A stretch of 61,146 bases of DNA, the filler included, from Hausera hauseri (Eukaryota), in NCBI GenBank assembly GCA_046269625.1. It is 9 parts of 9 records of this genome, joined end to end, with 100 filler letters (N's around TTAATTAATTAA, not from the genome) between each part and the next. Parts side by side here need not be neighbours in the genome. Positions count along the whole stretch, not along the records: positions 30,845 to 38,981 come from JBJURY010754319.1; 8 more parts are not named here. One strand, written 5' to 3'. The notes under the pieces were generated by a model. That model did no database searches and had not been told where the DNA came from. It saw nothing but the letters and a program-made list of their open reading frames with translations. This document shows positions 1-61,146 of the stretch, one piece after another; position 1 is the first letter of the stretch, and every line of letters starts with the position of its first letter. The translations under genes were made by a program, and so were the position numbers.

Positions 1-182
1 GATCGTCATAATGAAATGGGAAGTCTATTGGATGAAAATAGAAACTTATTAGATAGAATTCAAAAATTGGAAATTGAGAATCGGAACTTTCAAACTACAC
101 TTGCTGATCGTCATAATGAAATGGGAAGTCTATTGGATGAAAATAGAAACTTATTAGATAGAATTCAAAAATTGGAAATTGA
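1..182 (+). repeat. 105-bp (35-aa) coding tandem repeat at the window start
   Basis: Bases 1-77 recur exactly at 106-182 (DRHNEMGSLLDENRNLLDRIQKLEI). Confidence 0.95.
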
Positions 183-3100
183 TGTTCGAAGGTTAACCGA
201 CGAAATTCGTAATTTGAATGAGAAAAACCAAGACCTTGAGAAAAAGTTGATGCAGGCGAAAGATGACAATTTTAAACTTCGCGAAAGTCTAAACGAAGCC
301 GAGTCAAAGTTGCGTAGTAGAAAACAAGTCAAGCCATCTGCCAAACCGTCGAAATTTGTTCAGGACGATTTTTATGAACAATTGAAGTCTCAAAATGAAA
401 AATTCTTAAAATCACTAAGTATGTTTGAAAAAGAAATGGAGGAAGAATTGGATTCATTCATCGATGTTCAAACCCGAGGAACTGTCAGTGAAATTTGTCA
501 AGAGTGGAAAGACGAAAATGCATATTTATCGGACCAAGTGAAACAGTTACAAGAAAAAATGAGTACTGAAAATGAACTTGCAAAAGCAAAGAGCGTTGTG
601 GGATTATCCCAGAACGATTCACTTGAGGTGCAGTTATCTATTCTGAAAAATCAAATCGATGATATGAAACGAAAGTGTGCCGAAAATCATGTCGACAAAA
701 TTCAATACCAAGATTGTCTGAAACGCGATAAATTTAAAAAAGAAGAAATTGATCGTTTAGAAGCCATCATATTTTCATTAAAATCCGATTTGGATCAAAA
801 GGCATCAAATTTGAAGTCAGTTGAATCGCGGGTAAGTTCTGAACCGGATACACCAAATTCGCAAATGTCGAAAAAGTTGACAAGAGCACCAATCAAGTTC
901 ATTTCTGATATTGGACCAAAGAAATCCACAGAAAGTTTGGAAAAATTTGAATCGACGATAAAAGATCCGGACAAAGAGGACAATTCCAGTATTTCTGTGA
1001 ATCCAGTAATAGATAATTTGGAAAAGCGAGTCGGGTCACTGTCGACCCAGTTAAGTGAACGAAATGATTTGATTCAAACCCTACAAAAATTGCTGAGTGA
1101 AAAAGATCAAGTTATACGAAATGCTACGGACATAATTAAGCAGGATTCGGAACTGTTATTGAAAACGTCCCGGTCGCATAGTTTCGATAATTTTCCGTTA
1201 AGTCGTTTGACGTCAAATTTAACGAATGATTCAATCGATAGACATTCGGCTGAAATGCTAAATAGTAAGCCAATTAGAAGTAGACTATCGTCCGATACCA
1301 ATCTGGCGACGTTGAATCAAATTCCATCAAAGGTATTATTTGGAACTTCTGGAGTTGATTTTGACATCACAAAGAGTTTGGCTGATCGAGACGAAACGAT
1401 ACAAAGCTTGAAATTGGATTTGAATTTAAAGTCAGATCGGTTAATATCGCTCATGAAAGAAAATAAAGAATTGTCAAGTAAGTACGAAATTGAATCGCAG
1501 AAATCTAATCGAACTGAACAGAACCTCATTTTAAAAGAGCAGGTATTGGAACAGATTCTGAAAGAAAAGGAACAAATACGATTAGCATGTTCGAATGAAT
1601 TGCAGGAGAAATCGGATAAATTGAGCGAGAAAATCAAAACGATCTCGCTTCTGGATAGCGAATTACATCGTCTCTCATCACAAGTCGAATTTCTAAACAT
1701 AGAATTACGCGCAATCAAAGCCAAAGATTCCTTACTAGATCAGCAGTTCGATAAAGATTCGTTTGATGCATTGCAAAGGGAAAATGACGCTTTAAGACTA
1801 ATGATTGATTTGAAATTAGCCGAAAATGAAACGTTGAAAAATGAACTCGTGTCAATGCAGGTAAATTACAAGAAACTGTCAAATGATTTCGATGCTTACA
1901 AAATCGATGTCATCGTCACGCAAACGGACAAGACTATTCAAACCGACATACCTGATAGTAGTGCCAGGAAGGAAACTGAAATCATCGAAAGCTTGAATTT
2001 AGTGCTGGATATCGATGTCCAAGAACCAAAACGTGTCACAATCAAAACCCCGTCTGTTCAAGAACATAAAATTAAACTAAGTACTCGAAATCACGCGAGC
2101 CAAACAACGATGATTGAAAAATCCAACGCAGAAATGTTAACGTCCCAAATGAATATTACTCAGATGGGTAGTTTGAAAAAAATTGTGGACAATTTCACCC
2201 AAGTGCCGATTGAGTTTGATCGAGTCAATAAAATCGATCAGGGAATCCAAACCGACGATATGAAGAAAGTCAAGACGAGTCAAGTTAACATATTTACTGC
2301 CGTGGAAATGCGAGAGGAAGCAATTTCAAATGAAAATCGCAAACTACAAAATGAAATTAATCAATTGAAAAGCATTATCGAAATTCTGAAAGAAAATGAA
2401 AATAAATTAAAAGATACGAATATGGAGGAATTGTTAGAGAAAGATCGACAATTTATGGCACTGGAAAGCGACTGTCATTTGTTGATGAGTAAACTGCAGC
2501 AGTATACCGATTTAGAGAACCAATTAGACTCATTACTAAAACAAAAGGAAATCGAATTCAACGATTTACAAACGGAGCTAAGCAACTGGAAAGAAAAATC
2601 CAACGCATTCGAAAAGAAAGCCACTGATTTCGAATATCAAATTATGGCGTCGGACAAAACGCTGAACGAGAAAAATTCCCAGTGTGAACATTTAAAGCAA
2701 AATTTAGACAATATGAAAATGCAAATCCAACGATTAGAGGATCAGTTTGAAGTCTATAAAAACAAACAAGAGAAAGGCAGTTCTGTGGAAAACAAATTAA
2801 ATTCTGCTCTGAAGCAGAAAGAAACCGAATTGGATGACTTAAACACTGAATTGTGTGCGTGGAAAGATAAGTGCCGGAAGTACGAACACCAGATCGACGA
2901 ACTGAAATCCGAAGACAGAGCTACGCAACAATTGCTTCAAAACCGAAGCTCCCAGTGTGAACGGCTGAAGGAGAGCTTGGATCAGACGAAAGACCAAATA
3001 AAACAACTCGAATTTAATTGGGAAAGTTGTAAAAGTGAGTGGTTGGAGAAATTGGGCAGTTTACAAATGACGAACGAACAATTGGAAAATGAATATATGC

Positions 3101-6100
3101 AATTGTTGAAGAAATACGAGACGAGTGACGAACATAAAAACTGTCTTGAAGAGGAATTGGAAAATGTGAAAAGGAACTACATGAAACTGGATCGAGAATA
3201 TCGAAAGTTGACGAGTGAATATTTGGATATGGAGGCGGACATTGTTTTTCGTGACACCGAAGCGGGACGTTTGCAGTCGGATATAGAAAAATTGAAAACG
3301 TCCAATATGGAATTGACAACTCAAGTGGAATCGTTGACTATGGATTTAGTAAATGCCCACAGTAAAATCTGTGAGTTATCTCTCAAATGTTGTACGAGTA
3401 AAGTAGAATCGAAAGTCTATCATTGGAAACCGAGACATTCAGCATCATCATCAGGTAGACGATACTGTTCAAACCCGAATTTGAACAATATTCACAATAG
3501 TTGTTTGGATATTTTCGACATCTACCAAATAGACTATGATGACCTGAAGAAGCGATATGATGGAATTTGTAGTCAAGTTGGTAACCTGATTTCTCAGTTG
3601 AAAACGAAGGATAGGCAAATCTCTGAAATTCGAATTGAATATCAGGATAATATTCGGAAATTGTCAAACTTCGAACAATTGAAGTTCGATCATTCGGAGT
3701 TGGAGATCAAACATAAGCGGTTACAAAAGGATTACGATAACCTAACTCAACAGTTCCGTTGCCATGACTTGGAGTTGCAGCAGAAGATTAACTGTAAAGA
3801 TGAAGAAATTGAACAATTGAAGTTAGCCCAAGATGAGATGGAGAAAGATTGTCAAATATGCGGAGAACATTTGAAAGAATTACAACAACAAGTTGACATG
3901 TCGCATTCCGATGTCTGTAAATTACAGGAAAACTATTTGGGAAACATTGATAGTTATGCCGATTTGGAACGTGAATATAACCAACTAAAGTGTCTGTACA
4001 ACAATTCACTAATCGAACTGGAACAGTGTGCCGATTTGAATCAGGAGATCTGTGATAAAGATAAACAGATCAAGGAACTGATGATGTGCAATGAGAATCT
4101 GGAACGACAAGTCTCCGATTTCCACGAAAGAACGAGCTTTCAAAATCGAACGATCGATGAATTACGACAGAAGGTGATAAATGTGGAACGTTACTATGAT
4201 GGTGAAATCGTCCAGTGCCGAGAAAACATCGAACGACTGAAATCCAGTGAACTTGGTCGATCAGCTAACTGCTGTAGAGAATTGCGGGAGAAAGTCGACT
4301 TCATACGAAATTTAGAAATGAAAATCGACGATTTGAAATTGAAATATCGTGCACAGAGTAAAGAATTCGATGATCTGAGTAGTGAATATTCGAATTATTT
4401 GTTGAAATTTGATGGATTGAATCGAGAGTTACAAATCCAATGTAAGTTGAACGATGAGTTATCCAGTCAACTACGGGACAATAACTGTTTAATTGATGCT
4501 GCCAATCGAGATAAATGCCATCTGAAAATGGAACTTGAAAATAAAAATTCGAAAATTCGAGAACTGATGAAAACCGTCGAGCGATTGAATCATTCTCTTA
4601 AAGAGAAAGATGTCGAATTGAAGACGAATGAAAGTCAGCTGAAAATCAACGAAGACAAACTAACAAGTAACAATCGAGAATCGGCTAACTTATTGAAGAG
4701 AATTGAAGAATTAAACGTCGAATATGAACGAAGTCAGTCGGAACGAGCTTTGGCATTGGACAAATTAGACAAAGAAATGAATAATTACATAGACGAATTG
4801 AAACGGAAATCGGACGACCAGATGCGTTGTCACAAAGACCAGTGTACCGAGTTAACCAATGAAAATACCGAACTTAAGCGAGTTATTCAAGCCAACGACA
4901 AACTCATCTGCAGTTTACAAGCGAAAATATCCGAACTCTGTAAAGACATTGAAATGCTAAAACAAGCCGTTAATGAACGAACTAAACTGTCGGTCTGTCA
5001 AGACCAGGAGATTTCCGATTATCGAAAAGACAACACCAAACTGTGTCGTCTGTTGAACGACAAGGACCAAAATATTTCTGATCAGAATCAGCAATTACTG
5101 ACGTATTCGACGGAAAATAAGCGTCTGAACGACATTATCGATCAGAAAGATCGAGCTATTTTGAGTCATGAAAAAAATTATCGGAACATCGTTAGAGAAT
5201 TGCAGATATTAGGTGAGGAAAACAATAAATTAAAGAATAAAATTGAAGAGATCTTGTCGAAGTATCACGATCTATGTCAATTTATTGAAGAAGATAGTAG
5301 GCCTGGTTTTAGTCCTAATGAATCACGGGAACTGATTCTGGACGACAATGCAGGTCTGAAGCAAGATGACCAAAGTCATATACTTTCATCAATAACTCCA
5401 GTGTCTGATATTCAGGTGTTGGATAACACTCTTGTAATTGACGGCGATGAGAAAGACAGAAAAATACGACTAAGCGAACCCGTCTTTTCGACAACAAAAT
5501 CGGTAACATGGAAAACAACTCACGCCGATGAAGAAGGAAAAGATAGTGCTGGAATTACGAGTTTAGAAAAGGCAATTGATGACTACGAGAATATACTCGA
5601 GACATTTGAACTCCCTAACGAAGTTGTGAGAACGGACAAACTATTTTCCTTGCTAAGAAAAGAAACTCCTGATACTCATATAAGCGATTTCAAATTAAAT
5701 TATACTGAAAGTATTGAGGTCAGTATTTCAAGTAGCGAAACGTTCAATAAGGATGATGCTCCATCTAAAGGTTCTTCAAAGTCATCAGGTAATTCAATTG
5801 AATTAGAATTTCAAAAGCCCGAAAGTTCATCACCGTCAGTTTCTGACAAGGAAATGAATATTTCCAAATCCAAGAGCAAAACGAGCTCATCCAACATTCC
5901 ATTGGAAATTGAACTTGTAAGATCCAAAAGTGAATCGAGTGCTGAATATCATATGTCAAGTAACATTTCAATTTCCAACCCGCCGACGGAGAATAAATGG
6001 TCCGAAAACGTAACTCCCAACAAACTCGACAGAACTCTTAATGTCAAATTTAATCTAGACGACGTTGGATCATCAAAACTTAATTTGCCATTCGATCAAC

Positions 6101-9100
6101 CGGATGCCGAATTTGGGATCGATAAAAAGAAATCAATTGTTAAAAAGTCGAAATCATCAGAAGATGTGAAAATAGAAAGTAAATCAAAGACCGATTCCGA
6201 GGAGAAAGATGTCCGTCCTGTTGCACAAGAACGACGGTCACAGTCATTAGATAATAAAATATCCGTTAAAAGTTCAGAGAGAAAAGATGCTCCTTTCAGG
6301 ACAATTGACGCACGCAGTTCAATGGGTTATCAAATAATTGACACAACACCACCTATAGTAAAAGGAAAGAACTTTCCACACATACCATTAAGTAGGAAAT
6401 CTTTGGAGAGTAATCAAATATCGAGTGCTCAAAGAAAGGACGAATATGACATACGGTTAAGTAGAAAAAGTTCAATAAGTCATCAAATACCAAGTTCTAA
6501 ATCTTCGGATACCTTAAAAAGAAAGGATTTATCTGATATACCGTTGAGTAGAAAAGTTTCCGAAAATAATCAAATATTGAGTCCTAAGAAGTCCGATTCA
6601 TCAAAGAGAAATGATGCATCCAATATACCGTTAAATTCTAAAAGTTCAGATTATAATGAAATTCCAAGCCCCATGAAGTCTGATTCATCAAAAAGAAAGG
6701 ACCTATCTGATATACCATTAAGTGCGAAAGGTTCAGATTATCATGAAATACCAAGCCCTATGAAATCTGATTCATCAAAAAGAAAGGACTTATCTGATAT
6801 ACCGTTAAGTGCGAAAGGTTCGGATGAAAATCAAATACCTAGTCTTATAAAGTCTGATACATCGATATTAAAGGATATATTTGAAATGTTATCTAGTGGA
6901 AAGGTTTCAGATACAAATCAACTACTGAGTCTTCTAAAGTCTGAGATGTCTAAACGAAAAGATGCATCCGAAATACTGTTTAGTGGAAAAGATTCAGAGA
7001 ATTATCTGATACCCAGTTCGAAAATGTCTGATAAATCAAGAAAACAAAATTCATCAGATGTTCCGTTAAGCGCAAAGAGATCAATGAATTCCAAAAGACT
7101 AGATGACGCTCTTGATATTGTCGTTAGTGGAAAGGGTTCAAATGATGATCAAATACCTAGTTTGAGGCAACCGGATTCTCTGAAAAGAAAAGATGACTCA
7201 AAAAGTCCGTTGATTGAAAAGGATCCCGATAATGATCCAATTACCAGTTCATGGCGACTAGATTCTTCAGAAAGAAAAGATGCATCACAGATTTTGTCAA
7301 GTGGAAGAGGTTCAGATAATGTCAAAGCAACGAATATTAGAAAACCGCATACATTAAAGAGAAAAGATACACCCGATATTCCTTTAGTTGATAACGGTCC
7401 TGAAGATGATCCAAGAACGAGCTCGTGGCGATCTGTTTCTTCAAAAAGAAAAGATGCACCACAAATACGAATGAATGAAAAAGATTCAGATCATGTTGAA
7501 ATATCACATTTTAAGAAACCTCATGTATTGAAAAGGAAGAATACACCAGATGTTCCGTTAGATGAGGATATTTCAGATGATGATAAAATAACAAATGTTA
7601 AGAAACCTCATGCATTGAAGAGGAAGGATACGCCCGATATTCCGTTAAATGAGGATATTTCAGATGATGATAAAATAACAAATGTTAAGAAACCTCATGC
7701 ATTGAAGAGGAAGGATACGCCTGATATTCCGTTAATTGAGGACAGTTTAGAAAACGATCAAAGATCGAGTTATTTGCGACTGGAATCATCAAAAAAGATT
7801 CATGTAGCACCAATTTCTCTAAGTATAAAAGGGTCAGATAATCATCAAGGAAGTCGTCCGATTCAACTGGATTCTTCAAAAAGTAAAGGTGCATCAAAAA
7901 TTCTTTCAAGTGGAAAACGTTCAGACGATGAAGAAGTCGCGAGTTTAAAGAGACCACGTGCTTTGAAGAGACAAAATACACCGGATATTCCGTTAGATGA
8001 AAACGATACAGATGATCAAATAAAGAGTTCTGGAGTTCCTAGTGCCTTAAAAAGAAATGAAACTCTAGAAATACGTTCAAGTAGAAAAAGTTTACGGATT
8101 GACAGGAAAATCAGTAATAGTTCAACAACAATATATGAAAATCTCAGTACTAAGCCTAGCGTTACTGAATCAAAGTTACAATCACTTATAGTCGAGAAAT
8201 CTGAAAGTATTTCATCATCCAGCTATGAAAGTAATTCTGAAGAACGACTTTCACAATTATCTGTGCAAAAAATATCTAAATTGAGCTCATCCTCTCATCA
8301 CGAAAGTCACATTAAAGAAAAGGACATATCGAAATTATCGGAGCAAAAGAGATCTAAAAGCGTTTCATCACTTAGCTATGACGGCCCTAAAGATGACAAG
8401 CATGATGAGAGACGAAGATCACAATTTACAGAGAAAACAAGGTGCCAAAGGGTCTCATCGTCTAAGTACGAAGGTCTCTGTGCTAAACTAAATGAAAAAG
8501 AAAGGTCTCAGTTACTGGAGAAAAGAAGATCCAAAAGTGTTTCATTTTCTAGCCATGAAGGTCACAGTGACAAACCGTATGAGACTGGAAGACCTCAGGT
8601 TTTAGAACAAATAAAATCCAAAAGTGCTTCTGTGCCTAACAGTGAAGGTCATAAATCCGGACCGTATGAAGAGGGAAGAAGATCACAGCTATCAGAGAAA
8701 ACAAGATCCAGAAGTGTTTCATCATCTAGCCATGAAGGTCATGATTCCAAGTCATATAGCACGGAAAAATCAATGCCCAAAAAATCGAAAGGCGGCTATG
8801 AGAATGATATTCCCGTCGTGCCAATGAAGGATTCTCAGATACCAAGTGAAGAAAAACCGAGAGGTATGCCACTCTGTTTTAAAGATGATAACACAAGATC
8901 GCAAAGAGGACAAAGTACGCGTGCAGTAAACGCTCCTGCTGCTTTAGATAAAACGAATAGAACAATTCATTCAAACGGAAAACAATCGGTGAAAAAATCA
9001 AGTACATCCATGGAGAAAAAAGGTATTGATAGAAAAACTCTTGGAACGGTATTTTATTCTCCGTATTCTACCAACGATGAAAACGTCCGCAAAAACACGA

Positions 9101-10701
9101 ATATTAACGACTATTTGTCAAGCATCATTGACCTGCTGAAAACTGTCGCAGGAGTAAGTGTGGACGAAGATGAAGAAAGTCTTGAGTCGGTTTTAACTTA
9201 TTTATTGAAGAGGTATAAGGAGCTCGAACAGTTATATTTAACCTCACTAAAAATTCAGACTGCAGACTCAGGAACTGGAAGCAATTCCGAACTTATAGAA
9301 AAATTTGCGGAAACATATAAGATCTCCCAAGATGAACTGTTACAACAGTGTGGAATGTTGAATACAATTGCTTCTTCAAAATCTCTAAAAGATCAAACGG
9401 AAAAATTAATATCAAGCAACTTGGTCAATTTTTCCGAAATTATCAAAAAGCAACAATTTCAACTGTCTGTTCTTAACTTGGTGTCGGAGAATTTACAGAA
9501 AATCGATACTGAATTCGGCGAAGACATGTATCCAATAAAATCAGTATCTTTATTGTCTCCATACAAAAGTATTTGGAAAATGGAAAATATTTGTGAAATG
9601 GTTCAACCAGAACCCCAAACAATAACAAATGTTTCGCCGAAACCATCAACAAAATCAACATCGAAAAAATTTGCCCCAAAGTCTGATGGTAGTTTACTTT
9701 GTCAAAACGAGTCTGTCAACAGGAAACTTTCTACCTCAAACACAAGTTACATATTTGATCAGGATGAAAAATCGACTAAAGAACTGTCGCAAGTATCATC
9801 GAGAAATTCATTCTCCTTTCAACCACAAAAGTCTAGAGCTAGTACAGAAAAACAAGTCTCTCTTTCTGTCAAGACACCCAAGCATAGCTTGGTTAAAAAT
9901 GTCAGTCTTATGAGTAAGAAGACATCTGAAGAAAACGTCCAACCTACTAGTAAAATTGCGAAGCCCCAAAAGGCCATTGAGTCAGTAGAAGGAAGGAAAT
10001 CTTATCATTTTCAAGATAAGAAAATCGATTCGAAAATCGTTCATGAAAATTGTGGTCCTCTAAGCACAGTTATATCTTTAGACAACATTTCCGAAGATGC
10101 TTTGAGTCCACAAATTTCTCAACCGGAAAAGCAGCTATATCAATTAGATAGACCAAAAGACGATGTTCATGACTACAATCAAAAGTTAGCGGATATGCTT
10201 CAGTTGTATGCAGCTGAGCTTGATTATTTGAATGACAAAAATCACTTGAATACGGTGATTATCAATAGTATGCTTAATCAAACTCAACGTAAAGAAAACT
10301 CTAATTTAATGGACGATTTAAATGCAAAACTAATTGAAAAGGCAAAAAGCTTAAGGCAGTTACAATGCGATCTTCAGACGAAATCAAATATGTCGGACAT
10401 GGAAAATATCCTCATCGATAAAATTCTTGCTTCAAAATCCTGCGTGACCTATGTAAAACCGTTTAAGGAATGGATGAATGTTGTTGATATGCAGAAACAT
10501 CAAAATGTTGAGAATGATAGACGGTTCAGTGAAAAAGCAGCAAGACCAGGGTCCATTAACCTAACTCGCCACGTCATAGAAACAAATTCAGAAAGTGGTC
10601 GACAACAGAGACAATCAAAAATACCCTTGTTGCGAAGTTCCAATATTGATTCTCCTCATCAAAGTGTTAGTGATAGATTTTATTTGAATAATACGAATTA
10701 A
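1..10701 (+). CDS. Giant coiled-coil / low-complexity repeat protein (>3566 aa, 5'-truncated, single uninterrupted reading frame)
   Basis: Frame 1 is open from base 1 (GAT CGT CAT AAT GAA ATG) to TAA at 10699-10701. The first half has heptad-like E/K/L/Q-rich sequence, the middle has S/K/D-rich tandem repeats, and there is a short coiled coil near the C-terminus. No enzymatic motif recognised. Confidence 0.9.
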   Translation, partial: DRHNEMGSLLDENRNLLDRIQKLEIENRNFQTTLADRHNEMGSLLDENRNLLDRIQKLEIDVRRLTDEIRNLNEKNQDLEKKLMQAKDDNFKLRESLNEAESKLRSRKQVKPSAKPSKFVQDDFYEQLKSQNEKFLKSLSMFEKEMEEELDSFIDVQTRGTVSEICQEWKDENAYLSDQVKQLQEKMSTENELAKAKSVVGLSQNDSLEVQLSILKNQIDDMKRKCAENHVDKIQYQDCLKRDKFKKEEIDRLEAIIFSLKSDLDQKASNLKSVESRVSSEPDTPNSQMSKKLTRAPIKFISDIGPKKSTESLEKFESTIKDPDKEDNSSISVNPVIDNLEKRVGSLSTQLSERNDLIQTLQKLLSEKDQVIRNATDIIKQDSELLLKTSRSHSFDNFPLSRLTSNLTNDSIDRHSAEMLNSKPIRSRLSSDTNLATLNQIPSKVLFGTSGVDFDITKSLADRDETIQSLKLDLNLKSDRLISLMKENKELSSKYEIESQKSNRTEQNLILKEQVLEQILKEKEQIRLACSNELQEKSDKLSEKIKTISLLDSELHRLSSQVEFLNIELRAIKAKDSLLDQQFDKDSFDALQRENDALRLMIDLKLAENETLKNELVSMQVNYKKLSNDFDAYKIDVIVTQTDKTIQTDIPDSSARKETEIIESLNLVLDIDVQEPKRVTIKTPSVQEHKIKLSTRNHASQTTMIEKSNAEMLTSQMNITQMGSLKKIVDNFTQVPIEFDRVNKIDQGIQTDDMKKVKTSQVNIFTAVEMREEAISNENRKLQNEINQLKSIIEILKENENKLKDTNMEELLEKDRQFMALESDCHLLMSKLQQYTDLENQLDSLLKQKEIEFNDLQTELSNWKEKSNAFEKKATDFEYQIMASDKTLNEKNSQCEHLKQNLDNMKMQIQRLEDQFEVYKNKQEKGSSVENKLNSALKQKETELDDLNTELCAWKDKCRKYEHQIDELKSEDRATQQLLQNRSSQCERLKESLDQTKDQIKQLEFNWESCKSEWLEKLGSLQMTNEQLENEYMQLLKKYETSDEHKNCLEEELENVKRNYMKLDREYRKLTSEYLDMEADIVFRDTEAGRLQSDIEKLKTSNMELTTQVESLTMDLVNAHSKICELSLKCCTSKVESKVYHWKPRHSASSSGRRYCSNPNLNNIHNSCLDIFDIYQIDYDDLKKRYDGICSQVGNLISQLKTKDRQISEIRIEYQDNIRKLSNFEQLKFDHSELEIKHKRLQKDYDNLTQQFRCHDLELQQKINCKDEEIEQLKLAQDEMEKDCQICGEHLKELQQQVDMSHSDVCKLQENYLGNIDSYADLEREYNQLKCLYNNSLIELEQCADLNQEICDKDKQIKELMMCNENLERQVSDFHERTSFQNRTIDELRQKVINVERYYDGEIVQCRENIERLKSSELGRSANCCRELREKVDFIRNLEMKIDDLKLKYRAQSKEFDDLSSEYSNYLLKFDGLNRELQIQCKLNDELSSQLRDNNCLIDAANRDKCHLKMELENKNSKIRELMKTVERLNHSLKEKDVELKTNESQLKINEDKLTSNNRESANLLKRIEELNVEYERSQSERALALDKLDKEMNNYIDELKRKSDDQMRCHKDQCTELTNENTELKRVIQANDKLICSLQAKISELCKDIEMLKQAVNERTKLSVCQDQEISDYRKDNTKLCRLLNDKDQNISDQNQQLLTYSTENKRLNDIIDQKDRAILSHEKNYRNIVRELQILGEENNKLKNKIEEILSKYHDLCQFIEEDSRPGFSPNESRELILDDNAGLKQDDQSHILSSITPVSDIQVLDNTLVIDGDEKDRKIRLSEPVFSTTKSVTWKTTHADEEGKDSAGITSLEKAIDDYENILETFELPNEVVRTDKLFSLLRKETPDTHISDFKLNYTESIEVSISSSETFNKDDAPSKGSSKSSGNSIELEFQKPESSSPSVSDKEMNISKSKSKTSSSNIPLEIELVRSKSESSAEYHMSSNISISNPPTENKWSENVTPNKLDRTLNVKFNLDDVGSSKLNLPFDQPDAEFGIDKKKSIVKKSKSSEDVKIESKSKTDSEEKDVRPVAQERRSQSLDNKISVKSSERKDAPFRTIDARSSMGYQIIDTTPPIVKGKNFPHIPLSRKSLESNQISSAQRKDEYDIRLSRKSSISHQIPSSKSSDTLKRKDLSDIPLSRKVSENNQILSPKKSDSSKRNDASNIPLNSKSSDYNEIPSPMKSDSSKRKDLSDIPLSAKGSDYHEIPSPMKSDSSKRKDLSDIPLSAKGSDENQIPSLIKSDTSILKDIFEMLSSGKVSDTNQLLSLLKSEMSKRKDASEILFSGKDSENYLIPSSKMSDKSRKQNSSDVPLSAKRSMNSKRLDDALDIVVSGKGSNDDQIPSLRQPDSLKRKDDSKSPLIEKDPDNDPITSSWRLDSSERKDASQILSSGRGSDNVKATNIRKPHTLKRKDTPDIPLVDNGPEDDPRTSSWRSVSSKRKDAPQIRMNEKDSDHVEISHFKKPHVLKRKNTPDVPLDEDISDDDKITNVKKPHALKRKDTPDIPLNEDISDDDKITNVKKPHALKRKDTPDIPLIEDSLENDQRSSYLRLESSKKIHVAPISLSIKGSDNHQGSRPIQLDSSKSKGASKILSSGKRSDDEEVASLKRPRALKRQNTPDIPLDENDTDDQIKSSGVPSALKRNETLEIRSSRKSLRIDRKISNSSTTIYENLSTKPSVTESKLQSLIVEKSESISSSSYESNSEERLSQLSVQKISKLSSSSHHESHIKEKDISKLSEQKRSKSVSSLSYDGPKDDKHDERRRSQFTEKTRCQRVSSSKYEGLCAKLNEKERSQLLEKRRSKSVSFSSHEGHSDKPYETGRPQVLEQIKSKSASVPNSEGHKSGPYEEGRRSQLSEKTRSRSVSSSSHEGHDSKSYSTEKSMPKKSKGGYENDIPVVPMKDSQIPSEEKPRGMPLCFKDDNTRSQRGQSTRAVNAPAALDKTNRTIHSNGKQSVKKSSTSMEKKGIDRKTLGTVFYSPYSTNDENVRKNTNINDYLSSIIDLLKTVAGVSVDEDEESLESVLTYLLKRYKELEQLYLTSLKIQTADSGTGSNSELIEKFAETYKISQDELLQQCGMLNTIASSKSLKDQTEKLISSNLVNFSEIIKKQQFQLSVLNLVSENLQKIDTEFGEDMYPIKSVSLLSPYKSIWKMENICEMVQPEPQTITNVSPKPSTKSTSKKFAPKSDGSLLCQNESVNRKLSTSNTSYIFDQDEKSTKELSQVSSRNSFSFQPQKSRASTEKQVSLSVKTPKHSLVKNVSLMSKKTSEENVQPTSKIAKPQKAIESVEGRKSYHFQDKKIDSKIVHENCGPLSTVISLDNISEDALSPQISQPEKQLYQLDRPKDDVHDYNQKLADMLQLYAAELDYLNDKNHLNTVIINSMLNQTQRKENSNLMDDLNAKLIEKAKSLRQLQCDLQTKSNMSDMENILIDKILASKSCVTYVKPFKEWMNVVDMQKHQNVENDRRFSEKAARPGSINLTRHVIETNSESGRQQRQSKIPLLRSSNIDSPHQSVSDRFYLNNTN
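6361..8100 (+). repeat. 87-bp (29-aa) coding tandem repeat array, about 20 degenerate units
   Basis: Units such as IPSPMKSDSSKRKDLSDIPLSAKGSDYHE (6661 and 6748) and KKPHALKRKDTPDIPLNEDISDDDKITNV repeat with a 29-aa period. Confidence 0.9.
8200..8760 (+). repeat. Second coding repeat of about 29-30 aa (RSQLSEKTRSRSVSSSSHEGH-type), about 6 units
   Basis: Recurrent RSQ(L/F)xEKxRSKSVSxxS(H/Y)EG pattern in the translation. Confidence 0.75.
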
Positions 10702-10736
10702 GTCTGAATATGGGTTTGTAATTTAATTCATCTCCA

Positions 10737-10742
10737 AATAAA
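10737..10742 (+). promoter_or_regulatory. Candidate polyadenylation signal AATAAA
   Basis: AATAAA lies 35 nt after the stop codon of the giant ORF. The AT-rich background makes chance occurrence possible. Confidence 0.45.
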
Positions 10743-10907
10743 ATCTCTCTTTCAATAACAGTGAAACCCTACAAGGTAATTTACCAAGTTTCTGACGCCA
10801 AATTTAAAAAAAAAAACATTTGTCCCAAGATTTATAATATTTAAATTCCTTTATTAATATTTAAACCTTTTCCCAGTCAAAATAGACAAACATACATTCA
10901 AGACAAT

Positions 10908-11007
10908 NNNNNNNNNNNNNNNNNNNNNNNNNNNNNNNNNNNNNNNNNNNNTTAATTAATTAANNNNNNNNNNNNNNNNNNNNNNNNNNNNNNNNNNNNN
11001 NNNNNNN
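10908..11007. other. Artificial contig linker (44 N + TTAATTAATTAA + 44 N)
   Basis: Identical 100-nt spacer with stops in all six frames. It also occurs at 16698-16797, 24067-24166, 30745-30844, 38982-39081, 43487-43586, 51478-51577 and 56701-56800. Confidence 0.99.
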
Positions 11008-11307
11008 GTAAATAATTTTCAACCAATTTCCTGATTCAATCAGTGATTATAAATAGATTTATAATTGCTAGAGTTCTGTATTTGGTACTAAATATTCGTT
11101 TTCCAGTCGAACTTATATCAGTAATAAAAACGATCAAATTAAAGCTTAATGGATGATAAAGGATCTTTGTGATTCTATAATTTGTCATTAATGCAGCATA
11201 TTTTTAATGATTTGGTTTGGTATTTTGCTTATTTTTTTATACAAAACAACCCAAAACTAAAATGACATTATTGCAACTATTCGTTCAATTAAAAATTAAA
11301 CAGTTTA

Positions 11308-12280
11308 TTAATATTTTGTCTATCCAGCCTTGCCTTAGTGACTGATTTGATCCTACGTGGCATGCAGCTGATCATATTCTGAACTGTGGCGGGTGAGATT
11401 TCATTCTACATGTTCTGTAGATGGACCCATAGTGCATCCTTATTACTAGGATTGGCTCGCTGCAATTTTTTAAACATTATTTCCTATAAGTGTTTTATGT
11501 GGTTGAGGCCTAGACTCTGGGCTAGCCAGTTAGTATACGGACACCATGATCCTTGAGATATGCACTCACAAATCTTGCATTATGACACGGCGAGTTGTCC
11601 TGTTGGAACAGAAACTCTTCCCCAGTGTCAAAAAGTAAATTGGCTGACGTCACCATGCAGTTCTTGATAATCCTGACATACTAGTGCTGATTCAACTGGC
11701 CAACCCCAGTCCAGAATATGCAACCCCAAACCATAATAAAACCTCCCCAATGCTTAATTGTAGGATTAAATCACTGTTGGATGAATTTCGCACCAGGCTT
11801 TCTTACACAGAACACCTGGAATGAACTCTCTTCACTCCATAGTACCCGTTTCAACTGTTCAACATCCCAGGCTTCATGTTGCCGCGCAAAGTCCAAGCGG
11901 GCTTTCTTATGTGCAACGGTGAAAAGTGGTTTCTTTACCGCCAAGCCTTCTCTGAGACCAGCTTTCAAGAATTTCTTGACTGCTTGCAGAGACTTTTACT
12001 GCCGACTGTTGGAGCTGCTTGTTGAGGTCGGATGATGTCAGTCGACGATTCTTCAAATTCATCCGTACTAAACTTCGATCCCGTCTGATTGCCGTTTTTT
12101 GGCCGCCCTTGCGTTGGTAGATCACGCACTAAGTTGGTTGCTGCATGCTTCTCTAATATTATTCACCGTCATTAAGTTGATTGTCCTCGCCTTGGTTACT
12201 CCTGATATGAATACCCTTTCTGTACCTTCGTCAACACCATGCATCTCTGTTCCATCGTCAACTTTCTATACGAAGCCATG
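11308..12280 (-). mobile_element. Tc1-like DNA transposon relic (decayed transposase)
   Basis: HTH region RRDRSLVRMNLKNRRLTSSDL; KKPLFTVAHKKARLDFARQH..W..VLWSEES; WGCIFW; FQQDNSPCH; C-terminal KAG.TKY*. Multiple stops and frameshifts. Confidence 0.9.
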
Positions 12281-14401
12281 TTTAAAAAATAATTTTAAAA
12301 TAATAAAAAATTATAATAAAGGAAAAATACTCTAGTATTTAAAATGCACTAGAATATTAAATACGCAACAAATCATGTTATTCGAACTTCAATTGTTACT
12401 ACATATTAAAATTTTGGGTAAGTTTTGACCAAAAATTCATAAAGGTCATCACATGGATTATAAAGCATCAATATACCATCCTTTCAATATAAATTTATCA
12501 ACAAAGTAAAAGTTGACATACCTTTTGATATCCGAATATTGATAATCTACCAGTCACCACAAGAAAATCGGATTAAATCAGATAAAACTGATAAAATAAC
12601 GTAAAATTTGTTTATAAACAATGTCAGTTGCTGCAGCAAGAATTGCAAAATGAAATTAAGTGGTATTCGCCAGATGGCAGCACACTAGTGTTTTTTAACA
12701 TTTAGTAATTTGTAAAAGTATTTGATTCATCAAACCGTTATTTAAGTTGAAGTGATCCGTCAGTTCAACATCTGATGATAAAATGTTTACATTAACCAGT
12801 GAATTTTGTCGCTATGTGCATGATTGTCGGAAATTTTAATGAAAAAATTTAATTCTGTTTTCTCTCTATCGTCTAGAACGTCTTTGACACAACAAAGTTT
12901 TCTTCCAAATTTGAACCCAAAGCAAAACACCTGATGAGCTGTGATGACATTTCGTATCAAATGTGTACCTTGAAAACATCACAGGTAATGTTAATCAATT
13001 AATATAGTAAAACAAATACAGATTTTTGACAGTTCATATTCGTGATGAAAATTTAGCTATAATTACAGATAGATTTTAACAGAAGTAAGAAGATAGCTTC
13101 CTTTTTCAAATCTGGTTTGAAAAGTCTTCTCTCGGAGTCGTTTGATTATCATTATTATTCTTCTGATTGTAGATTTTGTACTAATAATTTCATTTCATGT
13201 TCACCAGCAACTGCTAAATCTAGGAATCATATTGACATTTACTTCAGAGGTTGAAATCTCGTATAAATTTATCATTTCTCAATCTTAAAATCAATTCTTT
13301 CTCCAGTGATCAATACTATTCTTGATTTCGTCTTTGTTTTAGGACCGAATTCAGAATTCATATAATTTCATCGAATGGTATCAAATAAATCATGTCAACT
13401 GTATTTCTTGTATTGAAAAACTTCATTGATAAAATATAGCCAAATAATATTCTATTCAATCGGAATAACTTCAGCACTGTAAGGTGAATTCATTTTTATC
13501 CAGATCATTTATTAGTCAAATTATTTATTTCAATACAAAACTTCACATTATTACGAAAGGCGTCCGTCGATTACATATGCATATTACTTTGTTGTTCACT
13601 TTGAATTTGTGATTCTTCTCAGTTCTTCTCAGGTCTATTCATTTCAATAGTCGTAAAAATCTAAGTGGGAATATTCGGTTTCCAATGGTTGAGTGACTGT
13701 AAACTGTATCGAAGTTTCTTTCAAACCGTACAATTTAGAAATTTCCTTGGCACAATTGTGTTTAATGTACTAAAGAAATGTACAATTTAACGGTACTAAG
13801 ATATACTCGTAACCGTATTACGCCTAGGGTAAAATTGTAAAAATTTTCAAACACTGAATTAGTCAGCTGTTATAATGTTGAAGATTAATCCGTTAGTTGT
13901 TACTGACAATGAGCCGTATGCATATGTATGTATTTTTGCCTAGGATTAATTTTGGAATTTCCAAAATTGCAACTATCATATTTTCTTTCCATTTCTGAAA
14001 TTAGTATGCAGCTTCGATTGACATATTTTCTAAAATAAAGTATGTAGATTAGTAAGTGCGTTTTGGACTTTTCACATTATTATTCATTCTGTTCATTTGA
14101 TTTTCTCCAAATTATTCATTCCGTATTCTAGGTTTTCCAAAACTAAATTAATCATTTCTATGCTGTTTATTTTCTCCAGTGAACAAACGCAATTCTGTCA
14201 AATCTGTATCTGTAGTATAATTATATGTAATCGATTTATAATCAATTATTAAGCTATAAGTGGATAACAATATTCATACAAAGTGCAGGCTAGTGATTAC
14301 ACCCAGCAGAGGGGTTTAACAATATAAGACAAGGCATAATGTCGCAAGTCAAAATATTTCTTAATACCATTGTATTGTCAAACATTGTCTAAATTGAAAA
14401 T

Positions 14402-15560
14402 TTAGTCAATAGGGTTGTTCAGCAGCTCTGCAACCTTCTTGCCCTCCTCTTCGGCTACAAGGCGATCCTCAGCAGCTTGCTCAGCAGCAAGGGCTCGAAA
14501 ATCAACGTCCTAAAATAAAATTAAGATAATAAAATAAAACAAAACAAATTACCAGTCATCAAACTTGTATACTAAACATCTTCACAGCACCGACTTTTTT
14601 GCCTCTCGTCCATACGAGAATGCCAAAATAACCGTTCCTGGTTATAAGTAAATATAAACGGAACGGAGCCCGGAACTTTAACTCATTTGTATAGGCCCCT
14701 GATGGACCTATATTCACCGTCCTGCGAATGCAATATTGCCAGAAATTGGTCAGGACTAACATCATAGTACCCGACGTCATCTATTATCTAAGGGAAACAA
14801 AAAATTTAAAAGCAAAAGAAAAACTTACAAGGACATTATTGATCGTCTCAACTGTTCGGGGTATCATGATTCAAATGAATTACAAATGGGTACTTCCCAT
14901 GACTTTTAGCATAGGCCGATTTACCTATGCCTGCACACCCGAACAGAATCGCTGTATTCCGGTTCGATGCAATGTCAAACGGAATTTAAAATCCGGATGG
15001 CTTTTAATCTTCACGAATTTACCGTTAAGGAAATTACGTAACTGAATTTTGTATTACTAATTCCTGCCGGTCCGCTTCGCATATCACATTCATGGCAGCA
15101 ACAGGCGTATCGGCGTCGGTAAAGTCTCTGTACATTGACGTTTTCGATGTTTTGTCCCTGTAGGGATCGATTGGACACGTCTCCCACTGGAAAATCTTGG
15201 CTGACGGAAAATTTTTTGAAATGATATCTACAAGTAAATGAAGCAAAAAGGAAAAATAAATGACCTGTAAATTTCATACACGTCCTTCTTGAAGGCAGGG
15301 CATAATACAATCGTGTAAAATTACGTCGCACAACATGCAATCGTGTCGGCGTATTAAAATGCAGGAGGATGTGAAAATGTTTAAATCCTCTGAGAGAAAC
15401 TTCCTCCTGCAATCTGCAATAACTTGTTCGGTTTATAATGACCTCGATATTCTCAAAAGCCTACGAATATTAATTTATCAATCATAAAAATGTCATACTA
15501 ATCGCGTGGACTCCGAATATGAACGTCCATGACACCCATATAATGTCTAAATGACTCCTG
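14402..15560 (-). pseudogene. rep: CRESS-DNA-virus-like Rep (HUH endonuclease + SF3 helicase), spliced, decayed
   Basis: Motif II KHFHILL (HFH at 15371-15379). Motif III-like IYRYHFKK across intron 15228-15264. Walker A GCAGIGKS at 14917-14940. Walker B NVL|IIDD joined across intron 14788-14828. RSIRGLYK.VKVP.SVPFIFTYN gives motif C. Last exon DVDFRALAAEQ...NNPID*. Four GT-AG introns; several frameshifts and stops. Confidence 0.85.
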
Positions 15561-16697
15561 CTTGCCAGGAAGGGTCATTTTACGAATATTAGTCGTTAAT
15601 TTGGTTTGAAGAGCATCCAAATGCTCAGAATCTGAAGATGCGTCAAACCATACCGCAGCTGGCGCAGGCATTGCTGACTGCACGATTTCTGAATTTCCTG
15701 GATTTATACCGGGGACCGCCGGTAATTCGCGCAATTACTTTTTTTTGCAGTGGTGTGTCGCAAGCCGATTTCAGTATTTCCGCAAAGGATTTACGATTTG
15801 GGAAGGAAGATTTGGAAAATTCTTGTGGAGTGTCCGTTAACGATGACTGAAGTTGAGCTGCTCTCAGAAGATCCTTGGCTACTTGAGGACGAGATGGTCA
15901 GGATGTCAGCATCTGTACTGTCGTGTATCCTAATAATCGGTTTCGAGTAAGTGGTGACATGGTTGTCTACTTTAGAAATATGTGCGACCAGTGTCCTGGG
16001 TGGGGCATTAATTGTTGCAATATTAAATTCTATTTTGTGGCTCTTTACTTTAGGTGTGGTTACCGTTTATTTATCTATATATTTGAGGTCATGTTTTGTA
16101 GGTTTTGGTTTTAGGTTGGGTATAGGTCCTACGGCTTGAGTGTCGACCTGAAGACATTCTTTATTAGGTTTCAAACGTAGAAGGTTGCTTGAATCATTAT
16201 CGGGAAATTTTTCCACTTTAAACGACTTTAGGAGTTCAGGCAGAGACGCTTCGGAAGAGGTGGTTGCATCAGATAGTAATTTTAGGAAGTTGAGGATGCT
16301 CCTACTATCTAGAAAATAGATAATTTTGTACTTATCTGTGGCACTGTTATACTTCCCTAAGAACCTATTCAGGAAGTCAGAAGCCCTCAGCTTCAGCCTG
16401 TTATTTTTAAAGTACACCGATTTATTTACATAGGTGCTATTGCCTTTGTTAAAGAAGTATCGAAGGGCTTTAGCAGTGGGTATATAAGTAGAGAGTGCAC
16501 AGTGGGTTGATACAAGTGCATCATCCAATGGCCAAGTAAAGCGCGAGTTAGGTGTGGTCATCGGTATAGATATCTGCTGTGGCGTAGCTGCGGTCATGTT
16601 GTCAATTGGAGTAGGTTTTAGTTGAGGTAAGGCTGCTTTACTTGGTTGCGATTTTTCGGAGAGTGGGTTGGTCGGATTTAGGCTGTTTCTATAGGTG
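15561..16697 (-). pseudogene. Unknown coding region upstream of and co-oriented with Rep (possible N-terminal extension)
   Basis: ORF 16067-16597 is open to the contig edge at 16697. It is followed by S/T/P-rich coding-like sequence and by ORF 15498-15734, which leads into the first Rep exon. Confidence 0.5.
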
Positions 16698-16797
16698 NNN
16701 NNNNNNNNNNNNNNNNNNNNNNNNNNNNNNNNNNNNNNNNNTTAATTAATTAANNNNNNNNNNNNNNNNNNNNNNNNNNNNNNNNNNNNNNNNNNNN

Positions 16798-17598
16798 TGA
16801 CAGCACGGCTGTCTTGTGGGGTACCCCAAGGTTCAGTTTTGGGCCCAATCCTCTTTTTATTGTATTTACGCCCTTTAGGTTTCATTTTGAAACGTTACAG
16901 TAATGTGTCCTACATCTGTATGCTGATGACATTCAGCTATACTGTTCTTTTCGAGCCTCCGAGTTCCATAAATTGATTGAACTCAGAAACTGTCTGTTAG
17001 AGATCAAAACACGGCTGAGTGACAACTACCTGCAGTTAAATGCAAACAAAACTGCCCCTGATGACAAAATTCCAGTTATTAGGCAGTATCTTACGTTTTT
17101 AAATCCTTCGGTAAATAATAATCTCAGAAATTTGGGTGCTGTCTTGGATAGTTCTTTATCTTTGAACAGTCATTGTAAATTGTTAGTTCGAAATTGTTTT
17201 ACCACTTAAGAAACATTTCTAAACTACGATGTATCACAGAAGGAACTGATTGTTATGCTTTTATTTTGTCTCTGTTAGATTACTGTAACAGCCTTTTAAT
17301 GGGTCTGAATAAATCTTCCTTTGCTTGCCTTCAGTCTGTGCAGAATGCTGCTGCAAGGCTGCTAACTAGAACCCACAGAAGAGCCCACATAACTCCTGTT
17401 CTGGCCTCTCTGCATTGGCTCCCTGTGCATTTCAGGAGACATTTTAAAACGTTGGTCCTAACTTTCAGGGCACTTCATGGTCAGGCTCCCAAATATTTAC
17501 TGGACCTTTTGAAGCCTCTCTGTCCCATCAGGACTTTGAGATCTTCAAATCAAATGTTGCTGATGGTACCAAGAACTTACTTTAAAACACATGGAGAC
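16798..17598 (+). mobile_element. L2/CR1-clade LINE reverse transcriptase fragment (teleost-like)
   Basis: [67 protein letters not shown]. Frameshifted and cut by the hAT end at 17599. Confidence 0.93.
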
Positions 17599-18059
17599 CA
17601 GCGGCGGCTCGTGAAATGTCCACCAGGGGGGGCGCTTTCTCAAAAATAAAAATAAAAACGTTCCAAGTTCAAATCGTGTTTATTTATCAAATGCAGATTA
17701 ACACAAGGTCAACAGTACAATTAAATGCTCAGGATGAGAAGAACTAATTTGACTCACTAAAACAACAAAGAACAAACAACAAAATACTAAAGTATGCAAT
17801 AAAGGTACAAAAATTAAGTACCAACAAATGAAAAAGTAATTATATTTACAAGGTCCTAAAGACATAGTAAACAACAACATGGTAGAATTTCAACGGTATT
17901 TCAAGTATTTCAAGGTTGTAATATAAGCTAAATATATATATACTGTATATTGCACATAATTACTGTCACAAGCTAATATTAGCCATATTAGTTGCCACAG
18001 ATGTGGCTTGGTGCAAAGTTATTGCCAGTTGTTCAGTGTTATTTATTGAGAGTCCAGTA

Positions 18060-18290
18060 ATCTGACAGCCTGTATAATAGCTGTCCTTTAGTCTTTTTGT
18101 GTGTGATGACAGATTCCTGTATTGTCTGCCCGAGGGTAGTAGATGGAAGAGTCCTTGTGCGGAGTGGGTGTGATCCTTGATGATGCTGCGTGCTTTACAC
18201 AGATGTCTGCTGTGGTAGATGTTCTGGTTGGTGTGGAGACTGCTACTAGTGATGTTCTCTGCTGTTTGCACCACACTCTGTAGTGCTTTC
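18060..18290 (-). mobile_element. Rex1/Babar-type LINE 3' fragment nested inside the hAT element
   Basis: Translation VQTAENIT...KARSIIKDHTH...LFHLLPSGRQYRNL...RLKDSYY matches the characteristic C-terminus of fish Rex1/Babar ORF2. Confidence 0.8.
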
Positions 18291-18363
18291 AGCTCTAAAC
18301 ACTAAAGTATCACACTGTGTATTTAAATGAACAATTTCAACAAAAGCAACATTATGTAGTGTT

Positions 18364-21146
18364 CTACGTTTTGTACATAAATTTTGCCCTTCTATCCTTG
18401 AGAGAAGCAAATTTCTCAATGACTCTGTGGTTGAAGTCAGGGATGGCTTTGACAAGATTTTTCTCCATAGAGAGCATGGCCAATGCATTGAGACGATCCT
18501 GTGACAACGTGTTCCTGAGGAAGGTCTTTATTCTCTTCAGTGTTGAGAAGCACCTCTCAGATTCAGCTGTGGTCATAGGAGTTGTGATGAGGATCTTCAG
18601 CAGAGTCACAGTCTCTGAGAAGGTGTCATGAAGATTGTTCCCCATGAAGAGCTGGTACAGAGCCACAGCACCACTGCAGCTCTTGAACTCTTCATTGCTG
18701 TAGATGAGAGCCAGTTCAGTTTTCAGCTTGTTCTTGTTCAGCAGTGGGTACGCCTCCATGGTGGTGTTCAGTGCTGCTTCAGGGAAATGGCTGTGGTACT
18801 GCTGGAATCTGTCTGCCTGCAGCAGTGTAGCACTGATCAGATGATTTGTGAAGGTAAATCTGTGTTTTACATGGCCCAAGATGGTGTCACAAACCTAAAA
18901 AATGAATGCACCATTTTAATAAAATATCCTCCTGACTAACAGCAGTTCAAATTTGTCCTCCTTGGAGGACATTTGTAAACCTGAAGATCTCCCACCCACA
19001 GCAGATTAGTGAATTAACTCATTTTGCTCTCTACAGAGGACACTTAGGGCTTTTCAATGATGCTAAATATGAAAGGGTGGGTTTTGGCACCTTTCTCTTC
19101 CATATGAATAATAAAATATTGGGCATGGACAATATTTATTTTTCCTGGTAGTTAAGAGGATAGGGAAATGGCTATTAGTCAGCTTTCTAATTATTTAACA
19201 TATAAAAACTATTTATTTTATGTGTATATGTGTTAATTTAATAGCAACAATTCAAATTCACATTGCACTTGTAAAGAAGTAGACATATTATATAGGGACT
19301 CTTTTAAGGTGTGCTCCTCACTTTTTCAAAATACAGAACTACTATGATGAAAAACATTGTAAAATACCTACATCATGCATTTAGCTTCTCTCACCTCTGT
19401 AGCTGTTCTCTGACGTTCCCCAGGGCCCAGTGTGCGGCGTTTCTTGGCCATCTGGGATACACTGCCACTGTGTTCTCCACAAAGAGTAGGGAGGGAGTCT
19501 CTGAACAGGGCCATAAGAGAACAGTGTTCATCTTTAGTCACCAGGTAAAATAACAAGAAATGTGAAGTAGTTCAATCATAAGACATTAACAAAATATCAG
19601 TAATATTAAACAGCACAACATACGCACTAATTTTAATTTACCTGATTTTTTGAATGTTGTCTGTGAACTGCTGCATGATTCTCTGAACAAAGACTGAGTC
19701 GATGGTCCGCTTCTGGAGCTGGCTGTACAGAATGTCCACATGAGGCATGACCAGATGGAACAGTTTCAGGAAAAAGCTGAAATTATCATCCTCCAGCAGC
19801 CTCACAAAGCCTCCAGCTTCTCTGACAGTGGTAGGATCAAACTCTCCTGAGTCCCTGATGGTTTCAAAACACTGGAGCAGGTTTTCTTTGTGCTCAAAAA
19901 CAGTGTTCACAGCTCGGATGTGGAAGTTCCACCTCACTGTGCTTGCTCTTGGGACTCTGTGGGCTACCACTTCATCGAGAATGCTGGTTCTCTTTGGAGA
20001 TCTCGAAAAAAAGCCAGAAAATCCAGCCAGGTCTGAGAAGAAATTACTCACTTTTGGGATATGGGAAGTCACCTGCTGCATGATGAGGTTAAGCTGGTGA
20101 GCATAGCAGTGGACATAGTGTGCATTTACATAGACATCTTGGATCTTCTTCTGTACACCACCTGTGGCTCCTCTCATGACACTTGCACCATCATATGCTT
20201 GGGAAATGAGCTTGCTCTTCTGGTCATCAGGGAGAATGGAGCTCAACCTATCCAGAAGTGCTGTGGCGATGGAATCAGCTGTGGCACTTTGGAGAGGTAT
20301 GAACTCAAAAAACCTCTCTTGAACATGATGGGCTTTGTCAATGTAGCGGATCACAAGCACCAGCTGACACTGAGTTGAAATGTCCATTGTTTCATCAGCC
20401 TGGATGGAGAAAAAGTCTGCACTCCTGATTTCTTCAATGATGCACTCTCTCAAAACTGACAGCATACAATCAAGGAGTTCATTCTGCACAGTCTTAGATG
20501 TTCCCTTAAACACAGTGGCAGTCTGCAGGTGCTCATGTAGAACTGCATCCAGTGATGCTACAAAATCCACCAGTCCTCTAAAAATACCTGGATTTTCTGA
20601 GCTTTCACTTTCATCATGACCACGCAGAGCAAGTTCAAATGCACCACAGAACTTGACACAGTCTATTATTTTTGAACGAATGTGCCTGTTTTTGTCAACC
20701 TGCTCATTGTGCTTATGGATCCCTACCCTGTAGGCTTCATCAAGCTGAGATGCAATGTTTACTTTCCCAAACATGGCTAGTCGCAGTGCATTTGTCATGT
20801 GGATCCCAGATTGTTCATGCTTTTTTGCTTTTTCTGAAAAATGCTTTAAATCAGTCATACCTGTCTTAATCCATGCTGGGTCAGATCCTGTTGTTTGAAA
20901 AAGGAGGCAGGGAAAGCAGAATAAAGCATTAGTCTCGCTACACGCAGTTAGCCAAGCCTTCTTGCTAAACCAGGTCCTGGAAAAAGAGCGAGTGTACCGT
21001 CTTCCTCTGTCTTTGGACTGCTGACTAATTTTGATGTTCGGCTGATCAGGTCCGAGCTCTTTCACCTCTAGCTTCTCCTGATTTGTTCTTCTCTCAAAAG
21101 GTGTTGTTTTCAGTGACTTCACTGAATTTAATTTCTCTTGCTCCAT
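18364..21146 (-). CDS. hAT transposase (ZMYM1-like: TTF zinc finger, DUF4371, hAT dimerisation domain), 3 exons, apparently intact (713 aa)
   Basis: Exons 21146-19642, 19500-19395 and 18894-18364 have GT-AG boundaries and total 2142 nt in frame. Motifs: FCFPCLLF, LRGHDE, FFSIQADETMD, QAYDGASVM, VHCYAHQLNL, VRW, TAESERCFSTLKRIKTFLRNTLSQDRLNALAMLSME. Confidence 0.92.
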
Positions 21147-23275
21147 TTCGTCTCTCTGTCTGTTACACAGGTGGTAGATTGGGAATAATCACTGCCGGTG
21201 TGTAGAGATGAAGGGGTTGTGGACTTTATTCTGTAAACAAAGTAAATAAGGCACATTAATGATGATGCCGTTAGCATTTTCCACATTGCTTGAGGTGCTT
21301 TGTACACATATAGTGTATCTAATCTCATTTTAACTTTCTTAATACAACAGAAATAATAATATCCAGGTTATTTCAATTTCATCCCATCCCCAGTGATCTT
21401 TATAATATTAAAATTAAATTAAAATTATTACATAATCACTCTTTCATAACATGAAAAATTCACGTTACTGTTTCACAATACTATTTAACGCTTAACATAA
21501 ATCCTTCTGCTGGTTGGTTACTTTAAGTTTATAGCTTCTCTGAAACAACAGCACAACTTATATATAACTGAAACTGAGGGGTGGAACAGAGCCATGGTTT
21601 ATTCATTATTCATTCAGATTTATTCATCATAAATTATGACACCATTAGAAACTGCTGCTTAAAAACAAAACGAGACAACAGTTAACAACAGACTCTGAGG
21701 AGTAAAAAATAAGTTCATGAGCTGAGGATGGAGAGGAGTCATCTTCAGATGTTCGGTTTATAACTGACAACTTTTATAATCATGTACACGACACCGTTCA
21801 CATAAACACAGCTATCATTCACTTCACTGGCGAGCTACTGTTGCTAGCATGTGACTAGACCGCACCACCTGTTGTATTCAACACGCACGCTCACAGATCG
21901 GTTCACTCCGCTCATGTCTGTGCGCTTTATTAACTCATTGCTTACCTGTGTAAACACAGTACGGCAAGAAGGCACATTAATAATTACTGCTGTTACAATT
22001 TTCAACGTCGCTTGTGGTGGTGTTGTGTGTGGTCAGCTCAGGTCCTCTCCTCACAGGACGACCCACCAGCGTAAACAAACCCACATGCAAGGGTCTCCCA
22101 ATATCTGCCTGACCGAAATGGATGCTGCTCTTTTAAATGAGCTGACAGCTACGTGTAAATAATAGTTCAATAAGGCATGCGTTAATGACTGCCGTTACCG
22201 TTACAATTGTCCACATCGCCTCCACTCCACAGCCAGCACCGAATTCAGCTTGTCGCGGTCCACGGACCAGTCGCCCCTCTTTAAAATGTGCTGCTGACAG
22301 CAAAATAACATTTCATACATAGTCTGATAACGGTTGGCTTTTTCACAAACAGAGACTTCTAAAAGTTGAGAGGCATATCAGTCAGAAATGGCAAATAGAC
22401 ATTAGATAAAGGGCTTTCAATGATTTAAAACCTACCTGCAGCCAGCCTGCTTGAGTCACTGCACGATCCATTTCCCAGACAAATAAATAAATAAAAAAAA
22501 GACCGGAAGCACGTGATGGTAGGTACAGCTCACGTTGGACGTGCCCAGGGCGCAGAAATCTGCGCCCTGCATCTTCCCATTCTATTGCGGCTTCGTGGAA
22601 CAACTGCGCATGCGCCACTATTAACGAGAGTCTATGGATAAGATTTGTGCGCCCCAGGACCGGAAATACGTCACCAATCAGAAAACGTTTTTTGAAACAA
22701 ACAATATAACTCATCATTACCTCTAAAATATTTATCCTACACAACTAAAAACATATATAGATATATTTCGAAATATTTTTATTTTATTATTTCTTTTTTT
22801 TTTTTTTTTTAAGTCTTCAATGTAAAATTGTGCTCCAGAAGTTCCAGTGGGGCGGCGCCCTAGCGCCCCCTATTGGCCGGCCGCCCCTGTAGCAGACGCA
22901 CCTAAATCCAAGCATCAAACTTTTCCCATCACTGTTTTGACAGAACCCATTTGACTGCTTCAAACTGAACACAAGTTTTATTTACAAGCACAAATAAAAC
23001 TATAGAAATTACTGATGTTTTAGGAAGTCCCTGAGCCCCTCAACAAAGTATGTTGTATGATGCGAGTTTTATAAGATCAATGTTGAAAAAATGAATAGCA
23101 AAATGAGGTGGTGTTAGAATGAAACAAAAAGGGGTAGAAGTTCTAACCAGGTTGAGTCGGGTCCTCTGGACAGATTCTTCTTTGTTGAAACGTTTCATCT
23201 TTTGTCCAAAAGACTTCTTCAGTCTGAGGAGCTGCAATAAACTCAATCTTATAAACAGCACCTTCTCAAAGTGGA

Positions 23276-23845
23276 TCAATCAGTCTGCTGCTGACATCCA
23301 GAACTAGCTGTTCACATGCAAAAGTAGTTGTTAGAAGTTTATTAGAAATTCAAAATGCTATTTTAGTTTTGGAACAACCAGAATTAAAATGTACCTCTGC
23401 GTAGTGTTGAGTCATCTGAAATCGTGGAGCTTCTTGACGAAAGTGTTGACGTCGGACCTGTTTTGTAAAAGAGTGCAATAAAGAGGTAGATTAGAACCAT
23501 TCTATTTCACAAGTTTAGCTTCGTTGGAAATGTACTTGTATGTTTTGTTTGGGATTCCTTAAGAGTTAAGGTCAGAGATATACTGAAGAGAAAAGCTGGA
23601 GAAAATAAACCAACCTTAGATTTAGTTTTATTGTCTTTATTAACTTCGGTGTAATTGACGTCGTGTATGAAATTGGAACCCAGCGTACCACTAGAATTGC
23701 TCTTTGTCACATTCACATCTTGGCTTCCAAGACGACCACATGAGGAAATTTTCAAACGGTCTTTGTTCAGATTAACACTGAGCTCTTCTTCAATTTGAGC
23801 AATTAGTCTCAAGGATTTTGCTTTCTGTTTTTCTGATGGCTGAAT
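23276..23845 (-). CDS. Possible spliced host gene fragment, unknown S/T-rich product
   Basis: ORF 23507-23812 plus short segments flanked by plausible GT/AG sites. The exon phases are not unique. Confidence 0.3.
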
Positions 23846-24839
23846 CTAAAAAATACGTCAAGAATTAATTGAAAATTATGTTTTTCAGCCGTTTCTAAAA
23901 TCCCCAAAGGAAACTGTTTCAGAATAATTTGAAAATTGTCTGAAATTTCTTGAAAACTGCGTATAAATAATTAAAATTTTGAACAGATAAGTATGCAGAA
24001 AACTCAGTTGGTTATAATTCGCACTTGGAAAGTTTGGTATGTGTGTATTTTATGTTTGTATAAAATNNNNNNNNNNNNNNNNNNNNNNNNNNNNNNNNNN
24101 NNNNNNNNNNTTAATTAATTAANNNNNNNNNNNNNNNNNNNNNNNNNNNNNNNNNNNNNNNNNNNNAACAGACTTCCCATAAGCCTTTCCGCTATAAAAT
24201 GAAAATCAATAATATCAATATGGCACATACTGGCTGGTAGAGTATTTGATGTACTATCGTTCAGTGAAATACGCGAGTCAAGTGTGATCTTGTACACGGT
24301 TGCTAAGGCACTTTTTCACAATTCACATATTTGTCACTGTGCAGCGTAGGATTGATGGAATCGACTGGGGTCAAATGCAGGTAGATAGAACATATCAAGA
24401 TGCACCTGAATATATACTGCGCAGTGCAAAAACATGTGCAAGTGTGCAAAAATCAATAATATCGATCCAGAGTGCAACTGGTGCAGACTCCCCATAGGTT
24501 ATTTAAGTCCTATGGAGTCAAAATTCGACAAATATTTAAGAGGGAACAGATAGGAAGTGTCACATTGTAACCCGAGTGTTCCATCTCAGATTTCCGAAAT
24601 TCGGTGCACAACTCAGATGAATATCGATTTTCACCGAATAGTATGAAATATCTTGACAAGCATAAAGTTTTTGAGAAATCTGAGAGCGCCAATTGATTTT
24701 CCATATTTTAATGCATCTACACAGCACTTTTCAGATGTGTCACACGTGCAAATGTGCTTTAATCAATAATAACTGTTTTTCGATAAAGCCTAAAGTTGAT
24801 TTTAACACACAAGCAAGTGAAAATTGAAAAATGTAAAAG

Positions 24840-25860
24840 CGTACACACAGAAACTAACATATGCTATATCGGATTATGACATCAGATATTCGAAAACTCA
24901 AATACACGTTGAACTTTTCGAATAATTGATTTTTTATACGAATAGAAGCAAAAATCGAAATATCTAACAGCGTAGAGGGATAGAAACCCATATATGGAGA
25001 ATCCGAATATATCGTCAGATATTCGAAAAGAGGCTTAAATAAAAAAGCCGATTTTTCGATCGATTTCGAATATTCGAATTGTACCATCGGATTACCCATG
25101 TCAGAAAACCTTTGTAGACCAAAAATTGGGTGTGCAAATGTTTGGAACAGTCTCGAAATGAATAAAACGTTGAAAAATTCGATAATATTCGGTCAAGCAT
25201 GCATTATTCGAAGAATCTGATGGCTTTAATCGATTCTCCATGCGCGAAAACCTATAGGGCAATCAATATCGGCGTGGTGCAGCGCACCGCGGTGTATTAA
25301 AACAAGGTTTAATAACAAGTAAAACGTACATAAAAATACTAATTAAACGGTGCTTATTTTGATTGCACAATTGACTGTGAAATTGGAGGTGAAGCACATT
25401 GAAATCAATAAACCTTTAAGCGTAGACAGATATGAATCCATATATGGTGAATCTGAATCTGGTGTTAGATATTCGAATACATTATTCTAAATCAAATAAT
25501 TATCGATTCGTACTCGAAAACTGGATCAAGAGTGCATTATTCGAAGAATCTTATGACGTGTTTTGATTCCTCATTGTCGAAAACCTAATCGAAATTGGCG
25601 CTCACGTGCATTTAATTTATTTGATGCATTAAAACAAATACACAAATGCAACTCGTTGACAAGACAAATGCAATACGATGGCAATACAAGTAGCATAATC
25701 ACGGATTCATGCATATGAGTAAGGTTTTACCTTAAGTTTTGTTTAAATGAATCAAATTACGTGACAAGTTTATGCATTTGATACATTAAAACAAATGTAC
25801 AAATGCAGTATGTTGACAATACAAGTGCAACATCTTGACAGCAATATGCAGTGCCAAATT
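24840..25860. repeat. Degenerate dispersed/tandem non-coding repeats
   Basis: ATATGG(A/T)GAATC(C/T)GAAT...AGATATTCGAA at about 24990 and 25440. GCATTATTCGAAGAATCT...GAAAACCTA at about 25200 and 25533. An approximately 158-bp duplication at about 25620/25780. Confidence 0.7.
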
Positions 25861-26078
25861 TGCCCTATAATTAAAATTATTTATTTTTCCTTACACGTGT
25901 GTTTTGTTTTTCTGCATTAATTATCAAATTAAAATATAAATCAATAAAACAGGCAGTGCACGTTGACATGGCTACATATTTCAATACTTCCAAATTCACT
26001 TCCTAGAATGGTGAGTTTTGTTATTTGTGCTCCTCAAATAATTGGTTTGTTTAGATTTTCAACTTCTACAAATTTTGC

Positions 26079-29000
26079 ATGGCGCAGAAACACGAGGAGC
26101 AGAATTGCCACCGTGTAATGCAACATTATTTTGGGTACCAGCACAATAGGACTAAATACTATGTGTGTCTTGCACGTGAGGTAGTGTTCCGGACCGGTTA
26201 CGAGGAATTTTACAACCAACATAAACAGCATGTGAATTCATTCACAAAATCGAAGGAAGAAATATTCAACAGTAATATGTCAATGACAAGAAGTGTCCCA
26301 AAAGCAAATCAGATGTGCGGTTCCTATGCTTATTGCACATCCAAAACACATAATTCGTAACAGTGTCATAAAACGATGCAGCGGTATTATGGATACAAAT
26401 CCAAAAGTATCCAATATTATATGTGTTCCAGATATGAGACTGTATGCGGTGCAGATTACATACAGGTCTATTATGATCAAAAACAACATTTGAGTCACTT
26501 CGCATCAAAATCAAAGCAGGCCATTTATAATGAGCAACATAATACTAATGCATCTGCTTCGCAGTATGATGCTTCGCAGTATTCTGCCTCGCATTATGCA
26601 GCTGGATCTGGTGCAGCAGCTGCAAAACATATTAGAGAATTGAAACGCGCAACTGCATTATGCGCAGCAGCATCAGGCACGGCCACATCAGATGCACCGG
26701 CCCCATCAAAGGCCAAAGACAGCGGTCAGTTGATGCGGCAGCATTAAAGAGAAAATGCCGCAGATATGTTATTGATGCAACTGGTCAAACAACCCTCCAA
26801 GACTTCCTCTTATACACAAAGGACAAGACAGAGGGGATTCTCCAGGACAACATAACGGAGCTCAAAGCCCTTAAGGTGAATTTGAGACTGGAGGCTGCAT
26901 GCATCAATGTTAATGGCGAAGAATCCAATAGGGCCTTCAAGACCAAAAATAGGCCCATTTTTGAAGCCACCAATAGAGCAGAATGGCTGCATGAAGAGCA
27001 TGTGAAGCTGATCCGTGAAGCCGGGGAGAGCTAGGATAAGGAGAGCGGATGGACTCTTGTAACCATCAAGAGATTGCTTGTGTATGTTCACAAGTACTCT
27101 CCAATGCGGGGACGTTCCTATATTCAGCTTCCGGAATGGATCGCTAATAAAAAATCATGCATCAATGTTCTTAATGATGACAACAAGCTTTTTCCATTTC
27201 AGTGACGATGAGGCCGTGAACAAGCTTGCAGAGCACAAAATGCACTGCAACAACAATTATTGTATCAGGCCAGAATTTCCCAAAGAGAACTACACTGAAT
27301 TCAAGGAGTTCGAGAAGAAGATCAAGGTCCCAATAGTTATCTATAGCGACTTTGAAGCTATCCTGCGTTCAGTTCAGAGTTGCAATCCCAATCCCCAACA
27401 TAGCAGCACAACGGCATACCAATATCATGAACTCTCATCGTATTGCATGTATGCCAATGGACTGGGCAGTAAACCATTTCTATTCAGGGGTTCAGGCACA
27501 GCAGCTTATTTCAATAAACGACTTGAAGATATGGCTCATAGGCTTGGCGATATGCAGCAGCAGCATAAAGATACAATGAGCATGTCGAAGAAGCAAGGAG
27601 AAAAATGGTCCAAGGCAACAGCATGTTACTTGTGCGACAAATCATTCACCAAGGAAAGTTGGAAAGTCAAAGATCACTGCCATTTTACAGGCAAATATCG
27701 TGGCGCAGCATGCAACAACTGCAATCATCGCTGCAAAACATGCGCATATGTGTCTGTAGTGTTTCACAACCTCAGTGGCTATGATTCCCATTTCATAATC
27801 CGAGAATTAGGCAACATTGATGGTAATATAGATGTGATCTCCAACAGTGAAGAGAAATATATCACATTTAAGAAGCATGTTGGTAAAATCCGACTTCGTT
27901 TCATAGACAGCTTTCGTTTCATGTCGTCATCATTGAATAGTTTAGTGAAGAACCTCTCTGCATAAGAACTCAAGGAGACGAAGCGATTTTTCCCCATTAA
28001 CTTTGACCTTGTCAAGAGGATAGGCGTGTTTTCTTATGACTATATAACTTCATGGGAAACACTGGATGAGACCTCATTGCCGGCAAAGAAGGACTTTTAC
28101 AATATACTCTGATTGTCATATTAGTGATGCTGACTACCATTATTCTCAGAACGTCTGACATGCATTCCAATGCCGAAAATGAGGGAAATAGTGATATTTA
28201 CCTCAAGACGGACGTGTTGCTGCTGACAGACGTCTTTGAAAGTTTCAGGGATGTTACAATGAAGAGTCATGCATTGGATTCGGCTTATTTCTTTACAGCT
28301 CCAGGTATGAGTTGGTCAGCAATGCTGCGCTATACAGGTATTAAGTTGCAGATCATTAAGGATTATGATATGATCCTTATGATCGAGAGAGACATTAGAG
28401 GTGGAATATGCCAAGCCATTCATCGGTATAGCGAGGCCAACAACAAGTATATAGCTAAATACTACTCAACAAAGGAATCCTCATATATATAAATATATAT
28501 ATATATCATACTTGGTGCCAACAATTTGTATGGATAGGCAGTGAGCACCCCATCGCCATATGATAACTTCAAATGGGTCGAGAATCCTGAAAACATCCCT
28601 ATACAAAAACTAAATTCCCCTGGAGATACGGGATACACACTGGAGGTAGATATGGAACATCTAGCTTAGATACACGCAAGGCATCAACAGCTGCCTTTCC
28701 TCCTTGAGAGAAGGCCTCCGCTCCATGGAAAGCAGAGAAAGCTGCTCTGTCATCTGGGTAATAGAAAAGGTATGTAATCTAATACATCAATCTCCAGCAG
28801 GCTGTTAGACGTGGACTTTGTATTACTAAGATCCATAGATCCCTGTAGTTCAACCAATCCATGTGGCTGTAGTCATACATAGACCTCGGTATAAAGCTAA
28901 GGGCTAATGCCTAGAACGACATTGAGAAATATCAATTCAAAATATATAATAACAGCGTTTTTCGGCAAGACCATGGAGAATATCCGCAATTTGATCAACA

Positions 29001-30640
29001 TCGAACTGGTCTCTGAGTGGAAGCGAGCAAAGAAGCCCATTGCCAAGCCTAACGTCCACAGCAGCACCATATATACTGAGAACTTGGTAGGCACCTATAA
29101 GGATCCACATTACAAAAAATACTATTAACAAAATTATAAAATAACAATAGACAACATCACAGATTCGGTCAAAATAAAACATATCAAAAACAAATAAAAA
29201 TCACGGATTCGGTAAACATCAAAAATTTTGCCCATACGAAACAACATAAAAACATACCAATTAAAAAGCAAAAAGGAGATTGCAAGTGCTGGGGCAATCA
29301 GCACTTGTAGCCAACAAAAAATCACTAAACAAATTCTGTCGATTTAAACTCGTTTGTTTAAGTCCACAGTTTAAAGTCAGTTGATAGTTTTTCTAAAAAA
29401 GAAAAAAGAAACATTCACAGACCAAAATGCCAGAAATCACTAGAATCGGGAGTCAGAAAAGGAATGCATTGACCAACGGTGATGGAACCCAAAGGAATGA
29501 ATTGACCAGCGGCAGCGACAAGAAGAAAATGCCTTCCATGACCAGCAGCTACGATGGAAAGCAAATGTGTACTATCAAGGCACCGAAACCTGGGGAACCC
29601 ATCTCCAAGGAAGGTGCAAAGGCCACACTAGTCGGCATCGCCATCTCCGAAAGGAATATGCGGCACGTTCCGAATTACCGGATCCCTAAACGACCCCAAC
29701 CAGATTTGGCAACGATGCAAGACCTAGATGCCAGTCAAGCCTCGACATTCAAGCCAGACCAGCCGTGCCTGACCCGATGAGATACCGTCTCCCGCGAAAG
29801 ACAACGCCGCAACACCGGCAAGCAAGCCCCGTACCGGTCCTAGTCGGATTTTATGACGGTACGGGAGCTGCTGCAACGGAGCCGCTTCATACGACACCTA
29901 GTCAGGTTGGGGCTGGATGACCCCTACTCTTTACCCGTGAGAACACTCCATCGGTTCTATGAGGACGGGTAAAATCGACATCTCTTCGACTCGTCGGTTT
30001 TCCTGCCGGTTTTCCTTAGATTGATGACGACAGCCAACCGCCTCTACTAATCCTTTGCTCCCTGAGAGCGTCAGTTTATTCCATATCGCCAAACCATCGA
30101 AGCATTACGGACACGGACGTCCAGCTCCAGCTCGGACGACATTCGAGCCCATCCACGACGACTTCGCAGACTCAGGTCGTCTTGATCCACTACCGAGGAT
30201 TCGTATGCCTCAGCAGACGGCGGTTGTCATGACAATAAACGTTGCGAAAATTATCCAATATTGTTCATTTATTTTCTTGTTTCCGTTTTGATTTATTGGT
30301 TTGGCGCCACGATGTTATGCGACAAAGTTAAGGCTTTCATCAAGGCAAAAATACCTAAAGCACCCATATGCTGAAAACAGCATTTGTATTCAACAAGCCC
30401 ATATTTGTGGGTATGGCAATATTGAATCTAACAAAAACCCTAATGTACAGATTTCATTGTGACATCATGGTCCCCAAGTTCAAGTCCATGCAGCTGATGT
30501 ATATGGATACTGATAGTTTCGTCTATCAGATCCATATAGAGGATATTTATGAGGACTTTGCCCAATTGGCTCAACACATGGATACTTAGGACTATCCAAA
30601 GGAACATTTCAACTATTCAATTGCCAACAAAAGGGTACTT
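26079..30640 (+). pseudogene. Polinton/Maverick/adintovirus-type protein-primed DNA polymerase B with endonuclease VII-like zinc domain, decayed and interrupted
   Basis: ESGWTL..KYSP.RG.SY; IYSDFEAIL; CYLC...KVKDHCHFTGKYRGAACNNCN; FHNLSGYDSHF; FIDSFRFMSSSL; YLKTDVLLLTDVFE; IRGG; ANNLYG; FGKTMENIR. Resumes after an insertion with NKPIFVGMAIL and YMDTDS. Confidence 0.9.
29096..30359. mobile_element. 1264-bp insertion with 5-bp TSD (probable solo LTR) within PolB
   Basis: GCACC is duplicated at 29091-29095 and 30360-30364. Removing the insert restores ENLVGT-HMLKTAFVFNKP. Termini TATAAGG...CCTAAA resemble mutated TG...CA LTR ends. Confidence 0.8.
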
Positions 30641-30844
30641 GGGAGTACTTGACTCAATGGAATTTTATCTCAAAAATGAAGCCAAATATTTAAAAAATTT
30701 TTATTTAGTCAAGCAATGGGATTTGTTTCAGGAAGCCGCTGGTANNNNNNNNNNNNNNNNNNNNNNNNNNNNNNNNNNNNNNNNNNNNTTAATTAATTAA
30801 NNNNNNNNNNNNNNNNNNNNNNNNNNNNNNNNNNNNNNNNNNNN

Positions 30845-32250
30845 TATTCAAAATGCGCATATACCGGCAGTTCGAAATAGAATAAAGTATACAGAATCTT
30901 TAGAGCAAAAAGGATAGATAAAACAAGGGACGGCACTTGCAAAGGAGTGGATTACGACGTTGGAGGTACCATTGCGCCTAGAACGGTAGCTATAGAAGAT
31001 TATCAAATCCAATTGAAGGAATACGATGAATTATTTGACTCACAGACAAAATTAATGACAACGATGAGTGCGAATATAATAATGGCGAATGCGATACTGG
31101 AGAGTCAAAAATAACATGCCAGCTGACGTTACTGAAAGAAAAGAAATTTAACAAGACAGTAGGAAAAACAGCTGAGAAGGAAACAGCAACATATAAAGAA
31201 AGTACAAAGGAAGTTAAGATGACGGAAGTAGCTAAAATTGTATACTCGGAAAACTCAGAAGAAATGATGCGATTCAAAATCACTGGAGTAGTGAATAGGT
31301 GTAGTGAAGAAATGTCGAAAACTAACTATAAGGGTATTTTCTTATAATCAGAAGAAATACTTGGAGCAAAGACGAAAACAGATAAGAAAGGTATAAAGTT
31401 AACACAATATTTTGATAAGATTGATTTCCTAATAAACTATGTAAGAAAAGAGATTAGAGGTTTATACTGAGAGATTAATGAATGAATGTAAGCTAAATTA
31501 TGAAATAATACGAAATAAAATGGCCCTGATAATAACAAATCCAGATATGGTAGCGCCAGTAATGCCTTTTGGCGATGGAATTATTGGAAGAGTGATGGGT
31601 GAGGTATTAATAACTATAGAGTGCAAAAAGGCGGAAGAATCAATTAGACCAATGGAAGAATGATCAACGGAGTTCCACGTAGTTTATAACGCAGAACCAA
31701 GATGTGATGCCAGTGACAAGTATACTGTTAGACATCAATACGAAGCCCACGCTGTTATACAATTGTACTTTGAATATGTCACCAACGTTTAAAATAGACA
31801 ATGACAAATGGATCAGAATGCCAAAAAGAGAACCGGTATCTAAACAGGCGACATTAAGCTTGATTAATCTGCAATAGAATCAGAAATTTGAACCATTAAC
31901 AGGAATATCACAAAAAGGAATATATGCGCAACAGAATCTAGAAGATTATCGACGAATGTTGTTGTTTCCACAACAAAGACAACGAGTTATAACCGAACGA
32001 ACTAAGAGAGTAATGTGGGATGGAGAAGGATCACCACATTTGGAAAATTTGATGGGCAAGGATTACTTGAAAAAGGTAAAGTACGGCTTTCTAGCGATAT
32101 ATTTTATTATCAGCGCCATACGAACCGTATTCACCGCGCTTGGTGAGGCATATGGAATACATGCAGCAGTAGGCTGCTCATGGAAAATACTGATAGCAGT
32201 AATACATGCAGTATCAAGTTGCTTCCTGGCAAATCATGATGCCCAATGGA
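30845..32250 (+). pseudogene. Chuvirus/gB-like class III fusion glycoprotein (C-terminal part) of Ty3/Gypsy element A
   Basis: DGTCKGVDY, CEYNNGECDTG, ECKLNYEIIRNKMALIITNP..GRVMGEVLITIECK, MPVTSILL, GIYAQQNLEDYRRMLLFP. TM region YGFLAIYFIISAIRTVF then AYGIHAAVGCSWKILIAV. This pattern matches chuvirus-type glycoproteins. Confidence 0.8.
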
Positions 32251-32639
32251 AAAAGAAGATACTACATAAGAAAGATGGAAGAGATTTTCTGTATAGTATG
32301 CTGGATGAAAAAAGCATCAGATACGATAAGGTAAATACGAAATTAAAGAACAACCGCATAACTAGAATTAAGCAGTTAGCACTGAAGTCAAAAAAACAGA
32401 AGTACAAACAAAGGTTGATAACTGATTTACCCCAACTTAATCCAGTAGATGAATACGACGGAAAACTATATAACGAGCAACTATTGGTAAATCCATCAGC
32501 TCCCCGATACGTTATGCATGCAGGACTGTACCCTATGCATCAAGTACAGCAGATGAAACAAAGTTTTGACGAAAACGTGACACCTTATAAGCATAAACCT
32601 CCGTATAAAATTCGAGATAAGAACGGACGACAAACACCC

Positions 32640-35600
32640 ATAAGGCCAGAAATAGAATAGAGGTAAATGGATATCTGCTGACAGCCTTATTAGATACAGG
32701 ATCTACAACAACGATTATGGGAAGAAGCCAATTACAAAAGGAACATAGAGGAAAATTAAAGAAACCAACAACTACGTTAGTAAATATAGGAGCATTCGGC
32801 ACGGAAGAAGAAATTAAGATGGTCCTAGATGCAGAGATTAAGATCGGTAAACAAGTCCTCAAGCACACCATAAGAATAGCAGAGAATCTGACTAACGAAA
32901 TTTTAATTGGGTGCGATATATTAAACCAATTAGAAAATGTTTACATAGATGTGAGGACAGGCCAACTTAAAGACTTCATTGGAAATCAAAATGAAGGAAC
33001 AGTCGCATTAATCAAGGATATTATAATTCCATCACGTTCTGAGATAGTGGTGCCCGGAAAAATAGAAAGTTCTTTATTACCTGAAGTCGTTCACTTCGAA
33101 CCATATCCACAAGTTATGGAAAAGTACGAGATATTAGTTGTTCCTCATGCAGGTAGAAAAAGGAATGGAAAAATCCACTTAATAATTTGTAATATGGCAA
33201 ACAAAGAAAAGATTACGAAAGAATACTAGATTAGGAAAAGTAACGACTATAGAAGAAGTAATGGAAGATGTGGACAAAATAAAAAAAATGGTAGAGAAGC
33301 TAAAGAAACAGACAGAGACAAAGAAAGAATTAAGACTACCAATATTAACTGAAAGGAGAGACTACAAAAATACGAAATTTTAACAAAAGAAGAAAGGAAG
33401 ATGTTAATAAAATTGCTAGAAAGAAATAACAGTCAATTTACACAAAATGACTATAATTTGGAAACAATGAATATCATTCAACATACCATTAAGTTAAAGA
33501 AGGGACACGATAAACCCATAGAGAAAAGGCCATATCGATTGGCATATGACAAAAAGCAGGAAGCGCGAAAGATAATAAAAGAAATGAGAGAAAATAAGAT
33601 AATACGACCAAGTTGCTCCCCGTGGACAGCCCCAGTAATGATGGTCAAGAAAAAGGACGGGACTATGAGATTCTGCATAGATTATAGAGCACTGAACGAA
33701 ATAACGGAAACAGATACATATCCGTTACCACGAATCGACAAAATACTAGACAAGTTGCACGGATCAACAATATTTAGGACTATTGATTTACAGAAAGGCT
33801 ACTGGTAAGTAGAAGTGAAGGAAGAAGATAAACCAAAGACAGCTTTTTCGATATAAGAAGGATTATGGGAATTTAACAGAATGCCATTTGGATTAAAGAA
33901 TGGGCCGCCAACATTTCAGAGAGGGGCAGAACTCTTAGTATTAGATGCCCCGCATGCGATGGTATATATCGATGACTTAATAATATCACCCCCAAATTTT
34001 CAACGGCATCTAAATGATTTACAGGATCTCTCTGACAGATGCAAAATAATGGGCCTAAAGATAAATCCAAAGAAATGTTCATTTGCTCAGGCGGAAGTAG
34101 ATTTCCTTGCATATCTGGTTGATAAACATGATGTCAAACCTCAAAATAAACTTTTAGGAAAAATAAGAGACTTTCCAAAACCAGGTACAGTTAAAGGATT
34201 ACGTCGGTTATTAGGTCTGACGAACTACTATCGAAGATTCATAAAGGACTTCAGCAAAATTGCTAAACCTTTATATGAACTATTGCGGTAAGACCTAGAA
34301 AAAGTATTGTGGACAAACGAGTGCCAAAAAGCTTTTGAATATTTGAAGCATAAACTATTAACTTCTCCAATATTGATCTATCCTGATATGACCAAACCAT
34401 TTATATCAGCAACCGACGCAAGTGATTACGGAGTAGGGGCAGTATTATCACAAAAGGACGAAAAAGGAAAGAAACATCCAGTGGCCTATGCCTAAAAAAA
34501 CTCAATAAACATCAAAAAAATATGCCGTGACTGAAAAGGAACTATTGGCAGTAATATTCGCCTAGGAGGTATTCTCGTCATATATTAGCGAAAATAAACC
34601 TCTTTTAATCTATACCGATAATAGACCGCTCCAGTGGTTAAAACAACACTAGAATCCAAATAGTAGACTGCTACAATTGGCGTTAAAGTTACAGCCTTAT
34701 ACATTGAATTTCCAGTATAAACCGGGATCACGTAATGCAAATGCGGATTACTTATCCAGAATGCCCACAAAATCAGAAACAGACAAAGCAGTAGTGGTAG
34801 CAGTTTGGAGTATGGATGGATCAGCAGAGAAAATTATGGCTAACCAGAATGAAGACATGGAAATAAAAGCCATTAGAAAGTACATAAAGGACAAAACTGT
34901 ACCGACTGATAAAGAATTAGCCCGCCATGTGGCCCGATTCAGTGAAGCTTACGAAGAAAAAGAAGGATTTTCATACTTTATTCATCAGAACGGACCGGCC
35001 TTAGTTATTCCAAAGAAAAACAGAGCAGTTCTGTTAACCCAATACCATGGCGGATTGCTCGGGGACACCAATCAGCAAATAAGACAATTAATAAATTGAA
35101 ACGAAAATATTACTAGCCAACAATAACAAAAGACGTACAGGAATGGTGCGATAGTTGTAAATTATGAGCCACCAGAAAGAACATGAGATAAAAAATACAA
35201 AGACGCTCTCAAAGTATGGGACAACCCCCGGCACCATTTGAGTTCACCGCAATAGATATAACGGGACCATTACCGTTGACACGGAACGGAAATAGATACC
35301 TTTTAGTTTTTATCGACTATTACACTCGTTCTGTTGTCGCTCTACCGATGGCTGATATGAAAGCAGATACAATCGCTGAAAAATTTGTAGAAAACATAGT
35401 ATTCAACTATGGAGCTCCGAGAATCCTCATAACCGATCAAGCATCAAATTTAACAGGGACAGTAATGCAATTTATTTATGATATCTTGAAGACATGAAAA
35501 CTACGATCCACACCCGGACATCCTGAAAACAATGGGATGGTCGAGAAATATATTGGAGACTTAAAAGGAAAATTACAGATGGTGCTAAACACAAAGAGGA

Positions 35601-36060
35601 TGACTGGGATGAATACATCAACGCATATGTTTTTCTAAATCTAACATCGGTTCATGAGTCTACTAAAGAGACCCCTTTAATTTAATGTATTTCAAAGATG
35701 CAAGATTAACAATTGATTTAGATTTTAATGTGAAACCAACATCACATTTAATGGAGGTAGAGGAATACAAGCAATTAATGCAGGAACGCCTCCAATTAGC
35801 ATACAAAACAATTGGAAACAACCAAAAGGACTACAAATTAAAGTATAAAAAGTATTATTATTAAGACTAATCAGCCTAAAATGAAAATAGGTGACCAGGT
35901 GATGTTACCCTCGCCGTCAGTCAAAAAGGGTAGGACATCTAAGTTGGATAGACCATATAAATTAACTTATGAAGTAGAGAAAGTGGACCTACCGAATATC
36001 TGTTTGAAGAAAAATAATACTTCCCTTAAAGTCCACGTTAATAGATGCAAACCCGCTGCT
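32640..36060 (+). mobile_element. pol: Ty3/Gypsy pol of element A: protease, RT, RNase H, integrase (decayed)
   Basis: LLDTG (32693-32701); [24 protein letters not shown]; MPFGLKN; YIDD (33965-33976); ATDASDYGVGAVLSQ; NANADYLSR; AIDITGPLP; ITDQAS; NGMVE; GPY/F-like tail VHVNRCKP. The order PR-RT-RH-IN is diagnostic of Ty3/Gypsy. Confidence 0.96.
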
Positions 36061-36159
36061 AAGGAAAATGAATTAAGAAAAGGTGAAAGAGAGTTAGTAC
36101 AAAGCATTAGTGAGAAAGTAGTCAATGTAGACTCAACATGTAGACCTCGCCAGATAAAA

Positions 36160-37480
36160 CACGGTCTATTACTAATTATCATCATACTACTTCCGGGTGT
36201 TCTAGGACAGATATCTAACCAGGAAATCGAACAGGCAGAAATAAGACATGCAACGGCTATAAAAGAAGACCTGCTGATGAAAAATTTGCAGTATAGTATA
36301 ACATATTCAAGGAAAGGGCCAAAAAGTATGATCTGGAGTACTTCGATACAATTGCTCCCAGAATATTTGATAGGGATACAGGTGATACCCTGAGGCGATA
36401 ACAGAAGAGACCCAAATAAATGACAGTATGCCTGCCTAGTCCATCCATGGATCAATAAAACAATGTGTAATAGAAAACTCGGGAATTCACAATATATATT
36501 TCACTTTTATTAAGGAGAGGAGATTATGTTAGAAGTCAGTACACCAAACTTTATAAAACCATAAAAATTTCCACAAGACAGCAAATGAACGAAACATTAT
36601 TATATGAAATTATACTTAGCCAAGTGATTGCAAGATCAATGGGATTTAAAAGTGGAAGAAATTGTATTGAAATCATAACGATGATAGAGTTAGAATGCAT
36701 ACGATGGATAACCATAGTGATAAGAGAAACCATGACTCAGACGACGATAAAATGTAGAATTACGGATGAACAACAACGAGTTTGTTGTAATGTGACACGA
36801 GGAAAAATATACAGTGTTAACTATATCCTATCTCGAAAAGAATATTGACAATTATTAAATAGCTTAAAAAGCGAAGGACAAACAATGTATATACGCTATA
36901 AAAATTAACAAGAGTATGACGAAATACATAACGAAATACAAGAAAAGGTCACGACACTGGCTGTGCACTCTTCGGCTGACAGAAAGGAGATGATTATTTT
37001 AATTAAGCCATATGCTTCTTATTACCGTCAGAGACGCTCTATATCGGATAATGTAACATTCATGTCAGCCCCTATTGCACTAATCATTTCTACAAAACCA
37101 GATTTCGACTTCGTTAAAGTAAAATTTAGTTGTAAGAAACGGGATACAATAGTTGCAAAAGGTGTCGTAACTCCTGATGATCTGATTGTCCCATGTGCGG
37201 CTTTAAATCTTAATACAAGGTATACGGTCTTTTTACAGTTACTCGATGGTAATGATAAGATAACGTCCACTAAAGTAATATCAACGCTTAAAAAAGGAGA
37301 AAGGAACATAGAAGTACCATACGAAACAATAACCAGTAACAATAGAGTACGTTATATAAACACTCCCGCCTAGAGATAAGAATTATTGGTTCAATAGTTT
37401 CAGTAGTAGCTATAGTGACGGTGGTAATAGTGATCAAGGTAATACGAGTACTACGCAAGAGTAGACGGAGCTCGGTCTGA
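36160..37480 (+). pseudogene. Second putative type-I membrane protein of element A, downstream of integrase
   Basis: Signal-peptide-like HGLLLIIIILLPGVLG|Q in frame with the integrase tail; Cys-containing ectodomain; RQRR at 37026-37037; TM IIGSIVSVVAIVTVVIVI (37382-37435) followed by basic KVIRVLRKSRR. Frameshifted. Confidence 0.6.
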
Positions 37481-37886
37481 ATTAACCTGCGTGATCTAAC
37501 GAACCCGTTAGATATGACTAACCCCAGATGACAATTAATGAGAAGAACTGCAACTGGTGCAGTCCTGAAGTCAGAGATAACCACACGTCATCTGGTTAAC
37601 GCCCTCTATAACTTTTGTTTAAATAAAGTCACAACGATTACCAAAGTGGTTTATATGATAACCGTTGTGTTATATTTAAGTATTACGATTTTCCAACTAT
37701 TGACTATATTCTTTACAGTATCAGCCACCACCTTCCATCAGGTACAAACATTGGTACAGTAATGCCAAAAACCATGTCATTAACACCAACCCAACGATTC
37801 AATATTACGTCTCACATAACGATTATATGACCAGTCTTAATTATCCACAAACCCAATAAATCCCAAATAATTTAAAAGGCTATAGT

Positions 37887-38708
37887 ATGGCCAACCGTTC
37901 TCTTGCCCTCCTACAAATCACGAAAGCCACATCTTTCTTTTTGGCAGATATATTAATCTTACCAGAACGATTCCACTCAGTCAATTTTTATTGTATCCTG
38001 TGTCAATTTCAAACAAAGGCAACAAATATAAAGACATCTGTAGGAGATCTAATTAATTTGGATTTCGAACATGGTCTTACATTTGATCATTCGTTTCTAC
38101 AGAGTAACATTTTCAAAATTAGATCTAGTACGAATCGAGTGATCCTTGTCACTGAAGTGATTAAACACGAAAAATGCTTCAACTTACCTGAACTTGATTA
38201 TATCAAATATAAAAGTATACCTTTCCTCAGACTGGATAAGATAACAGATGATATGGTCATAGCGGCTGTCAATCTGGCCTATGACCAGTGGAATCAACTC
38301 CAGCATATTGAAGCATCGATCATGAATTTGCATGGTGACACTCTATTACATGGAATAATAACTCCCAGACAACAAATAAACAATTTTGATACACACATAA
38401 CCGGCCTCACAGAAGGGAACATTAACAACCAACTGGATCCAATAGATTTCTATCGAAAAGTAACTGAAATCATCACGGATAAAGTACTGATCGCAGCCGA
38501 CCTCATTGAAATGGTTGTGAACCATTTTAAATGCCCTATCAGGTGGATAGTCGGAGTTCGTGATATATTATATCACGAAGAGGTTATCCACAAGTACCAA
38601 TTATCGATAGGTATTTTCAAAGAGCTTGCACGCAAGTTTTATAAAACGAAAGGATTCTCTCTTCGCAGCACTGCTCTAGTACAATGCTATCAAGCTATCT
38701 ATAGGTAG
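37887..38708 (+). CDS. Unknown 273-aa ORF, probably accessory cargo of element A
   Basis: Long open frame co-oriented with pol. Coding-like sequence continues past the stop to about 38910. No motif recognised. Confidence 0.5.
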   Translation: MANRSLALLQITKATSFFLADILILPERFHSVNFYCILCQFQTKATNIKTSVGDLINLDFEHGLTFDHSFLQSNIFKIRSSTNRVILVTEVIKHEKCFNLPELDYIKYKSIPFLRLDKITDDMVIAAVNLAYDQWNQLQHIEASIMNLHGDTLLHGIITPRQQINNFDTHITGLTEGNINNQLDPIDFYRKVTEIITDKVLIAADLIEMVVNHFKCPIRWIVGVRDILYHEEVIHKYQLSIGIFKELARKFYKTKGFSLRSTALVQCYQAIYR

Positions 38709-39419
38709 ATTAAATGGACAGACGAATTAATAACTCAAAGTACGGCCTCCGACAGGGTGCGAACAGCACCAACCACATCACAGTGTGGTAGGATGAGAAA
38801 GCTCCAAGTTGAAGAAACAATTTTAGTGGACGATGAAATCTATGAACTAGAAGCCATGCGATACAGATCCTGTACTACTGACAAATTCATTCACATGCCC
38901 CTGTCTCTTAATAAATAAATTGAGACATTTTCTTCGATTCCCCTTCGACTGTGAATGTTGTGAAATTTTAAATACTTTAAANNNNNNNNNNNNNNNNNNN
39001 NNNNNNNNNNNNNNNNNNNNNNNNNTTAATTAATTAANNNNNNNNNNNNNNNNNNNNNNNNNNNNNNNNNNNNNNNNNNNNTAAATATTAAAAGTGTGAT
39101 TTGATTTTGGAATTTCTGAAAATTTGTTTCAAAATCAGTATTTTGAGATATAATAAAATTTTTCAACAACTGGTGTTAACTTTTCAATGATTAACTACAA
39201 ACGATCCAATTCTGCTTCTGCGGACGTACCAGAAGCGGGGATTTCCCAACCCTCCTCAAGCTAGGCGACGATGTGGACGGTGTGGATGCGCACTCAGCCA
39301 ACATGAATAAAGCAGTTTTGTCTCTCCAACATACTCAAGGATAAGGATGCAATTATTTCTCGTTCCTTCATAAATGAATTTTCGTAATCAGTAAATCATT
39401 TTTGTCCACTAGAGAAGTT

Positions 39420-40851
39420 TACCGAGATGGTTACTGCTATTCTAAGATGGTTTTCATCATGCCGTTCATCACACATTTCAACATCTAAGGAGCTTACCAT
39501 AGCTAAGGCTTATTCATTTGTAGAACAGCAATCCTTATAAATTACAGTTTCCTATTCCTGGATTCAACAATGGAAAATCGTCATAACATATCTGCCAAAG
39601 TGATTTGCAGTGAATGTGCATCTGCTACTCCTACAATTTTCAGTGATTGGAGTGAAAATATTCTTACATCCATAATGCGGAAATATTCCTCAAATGACAT
39701 TTTTAATTGTGACGAAACTGAACTATTCTGGAAGTTAGTCCCACAAAAGAGCTTGGCATTCAAACATGGTTCATGTCATTTTTTAAAGTATTCAAAATAA
39801 CGCCTATCAATCCTTGTTGGGGCAAGCTTCCAATTTTGGTTACTGCAAATCGGCTCATCCAAGAGCATTCCGAAATCAGATCATTCCTTTGGAATACACC
39901 ATCAATCGTAAAGCTTGGATGACCTCATCAATCTTTGAGGAAAACATACGAAAACTTGATCGTCAATTTGCACACCAAAAGCGAAAGTTTGCTATGGCGG
40001 TGGACAGTTGCCCTTCTAATCAAAATTTTTCGGGATCACAGGCGGTAAATTTAATCTTCCTACCTCCTAACACAAGATCACAAACGCAACCTCAAAGGGC
40101 TAATGAAAAAGATGATTTCAAAATCGATTTCAAACTTACACTTTTGGAATGCTTACACTGGCTTTATAAAAGTTAACAATCCGCTGTTTCGGTTGCCACG
40201 ATTATTAATGCTTTCAGAAGTTCTGGTTTTGTATAGTTTGTTGATAAAGACGTTGCCAGCATTGTACCAGAGGTGGGTGTTGTTTGACCCGAGGCAGATG
40301 GTGAAATGGGTAATATTTGTGACCGCTTACGACGTGCCTTGGAAATACCTAATGATTTAACTGTAATCGACTACATCAACATTGACAAAATGGTGGTAAC
40401 AACTAACTATCCTTAAGATGATGAAATTATACAATCTATTCAAGCCATAAATTCAGGTAGCAATGCTGATGACGATGAATTTGCTAAGATTGAAGAACTT
40501 GCGCCATTCTCAGCTGAGTCACTAGGTATCCTACAGAAATTCGGCTGATTCTTATGAAGTACTCCAAATTCGCACCTGATTTTCAGCATGTGGATGCCAT
40601 TAACCTATCCTCATTCACCATTGCCCTACAAATCCCCAAAACAGGTAACAATTGGTAAATTTTTAAACGTCAAGATGACTATAAATGACATTATTAGAGG
40701 GTTTGTTTTACGATTAGTATGCGTAATGTGTTTGTGTGTTACTTTGAATTAAATTTTGAACATTGCGTGATTGTTCTGAATATTATGAAAAACCGGTTAA
40801 TATGAATTTTTCATCTGGCAAAAGACACTTCATATTAACCGGACTAGACTG
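39420..40851 (+). mobile_element. pogo/Tigger-like transposon relic (DDE_1)
   Basis: DIFNCDETELFWK, NRKAWMTS, VDSCP, FLPPNT.SQTQP. The 3' end ...CATATTAACCGGACTAGACTG is followed by TA, with a subterminal inverted copy at about 40791-40806. Confidence 0.88.
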
Positions 40852-40853
40852 TA

Positions 40854-41495
40854 CTAACAAGTGATACTTAAGTACTGGGGTTTGTCTAATGAATAGTCAG
40901 AGAGACATGCAAAATATAATGCTGATTAATAATATGTAAAAATTTTTGCCGCGAGCGGCAAAATAACGCTTTTACATATAATAGCATTTCGCACTTGTTC
41001 AAATACATCCCACTGTGTTTAGGAATTTTGCATTTAGACAACATTTTCATTACTTTTCTCGAGCTAATGTTCTTTTAATATTCGATTTATCATGTTTCCT
41101 TGATGTTCTGCGAATTAAAAAAATATCCATCTAATATAGTCCGTGGTCAGTCATGTGCATAGTCAAAATTTATACACGACGGAATATGCTATTGTGAATT
41201 AAACCAATACATTTTAGATAGACAGAACATAAAGAAAACATTATAAATTGAATATTAGGAAAACAATAGAACGAGAAAAGGAACGAAAATTTTGTCAAGG
41301 TTCAAAATTCCTAAACATAGTGGGGAGATTTGAAAAAGTACGACGTGCTGTTACATTTAAAGGCTCGAAATGCGTTACTTTGATTTTCTCGGCAAAATGT
41401 TTTTCATATTATTAATCATCATTATATTTTGCATGTCTCTCTGATTATTTGTTATAAAAATGACCCATATTTACAGTAAAATCCCTCATTTATGG
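40854..41495. mobile_element. MITE-like long inverted-repeat element
   Basis: GAGAGACATGCAAAATATAATGCTGATTAATAATATG (about 40900) is inverted at about 41405-41441, with further nested inverted matches inside. A partial third arm lies at about 41570-41665. Confidence 0.8.
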
Positions 41496-42009
41496 TACTT
41501 GTACAATATTCCCCACCTTCACTGAATTATAAATTTTAACAAATTCCACAAAAGAAATGTTCAGCAATTTTCTCATATTATTAATCAGCATTATATTTTG
41601 TACGTCTTTCTGACTATTTGTTACAAAAATCGCAGATTTACAGTAAAATTCATCTCCTTGTAAGTTACATTAGTCGGGTAAAAACTATAAAATTAACATA
41701 GAAAATTCAAGATTTTACTAAGTGACCTTCAATGAAATTACAAATTGTTTACATTAGTAAACATGGATATTCCAGATTTCAAAAAATTATGGAATTGTTG
41801 GCATGCCTAAAAGTATTATTGCCTATGAAAACCAAGGTAAAGTGATTGTATGTATTTAATTAAATATGTTGAATCTTTTTGAAGAAAAAGTAACAATAAT
41901 TTCAACTGATGGATAAAGCATTGAAACTATCATTATTATCAAATGTAATGATCCAAACGTAATAAGAACCAACACATAATTCTTTATTAAAACACAAATC
42001 TCACTGTTT

Positions 42010-43062
42010 TTACAATTGTTTGAAATAATCTCCATCTGTTTGTATGCACTTTTTGGGCGATTTCGCCATTGTTCATAACACTTTTGACAGTCATTTGTAG
42101 GCAGTGTTTCATATACTGCGAAATTGCAGTTCCAAGTTGACTCCGACTCTAGCATCTGTTCCCGCGTAGGTGATCCTTTAATTGTTGGAATCAGCCAGAA
42201 ATCACAGACAGCCAAATCATGGCTGTAAGGTGGGTGCGGAATTATTTTGATGTTTTGTTCTCCTACAAACTCTAGCACAACACCAAACATATGGGCTGGA
42301 GCATTATCGTGGTGGAGGAGTAGAGGTGTGTTAGGATGATTGTTGTTAAACTGTTGTAGTTCATAAGGAATAACTGATTCACGATAGTACTTGCCAGTGA
42401 TTGTCCTTCCAACTGGTGTCGGAATTTGAGCACCAGGTCCCATGCCGTTGAAAAAAATGTAGTACAATATCCTGTGCCGAGTCTTCGCCCGCCTGGCCAT
42501 TTGAAGTGGATGATCGCCTTTAGCTATCCAGACCATGTTTTGTTGTTTTCTTTTGAGTTCAAATTAGTGCACCCAAGTTTCGTCACCCGTAGCCACTTTA
42601 AGAAATGTGGATTGACCCATCCTCTTAAACTGACTGAGGCGAGAACGACGTTTCAACACGTTCCACTTTTTGAGCTGGTGTCAATAAATGGGGTATCCAC
42701 CGTGAACAAACTTTTCTTAGATGTAGGTAATTTGTCATAATGGCCTGAACTCTTGCAAAACTAATGTTCTGCATGTTAGATATATCACGCATTGTTCGAA
42801 AAGGGTCACCATACATCAAGTCATGGATACAGGCAATGTTTTCATCAGTAGTGATTGTAACAGGACGTCATTCACGACGGTCATCTTCAAGGGATTGTCG
42901 GCCGTCTCTGAAACGCTTTGCCCACAAGGCAATTGTAGCATATGATGGTGCAGCTTCTACACTAATAGTACGCAAGCCATCATGAATTTTCCTGGAGCTG
43001 TCATTAAGCAACACTCTGCACCTGATGTAAGCTCTAATCTCAAGTTCTGTTAAAACCACCAT
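42010..43062 (-). mobile_element. mariner (D,D34D) transposase pseudogene
   Basis: WAKRFRDGRQSLEDD; WIPHLLT; ATGDETWVH; LLLHHDNAPAH; HPPYSHDLAVCDFWL. Frameshifted. Confidence 0.93.
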
Positions 43063-43212
43063 TTTTGAACAGTGCTAAAACTAAATATAAAAAAGAAACT
43101 GCAACAAATTAATAGAACATAAAGTAAACTTAGATAGCATATTGATAGAAAGGCAACAACATGATACAACTAAAACGTTTAAATCAAAAAATTTATTTTT
43201 ACACGATGCTTT

Positions 43213-43486
43213 ATTATTATGTGCGCAACTAAGTTCTCGCTGTTTTTTTTTTATGAAAATGCAACTTTATTGTGAAAAAATGGTTACAATTGAATCATTC
43301 AAAGTATTTCCCATCACTAGCTACAACTTTTTCCCATCTTTCTGGCAGAGCTCGAATACCGTTACGGTAAAAGTGTTCGTCTTTTGAGGCTATCCACAAA
43401 TCAAGCCATTTTTTGATGTCTTCATATGAGCGGAACTGCTGATCAGCCAGACCATGTGTCATCGAATGGAACAAGTAATAATCGGA
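43213..43486 (-). mobile_element. Mos1-like mariner 3' end with TIR (truncated by contig end)
   Basis: Open frame 43486-43295: SDYYLFHSMTHGLADQQFRSYEDIKKWLDLWIASKDEHFYRNGIRALPERWEKVVASDGKYFE*. TIR-like TATTATGTGCGCAACTAAGTTCTCGCTGTTT. Confidence 0.9.
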
Positions 43487-43804
43487 NNNNNNNNNNNNNN
43501 NNNNNNNNNNNNNNNNNNNNNNNNNNNNNNTTAATTAATTAANNNNNNNNNNNNNNNNNNNNNNNNNNNNNNNNNNNNNNNNNNNNTATGTGTGTATCAT
43601 TTTTTCTACCCCATGACTCATACGCGAACCAAAAATAATTTTCTTCCCCGGGAGGGAGGGGGGCTTGAAGCCATGTGCTCACATCTACCTATTTGGGTAG
43701 TGTACATAAACCCAACTTCCTTCCAGATCGTGCGGTTTTGCTTTTTTGTCGTACTGCTTTTTAAATCGTTCTTGATATTCTCGGGATAACTCTTTAGCAA
43801 CTTC

Positions 43805-46630
43805 TCAACGCCTCTGTAACCCTATCTGTAACACGTCTAAGAAATTTTGTTGTAAATCTTTATGATTAATCGTGTAGGGTGTCATTTCTAAATCTGTCGG
43901 TAATATGGCTTCTCGTGCATACATCATGAAAAATGGTGTGAATCCCGTTGCAGGATGTGGTGCCGTATTAATAACGAATTGAGTTCCTTCAAAGAATTCA
44001 TCCCAATCCTTTTGGTCTTTTGCGACTACTGTTGACAGAATATGTATAACAGTTGAGCTCATACGCTCCATTATTCCATTACATTGGGGATGGTATGCGG
44101 TTGTAGTTAATCGTTCGATTTCGAATATTTTGGTTATTTTATCAAATAGTTTGCTTGAAAAGTTTCTTTCACCTTTTTCCGTTTGATTGCGCACACTTTA
44201 CAAGCACTTACCCAATTTTTTACATCAGTGTAAATACTCGACCAATAATATTTTTTCAGTATTCTTTCTTGTATCTTTTTCCAAGACATGTGTCCAACTA
44301 AGTATGAATCGTGTTCTGCCATTAAAACTTCTGTTCTTAATAATTTTGGAATGACTGTCAGTTTTTGCCCTTTACGTTCATAATATAAAATATCTTCGTG
44401 ACCCTTATCACTCGAAACACACTGAGTCTTTGCAAATGTTTCTTTAGCTGATGTCCTTTGGTATTATATCTTTCTCAGCAAATCTAGTAATCTGAATGAC
44501 TCTATCTTTTTGCTGTTCTGTCGAAATTTTAATTGGTTTTTCCAATGTTAAAGCGCGTTGTCCATCTACTAACTCTTCGAGTTGAGTTTTCTTCACTGTA
44601 GTAATTTCACTCGTTTTAGTTCTTAATCGCGATAATGCTTCAGCATCTACGTGTTTACTTCCAGGTTTATATTGAAATTCAGTGTTACAACTAGAGATCT
44701 CTTCGGCCCATCTGTTGAGTCCACATGTAGGATTATTTGTACGCCTTTTCAAAGTTGTAACCGCTTTGTAATCAATAACGATTATAATTTTCTGTCCGTA
44801 AACATAGACGTTAAAGCGTCGTAACGTTTCTTTTACGGCCAGTGTTTCTAATTCTGCAATCGAGTAGTTCTTCTCAGCTTTCTTTAACGAACATCCTACA
44901 TAAGCGATTGGGTGTCCTATTCTTCATCTTTCCGCTTTTGAAGTAATTCTTATCTAATACCTTCTTTACTAGCGTCCGTTTTAATTATAAATGGAAAACT
45001 AAAATCTGAATATCCTAAGACTGGTTCGCTGGTCAAAATGTTCTTTATTTCATCGAAAGCCTTCTGTTTGACATCAGTCCATTTCCATACAATTCCTTTC
45101 TTAAGCAGAAGATATAACGGTGCATTTATTTTTGACTTATCTGGCACATAGGTGGCGTAATATCCACACAAGCCTAACCTCCTGGTTTTGTGGCTCCATA
45201 CAATCTGATATTTTATTCAACAATGACTTATCGGGTCTTGATCTTCTCAGGTAGGATACTGTACTTTGAGCCACTTGCATTTCTTAGGGTTTAATTTCAA
45301 TCCTGCTTTCTCTAATCTTTTAAATGTTCTTCTTCTGTTCTCGACACTACAATTACATCGTCTAAATAGGCAAATGGATGATCGAGTGTCATTAACATTC
45401 TATTCATCATTCTTGTGAAAATGGCTGATCCAATTGTGGTACCGAACGGTATGACATTAAATTCATATACATTATCGTGCGTTTTAAACGTCGTTTTATA
45501 ACGCTGTTCGCCTTCAATTTCCATTTGTCAATATCCGGATGGTAAGTCCCAGTGATGAACCATTTTCCTACTGAGAGTCTATCTAAAGCTTCCTTTACGG
45601 ACGGCAACGGAAAAGAATCTTTCATCATTAGAGTGTTCAGTGCTCTATAATCGATGCAAAATCGATGTTTTGTAGTACCCTACTTTTTAACCATAAGTAT
45701 CGACGAATACCAAGATCTATAACTAGGTCTAATTATGTCGGCTTTAAGCATTCGTTTAATTTCTTTTGTTACTTTGGGTCTTAATGAATGCTGTGGAGGA
45801 TACCATTTCGGCATCTTCTGATCTTCGAGATCAATTTCCTCATTTGAACCAGGCTTTTTCTTAAGAGGAATTGTTAATCTTAGGGCTTTGGCTCTGCCAA
45901 TATCTTCTTCATTTTTGGCAATGATTGATTTACAGCTGCATAATAAGTCATAAAAGCTGCAATAAAATTTAAATAAAAATTTAGACTCAAGATGAGCCGG
46001 AAATTTCGGCGAAATTATAAGGCTTTCCTCAATAGTTATAGACGATGCGTTATTAGTATGGCCTAAAGTGGTATTAACGTATAGTTTAACGGTATTGGTG
46101 CGCTATTCGCTAATCTGATAGGCACACAGCCGGATGTAGTTAATACATTACTAAATACGACATTGGATTTAACGTTTCCTTAGCTCGAAATATTCTGGTT
46201 GATCATCGTCTTGGCGGATTTGTGCATATATCAAAATTTCTGTTCCAGGAGGAATCTCCTCGTCTACTGGAATCAATACTTCTCCATATTTCCTATTTTT
46301 GTACTTTTCACTCCTTTTATCGGTTCGAGTTCTATTAATTTATCAGCGTGCAAATCTACTGCCACATACGACAATTGTCTCAATAAGTCACACCTTAGTA
46401 CTACATCGTCGGTTTGTGGTGAAAAAATTGTCCCATAATGTAAACTTCTAGATTCCACTTGAACATCAGTCTCGACATCTGTCCAAAAGCTCCCATACAT
46501 CCAGGGTGTTTCATCGATGGAAGGTACAATTGTTCCCTTAACATCTGCAGTATTAAGTCAATTTTGATGTATGACGTCGATTAAGGCATAAACGTCCCAA
46601 TCTTCAATAATAACTTTAACAAAGGGTCTC
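43805..46630 (-). mobile_element. pol: Ty3/Gypsy pol of element B: protease, RT, RNase H, integrase (decayed)
   Basis: RPFVKVIIEDWDVYALID (46576-46629); FCIDYRALN; IPFG; YLDD (45357-45368); IKTDASKEG; HVDAEALSR; H2C2 zinc finger (GHMS...CKVC); TTAYHPQCNGIMER. Confidence 0.95.
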
Positions 46631-47329
46631 CTTCTATCACTGTCCCATAAGAATTCTATGCGATCTTTCGTTGTTTAATTGTTGATATTTTATAACCCTT
46701 AATTCTGATTTCTGCAGAGACAATTATGTTTTCAGTTAGTTGCTTCAATTTTCCATTGGGATATAGTTCGTTGTTTGCGACGTTTGAATTTTCCACTTCA
46801 TGGATTCTGATTAGTGCTTTACGATTATTTGTATGTGGCTCTAGATTTCGAAAAGTTTGCATTCTTTGATTTCCCCAGACTGTTGATTTGGTTTCTGTAT
46901 TTCGAGCTATTCATGCAGAATATAATACTTTGTGGTCATCCACTGACTGCCCGCGATAGGGTACAGAATTTTCTGCATTTTTATACATTTTCCGTAAAAC
47001 TCCATATTGTTTTGTTCCTTCGAAACTAAACGGTCTTCTATAGATTTCTGTTTGATACGAACTCATCTTCGTAGATTGATATCGTAGGAGGCAAGATAAG
47101 TAGTGGTAGCATTATGACAGAATACGTTTTGTATCTATTTACTCTGGAGATGGCTTCTCCTCCCTTAGGCGCGTCATCATCCGAATCGTTTTTCTATGTT
47201 TTAGGTGTGAGGAATTTTCGTCTATATAAAAATATAGGTTTCCATCGTCGTTTTTGATTATTATAGTCAACATGTCGTTCTATATCAGTTTTCCACCTAT
47301 TTTCTTCATAAGCTTTCAGAAATTTTCCG

Positions 47330-49090
47330 AACGGTGTTATAATTGCAGTCAAAATTTTGCATGAAAATCCAGTTTATGACTTCTTGAATTACGGCTTTGC
47401 TTAACTATACCAGGAAATACATCGCTAAAATTCCAGATGCGGTTTATCCAAAAATTAAAAATTCACAAAAGTTTGTATTGTATTTCAGTAGTTACTGGTT
47501 GAAAATAGTTAGCACCAAGTAAAGATTCGCATTTTGCTTGGTAGCTAGTATCGTCTACTACTGCAGCCATGGCTTGATTTATTTCATGTGTTCGTTGATG
47601 TGGGAAGGCCAGAAAATGCCTAAACGCTTCTACTTTCCTAGGTCTATAAATACCTTTTGATGAACTATCTTGAAATTTGTCAACCGTTATACCTTTTACG
47701 AGATTGGTTCCTGTCAGTTTGTTCGGGGCAACAGTTATGCCTCCATTTGCTAAGCTTGCCCAATCCGTTTCACTACGTCTGAACACTGGTTCTTCTAAGC
47801 TCACTTTATATTCTTTTAAGGTTGTTGGCTGAGTTGAGTTAGCTAACAAGATTCTAGTAAGTGGCATAGCTAATCGAGTTGTATTTTAGCACAAAACCGG
47901 AAATTCTTTTATACAGCGTTTTTCTTCAAGATTAATTGGTACATCTCTTTTCTCACATTCACAGATTAACATGATGTCGCATTTGACTCGACCAAAAACT
48001 CCTTCTCACAATGGAATGATTGGTGATGCTAATTAGAGATTGGCATATATCTAAGCCATTTGGTTTCCATGATTTCCATATCTAGTTTACTGTCGTTCGA
48101 CATAATCTTGTGGTATAGTTCGGTTATTCCGACTTGTCCTTTGTAGTAGAAACAATCAACTCTATTTTTCAAGTAATCCTTCGTTTCCAACTTATTTCGG
48201 TTTCTACTATGAAGAATGCTTCGTAATTGGTGGTATACATCACTACTTGGAAACGACAGAGCATTTATTTCTTTACAAATATTGATCCATGAGGGTCAGA
48301 GATTAATATAGTTGGTGTAGAGTGTTCCGCCACATCTTTTCATGTCCTCGAGCTGCTATCTAACTTATTTACATATTGCTTACCAGTAGTTTCATTGAAC
48401 TTTAGCTCCTTAATTTTAATAAAATTGCAGTCTTTTCCAGAGGGCGGTTCCCATATTATAACTGAACTTCTGAAAGTACAAGTACTGTCCTGTAAATGAC
48501 ATTTTTTGTTTTCGGTATATAGTTTGGTGACGCTATGATACATTGACTTCTGTGTTGACATTTCGTTTTCACAGAAATCTACAACTACCACACATCTTCC
48601 TTTTCCTTTTCCGGTGTCATATTCTTAGCCACTGCAATATCCAATATGCATATCTAGTTTTCCTACTGCTACTTTAAATGATCGAACTATTTTCCTTTGT
48701 GGCATTTCGAGTTCCATACCGTCCCATCTGAATCTGCCGGTTTCTTTGGCTACTTGCATTGTTGTCTTTCTAGATGTTGTCTTTCAATGTTGTCGGTGGT
48801 GTTGTGGGTTTTATTATTGATGAGTGACAATGCATTTGTCCGCTATGAAAAATTCTACGAGATCTTCGTAACGTACACTCTAATCCATCCAATAATATTA
48901 ATTCTCGATGTTGGTATAGGATGTAGCTTTTCTCCTTTGTCTCTAATTTGTGCGGTCTAGCGTCTTCACACATTTCTAGGTCCATTAGGGAGTACTTCTG
49001 GCCAAGCTTAAATTTGTCGCAATCGTAAACCGTGACAGCACTTATTGTTTTATTAGCATCATCAAGGTTAGGAAAATAATTAACAAATTC
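47330..49090 (-). pseudogene. Chuvirus/gB-like class III fusion glycoprotein of Ty3/Gypsy element B
   Basis: Frameshifted signal peptide LLIIFLTLMMLI then ISA|VTVYDCDKFKLGQKYSLMDLEMC..YILYQ..GLECTLRRSRRIFH.GQMH.HSS; CHLQDSTC...IIWEPP...C; EGVFGRVKCDIMLICEC..CIKEFPV..MPLTRIL; KGIY...FLAFP. Confidence 0.82.
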
Positions 49091-49099
49091 GATTTACTT

Positions 49100-51477
49100 C
49101 CTCGGTTACTACCGGCTTATATCAAATTTCATACTATATCTTCGAGTCTGCTACTACTATTACTAGTGGATAGTCTGTTTTAGTATTCTTCTTTTTCAAA
49201 TTGTTTTGACAAAATTATTTCTCGAAGTAGTTTCCTGGCTGCCTTTTATGATAAACTCGTAGCTCTGTCAAATTCGTTTTCACGATTTGGGTTTATCTTA
49301 ATAGCTAAGTATAGAAAACCTTCTACGGTATTTTCTACCATGATTTTTTCAATCACCATTTCATCGGTTAATGTGCTTTTTGATAATCTAAAACGATAAT
49401 TTCTCATCATTCTGGCTGCACTATATATAACATTCTCTTTATCGTCTAACCCATCGCCACGGAGACTGGAGTAATTTACGATACGTATTAAATACTTCAT
49501 TGGTTCAATTAATTCTTCGTTATCCGCATTGAAAGTGGATATTGACATTTGTCTTAATTATCTAATCAAGTCTCCATCATAGTAGATTCCTTGTCGTATT
49601 TTCCTCGGTCTATCAACAGGCGTTTCTGCCCTGCTGTCATCGATACAGCTTTACTTTGGGGTGCTAAGTTTTTATCGTATTGTTCCTTATCTTTATTGGT
49701 TGCAAGTATTGGAAGTGCACTGCAGTATCTCGGACTCCTATGATTTGTCCTAGGCATTAGTCGGCTTTAGTCTTTCTCGTGGCTTCTTCTTTATATTGTT
49801 GATGAGCAGCTTTTGCCGCTATTCGATTTGTGTCATCAGAGATAATCCCAACGTTTATTAATTATTCTAATTCGTCCAATATTCTGCTTCTAAAATAAAG
49901 TCTATATTTTAGTTCGTTTCCATCACCATTGTTTATTAGTAATTGTCTTACGTCCCTCACTCAGTAATGCATTCTTTTTCATTCATTTACTCAGATGACG
50001 TCTTCATTTTCAACGTCACTTCAGGTTTAGCTTTTCAGATTTTAGCATATTTTATTAGAAGTTTTGGCACAGCACTATAATTGTGTTTCCACTCTACAAT
50101 TTAGTCTGAGTAGGAATAAGTTGTCTTAACCTATTTTCAGTGATATTTACGTTAATTAGCTCAATTAAATTCTTTTCAGTTAGAGCTGAATCCAGAAGCA
50201 TCACCACATTGAATTTCCGATTCTTTGGGTGCATTTCCGTTTCATACAGAAGTTCTGGATTTTTCGGATTTTCGGCAATTATGGCATCGATATATGCATT
50301 CTATTCTGTGTCATTTTGATTTTTCGGAAGTCCATGGTCAATAGGGATCTTTGGTTGCTGGACTATATTAGCATTTTGTATCATTTCTCTCATGCTGCGT
50401 AACATTTGTTGCACTTGACCATTTATGTCGTTTGAAACAAAGTCCGTTGCCAGAAACTTGGTGCAACAAAGTTAACAATTAACAAAGTTCGTCTACCTGA
50501 ATCATTCCTTTTTGTAGATAATCGGTTAGCTCAGAGGTTTTATCTCGCTGCCATCTTTGTACGAATTCTGCTTTATTGGCTATTTCCGATTCCGTGCGAG
50601 CGTATTTATTTTTATATGCGTTCAATTCTGTAGTTAGTTCATCTCTTTTTGCTCTTCTTTGGTCAGTACAAATTGGTGTTTTGTGAATGCGACGTATTAG
50701 AATTTGCAATTGTCGCATTTTCTCATCGTTGATTTCCGCTATTTCTACTAATAACGACGTTAATCCGCTCAATTCTTTTAAATTCCTGGAGTTAGAATTA
50801 ATTTATTCAATTAATTTTTATGAAACTAGTTTTCTCGAAAGTAATTCGGCGATCTTCCATTATCTCTATTAATTCAGCATGCCATTTTTGATCTGATCCT
50901 GGAATCCATTTATGAGGGTTCTGTAGAAATTTCAGTACTCCTTCTATTGACAGTTCACAATCCGTGCAGATGTGTAATAGTTTTATTTCTTGGATAGAGA
51001 TTTCGTTTATAGTTTTGTGGCTAATTGTTGAACTTCTAAATGGACATTTCTTAATTTCGAATAGAGGTCACAAGTCATGTTTTGCTTTGTCTGAAAATCT
51101 GTTCCTTCAATAATTTTATTTATTTCGTTCATTAATACCATCTCTTTGTTCTTATCCATAATTTTTAGTTGTTGTAGTGTATTGAATTGCGTCCGGATAT
51201 CTACTTCCGCTCTCATTGTATCTACATTTCGTGAAAATTTTCCCAATTGTTGCTTCACTATCAGTTCGCTTTCTGGGAATTTTTTATGCAATTTTTCACT
51301 ACATGACTCAGCTCAGTATGAATTCGGATCATTCCTTTAGATGGTTAGCTATTACAGGCTTTACCAGTATTGCTCTGTCTAACGTTTATAAGCATCTTTT
51401 AATTTGTCGTCTGCACGTTTTACAAAACTCATAATCTGGTTGACATAGTTGAATTCGTCTTTGTACTAGTCAAATTC
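49100..51477 (-). pseudogene. Unknown, partly coiled-coil polyprotein region upstream of the glycoprotein in element B
   Basis: Co-oriented broken ORFs 49246-49548, 49566-49757, 50479-50772 and 51007-51291. No gag or pol motif recognised. Confidence 0.5.
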
Positions 51478-51577
51478 NNNNNNNNNNNNNNNNNNNNNNN
51501 NNNNNNNNNNNNNNNNNNNNNTTAATTAATTAANNNNNNNNNNNNNNNNNNNNNNNNNNNNNNNNNNNNNNNNNNNN

Positions 51578-52141
51578 GAAAAAACGTTTTGCCAATGAAG
51601 TTAAAATAACGCAACTGAATCTTTTAAATGTTACAACTTTTCGCACTTGTTCACGTCCTTCCTCACAATGTCTAGGAATTTTGAACTGACAAAGTTTTCG
51701 TAAATATTCCCGAGTTAAAAATTTTTTATATTCGATTAATAATGTTTACTTGGTGTTCTGCTGAAATAAAAAATATCCATCGAATATTCGGCTCATAGTC
51801 TGTGGTCAGTCATGTGTATGACCAAAATTTATGAGAAAATAAGCGATTGATAATAAGACGAATACATTTTGGATTAACAGAATTTCAAGAAAACACTACA
51901 AATTAAATAACTAAAGAACAATAAAACGAACAAAAATGTTGTTAAAGTTCAGAATTCTTAAACATAGTGGAGAGAGACTTGAACAAGTGCGAAAAGCTGT
52001 CACATTTGAAAGCTCCAATTGCGTTATTTTTGCTTAGTTGGCAAAAGTTATTTTCGTATTATTAATCAGCATTATATTTTGTACGTAATTGTCTGTTTCA
52101 TATAAAAACCCTGTTTGACAGTTAGAACTGTCCCTTGTTAG
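51578..52141. mobile_element. Second copy of the MITE family seen at 40854-41495
   Basis: Shared internal sequence TTCGATT(T/A)AT..TGTTCTGC..AAAAAATATCCATC..ATAGTC(C/T)GTGGTCAGTCATGTG and terminal ATTATTAATCAGCATTATATTTTG...CTTGTTAG. Confidence 0.8.
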
Positions 52142-54395
52142 TGTTAGTAGTTGAAGGTGGGCCTTATCCAACACCCAACTGTAACAATAAGTAAATTTCG
52201 AATTTGAGATAATATTATATGAGCAGATAAGTTCTAACGTTCTCGTTAGAATGTTTGCACTAATTTTATAATGCTTATACTGCGTATATATCCTCTGCGA
52301 ATTTTGAAACTCTAGTCCTAACTATGTACTTTAATTGGAATTTAAAACTTAATGTAGTGAAAGGCCTTCGTAGGAAGCAACGGAAAATATCAGGAAAATT
52401 TAAATACAAGTTTATTAAATAACAATAACAATACCCGTCAATACAATAACTTGATCAATATTATCAAGCTGTCTATAATTTTCAGTGATTCTATTCACAA
52501 TTTTTTCTCACTCTGTACAATGTACTGTGGCGCTTATATAGTCGCCTGTAGGCTGCATTTGTTGGTAGAAATGTTCTTAATGAAATTGAGTTATTAAAAA
52601 TTATTATCATAAGAATGACGTTTGCAAAATTATAGTTCACGATTTACAGAATAAATAGAGATGTTCATTTGTGTTGTACTACGAAAATGAATAATGCTTA
52701 CATAGTTACATAATATGAGTTTTCTCATGGAGATAATTTGATTGTTTGAAAGATGAGTATTTCAAAAAATTTTCAAATATTTACTTATTGCAATTAATAG
52801 TTATCTGGATACACACGACCAGACACATTTTGTAAAGTTTAATATTTTTGGAGAAATTAGAATTATTTCTCATTTATTAAATTCGGGTATTAATTTTATG
52901 GTTGAGAAAAATTCATTTGTATGGATTTTGTACCATATTTTCAAATGGAATCTTATAACATTGTATGGATGTAATTTTAGAATCTTTGTTTAACTTTGTA
53001 TTTTGTATATATATAATATTTAGTCATGAATATGCATGTACACATTTTACAATATTTATTTTATATTCTGGTTAATAATTTTAAACATTTTCCGCCACAA
53101 AAACGGATAATAGGAATTTTTATTCAGGAAGTACGTTAATGTACGTTTATTAAAATAATAATAGGTCTGTTGTCTTTACAATGGAAGGTCAGATATTTTG
53201 AAAGTCGATTTTTCGTCGTGTTAATTTACGTTACTAATTGAAATATGACTAAACAAAAAATGAAATTAATTTCTGACCATATATTCATGTTATGAATAAA
53301 GAAAAACGTGATGTAAAATTTTCATGTAAAACTGAAATTTAATCAATACATATGAAACACGAAGAAAAACAAACAGAGACAATAATATAATTCCTAGGCA
53401 ATATTTACAAAAAAGATTAGTGAACATACATAGTAGAATCAAACACACAGCTAAAACAAAACGGAAGATATCCCAAAAAGAGTTTTGCCTGAGACGTGGA
53501 AGCACTTTCATGTTTCATTTACAGTAATGCGCATAATAAAGTAAACCAATTGGTTCCAATGTTTTTGCGCACATTGCTGAAAGTACTACCTCTTGATAAA
53601 TATTCTCGAACTCGAACTGATCGACTCAAAAACAAATAACCCAAAGCAAACAAACTTCAGACACAACTGAATGATTAAAAACTAATAGACCTTAATTGAC
53701 AAATGGTTCAAACTAAACAAACCATAATTGATTTATGTTGAATTTGTAGATCATTATAGTTATTTAAACCGATTTTTATGTATTGCCAATTCTGAATAAT
53801 TGATTTATTTTTGCGATTGTTTCATTTTAATGTATCTTTATTATTCTTTCATTATTCTGTATAAACTCAAATAGTATAAATACTGTCGCATGTCTTCACT
53901 TAACAATCATTATTGTCAACGATCATTATTGTACTACTAAAACTCTGTCATGATGAACGGCTGTAAGTGTGATTTTATTTATTTTATTGTTTTATCTCTT
54001 TGATCGTGTTTTCGTAATTAAATACTTTCATTGTTAATTGATTATTTTTTCTCTTTGATTAGTCGTAAAGAGGTAATTTAAGTAAGTAAAGTTATATACC
54101 GTAATAAGGAAATTAATACTAAATTTCAGGGCCCTATTTGGTATACCATCCCTTCAGAACGGTAGTGTAAAATCCAGTAAATAAGAAGGAGTGACGTCAG
54201 TGTATCTCCTGACGGAGCTCACTCACTAAGTTCAATTAAATAAAGTAATATTTAGATATTGGCAAACCCACAGGTTGCTGATTACCATTATTAAGTAGGT
54301 TAGGCTTGAGACAAGGAGAGAACTCAAGCTTCTGTATAAAGAACATAAGCTTAAGGTCGTAAGACCAATAAATCTTAGACTATAAACTTATCACT

Positions 54396-55345
54396 ATGCC
54401 CCGAGTGAGGAGACACACTGGCGTATAACACTCGAAGTAAAGTTAACGCTAATATTACAAGTTCACGCACTGATTCAGCAAGGAGTAGTTCTGAACCAGA
54501 CGAAAACCCCCTGGTTGAAACAAACACTCACATAGAAAGAAATCCAACATGTTACTCTGAAATGGGAACTGGCTCAACTACAACTGGCACGATGGTCCTC
54601 CCAATGGATAAGTTTGAAGAAAAACCAAACCAAGATTATAGTGAGATTTTAATGCAATACCAAATGTATTCACAAAGTTTTGCATGGTTAGATGAGCTTA
54701 GGATACAACGTCTTTTCTTACATTTTAAAGGAACAGCACTTAGTGCTTATGCTCAGCTTACGGATAAAGGCAAAGCTGATTGGGCTAGACTTAAGGACGC
54801 CTTGGAAGAAAGACTCTTAGTAGACCCATCAGGAAAAGGTTGAATTGGAGTGTTTAACAGGCGACGTCAGAGGAAAGGTGAAAGCGTGCAAGAATACGCA
54901 TGTGCCCTTCAGAAATTGGCTTAAGGAGCCTATGCGGATGATGACATAAGAGACGACGCCCTTCTGGTTCAGTTTTGCTATGGAGTTACTAAGGAAATAC
55001 AAAATTATATTATTGTGGCAGATCATGACGCATATATAGAAGCTGTCAGTAAGGCCAGGAAGATAGAGTAGAACTATGAAAGATTAGAAAATACCAAAAA
55101 GCCTCCCAAAACTGATGATAAAAAGATGAAGAACCTTTAGTAAAAGAAAAATTTTCAAAAACCGTTTTATAAAATTCGGAATCAAACGGGAAAGCAACAG
55201 AAGAAGGTTAGGTGGCAACAAGATCAACCTCAAAAATCTGCAGTAAAGAAGCCAACGGTTAATCAGAATGGACAGCCAGTATACCTTGCATGCCAGAAAT
55301 ATGGACATATGGCTCGTACTTGCCCTAATCAAGGACAGTCAAGTT
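54396..55345 (+). mobile_element. gag: LTR-retroelement gag (capsid domain + zinc knuckle), decayed
   Basis: FKGTALSAYAQL...WARLKDALEERL; RRQRKGESVQEYACALQKLA; QFCYGV; knuckle (Y)LACQKYGHMARTCP at 55282-55323 with the first Cys mutated. Confidence 0.85.
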
Positions 55346-56700
55346 AAAAGAAAAAGAATGTTGACATCGTAGGAAATATATCTGATATGGATAATGAGCA
55401 CGAAACTACGGATACAAAGCCCGAGGAAACAATTGAAAAGCTACAGCAGAACATCAGATCTAAATTAAAATAAAGTAAAACCAATACGATAGAGGAGGAA
55501 TATAAGATAGCCGAATTAAAACAGTTGTACCTTGAATTGAAGGAGCAACAAACCTGTGAGAGAAGACAGAAAATGAATGATGAAAGTTCAGTTATTGCTC
55601 TTATTGGTAGACCCAAAAAGACTCCCTATCAAAATCAGATACTGAGAAGAAAAGGGTTAAGAAGGAGGATAAATCTCTGATACAAGAAGAAGAACTGAAG
55701 ACTCCAGAACTCAGTTTACCCTCTGGAAGTGAAAAGAATGAGTCAAGTGGAGAAAGCGAACCCAAAGGAAAGATAAAAAGAATCAGAAAAAAGAAAAGAA
55801 AAGAAAAGTCCTCAAGTTATGAGTCTTCATCTGTGGATTTAGACCAGGATGGCGTAGAAATAGTTCGGAAAATATCCAGCTATGCCAACCAAGAGCTAAT
55901 CGATGGCACTCGGTTTAGACAAGATTTGTCTATGTTGCTATCACCAACTATCAGCTATCAACAATTTGCTAATTTACTGGATTTGCTGTTAATGTATGCT
56001 GCGGGTACAAGCCCATATCAGAATATCGTACGATACATAATTTATCGGTATGCGGATAGAGTGAGGACAGTTGGAGAAAACCCTGAAGTAATGGTTACGC
56101 TACAACAGTATAACCAAGATTTTCACGTTTTAAGAATGAAGTCGTTAGATACGATAATGATATTGAAAAATAATATCAATGGGATTATCCAGCCTCGAGG
56201 AGAAAGAGTTGAGTTTTTATGGACGCACTCTGCTGGATTATGAAACTTTATATGAAGTAGGTATCTGGGAAAACCGATACAACCCTGTGTGTATTACTTA
56301 TAAACAGACTGAACAAGAAGTAATTGATGAAATTATTGCTGATGTTAGAAAAAAAGAAACATAAGAACTGGAACATTAATACCAGGCTCAACAAGTGGAG
56401 GTGGAAGCGAATATGCCTATATCAGAACAAATGCAAATGGATAAAAGAAACCGTGGCAGACCAAAAGGAACAACAAAACTTTATCATTTGAAAGGCAGGA
56501 AAGCCAGAGATGACGAAACTGTTCGAAGATTGCTAAGAACAGAAGACGAATATGATGTAGATAATGTATCATAAACAACATTACTACAAACCTTGTTGGC
56601 AAGAATGCACAATGCATTCGTTGAGTTTAATACTAATCTACAAATACCAGATTCATTAATGCAAGCTATAAGAAATGAGACCGCAAAGATTAGCAAACAA
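55346..56700 (+). pseudogene. Unknown coding region downstream of gag (not protease/RT)
   Basis: Purine-rich coding-like sequence with coiled-coil and basic tracts, and ORFs 55833-56243 and 56179-56364. No DTG/DSG motif found before the contig end. Confidence 0.5.
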
Positions 56701-56800
56701 NNNNNNNNNNNNNNNNNNNNNNNNNNNNNNNNNNNNNNNNNNNNTTAATTAATTAANNNNNNNNNNNNNNNNNNNNNNNNNNNNNNNNNNNNNNNNNNNN

Positions 56801-57823
56801 TCCGTACTGAATCTTACACGAAGAAAACCGAGAAGTGTACATAACTACCGTATTCAGAATTTCCTCAGTTGGTCGAGCAGAAATGAGTTGGTCAGGCGAA
56901 ACATAAAAGCAAAGGTTTACATAAGTATTAGCGATCATAGTTTGGACATTAATTCGTAGCTTTTTCACAGAATTCATTTTCGATTTCTTTTGGACACTCT
57001 ACACCTTCATTCTATATATAACATATTTTGAAGCGCCATTATAGTAAAAAGAAATGCCTAACGGATAGAGAGAGATTAACATAGTCACATTACAACTATC
57101 TCTCAGACATACAACATTTACTGTAAATTGGCAATCAAACAAAACTATACCCCATACTCTCTGCGCAATGCCGTTAAATCAGTCCGTGTACTGTCAACTA
57201 CTGACCGAAGAGCATTTGTATCCATCACTGTTTCATCCTGAACAACAAAATTAAAACGACTGAACAAACAGAATAAACTGAAAACCAAATACCAAGCGTC
57301 TCTCAAATCCCGTCATTCGTTGCTTCATTTCGCATTCCATATTCTTTAAGTACGACACCAAAATCCTTGAATGGAACACGCTTTCTTCTTCCAAATGCTG
57401 CTGTATTTCATCAGCCATCAAATCCATTCGGTTACATCCGACTGAAGCATACACGCAGCTGACTGGCGCTTTCAAACACATTCTCATATGCTCGGACAAT
57501 TGACGTAGCTTGCATTGGAATGTGCATCTTGGGTAAGGGCATTGAACTATAAGGTAGGTCACGTCGATATTTCGTGCTGGGTCCTTGGCAATGTCACGGA
57601 AATAATTCAAATATGTTTCAGCACATTCTTCTTTTCCACCGGGACATATTTTTTCTTCGTTTGACAAATACTCATCGACACATTTTGTACAGAATTTACA
57701 ACCACATGGTGCATAGCAGGAATCAATGAGCACTTTCGTACAGATTGTACACTTTAAATAGTCCGGTACTCCATCCGCGAAATGCAATTCATAGTTTCGA
57801 AGTAAACTGAACGACTCTTCCAT
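56801..57823 (-). CDS. TRAF-like RING + TRAF zinc finger + coiled-coil protein (partial, spliced)
   Basis: Exon 57823-57293: CTIC...PCGCKFCTKC...CP (RING), CPYPRC...HMRMC, CVYASVGC...H...H. A 55-nt GT-AG intron (57238-57292) is followed in frame by the coiled-coil exon DETVMDTNALRSVVD. No MATH domain is seen within the contig. Confidence 0.8.
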
Positions 57824-58579
57824 GATGTAAATATGAAAAACAAAGCAAAAGGAAATGCGTGTATGTGATTTTTGATTTACGAAAGTTTCAATAATTGTGC
57901 AACTTAAAATAGTATGGTAGTTCCGTGACATATTTCTAAATTCGGCCACCTTAGAATATTTTACAAATTTTGAAGCTTTGTTCGCATACCACGAATTCAC
58001 AAGACTATCTATATGACACTTCATAAAATAAATATGCAAGATCAGCGTTTCCAAAATGTGGGTAACTGGACTCCCAGGAATCCACAGCCATATTTCTGGG
58101 GTTCACTGTCTGATTTTGCAATAAAAAATACCCAAGTAGTACAATAAACACCTTAATCTGTTTTTGCACGAACTTGTTATACGAATTATTATAAATATTT
58201 CATATTGCAAAATTATTGCAAACTTTGAATATATCAATTTTGCAACGTTTTGATGGTGTTTTTATAAATAAGTTAGTTGACTAAAAAATAAGGCAGTATT
58301 TGGTAAGTACGAAATTTTTGAAGCATTTTTACAATTGCTTGTCTTTATAGAACTATGAAGTGTTATTTAATTCCAAAATTACAAAAAAATTGGGAATCAA
58401 AGCCAAAGCGGTGAAACTTCATTAACAGGCCGAGATGGCAGTGATGAAAATGAGGACACCGTTGGAAATATTGCGACACCTTTAATGCTAGTCGGTACTG
58501 GCAGCAAGGGCAATAGTTTTTTCCATTAAACTTGATTATCAAGCTACGCATTATGCCAAGAAGAAGGTTTATCGACATA

Positions 58580-59090
58580 ACGCGGAGTATTTGATTCTAG
58601 GTATTACAAAGTATCGATCATCATCGTATAGTGCCGAAACACAACCGTAGTGCATAATTTGTGGCCAAGTCATAAAAATGATTCCATGAAACCATTGAGG
58701 TTAAAGAAACACTTTGAAACAAAGCACTCAGAGTTTCAGAATAATTGTTGATTTCTTTCAGAAGAAAGAACCACAGTTAAAAGGCACTCAAAAAACTGTG
58801 TCCCACGTTCATAACAGAATCGTACAAATTAGCCGTAATTGCCTCCCTTAACGTGGCTCAACTCAGCTCAGAAAAGCAAACATCATACCATTGCCGAAGA
58901 ACTCGTTCTACCAGCAGCAAAAATTACGGTATCATCAATGATTGGTGATAAGGCTGTCAAAGAAATTTCACAAATTCCTTTGTCTAACAACACAATACAA
59001 AGGGGAATTAAATGCATGGCAGATAACTTTAAAGAACAGTCAATAGAAAGAATTTATACATCCCCTTGTTTTGACATACGGTTACACATG
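58580..59090 (+). mobile_element. hAT Buster/ZBED5-type transposase relic
   Basis: BED finger CIICGQV..SMKPLRLKKHFETKH; HTIAEELVLPAA; IPLSNNTIQR.I..MA. Confidence 0.85.
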
Positions 59091-59479
59091 CGGAAAAATT
59101 AATTGGGTCATGTGGTGCTGCGGCTGCGGGCACAATCGGGTTTTTTTCGAATGATTTCTTTTTCTGAATTATCAGTGATGTCATTGCGTACTTTCTGTAG
59201 AAAACTGAGCAACAATGGATCGGTGGACGAATCATTATCGTGGGAAAACTGACTTATAATCATTCATGATATTCACTCAATCTGTCAATTTAAATTCGCC
59301 CAAATTCGCTTCCAATTGCAAAACATAAAGGGAATTTTTAAATTTCAACTGTTGCATAAATCTTTGACCAACGACAATGCCAATTTTCCTTCGACAGTTT
59401 GACAAACACTTCATATGTTCCTTTCAATCAGTAACAGGGATTTTGATATTTTTCTTTTGAGACAATGTTGGCAATACAG

Positions 59480-60620
59480 CAGCTCTTATTTGAGTTTCAT
59501 TGTTTGAATTGTCGACAGCGATAACTTACCCTTAAGTGTATCACGAGAAACTCTACAACAAGAAAAACTAATGAAGGTCATTCAAAAGAAATTAGTTAGA
59601 AAGGCTCTAGACATGATAAAAAAGATGAACAGAGACACGTTTGAATTGTTTTGGAAGGAATTTCGATCAGGCATAAAAATGGGAATGATTGAAGACAACA
59701 CGAACAGAAATCGACTGACGAAATTGATGCATACAAAGACCAACAAACAAACGAACAACATCACGAGTCTTAGTGAATATGTCTCTAGAATGCGACCTCA
59801 ACAAGAAGAAATCTTTTACGTTTGCTCCGAAAGTCTAGAACATATAGCAACGTCTCCATTTGTTGAGAAATTTTCAAAACGCGGATATGAAGTACTATAT
59901 TTTACCGATAGTTTAGATGAACATGCTTTGTTTTTAGTGGAAAAGTTTGAGGGAATAAAACTACTCAACCTAGCTCGCGGTGGGATATTATTAGATAAAA
60001 GTGAAGGTGCCAAAACGAAGTTAAACCAAAAGAGAGATGAATTGATACCATTAATTGAGTTTATGAAAGAATTGGATGTTACTAAAGACAATATAGAAAA
60101 CGTTGTTTTGACTGATCGATTGTTCTCGTCTCCATTTGCTGTCGTTCCTCAAGAACAAGGTTGGACCGGAAATATGGAAAGATTAGCTCGTTCACATACA
60201 ACTAAAAGGGATGAAGAAAAAGTTATTAAACAACATTTACAATTGAAAAAAAACTTAGAAATAAATCCGAAGCATCCGGTTGTCATGAAATTAGACCAAC
60301 TTATAACTAATGATGGAAATGCAAAAAATGATCTAAGCATTGTCAGTTTAGCCACGACTTTGTACGAGACTTTCAGATTGCTGTCAGGCTATACAGTTCA
60401 AGACTCGGATAAGTATTCTCATAATTTGGAAAGTGTTTTAGCAAATGATATAAATGATTATCCAATAGAAATGGAGGATACTGATGATACTCTAAGAACG
60501 GATAATGATAAAAATGCTTGGAATAAATATGACGAGGACCGAGAGGAGACATTCTTGAATGATAACGGCTCTCTTCAGAGCCACAATTGCTTATTTCGAT
60601 GGGGTTCCGAATTCCCCTAA
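59480..60620 (+). pseudogene. HSP90B1: Endoplasmin/GRP94 (HSP90 family)-like middle and C-terminal fragment
   Basis: [61 protein letters not shown]...GYEVLY; GWTGNMERL; LEINPKHP. There is an in-frame TGA just upstream, no N-terminal ATPase domain and no KDEL/HDEL end. Confidence 0.8.
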
Positions 60621-61146
60621 AAAATTCGCTTTAATCAACATTTCAGCCGAAACGAACAGAAGTTGCGAGAACAAAGCTAAAGTCTACCTCTTTAGTCGGG
60701 TGGAAATTCCATTTCAAAACAGGATCGGTGACATCGTGTCCAAAAGTCGAACAAAAGACGAGACCGAGAAAACAATATCAAACAAAAATAAGGTCGGTCA
60801 TTTTGTATTGCTGTATGTCATTGTCTGCCGTCCCCGCTCCCTACTTTAAACTCCCCTTAGATAATTACCACGTTAAAACTTATTGGGGTGAATTAATTGA
60901 TGTTCACATTAGTATTTTAAGTCCCGTGAAATTAGATGCAAGTAGGATCCCATTCCTTTTCAGGAATTTATCTTTGAGAATAGATGTACGAAATACCAAA
61001 TTTGACAGTCTGGCAAATACTTTATCATATTTATATCGCGCCAGACCCAAAATGGCATCACAACAGATGGTTGGAAAGATTAAAAATAAAAAGAGTAACC
61101 AACCATCTGTTGACAGGTATCGGCCGTTAAATAAATATTATATAAA

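Follow-up and report, generated by a model that had tools for sequence, protein, structure and literature searches.

The stretch of DNA analyzed here (the window; 61,146 nt from the Hausera hauseri assembly) consists of nine unplaced contigs with 100-nt N linkers between them. On the minus strand of one of these contigs (11008–16697, approximately 5.7 kb), we found a Rep locus in which the motifs KHFHILL, YHFKK, GCAGIGKS, IIDD, and VPFIFTYN follow one another in that order. A profile built from 23 intronless CRESS-type Reps matched the HUH region, the oligomerisation region, Walker A, Walker B, and motif C, also in order, and did so in three collinear blocks: 15460–15281 (profile positions 21–72, E 3.7e-4), 15153–14875 (E 2.6e-7), and 14787–14593 (profile positions 217–279, E 1.3e-7). 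Two of these blocks begin at the first base 3′ of intron 1 and of intron 3, and elsewhere in the six-frame translation of the window the same profile gave E 2.5 or worse. HUH motif II, KHFHILL (15382–15362), aligned to the profile, and the fused SF3 helicase was recognized by its Walker A, Walker B, and motif C, with an Arg finger that is a candidate by position only. The results confirmed that the locus is a divergent HUH + SF3 Rep gene of the CRESS type. An earlier, sequence-only reading of this DNA had listed the HUH and SF3 motifs in the right order and assigned them to the CRESS-DNA virus Rep architecture; the proposed profile comparison bore out the order of the motifs, and the profile, the sequence relatives, and the fold matches together bore out the architecture.

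The gene is composed of five exons. Four short GT-AG stretches, likely introns, lie between them, all at the coordinates and of the lengths given in the sequence-only reading. The boundaries were examined by splice-aware alignment of Rep profiles to the DNA, in which frameshifts were allowed and any of 215 GT..AG candidates could be used; two profiles (a broad one and one of a five-sequence sub-clade) were run with four settings each, giving eight settings. Exon 1 (15499–15671) opens with an ATG at 15671 or 15578, shows codon periodicity (p=0.018), and has a phase break near its 3′ end. It likely holds motif I, at a candidate position only, as forced profile alignments disagree on the frame and give two different candidates for the motif. 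The gene had earlier been given the span 14402–15560, of which the stop end stands, whereas the start lies further upstream. Intron 1 (15461–15498, 38 nt, GT..TAG) was reached through its acceptor in 12 of 16 forced alignments and with both ends exact in six of them, which by alignment amounts to weak homology support. Exon 2 (15265–15460) carries HUH motif II; when it was searched alone, the best Atlas matches were Viral_Rep, Rep_OBD, and Gemini_AL1 at 0.85, a value to be read as a lead only.

Intron 2 (15228–15264, 37 nt, GT..TAG) lies just 5′ of the candidate catalytic Tyr and was placed exactly in five of the eight settings (all four with the sub-clade profile, and one of four with the broad profile, which used the donor in 4/4). 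Disallowing it cost only 3.2 bits. The His-to-Tyr spacing is 38.7 codons when intron 2 is removed and 51 when it is kept, as compared with 37–46 codons in 15 of 17 relatives and 49 and 56 in the other two; judged by this alignment, intron 2 appears to be a good fit to the intronless relatives. Exon 3 (14829–15227) contains the candidate motif III YHFKK (15226–15212), the oligomerisation helices, and Walker A (GCAGIGKS, 14940–14917), as well as frameshifts near 15045, 14975, 14860, and possibly 15165. Intron 3 (14788–14828, 41 nt, GTAAGT..TAG) is an insertion relative to five intronless Reps and was recovered exactly in 8/8 free settings; it directly precedes Walker B, which the sequence-only reading had described as split by an intron. 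Exon 4 (14553–14787) includes Walker B (IIDD), motif C (VPFIFTYN, 14664–14641), the candidate Arg finger (14592–14590), and an in-frame stop at 14685–14683. Intron 4 (14510–14552, 43 nt, or 63 nt from a donor at 14572; GT..TAG, with a phase break nearby) lies outside the span aligned by the relatives, and its basis is composition. Exon 5 (14402–14509) runs for 35 codons to the stop with a GC content of 0.53 and marked codon periodicity (p=2e-5), and shows no homology to the relatives. Codon periodicity is thereby present both beyond intron 1 and beyond intron 4.

Taken as a set, the introns (GC 0.21, 0.27, 0.24, and 0.12 for introns 1–4) stand apart from the five exons (0.39–0.53). The gene span holds 33 GT..YAG candidates of 30–60 nt, and when they are ranked by composition, the top 11 all stop at these same four acceptors. 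Shuffled versions of the span had 0.5–0.7 such acceptors, and four were reached in 3 of 1000 shuffles of either type, with a T threshold of 0.40 that was chosen after intron 1 had missed 0.45; at 0.45, three acceptors were observed, matched by 3 and 11 of 1000 shuffles. Since AT-rich contigs elsewhere in the window contain up to 1.95 such sites per kb, nearly the 2.31 per kb seen at the Rep gene, composition alone provides a local argument only. The opposite strand of the gene span has no such sites, and of the five tracts with the lowest GC content in the gene, four begin with GT and end with YAG, 37–43 nt apart. The fifth tract (15065–15025) was considered as a further intron and rejected, as it aligns as coding sequence. 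The splice-aware score was 59 bits with introns and 37 bits without them, as against 7–12 bits for 12 shuffles and 10 bits for the opposite strand. Two of the introns interrupt the nuclease, one the helicase, and one the tail; together they amount to approximately 3.6 per kb of coding sequence, a gene-like density. In their 5′ regions, intron 1 and the longer version of intron 4 (15472–15501 and 14546–14575) are 73% alike over 30 nt, a likeness that is not significant (30 of 500 shuffles), and a similar phase break is found in both.

The Rep copy is dead and cannot make a full Rep. It has 5–7 frame breaks and one or two stops, so that the frameshifts mentioned in the sequence-only reading are indeed present, whereas the extent of the damage had been understated. 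Three frameshifts, those near 15045, 14975, and 14860, were needed in every setting, and the reading frame is not kept across splice junctions 1 and 4. To reach YHFKK, another frameshift pair, near 15320 and 15165, has to be assumed; without it, the frame is open and lacks a motif III Tyr. The motif III candidate, which has the right His-to-Tyr spacing, was picked in two of the eight settings, and three of the four settings with the sub-clade profile favoured the frame lacking the Tyr. The stop at 14685–14683 may be joined by one at 14574–14572, depending on the donor of intron 4. The residues of the HUH motif, Walker A, Walker B, and motif C are nevertheless intact.

The region 14557–15159, translated in one frame with stops as X, found four proteins at E≤1e-3 among 1.84 billion representatives, with identities of 26–38%; two of them carry Viral_Rep, and one falls in a cluster with the Periparus ater CRESS-DNA-virus sp. 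Rep. In a profile search, 8000 candidates were scored, of which 21 proteins reached E≤1e-10. Among 20 full-length members, 12 match Viral_Rep and three match Gemini_AL1, the best solved relative being 7lar (PCV2 replicase). The nearest relatives are Reps on contigs of 1.1–5.8 kb, one of which is named as a CRESS-DNA virus sp. A word-seeded protein search, limited to 110–352 aa, yielded no close relative, nor did IMG/VR, JGI metagenomes, prokaryote genomes, phages, or plasmids; the JGI metagenomes contained one distant locus (L015). Searches of Rep fragments against Pfam (including Gemini_AL1 and Gemini_AL1_M), PHROGs, NCBIfam, and PDB sequences returned no real match. Among sequencing runs, no RNA run was listed for the locus; there were three contig-level matches, with word shares of 0.62, 0.10, and 0.06, which do not count as evidence, as the best of them may be the source sample. 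Apart from five that are split at contig ends, the IMG/VR relatives examined are uninterrupted (14/14). Such searches, however, favour unspliced genes.

In the Rep phylogeny that had been proposed on the basis of the sequence, 36 rows were included (22 proteins, 13 of the 14 IMG/VR loci, and the window sequence with X at the breaks); P0031, L004, and L015 were left out, and no labelled family references were among the rows. The Rep locus formed a long branch of 2.55, was at most 30% identical to any row, and fell into no well-supported group, its grouping with unclassified CRESS Reps being weakly supported (57/97). As far as sequence comparison can place it, the Rep appears to be a long-branch orphan whose nearest relatives are unclassified CRESS Reps. 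The helicase region was modelled (pLDDT 72), with helices H4-37 and the P-loop strand, and the model had CRESS Reps and PCV2 replicase as its top matches in a fold search; the ranking is biased because the model rests on an alignment of the nearer clade. Geminivirus and genomovirus Reps ranked 17, 38, and 41 in this search with the nearer-clade model, and no named geminivirus or genomovirus was among the four matches at E≤1e-3. The GRS motif is a feature of Geminiviridae and Genomoviridae Reps, and no GRS-like motif was seen by eye. The gemini/genomovirus affinity suggested earlier was not supported.

Upstream of the Rep gene and in the same direction lies a second ORF (15791–16697, minus strand; 301 codons), which is cut by the contig end. 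Its frame has a single internal stop (16067–16069), as compared with 21 and 35 in the other frames, none of 2000 shuffles was as open, and its codon periodicity is clear (p=9e-4). Protein, family, and IMG/VR searches gave no homolog and no family match for it, and its fold model (pLDDT 35) was unusable. The ORF could encode a capsid or another partner of Rep, or could be unrelated to it. It has a strong C and A skew unlike that of the adjoining Rep, and is far less decayed. There are no frameshifts in 903 nt of the upstream ORF and 5–7 in 1111 nt of Rep (P about 0.008 for six), suggesting that the two may not share a history; the open ORF also speaks against sequencing error at a uniform rate as the source of the frameshifts.

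Between the two genes, a TATAAA box (15703–15708, minus strand), 32 nt 5′ of the first ATG, is a candidate Pol II promoter with a putative function. By eye, a hairpin with a 6-bp stem (15719–15735, minus strand) was seen directly 5′ of a GC-rich box and the TATA box, and is possibly a promoter or Rep-binding element. No capsid gene was identified on the Rep contig, which ends inside the upstream ORF, and no nonanucleotide in a stem-loop was found on it, the one exact NANTATTAC having a 3-bp stem. An origin stem-loop could lie beyond the contig end or could have decayed. An Rfam search gave no matches, no structured RNA was found around the Rep locus, and a bacterial promoter scan, irrelevant to the locus, was at chance level.

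Downstream of the Rep gene, the composition changes abruptly, with a GC change point at 14412 (range 14252–14434), next to the Rep stop. The Rep-bearing element has a GC content of 0.40, whereas the flank (12320–14401), which is AT-rich and devoid of coding signal, has about 0.30; this step at the stop codon marks the Rep DNA as foreign to the flank. Beyond the GC drop, approximately 2 kb downstream on Rep's own contig, is a decayed Tc1/mariner transposase remnant (11300–12270, minus strand; HTH_Tnp_Tc3_2, E 3.1e-5, below the Pfam cut-off), which is evidence for a chromosomal context of the contig. The GC drop at approximately 14412 together with the Tc1-like remnant fits integration, provided that the contig assembly is correct. 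Rep was not found to be enclosed by terminal repeats, either direct or inverted, the 5′ end being cut by the contig. A weak AT-rich inverted repeat was seen at 11038–11066 and 14219–14250 (2 of 200 shuffles, in one of six tests); its arms would bracket the Tc1-like remnant and end just short of Rep. A composite Rep + Tc1 element was rejected, as no inverted repeat spans both and the one weak repeat would enclose the Tc1 side only.

The best sequence and fold matches are the Reps of unclassified CRESS-DNA viruses, namely QTE03536.1 (Periparus ater CRESS-DNA-virus sp.) and the unnamed P0007, P0008, P0013, and P0014. They have a YxxKK-type motif III (4/5 in the sub-clade), as does the candidate YHFKK of the present Rep, with which they share the helicase layout and the context of motif C, but are only 21–25% identical over the helicase region and have contiguous ORFs. 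The sequence-only reading had held that closeness to PEVE would remove the novelty; the PEVE type 2 Rep (Q910M2) is a structural relative (rank 10, E 8.2e-7) with only 15% identity, and PEVE is placed near PIVE and parvovirus-like elements in the text of PMC3198968.

Host-spliced Rep transcripts are a feature of mastrevirus, genomovirus, and crucivirus Reps, and likely of the present Rep too; mastrevirus and genomovirus Reps have a single intron. According to the text of PMC7468197, spliced Reps occur in 36 of 461 cruciviruses, with the helicase motifs mostly in the second exon, whereas the present introns cut nuclease, helicase, and tail. Spliced CRESS Reps are described there and in PMC6186406 with one intron or two exons. 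Endogenous Reps are reported in at least 35 eukaryotes (PMC3198968), and such elements likewise consist of degraded Rep in eukaryotic DNA near transposon remnants (PMC3198968, PMC7493932); the main texts of these two papers do not contain the word ‘intron’, whereas the present copy has up to four. In the literature searched, with most subscription journals and all supplements outside its scope, we found no description of a multi-intron CRESS Rep. Intron-rich mirusviruses, as presented in bioRxiv 10.64898/2026.08.29.747986, offer a precedent among large dsDNA viruses. Replitrons and Helitrons, as described in PMC10288648, are likewise chromosomal HUH elements of eukaryotes. The locus is not a Helitron, as had been noted from the sequence, for its helicase is SF3 with a candidate Y1 nuclease, while Helitrons in that account combine Y2 with SF1B. 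A Replitron was also rejected; Replitrons are described there as having no helicase, one is present here, and no terminal direct repeats were found.

The explanation that we consider best, although the case for it is evenly balanced, is that the dead copy remains from a small rolling-circle virus, or a virus-like episome, with a Rep transcript that was spliced by the host at up to four introns. By analogy with the CRESS biology outlined in PMC7468197 and PMC10288648, the Tyr of the spliced Rep would nick the origin, and the protein would form oligomers and unwind DNA. The introns would have been present while the gene worked, because clean GT..AG insertions would not be expected to pile up in a dead gene and because the residues of HUH, Walker A/B, and motif C survive; the retained catalytic motifs further suggest that Rep served a replicon until the gene died. 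The copy may have integrated during nuclear replication and then decayed, and the upstream ORF may be the partner gene of Rep. The virus or episome origin is favoured by the collinear profile match, the score of 59 versus 37 bits, the CRESS relatives on contigs of 1.1–5.8 kb, the top fold matches, the GC difference between element and flank, the TATA box between two ORFs that run in one direction, and the occurrence of spliced Reps in CRESS viruses and of endogenous Reps in eukaryotes; related CRESS viruses of parasites are also GC-richer than their hosts according to PMC7493932. It is opposed by the failure to identify a capsid or an origin stem-loop, the 14/14 uninterrupted IMG/VR relatives, the single intron or two exons described for spliced CRESS Reps, the assumed frameshift pair behind motif III, the frameshift contrast with the upstream ORF, and the single copy seen.

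An alternative is a chromosome-resident rolling-circle transposon with a Y1 HUH nuclease and SF3 helicase, derived from a CRESS replicon, which gained its introns over a long stay in the genome and is represented by one decayed copy. We regard this as unlikely, yet it would accommodate the gene-like intron density (Replitron-1 has two introns in the account of PMC10288648), the lack of a capsid or origin hairpin on the contig, the kept catalytic motifs, and the long branch, for which collections of viral, metagenome, and protein sequences offered no close free-living relative, and a geminivirus-like Rep transposon in Tuber is mentioned in PMC3198968. On the other hand, no terminal repeats surround Rep as far as the contig extends, and no second Rep copy was found in the other 55 kb of the window, which is a weak test. 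Domestication of a captured viral Rep as a host gene, with a gain of introns and a later decay to a pseudogene in this lineage or copy, seems improbable: the TATA box, the five exons, and the non-homologous last exon would suit it, but the HUH, Walker A/B, and motif C residues are intact, the GC step marks the DNA as foreign to the flank, and the locus has a transposon remnant on one side and an orphan ORF on the other. Finally, the locus could be an endogenous Rep of the ordinary kind in which only one or two introns are genuine, the rest being due to decay or chance, or the contig could be misassembled. Introns 1 and 4 do adjoin phase breaks, and homology speaks for them weakly or not at all, intron 2 adds few bits to the score, and AT-rich contigs give similar candidate densities. 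We nevertheless consider this very improbable, given the four GT..YAG low-GC tracts (the fifth aligning as coding), the codon periodicity of exons 1 and 5, and the empty opposite strand.

What is new is a deep-branching Rep that has more introns than we found described and has largely kept its catalytic motifs, in one dead copy. It might, as a tentative and rather doubtful suggestion, be the first trace of an undescribed group of HUH + SF3 replicons, rich in introns and resident in animals or in parasites of animals, which would be either CRESS viruses whose Rep has five exons or rolling-circle transposons that kept SF3; an animal is a plausible host of the locus. The discovery of CRESS viruses and the assignment of their hosts rest on Rep being found as an open reading frame, and since Rep is here split into exons of 35–133 codons, such a lineage would be under-detected by ORF-based virus discovery. 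Its intron style would point to its host, and the structure suggests a virus or virus-like replicon that probably depended on host splicing far more than its known relatives do. If it proved to be multi-copy and capsid-less, it would represent a type of HUH transposon outside the four groups in the text of PMC10288648. The claim is limited to what one dead copy can bear.

The remaining contigs of the window contain eukaryotic Hsp90 and RING/TRAF genes, as well as transposon-like ORFs. The contig at 16798–24066 has LINE-like and hAT-like ORFs and a higher GC content that may recall fish repeats, in which case the assembly may mix two organisms. A fragment at 27063–27965 (plus strand) matches DNA_pol_B_2 and Endonuclease_7 and is presumably a Polinton/Maverick-type remnant. 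The C-terminal two thirds of a divergent Hsp90 (59508–60620, plus strand; E 2.9e-95) are preceded by transposon-like DNA with no evident N-terminal part upstream, and may belong to a broken copy. By eye, positions 1–10673 (plus strand) appear to form one uninterrupted frame of >3500 codons, open at the contig start, which is coiled-coil-like at first and then has 87- and 90-nt tandem repeats. There is a candidate T-rich intron of 55 nt (57238–57292, minus strand) in a RING/TRAF gene; no other plausible host intron was seen in the window.

Follow-up and report, generated by a model that had tools for sequence, protein, structure and literature searches.

The window, i.e. the whole 61,146-nucleotide stretch of DNA analysed, consists of contigs joined by spacers (N plus TTAATTAATTAA). 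The contig at 30845-38981 carries a decayed Ty3/gypsy copy in which a chuvirus-type glycoprotein (PF24664) is followed by protease, reverse transcriptase, RNase H and integrase (PR-RT-RH-IN), all on the plus strand. Since the contig begins within the glycoprotein, it shows neither gag nor the env signal nor a possible 5' LTR. Alignment with the relative P0035 in 10 pieces reveals 14 in-frame stops and 9 frame changes, which mark a dead copy without intact ORFs; the intact architecture is read here from relatives, not from intact copies of the window copy's own family. A scan of metagenome contigs for the element pattern gave 235 pattern matches, none of which was confirmed.

The envelope glycoprotein and the pol region

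The glycoprotein (30845..32260) is a 5'-truncated envelope of the gB/chuvirus-G type, interrupted by stops and frame changes. Three of the four env pieces scanned match PF24664 (Monjiviricetes_fusion) in colinear order: 30845-31111 corresponds to profile positions 148-197 (E 0.062), 31484-31720 to 337-407 (E 1.3e-6) and 31704-32657 to 413-604 (E 7.9e-15), while the piece 31090-31485 gave no match to this family. All four are matched by a profile of the relatives' env, with E values from 6e-12 to 7e-42, and the nearest env fragment, P0003, shares 72% identity with the window env. These relatives were found by a HMMER library search; in a word-based search, none of 1,011 candidates was a longer relative of the env piece, and when PDB was searched by sequence with the env alignment, the 60 matches listed were all proteases.

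The fold was examined on the relative P0005, modelled with a 25-row alignment, rather than on the window pieces. Its predicted env fold resembles herpesvirus gB (Foldseek, VZV gB, E 1.8e-13), at low TM-scores of 0.25-0.33, and also chuvirus-like G (E 5e-39). Together with the PF24664 matches on the window, this model identifies the env as a predicted class III protein of the herpes gB type, in agreement with the fusogen class proposed in the preliminary description. Hydrophobic segments are located at ~32088 and ~32187 and, because both lie at the env end, the number of membrane crossings is ambiguous; here and below, membrane segments and topology are taken from a hydropathy window, not from a topology predictor. 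Immediately before the env membrane segment, the window copy shows a profile gap of ~19 positions. An open linker of ~130 aa, predicted to be cytosolic, leads from this segment to the protease (32261..32645, within the open frame 31878-32660); the corresponding linkers of the relatives measure 50-309 aa.

The retropepsin (32646..32950, motif LDTGS) is recognised by RVP (E 4e-8), gag-asp_proteas (E 3.8e-8) and tblastn with P0006 and P0028. The next segment (32990..33260), between PR and RT, aligns continuously with the relatives and occupies the place of the dUTPase-like domain of Burro elements; Pfam gave no match there to a dUTPase-like or other domain. It is followed by the region of the reverse transcriptase and RNase H, which contains stops (33644..34700; RVT_1 E 2.5e-30, RT_RNaseH E 2.8e-14), and by a broken integrase with zinc finger, core and C-terminal part (35063..36066; Integrase_H2C2 E 6e-10, rve E 4.4e-10; tblastn). 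The gypsy-type RT/RNase H and the order PR-RT-RH-IN assign the copy to Ty3/gypsy (Metaviridae), and the succession of colinear PF24664 matches, RVP, RT, RNase H and integrase bears out the claim that the glycoprotein precedes pol. The window RT/RNase H is 49-52% identical to relatives with env before PR and at most 37% identical to other gypsy rows. In an RT tree of 18 rows, none of them from Burro1-4, the env-before-PR rows lie on one side of a branch, with a support of only 56/15. The phylogenetic check suggested earlier yields this grouping; with its long branches and without named reference rows, the tree does not place the element.

The region downstream of the integrase

Past the integrase lie a second in-frame membrane protein and a nuclease-like ORF, both overlooked in the preliminary description. 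A second signal-like hydrophobic segment (36163..36210) shares the open frame 35842-36393 with the C-terminal part of the integrase. It is followed by a broken, predicted ectodomain (36211..37373) and by a predicted transmembrane helix (37391..37435, hydropathy 3.1) with basic residues after it. Eight relatives have a single ORF that extends in full from env to integrase. In seven of them it goes on to encode a signal-like segment, an ectodomain of 221-376 aa and a transmembrane segment; the eighth, P0035, has no second module at its end. Six of these seven carry a Y-x(1-2)-PP tail motif, and six of the seven a C..L.P.[TS].[YH] motif; the Y-x-PP motif is absent from the window copy as read.

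A fibronectin type III (FN3) beta-sandwich domain is predicted within the window ectodomain, at 37038-37310, from an AlphaFold model (pLDDT 68.7) that superimposes on fibronectin FN3 with a VIA Z of 9.0 (rmsd 2.7, 86 of 91 aligned). At a VIA Z of at least 8, 27 chains are found, mostly FN3. The best Foldseek match is the FN3 of tenascin-X, with an E of only 4.7e-3, the Atlas lead for this ectodomain lies under 0.9, and Pfam names no FN3 in any second ectodomain, either of the window or of the relatives. The stretch 36217-36560 was considered as a possible first repeat and discarded, since its score was reached by 143 of 500 shuffles. A Z of 9 is slightly over the typical best Z of 7-8.

The separate, broken ORF further downstream (37646..38906) combines an N-terminal hydrophobic segment with an ISG20/DEDDh-like exonuclease fold. 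It matches P0002 (52% over 423 aa), which itself matches ISG20L2 (E 0.0026), and the Atlas describes it as RNase T-like (0.91). The D-x-E pair of Exo I is missing: both the window and P0002 read AVNLAYDQ just before the ISG20L2-matching stretch, a position which we take, by eye and from the usual pattern of the exonuclease family, to be the Exo I site. We regard the ORF as a probable accessory gene carried by the element.

Relation to known elements

An env placed in frame before PR, within one polyprotein, is known from the giant Burro/GYPSM1 gypsy elements of planarians (Arkhipova and Yushenova 2019, PMC6431247). According to the available part of that text, the Burro env matches mononegavirus-type fusion glycoproteins, a dUTPase-like domain lies between PR and RT, and the polyprotein, in elements more than 30 kb long, carries accessory domains, e.g. 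BCL2-like, BIR, MATH and ankyrin cargo. Env before PR and an extra PR-RT segment are common to Burro and the window family, and further Burro-like features occur in the relatives, namely ankyrin repeats in P0030 and, in P0005, a weak match to Bcl-2 that immediately precedes env (E 9.6e-4). The same part of the text contains no post-integrase signal/FN3/TM module, nuclease-like ORF or repeated proteases. This comparison is made by description, and the size, LTRs and Gag-side domains of Burro lie outside the reach of the window contig. The placing of env in frame between gag and pol has been on record since 2019, and the suggestion that the copy may represent an undescribed lineage is not supported.

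The architecture is also catalogued more widely: GAG-ENV-POL 'errantiviruses' with an HSV/gB-type ENV are known from nematodes, bryozoans and flatworms, with nine flatworm elements, six of them from Schmidtea mediterranea (Chary and Hayashi, eLife 2026, PMC13524379, available text). These elements and the window copy have in common a Ty3/gypsy pol with a gB-type env upstream and, by eye, cysteine-anchored motifs between the flatworm env rows and the window env. Intact ORFs are the inclusion rule of that study, and the window copy, being dead, would consequently be absent from its list. The main text, as available, gives no matches for 'fibronectin', 'FN3', 'polyprotein', 'Burro', 'single ORF' or 'fused'. 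Of six short motifs taken from the Schmidtea env rows, one occurs in the relatives (P0036 family); the flanks around it differ, so that none of the relatives was shown to be the same element.

The nematode endogenous retroviruses (NERV) reportedly have a continuous gag-env-pro-pol ORF, and their accessory ORFs are said to encode a small protein or a helicase, not FN3. The env of the Anakin BEL/Pao elements is said to lie downstream of pol. NERV, a metavirus with an RNA-virus-type glycoprotein, has env before pol as in the window family and resides in nematode hosts (Sacco et al. 2022, as cited in the available part of PMC13524379). In Anakin, the same Pfam glycoprotein family has been taken up by an LTR element, whose pol is BEL/Pao, in contrast to the Ty3/gypsy pol of the window (Dezordi et al. 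2020, as far as that source is available). Regarding the nuclease-like ORF, LTR retrotransposons of bdelloid rotifers also carry an ORF of a 3'-5' exonuclease family downstream of pol, together with small TM-bearing ORFs after pol and a dUTPase between PR and RT (Rodriguez et al. 2017, PMC5408684, available part). Their ORF3 is of the DEDDy type with its catalytic residues kept, whereas the ISG20/DEDDh-like window ORF, like P0002, has the Exo I acidic pair replaced and, unlike ORF3, bears its hydrophobic segment at the N-terminus.

No on-topic literature was found on FN3 in env-first LTR elements. On Burro together with env, PMC6431247 was the one paper retrieved; in PMC8532177 'Burro' and 'env' are absent as whole words, and PMC11410931 names Burro a single time. 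A search of article texts for a second FN3-like membrane protein after the integrase retrieved no published report, and such a protein is apparently unreported in env-first elements, although published figures or Repbase reports may already contain it. The env-before-pol layout being already known and hence ordinary, this second membrane protein is apparently the new part.

Polyprotein organisation and alternative readings

In P0034 and P0036 a single ORF extends from the Gag zinc knuckles to the last hydrophobic helix, and GAG lies upstream of ENV in P0010, P0016, P0034, P0036 and P0037, a position outside the window contig. We consider it likely that the window copy is a decayed, Burro-like GAG-ENV-POL Ty3/gypsy element, the polyprotein of whose relatives would be threaded through the ER membrane twice in most full-length cases. 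Translocation of env would start at an internal signal that follows the Gag side, and the env membrane segment would stop it, leaving PR-RT-RH-IN in the cytosol; the second signal past the integrase would then translocate the FN3 ectodomain as far as its own helix. Signal peptidase would act in the lumen and the retropepsin(s) of the element in the cytosol, so that this one polyprotein would give Gag, Env, Pol and a second surface protein at 1:1, without frameshift or splicing. Tethering of Pol to the env cytoplasmic tail is a reasonable inference, and Pol would be anchored to the membrane at both ends until its release.

Herpes gB requires partner glycoproteins. To our knowledge, pairs of a fusogen and a receptor binder are so far confined to herpes- and paramyxoviruses, with none in retroelements. 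The second membrane protein matters for the question of how the gB-type envs of invertebrate retroelements find cells or get triggered: the co-translated FN3 protein offers a concrete, testable candidate partner for a gB-type env. It may serve the fusogen as its partner in attachment or triggering, a proposal we advance tentatively. With somewhat greater reserve, env-first gypsy elements may be pictured as two-glycoprotein retroviruses, in which a flavivirus-style polyprotein supplies a gB-type fusogen and an FN3 attachment protein and holds Pol at both ends. If true, one ORF would yield Gag, Env, Pol and the attachment protein in equal quantity, and particles would be built by a logic that differs from that of retroviruses; the elements concerned are very abundant in their carrier genomes.

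The architecture may equally hold with an FN3 protein that has no entry role and is a captured host-modulating accessory, e.g. an adhesion decoy, a superinfection block or a trafficking signal; this is a real, if tentative, possibility. The second ectodomains are barely similar in sequence, diverge fast and vary in repeat number, and we know of no partner of chuvirus-type G proteins, all of which would suit such a role. Accessory cargo is familiar from the Burro polyprotein (PMC6431247, available part); however, unlike variable Gag-side cargo, the FN3 protein keeps its place, topology and tail motif across distant RTs, and it would be co-translated 1:1 with Env.

It seems unlikely that everything past the integrase, FN3/TM protein and nuclease-like ORF alike, is host DNA or an insertion with no relation to the element and resembles the relatives' module by topology only. 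Because whole-protein alignments placed the second module badly, one FN3-sized stretch per relative was aligned; the profile of the seven relatives' cores gave the window ORF only 3.8 bits, equalled by 21 of 500 shuffles, and a six-frame search of the window with the second-module profile did not detect the window copy. This weak score would be expected of foreign DNA, as would the shift in base composition near 37645 and the lack of a 3' LTR in view. Against this, the second signal shares the integrase frame, and the C-C-L-T-Y pattern of the window aligns with the relatives' second modules. Furthermore, run X1, from which the window itself may derive, has 16,642 contigs that align to the stretch at 80% or more, and all 30 of its bins are covered at depths far above those of single records; no single contig covers the whole stretch, but one joins 35812 to 38271, and cover over the downstream ORF is multi-copy.

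Env and pol could also be separate genes, joined only by occasional programmed frameshifting in the style of gag-pol, which we regard as highly improbable. The window copy does shift frame at the env/PR junction: the frame 31878-32660 ends in RPEIE, and the protease lies in the adjoining frame from 32621. In the alignment with relatives, however, the break falls within the protease domain, in its first strand (tblastn aligns P0006 258-592 to 31710-32654, and then P0006 589-703 to 32654-32992), no XXXYYYZ slippery heptamer occurs in 32451-32700, and nine frame changes are found elsewhere in the copy. Among 24 related cluster representatives reaching the env end, 16 hold env and protease in the one frame that is interrupted in the window copy. 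The remaining eight end 2-74 aa past env, as separate genes would, and four of them, with tails of 41-44 aa, may be true stand-alone envs. At this junction, five contigs of run X1 (summed depth 434 of 879) differ in length from the window copy, in keeping with a continuous frame in other copies; about half of the depth shows no length difference, which fits separate genes. The continuous glycoprotein-PR-RT-RH-IN reading supposed for the ancestor is nevertheless found in the single ORFs of the relatives.

Finally, a glycoprotein belonging to a separate upstream element, or to a chuvirus-derived insert abutting a gypsy pol, can practically be dismissed: the contig starts inside env and spans neither element end, but the LTR that such a boundary would place between ENV and POL was looked for and neither an LTR there nor any repeat of at least 40 nt on the contig was found, the linker is open, the A-rich strand bias is the same on both parts, colinearity with single-ORF relatives largely refutes the idea, and env likewise precedes RT-RH-IN in another element of the window, a divergent one on the minus strand (43587-51477).

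Env and protease in the window copy

The copy under study is a Ty3/gypsy element on the plus strand of contig 30845-38981, which starts within its glycoprotein. Three of its four env pieces match PF24664, the Pfam family of chuvirus-type glycoproteins, in colinear order (E-values of 0.062, 1.3e-6 and 7.9e-15), and all four match an env profile built from the relatives. Frame 31878-32660 takes in the C-terminal half of env, two hydrophobic segments and then a linker, and ends in RPEIE, after which the protease follows in the neighbouring frame, succeeded by RT, RNase H and integrase. This order confirms the preliminary description, which had placed a chuvirus/gB-like env before the protease and had named an LTR between env and pol as evidence to the contrary; no LTR-like repeat was found on the contig. 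In alignment with the related proteins P0006 and P0028, the frame change maps within the protease's first strand, and no slippery heptamer was detected at the env/protease junction. Aligned with the relative P0035, the copy carries 14 stops and 9 frame changes across 10 pieces; it is a dead element.

Because the window env is broken, a fold model was made for the relative P0005 from a 25-row alignment (pLDDT 71.5). Foldseek matches this model to herpesvirus gB in the PDB with an E-value of 1.8e-13; the TM-scores reach only 0.25-0.33, which is what a monomer in a different conformation should give. Among viral models, the matches are chuvirus-like and xinmovirus glycoproteins (E 5e-39). The class III likeness proposed earlier, to chuvirus G and herpesvirus gB, is thus borne out on both sides, and a gB-type fold is predicted for env. 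Furthermore, fourteen cysteines are invariant in the env alignment, counted across the rows covering them.

The single polyprotein and its known layout

Searched with HMMER, a set of 1.84 billion representatives returned 24 matches, and an alignment search (18 rows) added six further env-bearing proteins, giving 30 representatives. The end of env is reached by 24 of these, and in 16 of the 24 the ORF carries on into at least one protease. The other eight end 2-74 residues past env; in four cases the tail measures 41-44 residues, and these four may be genuine stand-alone envs. In eight relatives, env through integrase forms one ORF. The proposed ancestor reading glycoprotein-PR-RT-RH-IN continuously is supported by this domain order and single ORF, both directly observed in relatives. 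Gag or zinc-knuckle matches lie upstream of env in P0016, P0010, P0034, P0036 and P0037.

Regarding the proteases, P0004, P0010, P0012, P0030 and P0033-P0037 each carry two to seven retropepsin-like domains, all D[TS]G, some of them after the integrase; P0030 has seven and the window copy one. P0008, whose ORF holds the complete env-PR-RT-IN-second-membrane-protein series, bears the label of a Flavobacteriaceae MAG protein; it probably stems from an animal retroelement whose DNA was binned with that of a bacterium.

In Nematoda, Bryozoa and Platyhelminthes, Chary and Hayashi 2026 (PMC13524379) catalogue GAG-ENV-POL elements that have a gB-type env, citing Sacco 2022 for the nematode ones, and by eye the present env resembles their Schmidtea env rows. 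This likeness, together with a TRAF-like gene on another contig, makes a free-living flatworm a tentative candidate for the host. The architecture is already known and the suggestion of an undescribed lineage finds no support, leaving the initial interpretation partly supported.

The window RT-RNase H shares 49-52% identity with env-first relatives and at most 37% with six other gypsy rows; in the RT tree, the env-first relatives form a single group with support of only 56/15. Another env-first gypsy element, more decayed than the first, occupies 43587-51477 on the minus strand, with a coiled region, a signal-like segment near 49080 and env at about 49050-47400 (PF24664, E 9.4e-7) upstream of RT-RH-IN. 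Its RT-RH is only 34% identical to that of the first copy. At 54595-56243 (plus strand) lies the Gag-like beginning of yet another such element, the third, matched by the N-termini of P0034, P0036, P0037 and P0011 (E 1e-13 to 2e-19); a zinc-knuckle remnant is also present there.

A single public run contains the element's stretch and may be the source of the window itself. Its contigs matching the stretch at 80% or above number 16,642, most of them below 95%, and all 30 bins of the stretch are covered. At the env/protease junction, five contigs of that run (depth 434 of 879) are of a different length from the window copy.

A predicted second membrane protein after the integrase

The window integrase frame continues into a second signal-like segment at 36163, followed by a strong hydrophobic helix at 37391. 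The corresponding module (signal, ectodomain of 221-376 aa, helix and tail) occurs in seven of the eight env-to-integrase ORFs (P0008, P0012, P0028, P0030, P0033, P0034 and P0036), while P0035 stops without it. Six of the seven modules share a C..L.P.[TS].[YH] motif, matched loosely by the window copy; a Y-x(1-2)-PP tail, absent from the window copy, likewise occurs in six. Sequence likeness among the modules is weak, its score being reached by 21 of 500 shuffles, and a Pfam search named none.

For folding, the 91-residue window domain was aligned with a single stretch per relative, seven in all, and we cut this alignment around the shared motif. The model is a beta-sandwich (pLDDT 68.7), compares with FN3 domains at Z 9.0 (rmsd 2.7, 86 aligned) and has a Foldseek FN3 match at E 4.7e-3, with an Atlas lead below 0.9; an FN3 fold is predicted. 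Searches of article text that did not extend to Grohme 2018, Sacco 2022, figures or Repbase turned up no report of an FN3 module for env-first elements. This in-frame protein probably sets the element apart as a variant of the known layout.

An internal signal would bring env into the lumen, and a stop-transfer after env would leave Pol cytosolic. The second signal would then place the FN3 ectodomain in the lumen, ahead of the final helix. Cleavage of the chain would fall to signal peptidase and to the retropepsins that the element encodes, yielding all products 1:1, with Pol presumably held at the membrane until cleaved. The earlier idea of Pol tethering fits this scheme but is half of it, because Pol would have an anchor at either end. 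As for function, the FN3 protein tentatively reads best as a partner of the gB-type env in attachment or triggering; host-modulating cargo is an equal rival.

Nuclease-like ORF and other features

Further downstream in the contig, a separate ORF shares 52% identity with P0002, a related protein that matches ISG20L2 (E 0.0026; Atlas 0.91); the Exo I acidic pair is missing from both. Exonuclease-family ORF3s have a precedent in rotifer elements (PMC5408684). The nuclease-like ORF is multi-copy, and one contig of the public run links it to the integrase region.

A RING and TRAF zinc-finger gene lies at 57251-58102 (minus strand), on another contig, and has what we take to be a planarian look; a divergent Hsp90/endoplasmin fragment lies at 59508-60620 (plus strand). 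A decayed protein-primed DNA polymerase B with an endonuclease VII-like zinc finger (PF03175, PF02945; 26636-29100 and about 30300-30640), presumably Polinton/adintovirus-like, is split by unrelated sequence at about 29100-30300. The higher-GC contig 16798-24066, which may derive from food, the host or a contaminant, carries a transposase of the hAT type and the tail of a LINE RT, both of which look fish-like. Finally, a coiled-coil-rich open frame of more than 3,566 aa spans 1-10701 and contains 87-nt tandem repeats at 6431-8741.

Follow-up and report, generated by a model that had tools for sequence, protein, structure and literature searches.

The window, a 61,146-nt stretch of Hausera hauseri DNA in which contigs are strung together with N-linkers between them, includes between two of these linkers a contig (30845..38981, + strand) that carries a retroelement, here called element A. 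Along its plus strand we located the broken C-terminal half of a gene for a Monjiviricetes-type (gB-like, class III) fusion glycoprotein (31445..32232; PF24664, E 3.1e-07 and 5.6e-11), an aspartic protease (32621..33226; PF13975, E 3.8e-08, and PF00077, E 4e-08), a broken reverse transcriptase with RNase H (33353..34492; PF00078, E 7e-14, and PF17919, E 1e-22), and a broken integrase core with its C-terminal tail (35225..36160; PF00665, E 4.6e-10), the tail being assigned from its position and from known motifs. The PF24664 matches bear out the upstream fusogen on which an earlier note on this DNA had built. This gene closes with two stretches that are hydrophobic by hydropathy (32076-32232), and its 5' part is decayed and likely runs off the contig. 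The contig ends inside the element, and its start lies in the env region or slightly 5' of it; neither an LTR nor gag was detected on 30845-38981, a search for long direct repeats gave no match, and no purine tract of nine or more occurs in the last 280 nt. In sequence along the contig, the Pfam matches give a PR-RT-RH-IN order for pol, and BEL/Pao has the same order, but the families matched (PF17919, PF17917, and PF00665) are not BEL-specific. By these matches, which are an indirect indication, we class the high-copy element A as probably Ty3/gypsy-type, though the pol order alone also fits BEL/Pao. Moreover, its gB/Monjiviricetes-type env lies 5' of the protease (PF24664), as in a GAG-ENV-POL gB-type errantivirus. 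Several sister contigs differ from element A at the fusogen-protease frame junction (among the pieces listed), which would be compatible with a longer polyprotein.

After the integrase lies a broken membrane-protein gene of about 440 codons (ORF X; 36163-37477, +), in the place where the earlier note had read a second membrane protein from five features. All five are found there, though they are spread over three frames with stops between them. At the front, a signal-like hydrophobic stretch (36163-36207, +), preceded by basic residues and with no ATG of its own, shares the frame of the integrase tail, as had been proposed, within a stop-free run from 35842 to 36390. The nearest in-frame Met 5' of it is at 35902, a simple pattern search gave no match to a splice acceptor before it, and the junction to the integrase is clean and in frame. 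Then follow the broken N-terminal ectodomain (36208..37025, +), in which beta-favouring residues are abundant by composition, the furin-type motif RQRR (37026-37037, +), the strand LNLNTRYTVFL, located as a string in the sequence (37203-37235, +), the transmembrane helix (37382-37444, +), and the basic cytoplasmic tail (37445-37468, with the feature drawn to 37477, +). Here, the leader is read in frame 0, the ectodomain in frame 2, and the helix in frame 1, the frame shifting once before 36474 and again near 37375; stops occur in frame 0 at 36391 and 36421, and in the frame-2 ectodomain (36474 to 37370) at 36846 and 36906. ORF X in the element A copy is a pseudogene. The Cys-containing ectodomain of the earlier note is present, if modest in this respect, with 7 Cys and 3 N-x-S/T sites among the 299 frame-2 codons. 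Neither a hydrophobic fusion peptide nor a coiled coil was found after RQRR, and no intron-like interruption was seen in ORF X. Judged by hydropathy and the chance test, the parts, as pieces in three frames, match the layout of a type I membrane glycoprotein, that is, a leader, an ectodomain, one transmembrane helix, and a basic stop-transfer tail. The plus strand of the whole contig has only three hydrophobic peaks of at least 1.9.

For the chance test, we generated 1000 first-order Markov sequences of the same ORF X stretch. The 19-residue hydrophobic peak of the helix (2.75) was reached by 2 of the 1000, which upholds the helix as previously described, and none attained the 154-codon stop-free run. 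At least one R-x-[KR]-R motif, however, appeared in 706 of the 1000, and RQRR, although present where the earlier note had it, is consequently no evidence by itself. The fewest breaks needed to read across 36160-37480 (1321 nt) amount to 7, against 18.3 +/- 2.5 for random sequences (0/300 as low), and the N-terminal ectodomain requires 3 in 686 nt, again lower than any of 300 random sequences. In fact, the break density of ORF X (5.3 per kb) is like that of pol (4.9; 17 breaks in 3480 nt) and of the fusogen (4.4; 6 breaks in 1351 nt), while two control stretches with 15 and 13 breaks in 1301 nt are at chance level. Since this density equals that of pol and the fusogen and falls far under chance, ORF X was a real gene that has decayed along with the element. 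The A-rich strand bias is also of a similar order, with an AT skew of 0.20 in ORF X and 0.27 in pol. A beta periodicity, measured as the hydrophobic moment, did not stand out above shuffles (71/300). The earlier note is supported in that a second membrane protein gene, type I by its layout, follows the integrase in an element whose class III fusogen gene lies 5' of the protease.

As sister copies we used the contigs of two public runs, X1 and X2, the first possibly being the sample from which the window itself derives. Along the whole element A contig (8137 nt), 16642 X1 and 1886 X2 contigs aligned and covered 30 of 30 bins. The ORF X region, whose absence from sister copies the earlier note had set against its own reading, is present in them, with 35990-37900 (1911 nt) covered by 1442 X1 contigs in 30/30 bins and by 112 X2 contigs in 25/30 bins. 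By identity, the 1442 X1 contigs fall into bands of 64 at 99% or above, 140 at 95-99%, 356 at 90-95%, and 882 under 90%. Among the 16 pieces listed, a divergent X1 contig covers 36088-36442 with 47 differences and so runs from the last part of the pol frame through the leader into the beginning of the ectodomain, and another covers 37211-37523, with the predicted sandwich, helix, and tail. At one element A stop codon most contigs listed there differ from the element A copy, as is expected for private decay; an intact ORF X was not seen, because no piece among these 16 crosses the entire region. The contigs support ORF X as a family-level feature and not a one-off insertion, and we infer that it formed one continuous frame fused to pol. 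A hand count of 17 listed differences within 36474-37370 placed 3 at first, 7 at second, and 7 at third codon positions, a count that is uninformative because most changes are private to the element A copy. One X1 sister contig skips 594 nt (36062-36657), including the ORF X leader; the ends of the gap read GG..GA with no splice pattern, and the contig is an internally deleted copy.

To relatives of ORF X, sequence comparison gave no lead. No Pfam family matched at E<=10, fn3 included, the decayed sequence reducing sensitivity; PDB sequences returned no match to the read-through and only two ribosomal P0 entries (E 0.66-0.94) to the stop-free piece. None of 417 and none of 255 candidates from a collection of 5.8 billion proteins proved to be a relative, and 1.84 billion representative proteins gave no match at E<=0.001. 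Scans of viral contigs (with P0001, which is the ORF Z homologue described below, the ORF X piece, the RT, and the fusogen ORF), of metagenome contigs (with the ORF X piece and alignment A1), and of genome contigs (with alignment A1) likewise yielded no confirmed relative.

Our model, built from the single sequence of the stop-free piece 36909-37370 (mean pLDDT 49, pTM 0.45), covers the membrane-proximal part, or roughly one third of the ectodomain, and places six strands at residues 56-127 (pLDDT 48-72), where the FN3 topology has seven. On this model and the structure searches, residues 54-128 (37068..37292, +) make up a predicted FN3-like beta-sandwich. With Foldseek on the PDB, 21 of the 39 rows listed are titled FN3, monobody, or adnectin, the last two of which we take to be FN3 scaffolds. 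The best match is FN3 domain 2 of CD148 (E 7.1e-03, prob 1.00), and none reaches E<=0.001. In the wide aligner VIA, the fibronectin Fn7B8 fragment came out best (Z 5.7, rmsd 2.5, 72 aligned), with gp130, Sevenless, DCC, LEP-R, and CD45 near it in the list, and C2 domains and glycoside-hydrolase sandwiches within 1 Z unit of it; a Z below 8 may reflect a common arrangement in this aligner, and no match attained Z>=8. Against viral structures, the best match has an E of only 0.025, and no named fusogen is among the 50 rows listed. An Ig-like sandwich adjoining the membrane is thus the likely prediction, and FN3 as its specific type is suggested by a low-confidence model. The structure search called for by the earlier note returned a beta-sandwich with FN3 at the top, albeit below threshold by both Foldseek (E 7.1e-03) and VIA (Z 5.7), and the strand that had reminded its author of FN3 falls within a stretch for which FN3 is the best, though weak, fold match and for which no fn3 profile matched. 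We discarded a count of FN3 string patterns (0/1000 random), as the pattern had been modelled on the observed strings. An impression of several tandem FN3 repeats was also set aside, the two frame-2 pieces not aligning with each other (E 0.43).

Directly 3' of the ORF X tail, we observed a further broken gene that does not figure in the earlier note (ORF Z; 37655..38906, +), with a hydrophobic leader (37655-37714, +) evident in the sequence. Its homologue P0001, an unbroken protein of 447 residues encoded on a 1561-nt contig, is 55% identical (E 9e-99), and with tblastn gives 52% over its residues 24-444 (E 3e-142); P0001 starts at a Met matching 37655. The unbroken state of P0001 at 55% identity indicates selection on ORF Z in the family's past. 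No Pfam match was found for ORF Z. P0001 resembles ISG20L2 (7yw5) with an E of 0.0026 over 66 residues, and scores 0.91 against Atlas RNase_T clusters (164-167 shared features), the exonuclease-matched part corresponding to about 38310-38507 (+; ISG20/RNase T-like) in element A. A D-x-E just before this part, the presumed position of the acidic motif, is visible in neither ORF Z nor P0001. ORF Z is best described as an ISG20/RNase T-like exonuclease-fold protein, apparently lacking the acidic motif. Weak Atlas leads (<0.9 only) for P0001 residues 28-225 point to a second exonuclease-fold domain, and ORF Z possibly has two tandem DnaQ-fold domains. A model from the two-sequence alignment was unusable (pLDDT 38).

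Elsewhere in the window, a decayed gypsy-type element (element B; 43587-51477, -) also has a PF24664 fusogen 5' of RT-RH-IN and shares with element A protein pieces of 30-47% identity. It gives this assembly another family with env ahead of pol, and the contig breaks off in the integrase tail, short of any ORF X position. At 54409-56700 (+), a gag-like ORF that has no Pfam match, but in which a CCHC-like knuckle can be made out by eye, is followed by a 210-codon ORF of no assigned family (55611-56240, +); the two may form the 5' portion of an element of this kind that carries additional domains. Other contents are a 3566-codon stop-free frame (1-10698, +), coiled-coil-like in its first half, which contains tandem repeats of 87-90 nt (6431-8741) and a 77-nt segment duplicated exactly at 1/106; a decayed Polinton-like DNA polymerase B with an endonuclease VII domain (26600-30740, +; PF03175 and PF02945); and a higher-GC contig (16798-24066) with a hAT-type transposase (PF14291, 19641-21188, -) and LINE-like pieces, which gives the impression that it may come from another organism than the remaining contigs. 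Finally, an uninterrupted TRAF-like RING/zinc-finger ORF (-) sits beside a C-terminal HSP90 ORF (+) at 57254-60617, both of which could be processed copies or element cargo, and a mariner-like DDE transposase fragment (41859-42563, -; PF13358, with PF01359 weak) has diverged related repeats at 40969-41630 and 51621-52111. The TRAF-like and HSP90 genes, together with the hAT, LINE, and Polinton-like debris, suggest an animal source.

Several traits of element A have published counterparts. GAG-ENV-POL errantiviruses with an HSV/gB-type env are described from Nematoda, Bryozoa, and Platyhelminthes (PMC13524379, available text), and like element A these are multicopy and carry a gB-type fusogen 5' of a PR-RT-RH-IN pol. 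Three ORFs are described for them there, in contrast to the two further genes after the integrase in element A, of which the contig includes neither gag nor LTRs; the words 'fibronectin' and 'accessory' have no occurrence in the main text of that paper. The giant gypsy Burro/GYPSM1 of planarians similarly combines an env that has mononegavirus fusion-protein matches with accessory host-like domains, and its env is in frame between gag and pol. However, the domains named in the available text (MATH, BIR, ankyrin, BCL2, SUMO-like, and dUTPase) lie 5' of or within pol, and no FN3 membrane protein after the integrase is named there (PMC6431247). An env in frame within a polyprotein has precedents in Burro (PMC6431247) and, as far as the accessible text goes, in Atlas (PMC9094657). 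The Atlas/Cer13 belpaoviruses encode two glycoproteins, GN-GC, in one polyprotein, a pairing that can be likened to the fusogen and ORF X, with one of the two serving attachment (in phleboviruses) and the other fusion. Yet Atlas belongs to Belpaoviridae and has a class II fusogen, and its adjacent proteins were acquired jointly from a phenuivirus, while in element A the two membrane proteins flank pol and are apparently of different origins (PMC9094657, in the text available). Bdelloid Vesta/Juno LTR elements, like element A, have membrane and DnaQ-fold exonuclease ORFs after pol; there, a TM or DEDDy-exonuclease ORF3 replaces a true env, whereas in element A such ORFs accompany a fusogen, and the Vesta/Juno exonuclease retains its catalytic residues and has no TM, unlike ORF Z with its hydrophobic leader and apparent lack of the acidic motif (PMC5408684, accessible sections). 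ORF X can also be likened to the sORF2/FAST-like proteins of the MDG1 group, non-env membrane proteins for cell-to-cell spread, although, in the part of the report available, sORF2 is a short protein of elements that have no env, and ORF X has about 440 codons and a large ectodomain (10.1101/2025.03.14.642691). Taken one at a time, a fusogen placed before pol, an envelope of two glycoproteins, and additional ORFs for membrane proteins or exonucleases have all been published, and the claim of the earlier note that a second membrane protein is unusual for an LTR retrotransposon is narrowed by the Atlas envelope (PMC9094657) and the bdelloid TM ORF3s (PMC5408684), so far as their available text shows. 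The combination seen in element A, an LTR element with an ORF for an FN3 membrane protein, and a gypsy with a fusogen plus a second glycoprotein were not encountered in the literature searched, by title and abstract start, with most subscription papers and Repbase outside its scope, and the element tables of PMC13524379 may include such cases.

Our best explanation, which we hold tentatively and at a little less than an even chance, is that ORF X was a non-fusogenic single-pass surface glycoprotein with a host-receptor-like FN3 fold, encoded at the end of the pol polyprotein and serving as an adhesion helper for the fusogen. Its anatomy, coding signal, decay in step with pol, and presence in many sister contigs are observed, and its FN3-like fold is predicted. 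The polyprotein route, the host origin, and the adhesion role we infer, the route from a leader that lies in the integrase frame and has neither a start codon nor a clear splice acceptor, and the origin from the predicted fold class. On this explanation, ORF X would stem from the capture of a host gene for a receptor or adhesion molecule, and its product would form the C-terminal end of the polyprotein encoded by pol; the signal-like stretch would route its ectodomain into the ER, signal peptidase would free it from the integrase, and the helix and basic tail would anchor it in the membrane. Sharing membranes with the gB-like protein, it might then help particles, or the cells that produce them, adhere to target cells of the germline, with fusion left to the gB-like protein. 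Of the two roles raised in the earlier note, host-receptor cargo is, as far as origin goes, in closer agreement with the fold; a virion attachment protein paired with the fusogen is putative, and no viral glycoprotein was matched.

The same fold matches, headed by signalling receptors and adhesion molecules (CD148, gp130, LEP-R, Sevenless, and CD45), would also suit a captured receptor fragment acting as a decoy or receptor mimic that loses its N-terminal part by cleavage and shedding at the furin-type site and, with ORF Z, forms a defence-evasion cassette with no entry role. In the insulin-receptor and receptor-phosphatase families, a furin site stands just before a membrane-proximal FN3 domain, though no such sequence match to ORF X was found in the PDB. 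The resemblance of the neighbouring ORF Z to ISG20L2/ISG20 fits such a cassette, as do the host-modulating domains of Burro (PMC6431247, in its available text). RQRR also shows a basic-for-basic change that keeps the motif in most contigs listed there, but this is one row among the listed differences, with 424 more beyond them, and the motif itself is at chance level. Moreover, ORF X has no recognisable catalytic or signalling tail, and no match suggests a ligand. We regard a decoy as unlikely, if still worth weighing. A second, divergent fusion envelope protein of the furin-cut SU/TM type would agree with the place after the integrase and with the leader, furin-type motif, and C-terminal helix, which are generic env features, TM and furin motifs not identifying an env according to the accessible text of PMC5408684. 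We consider it very improbable, given that the model shows a beta-sandwich after RQRR, where neither fusion peptide nor coiled coil was found, that about 440 codons match neither PF24664 nor another fusogen family, and that the 50 viral-structure rows listed name no fusogen.

It is improbable, too, that ORF X is an unselected passenger, that is, coding DNA of the host or another element acquired shortly before the family expanded. Such an origin would fit the absence of an ORF X homologue from the protein collections searched, where ORF Z has one, and the fewer X1 contigs per base (1442 on 1911 nt against 16642 on 8137 nt, counts unsuited to ranking). Against it stand the pol-like break density and strand bias, the retention of the region in copies down to under 90% identity, and the clean in-frame junction to the integrase with no intron-like interruption. 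We give an equally low probability to ORF X being the front half of one multi-pass polyprotein with ORF Z, cut by signal peptidase and ordered as leader, ectodomain, helix, cytoplasmic linker of about 70 residues, second leader, and exonuclease-fold domains. The ORF X helix, the linker, and the ORF Z leader do share one frame with two stops between, but the breaks in the linker are at chance level (1 vs 1.9; 104/300 random), and P0001 begins at its own Met, though its contig is only 1561 nt long. This alternative concerns expression, and is compatible with adhesion and decoy functions alike.

The ORF X region is a real, decayed, family-level feature of an env-carrying Ty3/gypsy-type element. 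The element A copy is dead, and the fold and function proposed for ORF X rest on a weak model and on reasoning. Accessory genes such as these, lying 3' of pol, can escape surveys that go no further than its stop codon. Env-carrying Ty3/gypsy elements are described as three-gene elements, and the mechanism of transmission outside Drosophila is called elusive in the available text of PMC13524379. A second surface protein of host-receptor fold, with a nuclease-fold gene, beside the fusogen would be a candidate for the missing targeting step. Going further, and as a doubtful proposal, the element A lineage may have built up an entry machinery in two parts, each captured independently: 5' of pol, a class III fusogen of mononegavirus type, and after the integrase, an FN3 adhesion protein of host origin, accompanied by a secreted or membrane-tied pseudo-exonuclease, all cut from one polyprotein. 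If true, such a retrotransposon would divide the labour of entry as herpes- or paramyxoviruses do and would possess accessory genes like those of retroviruses.
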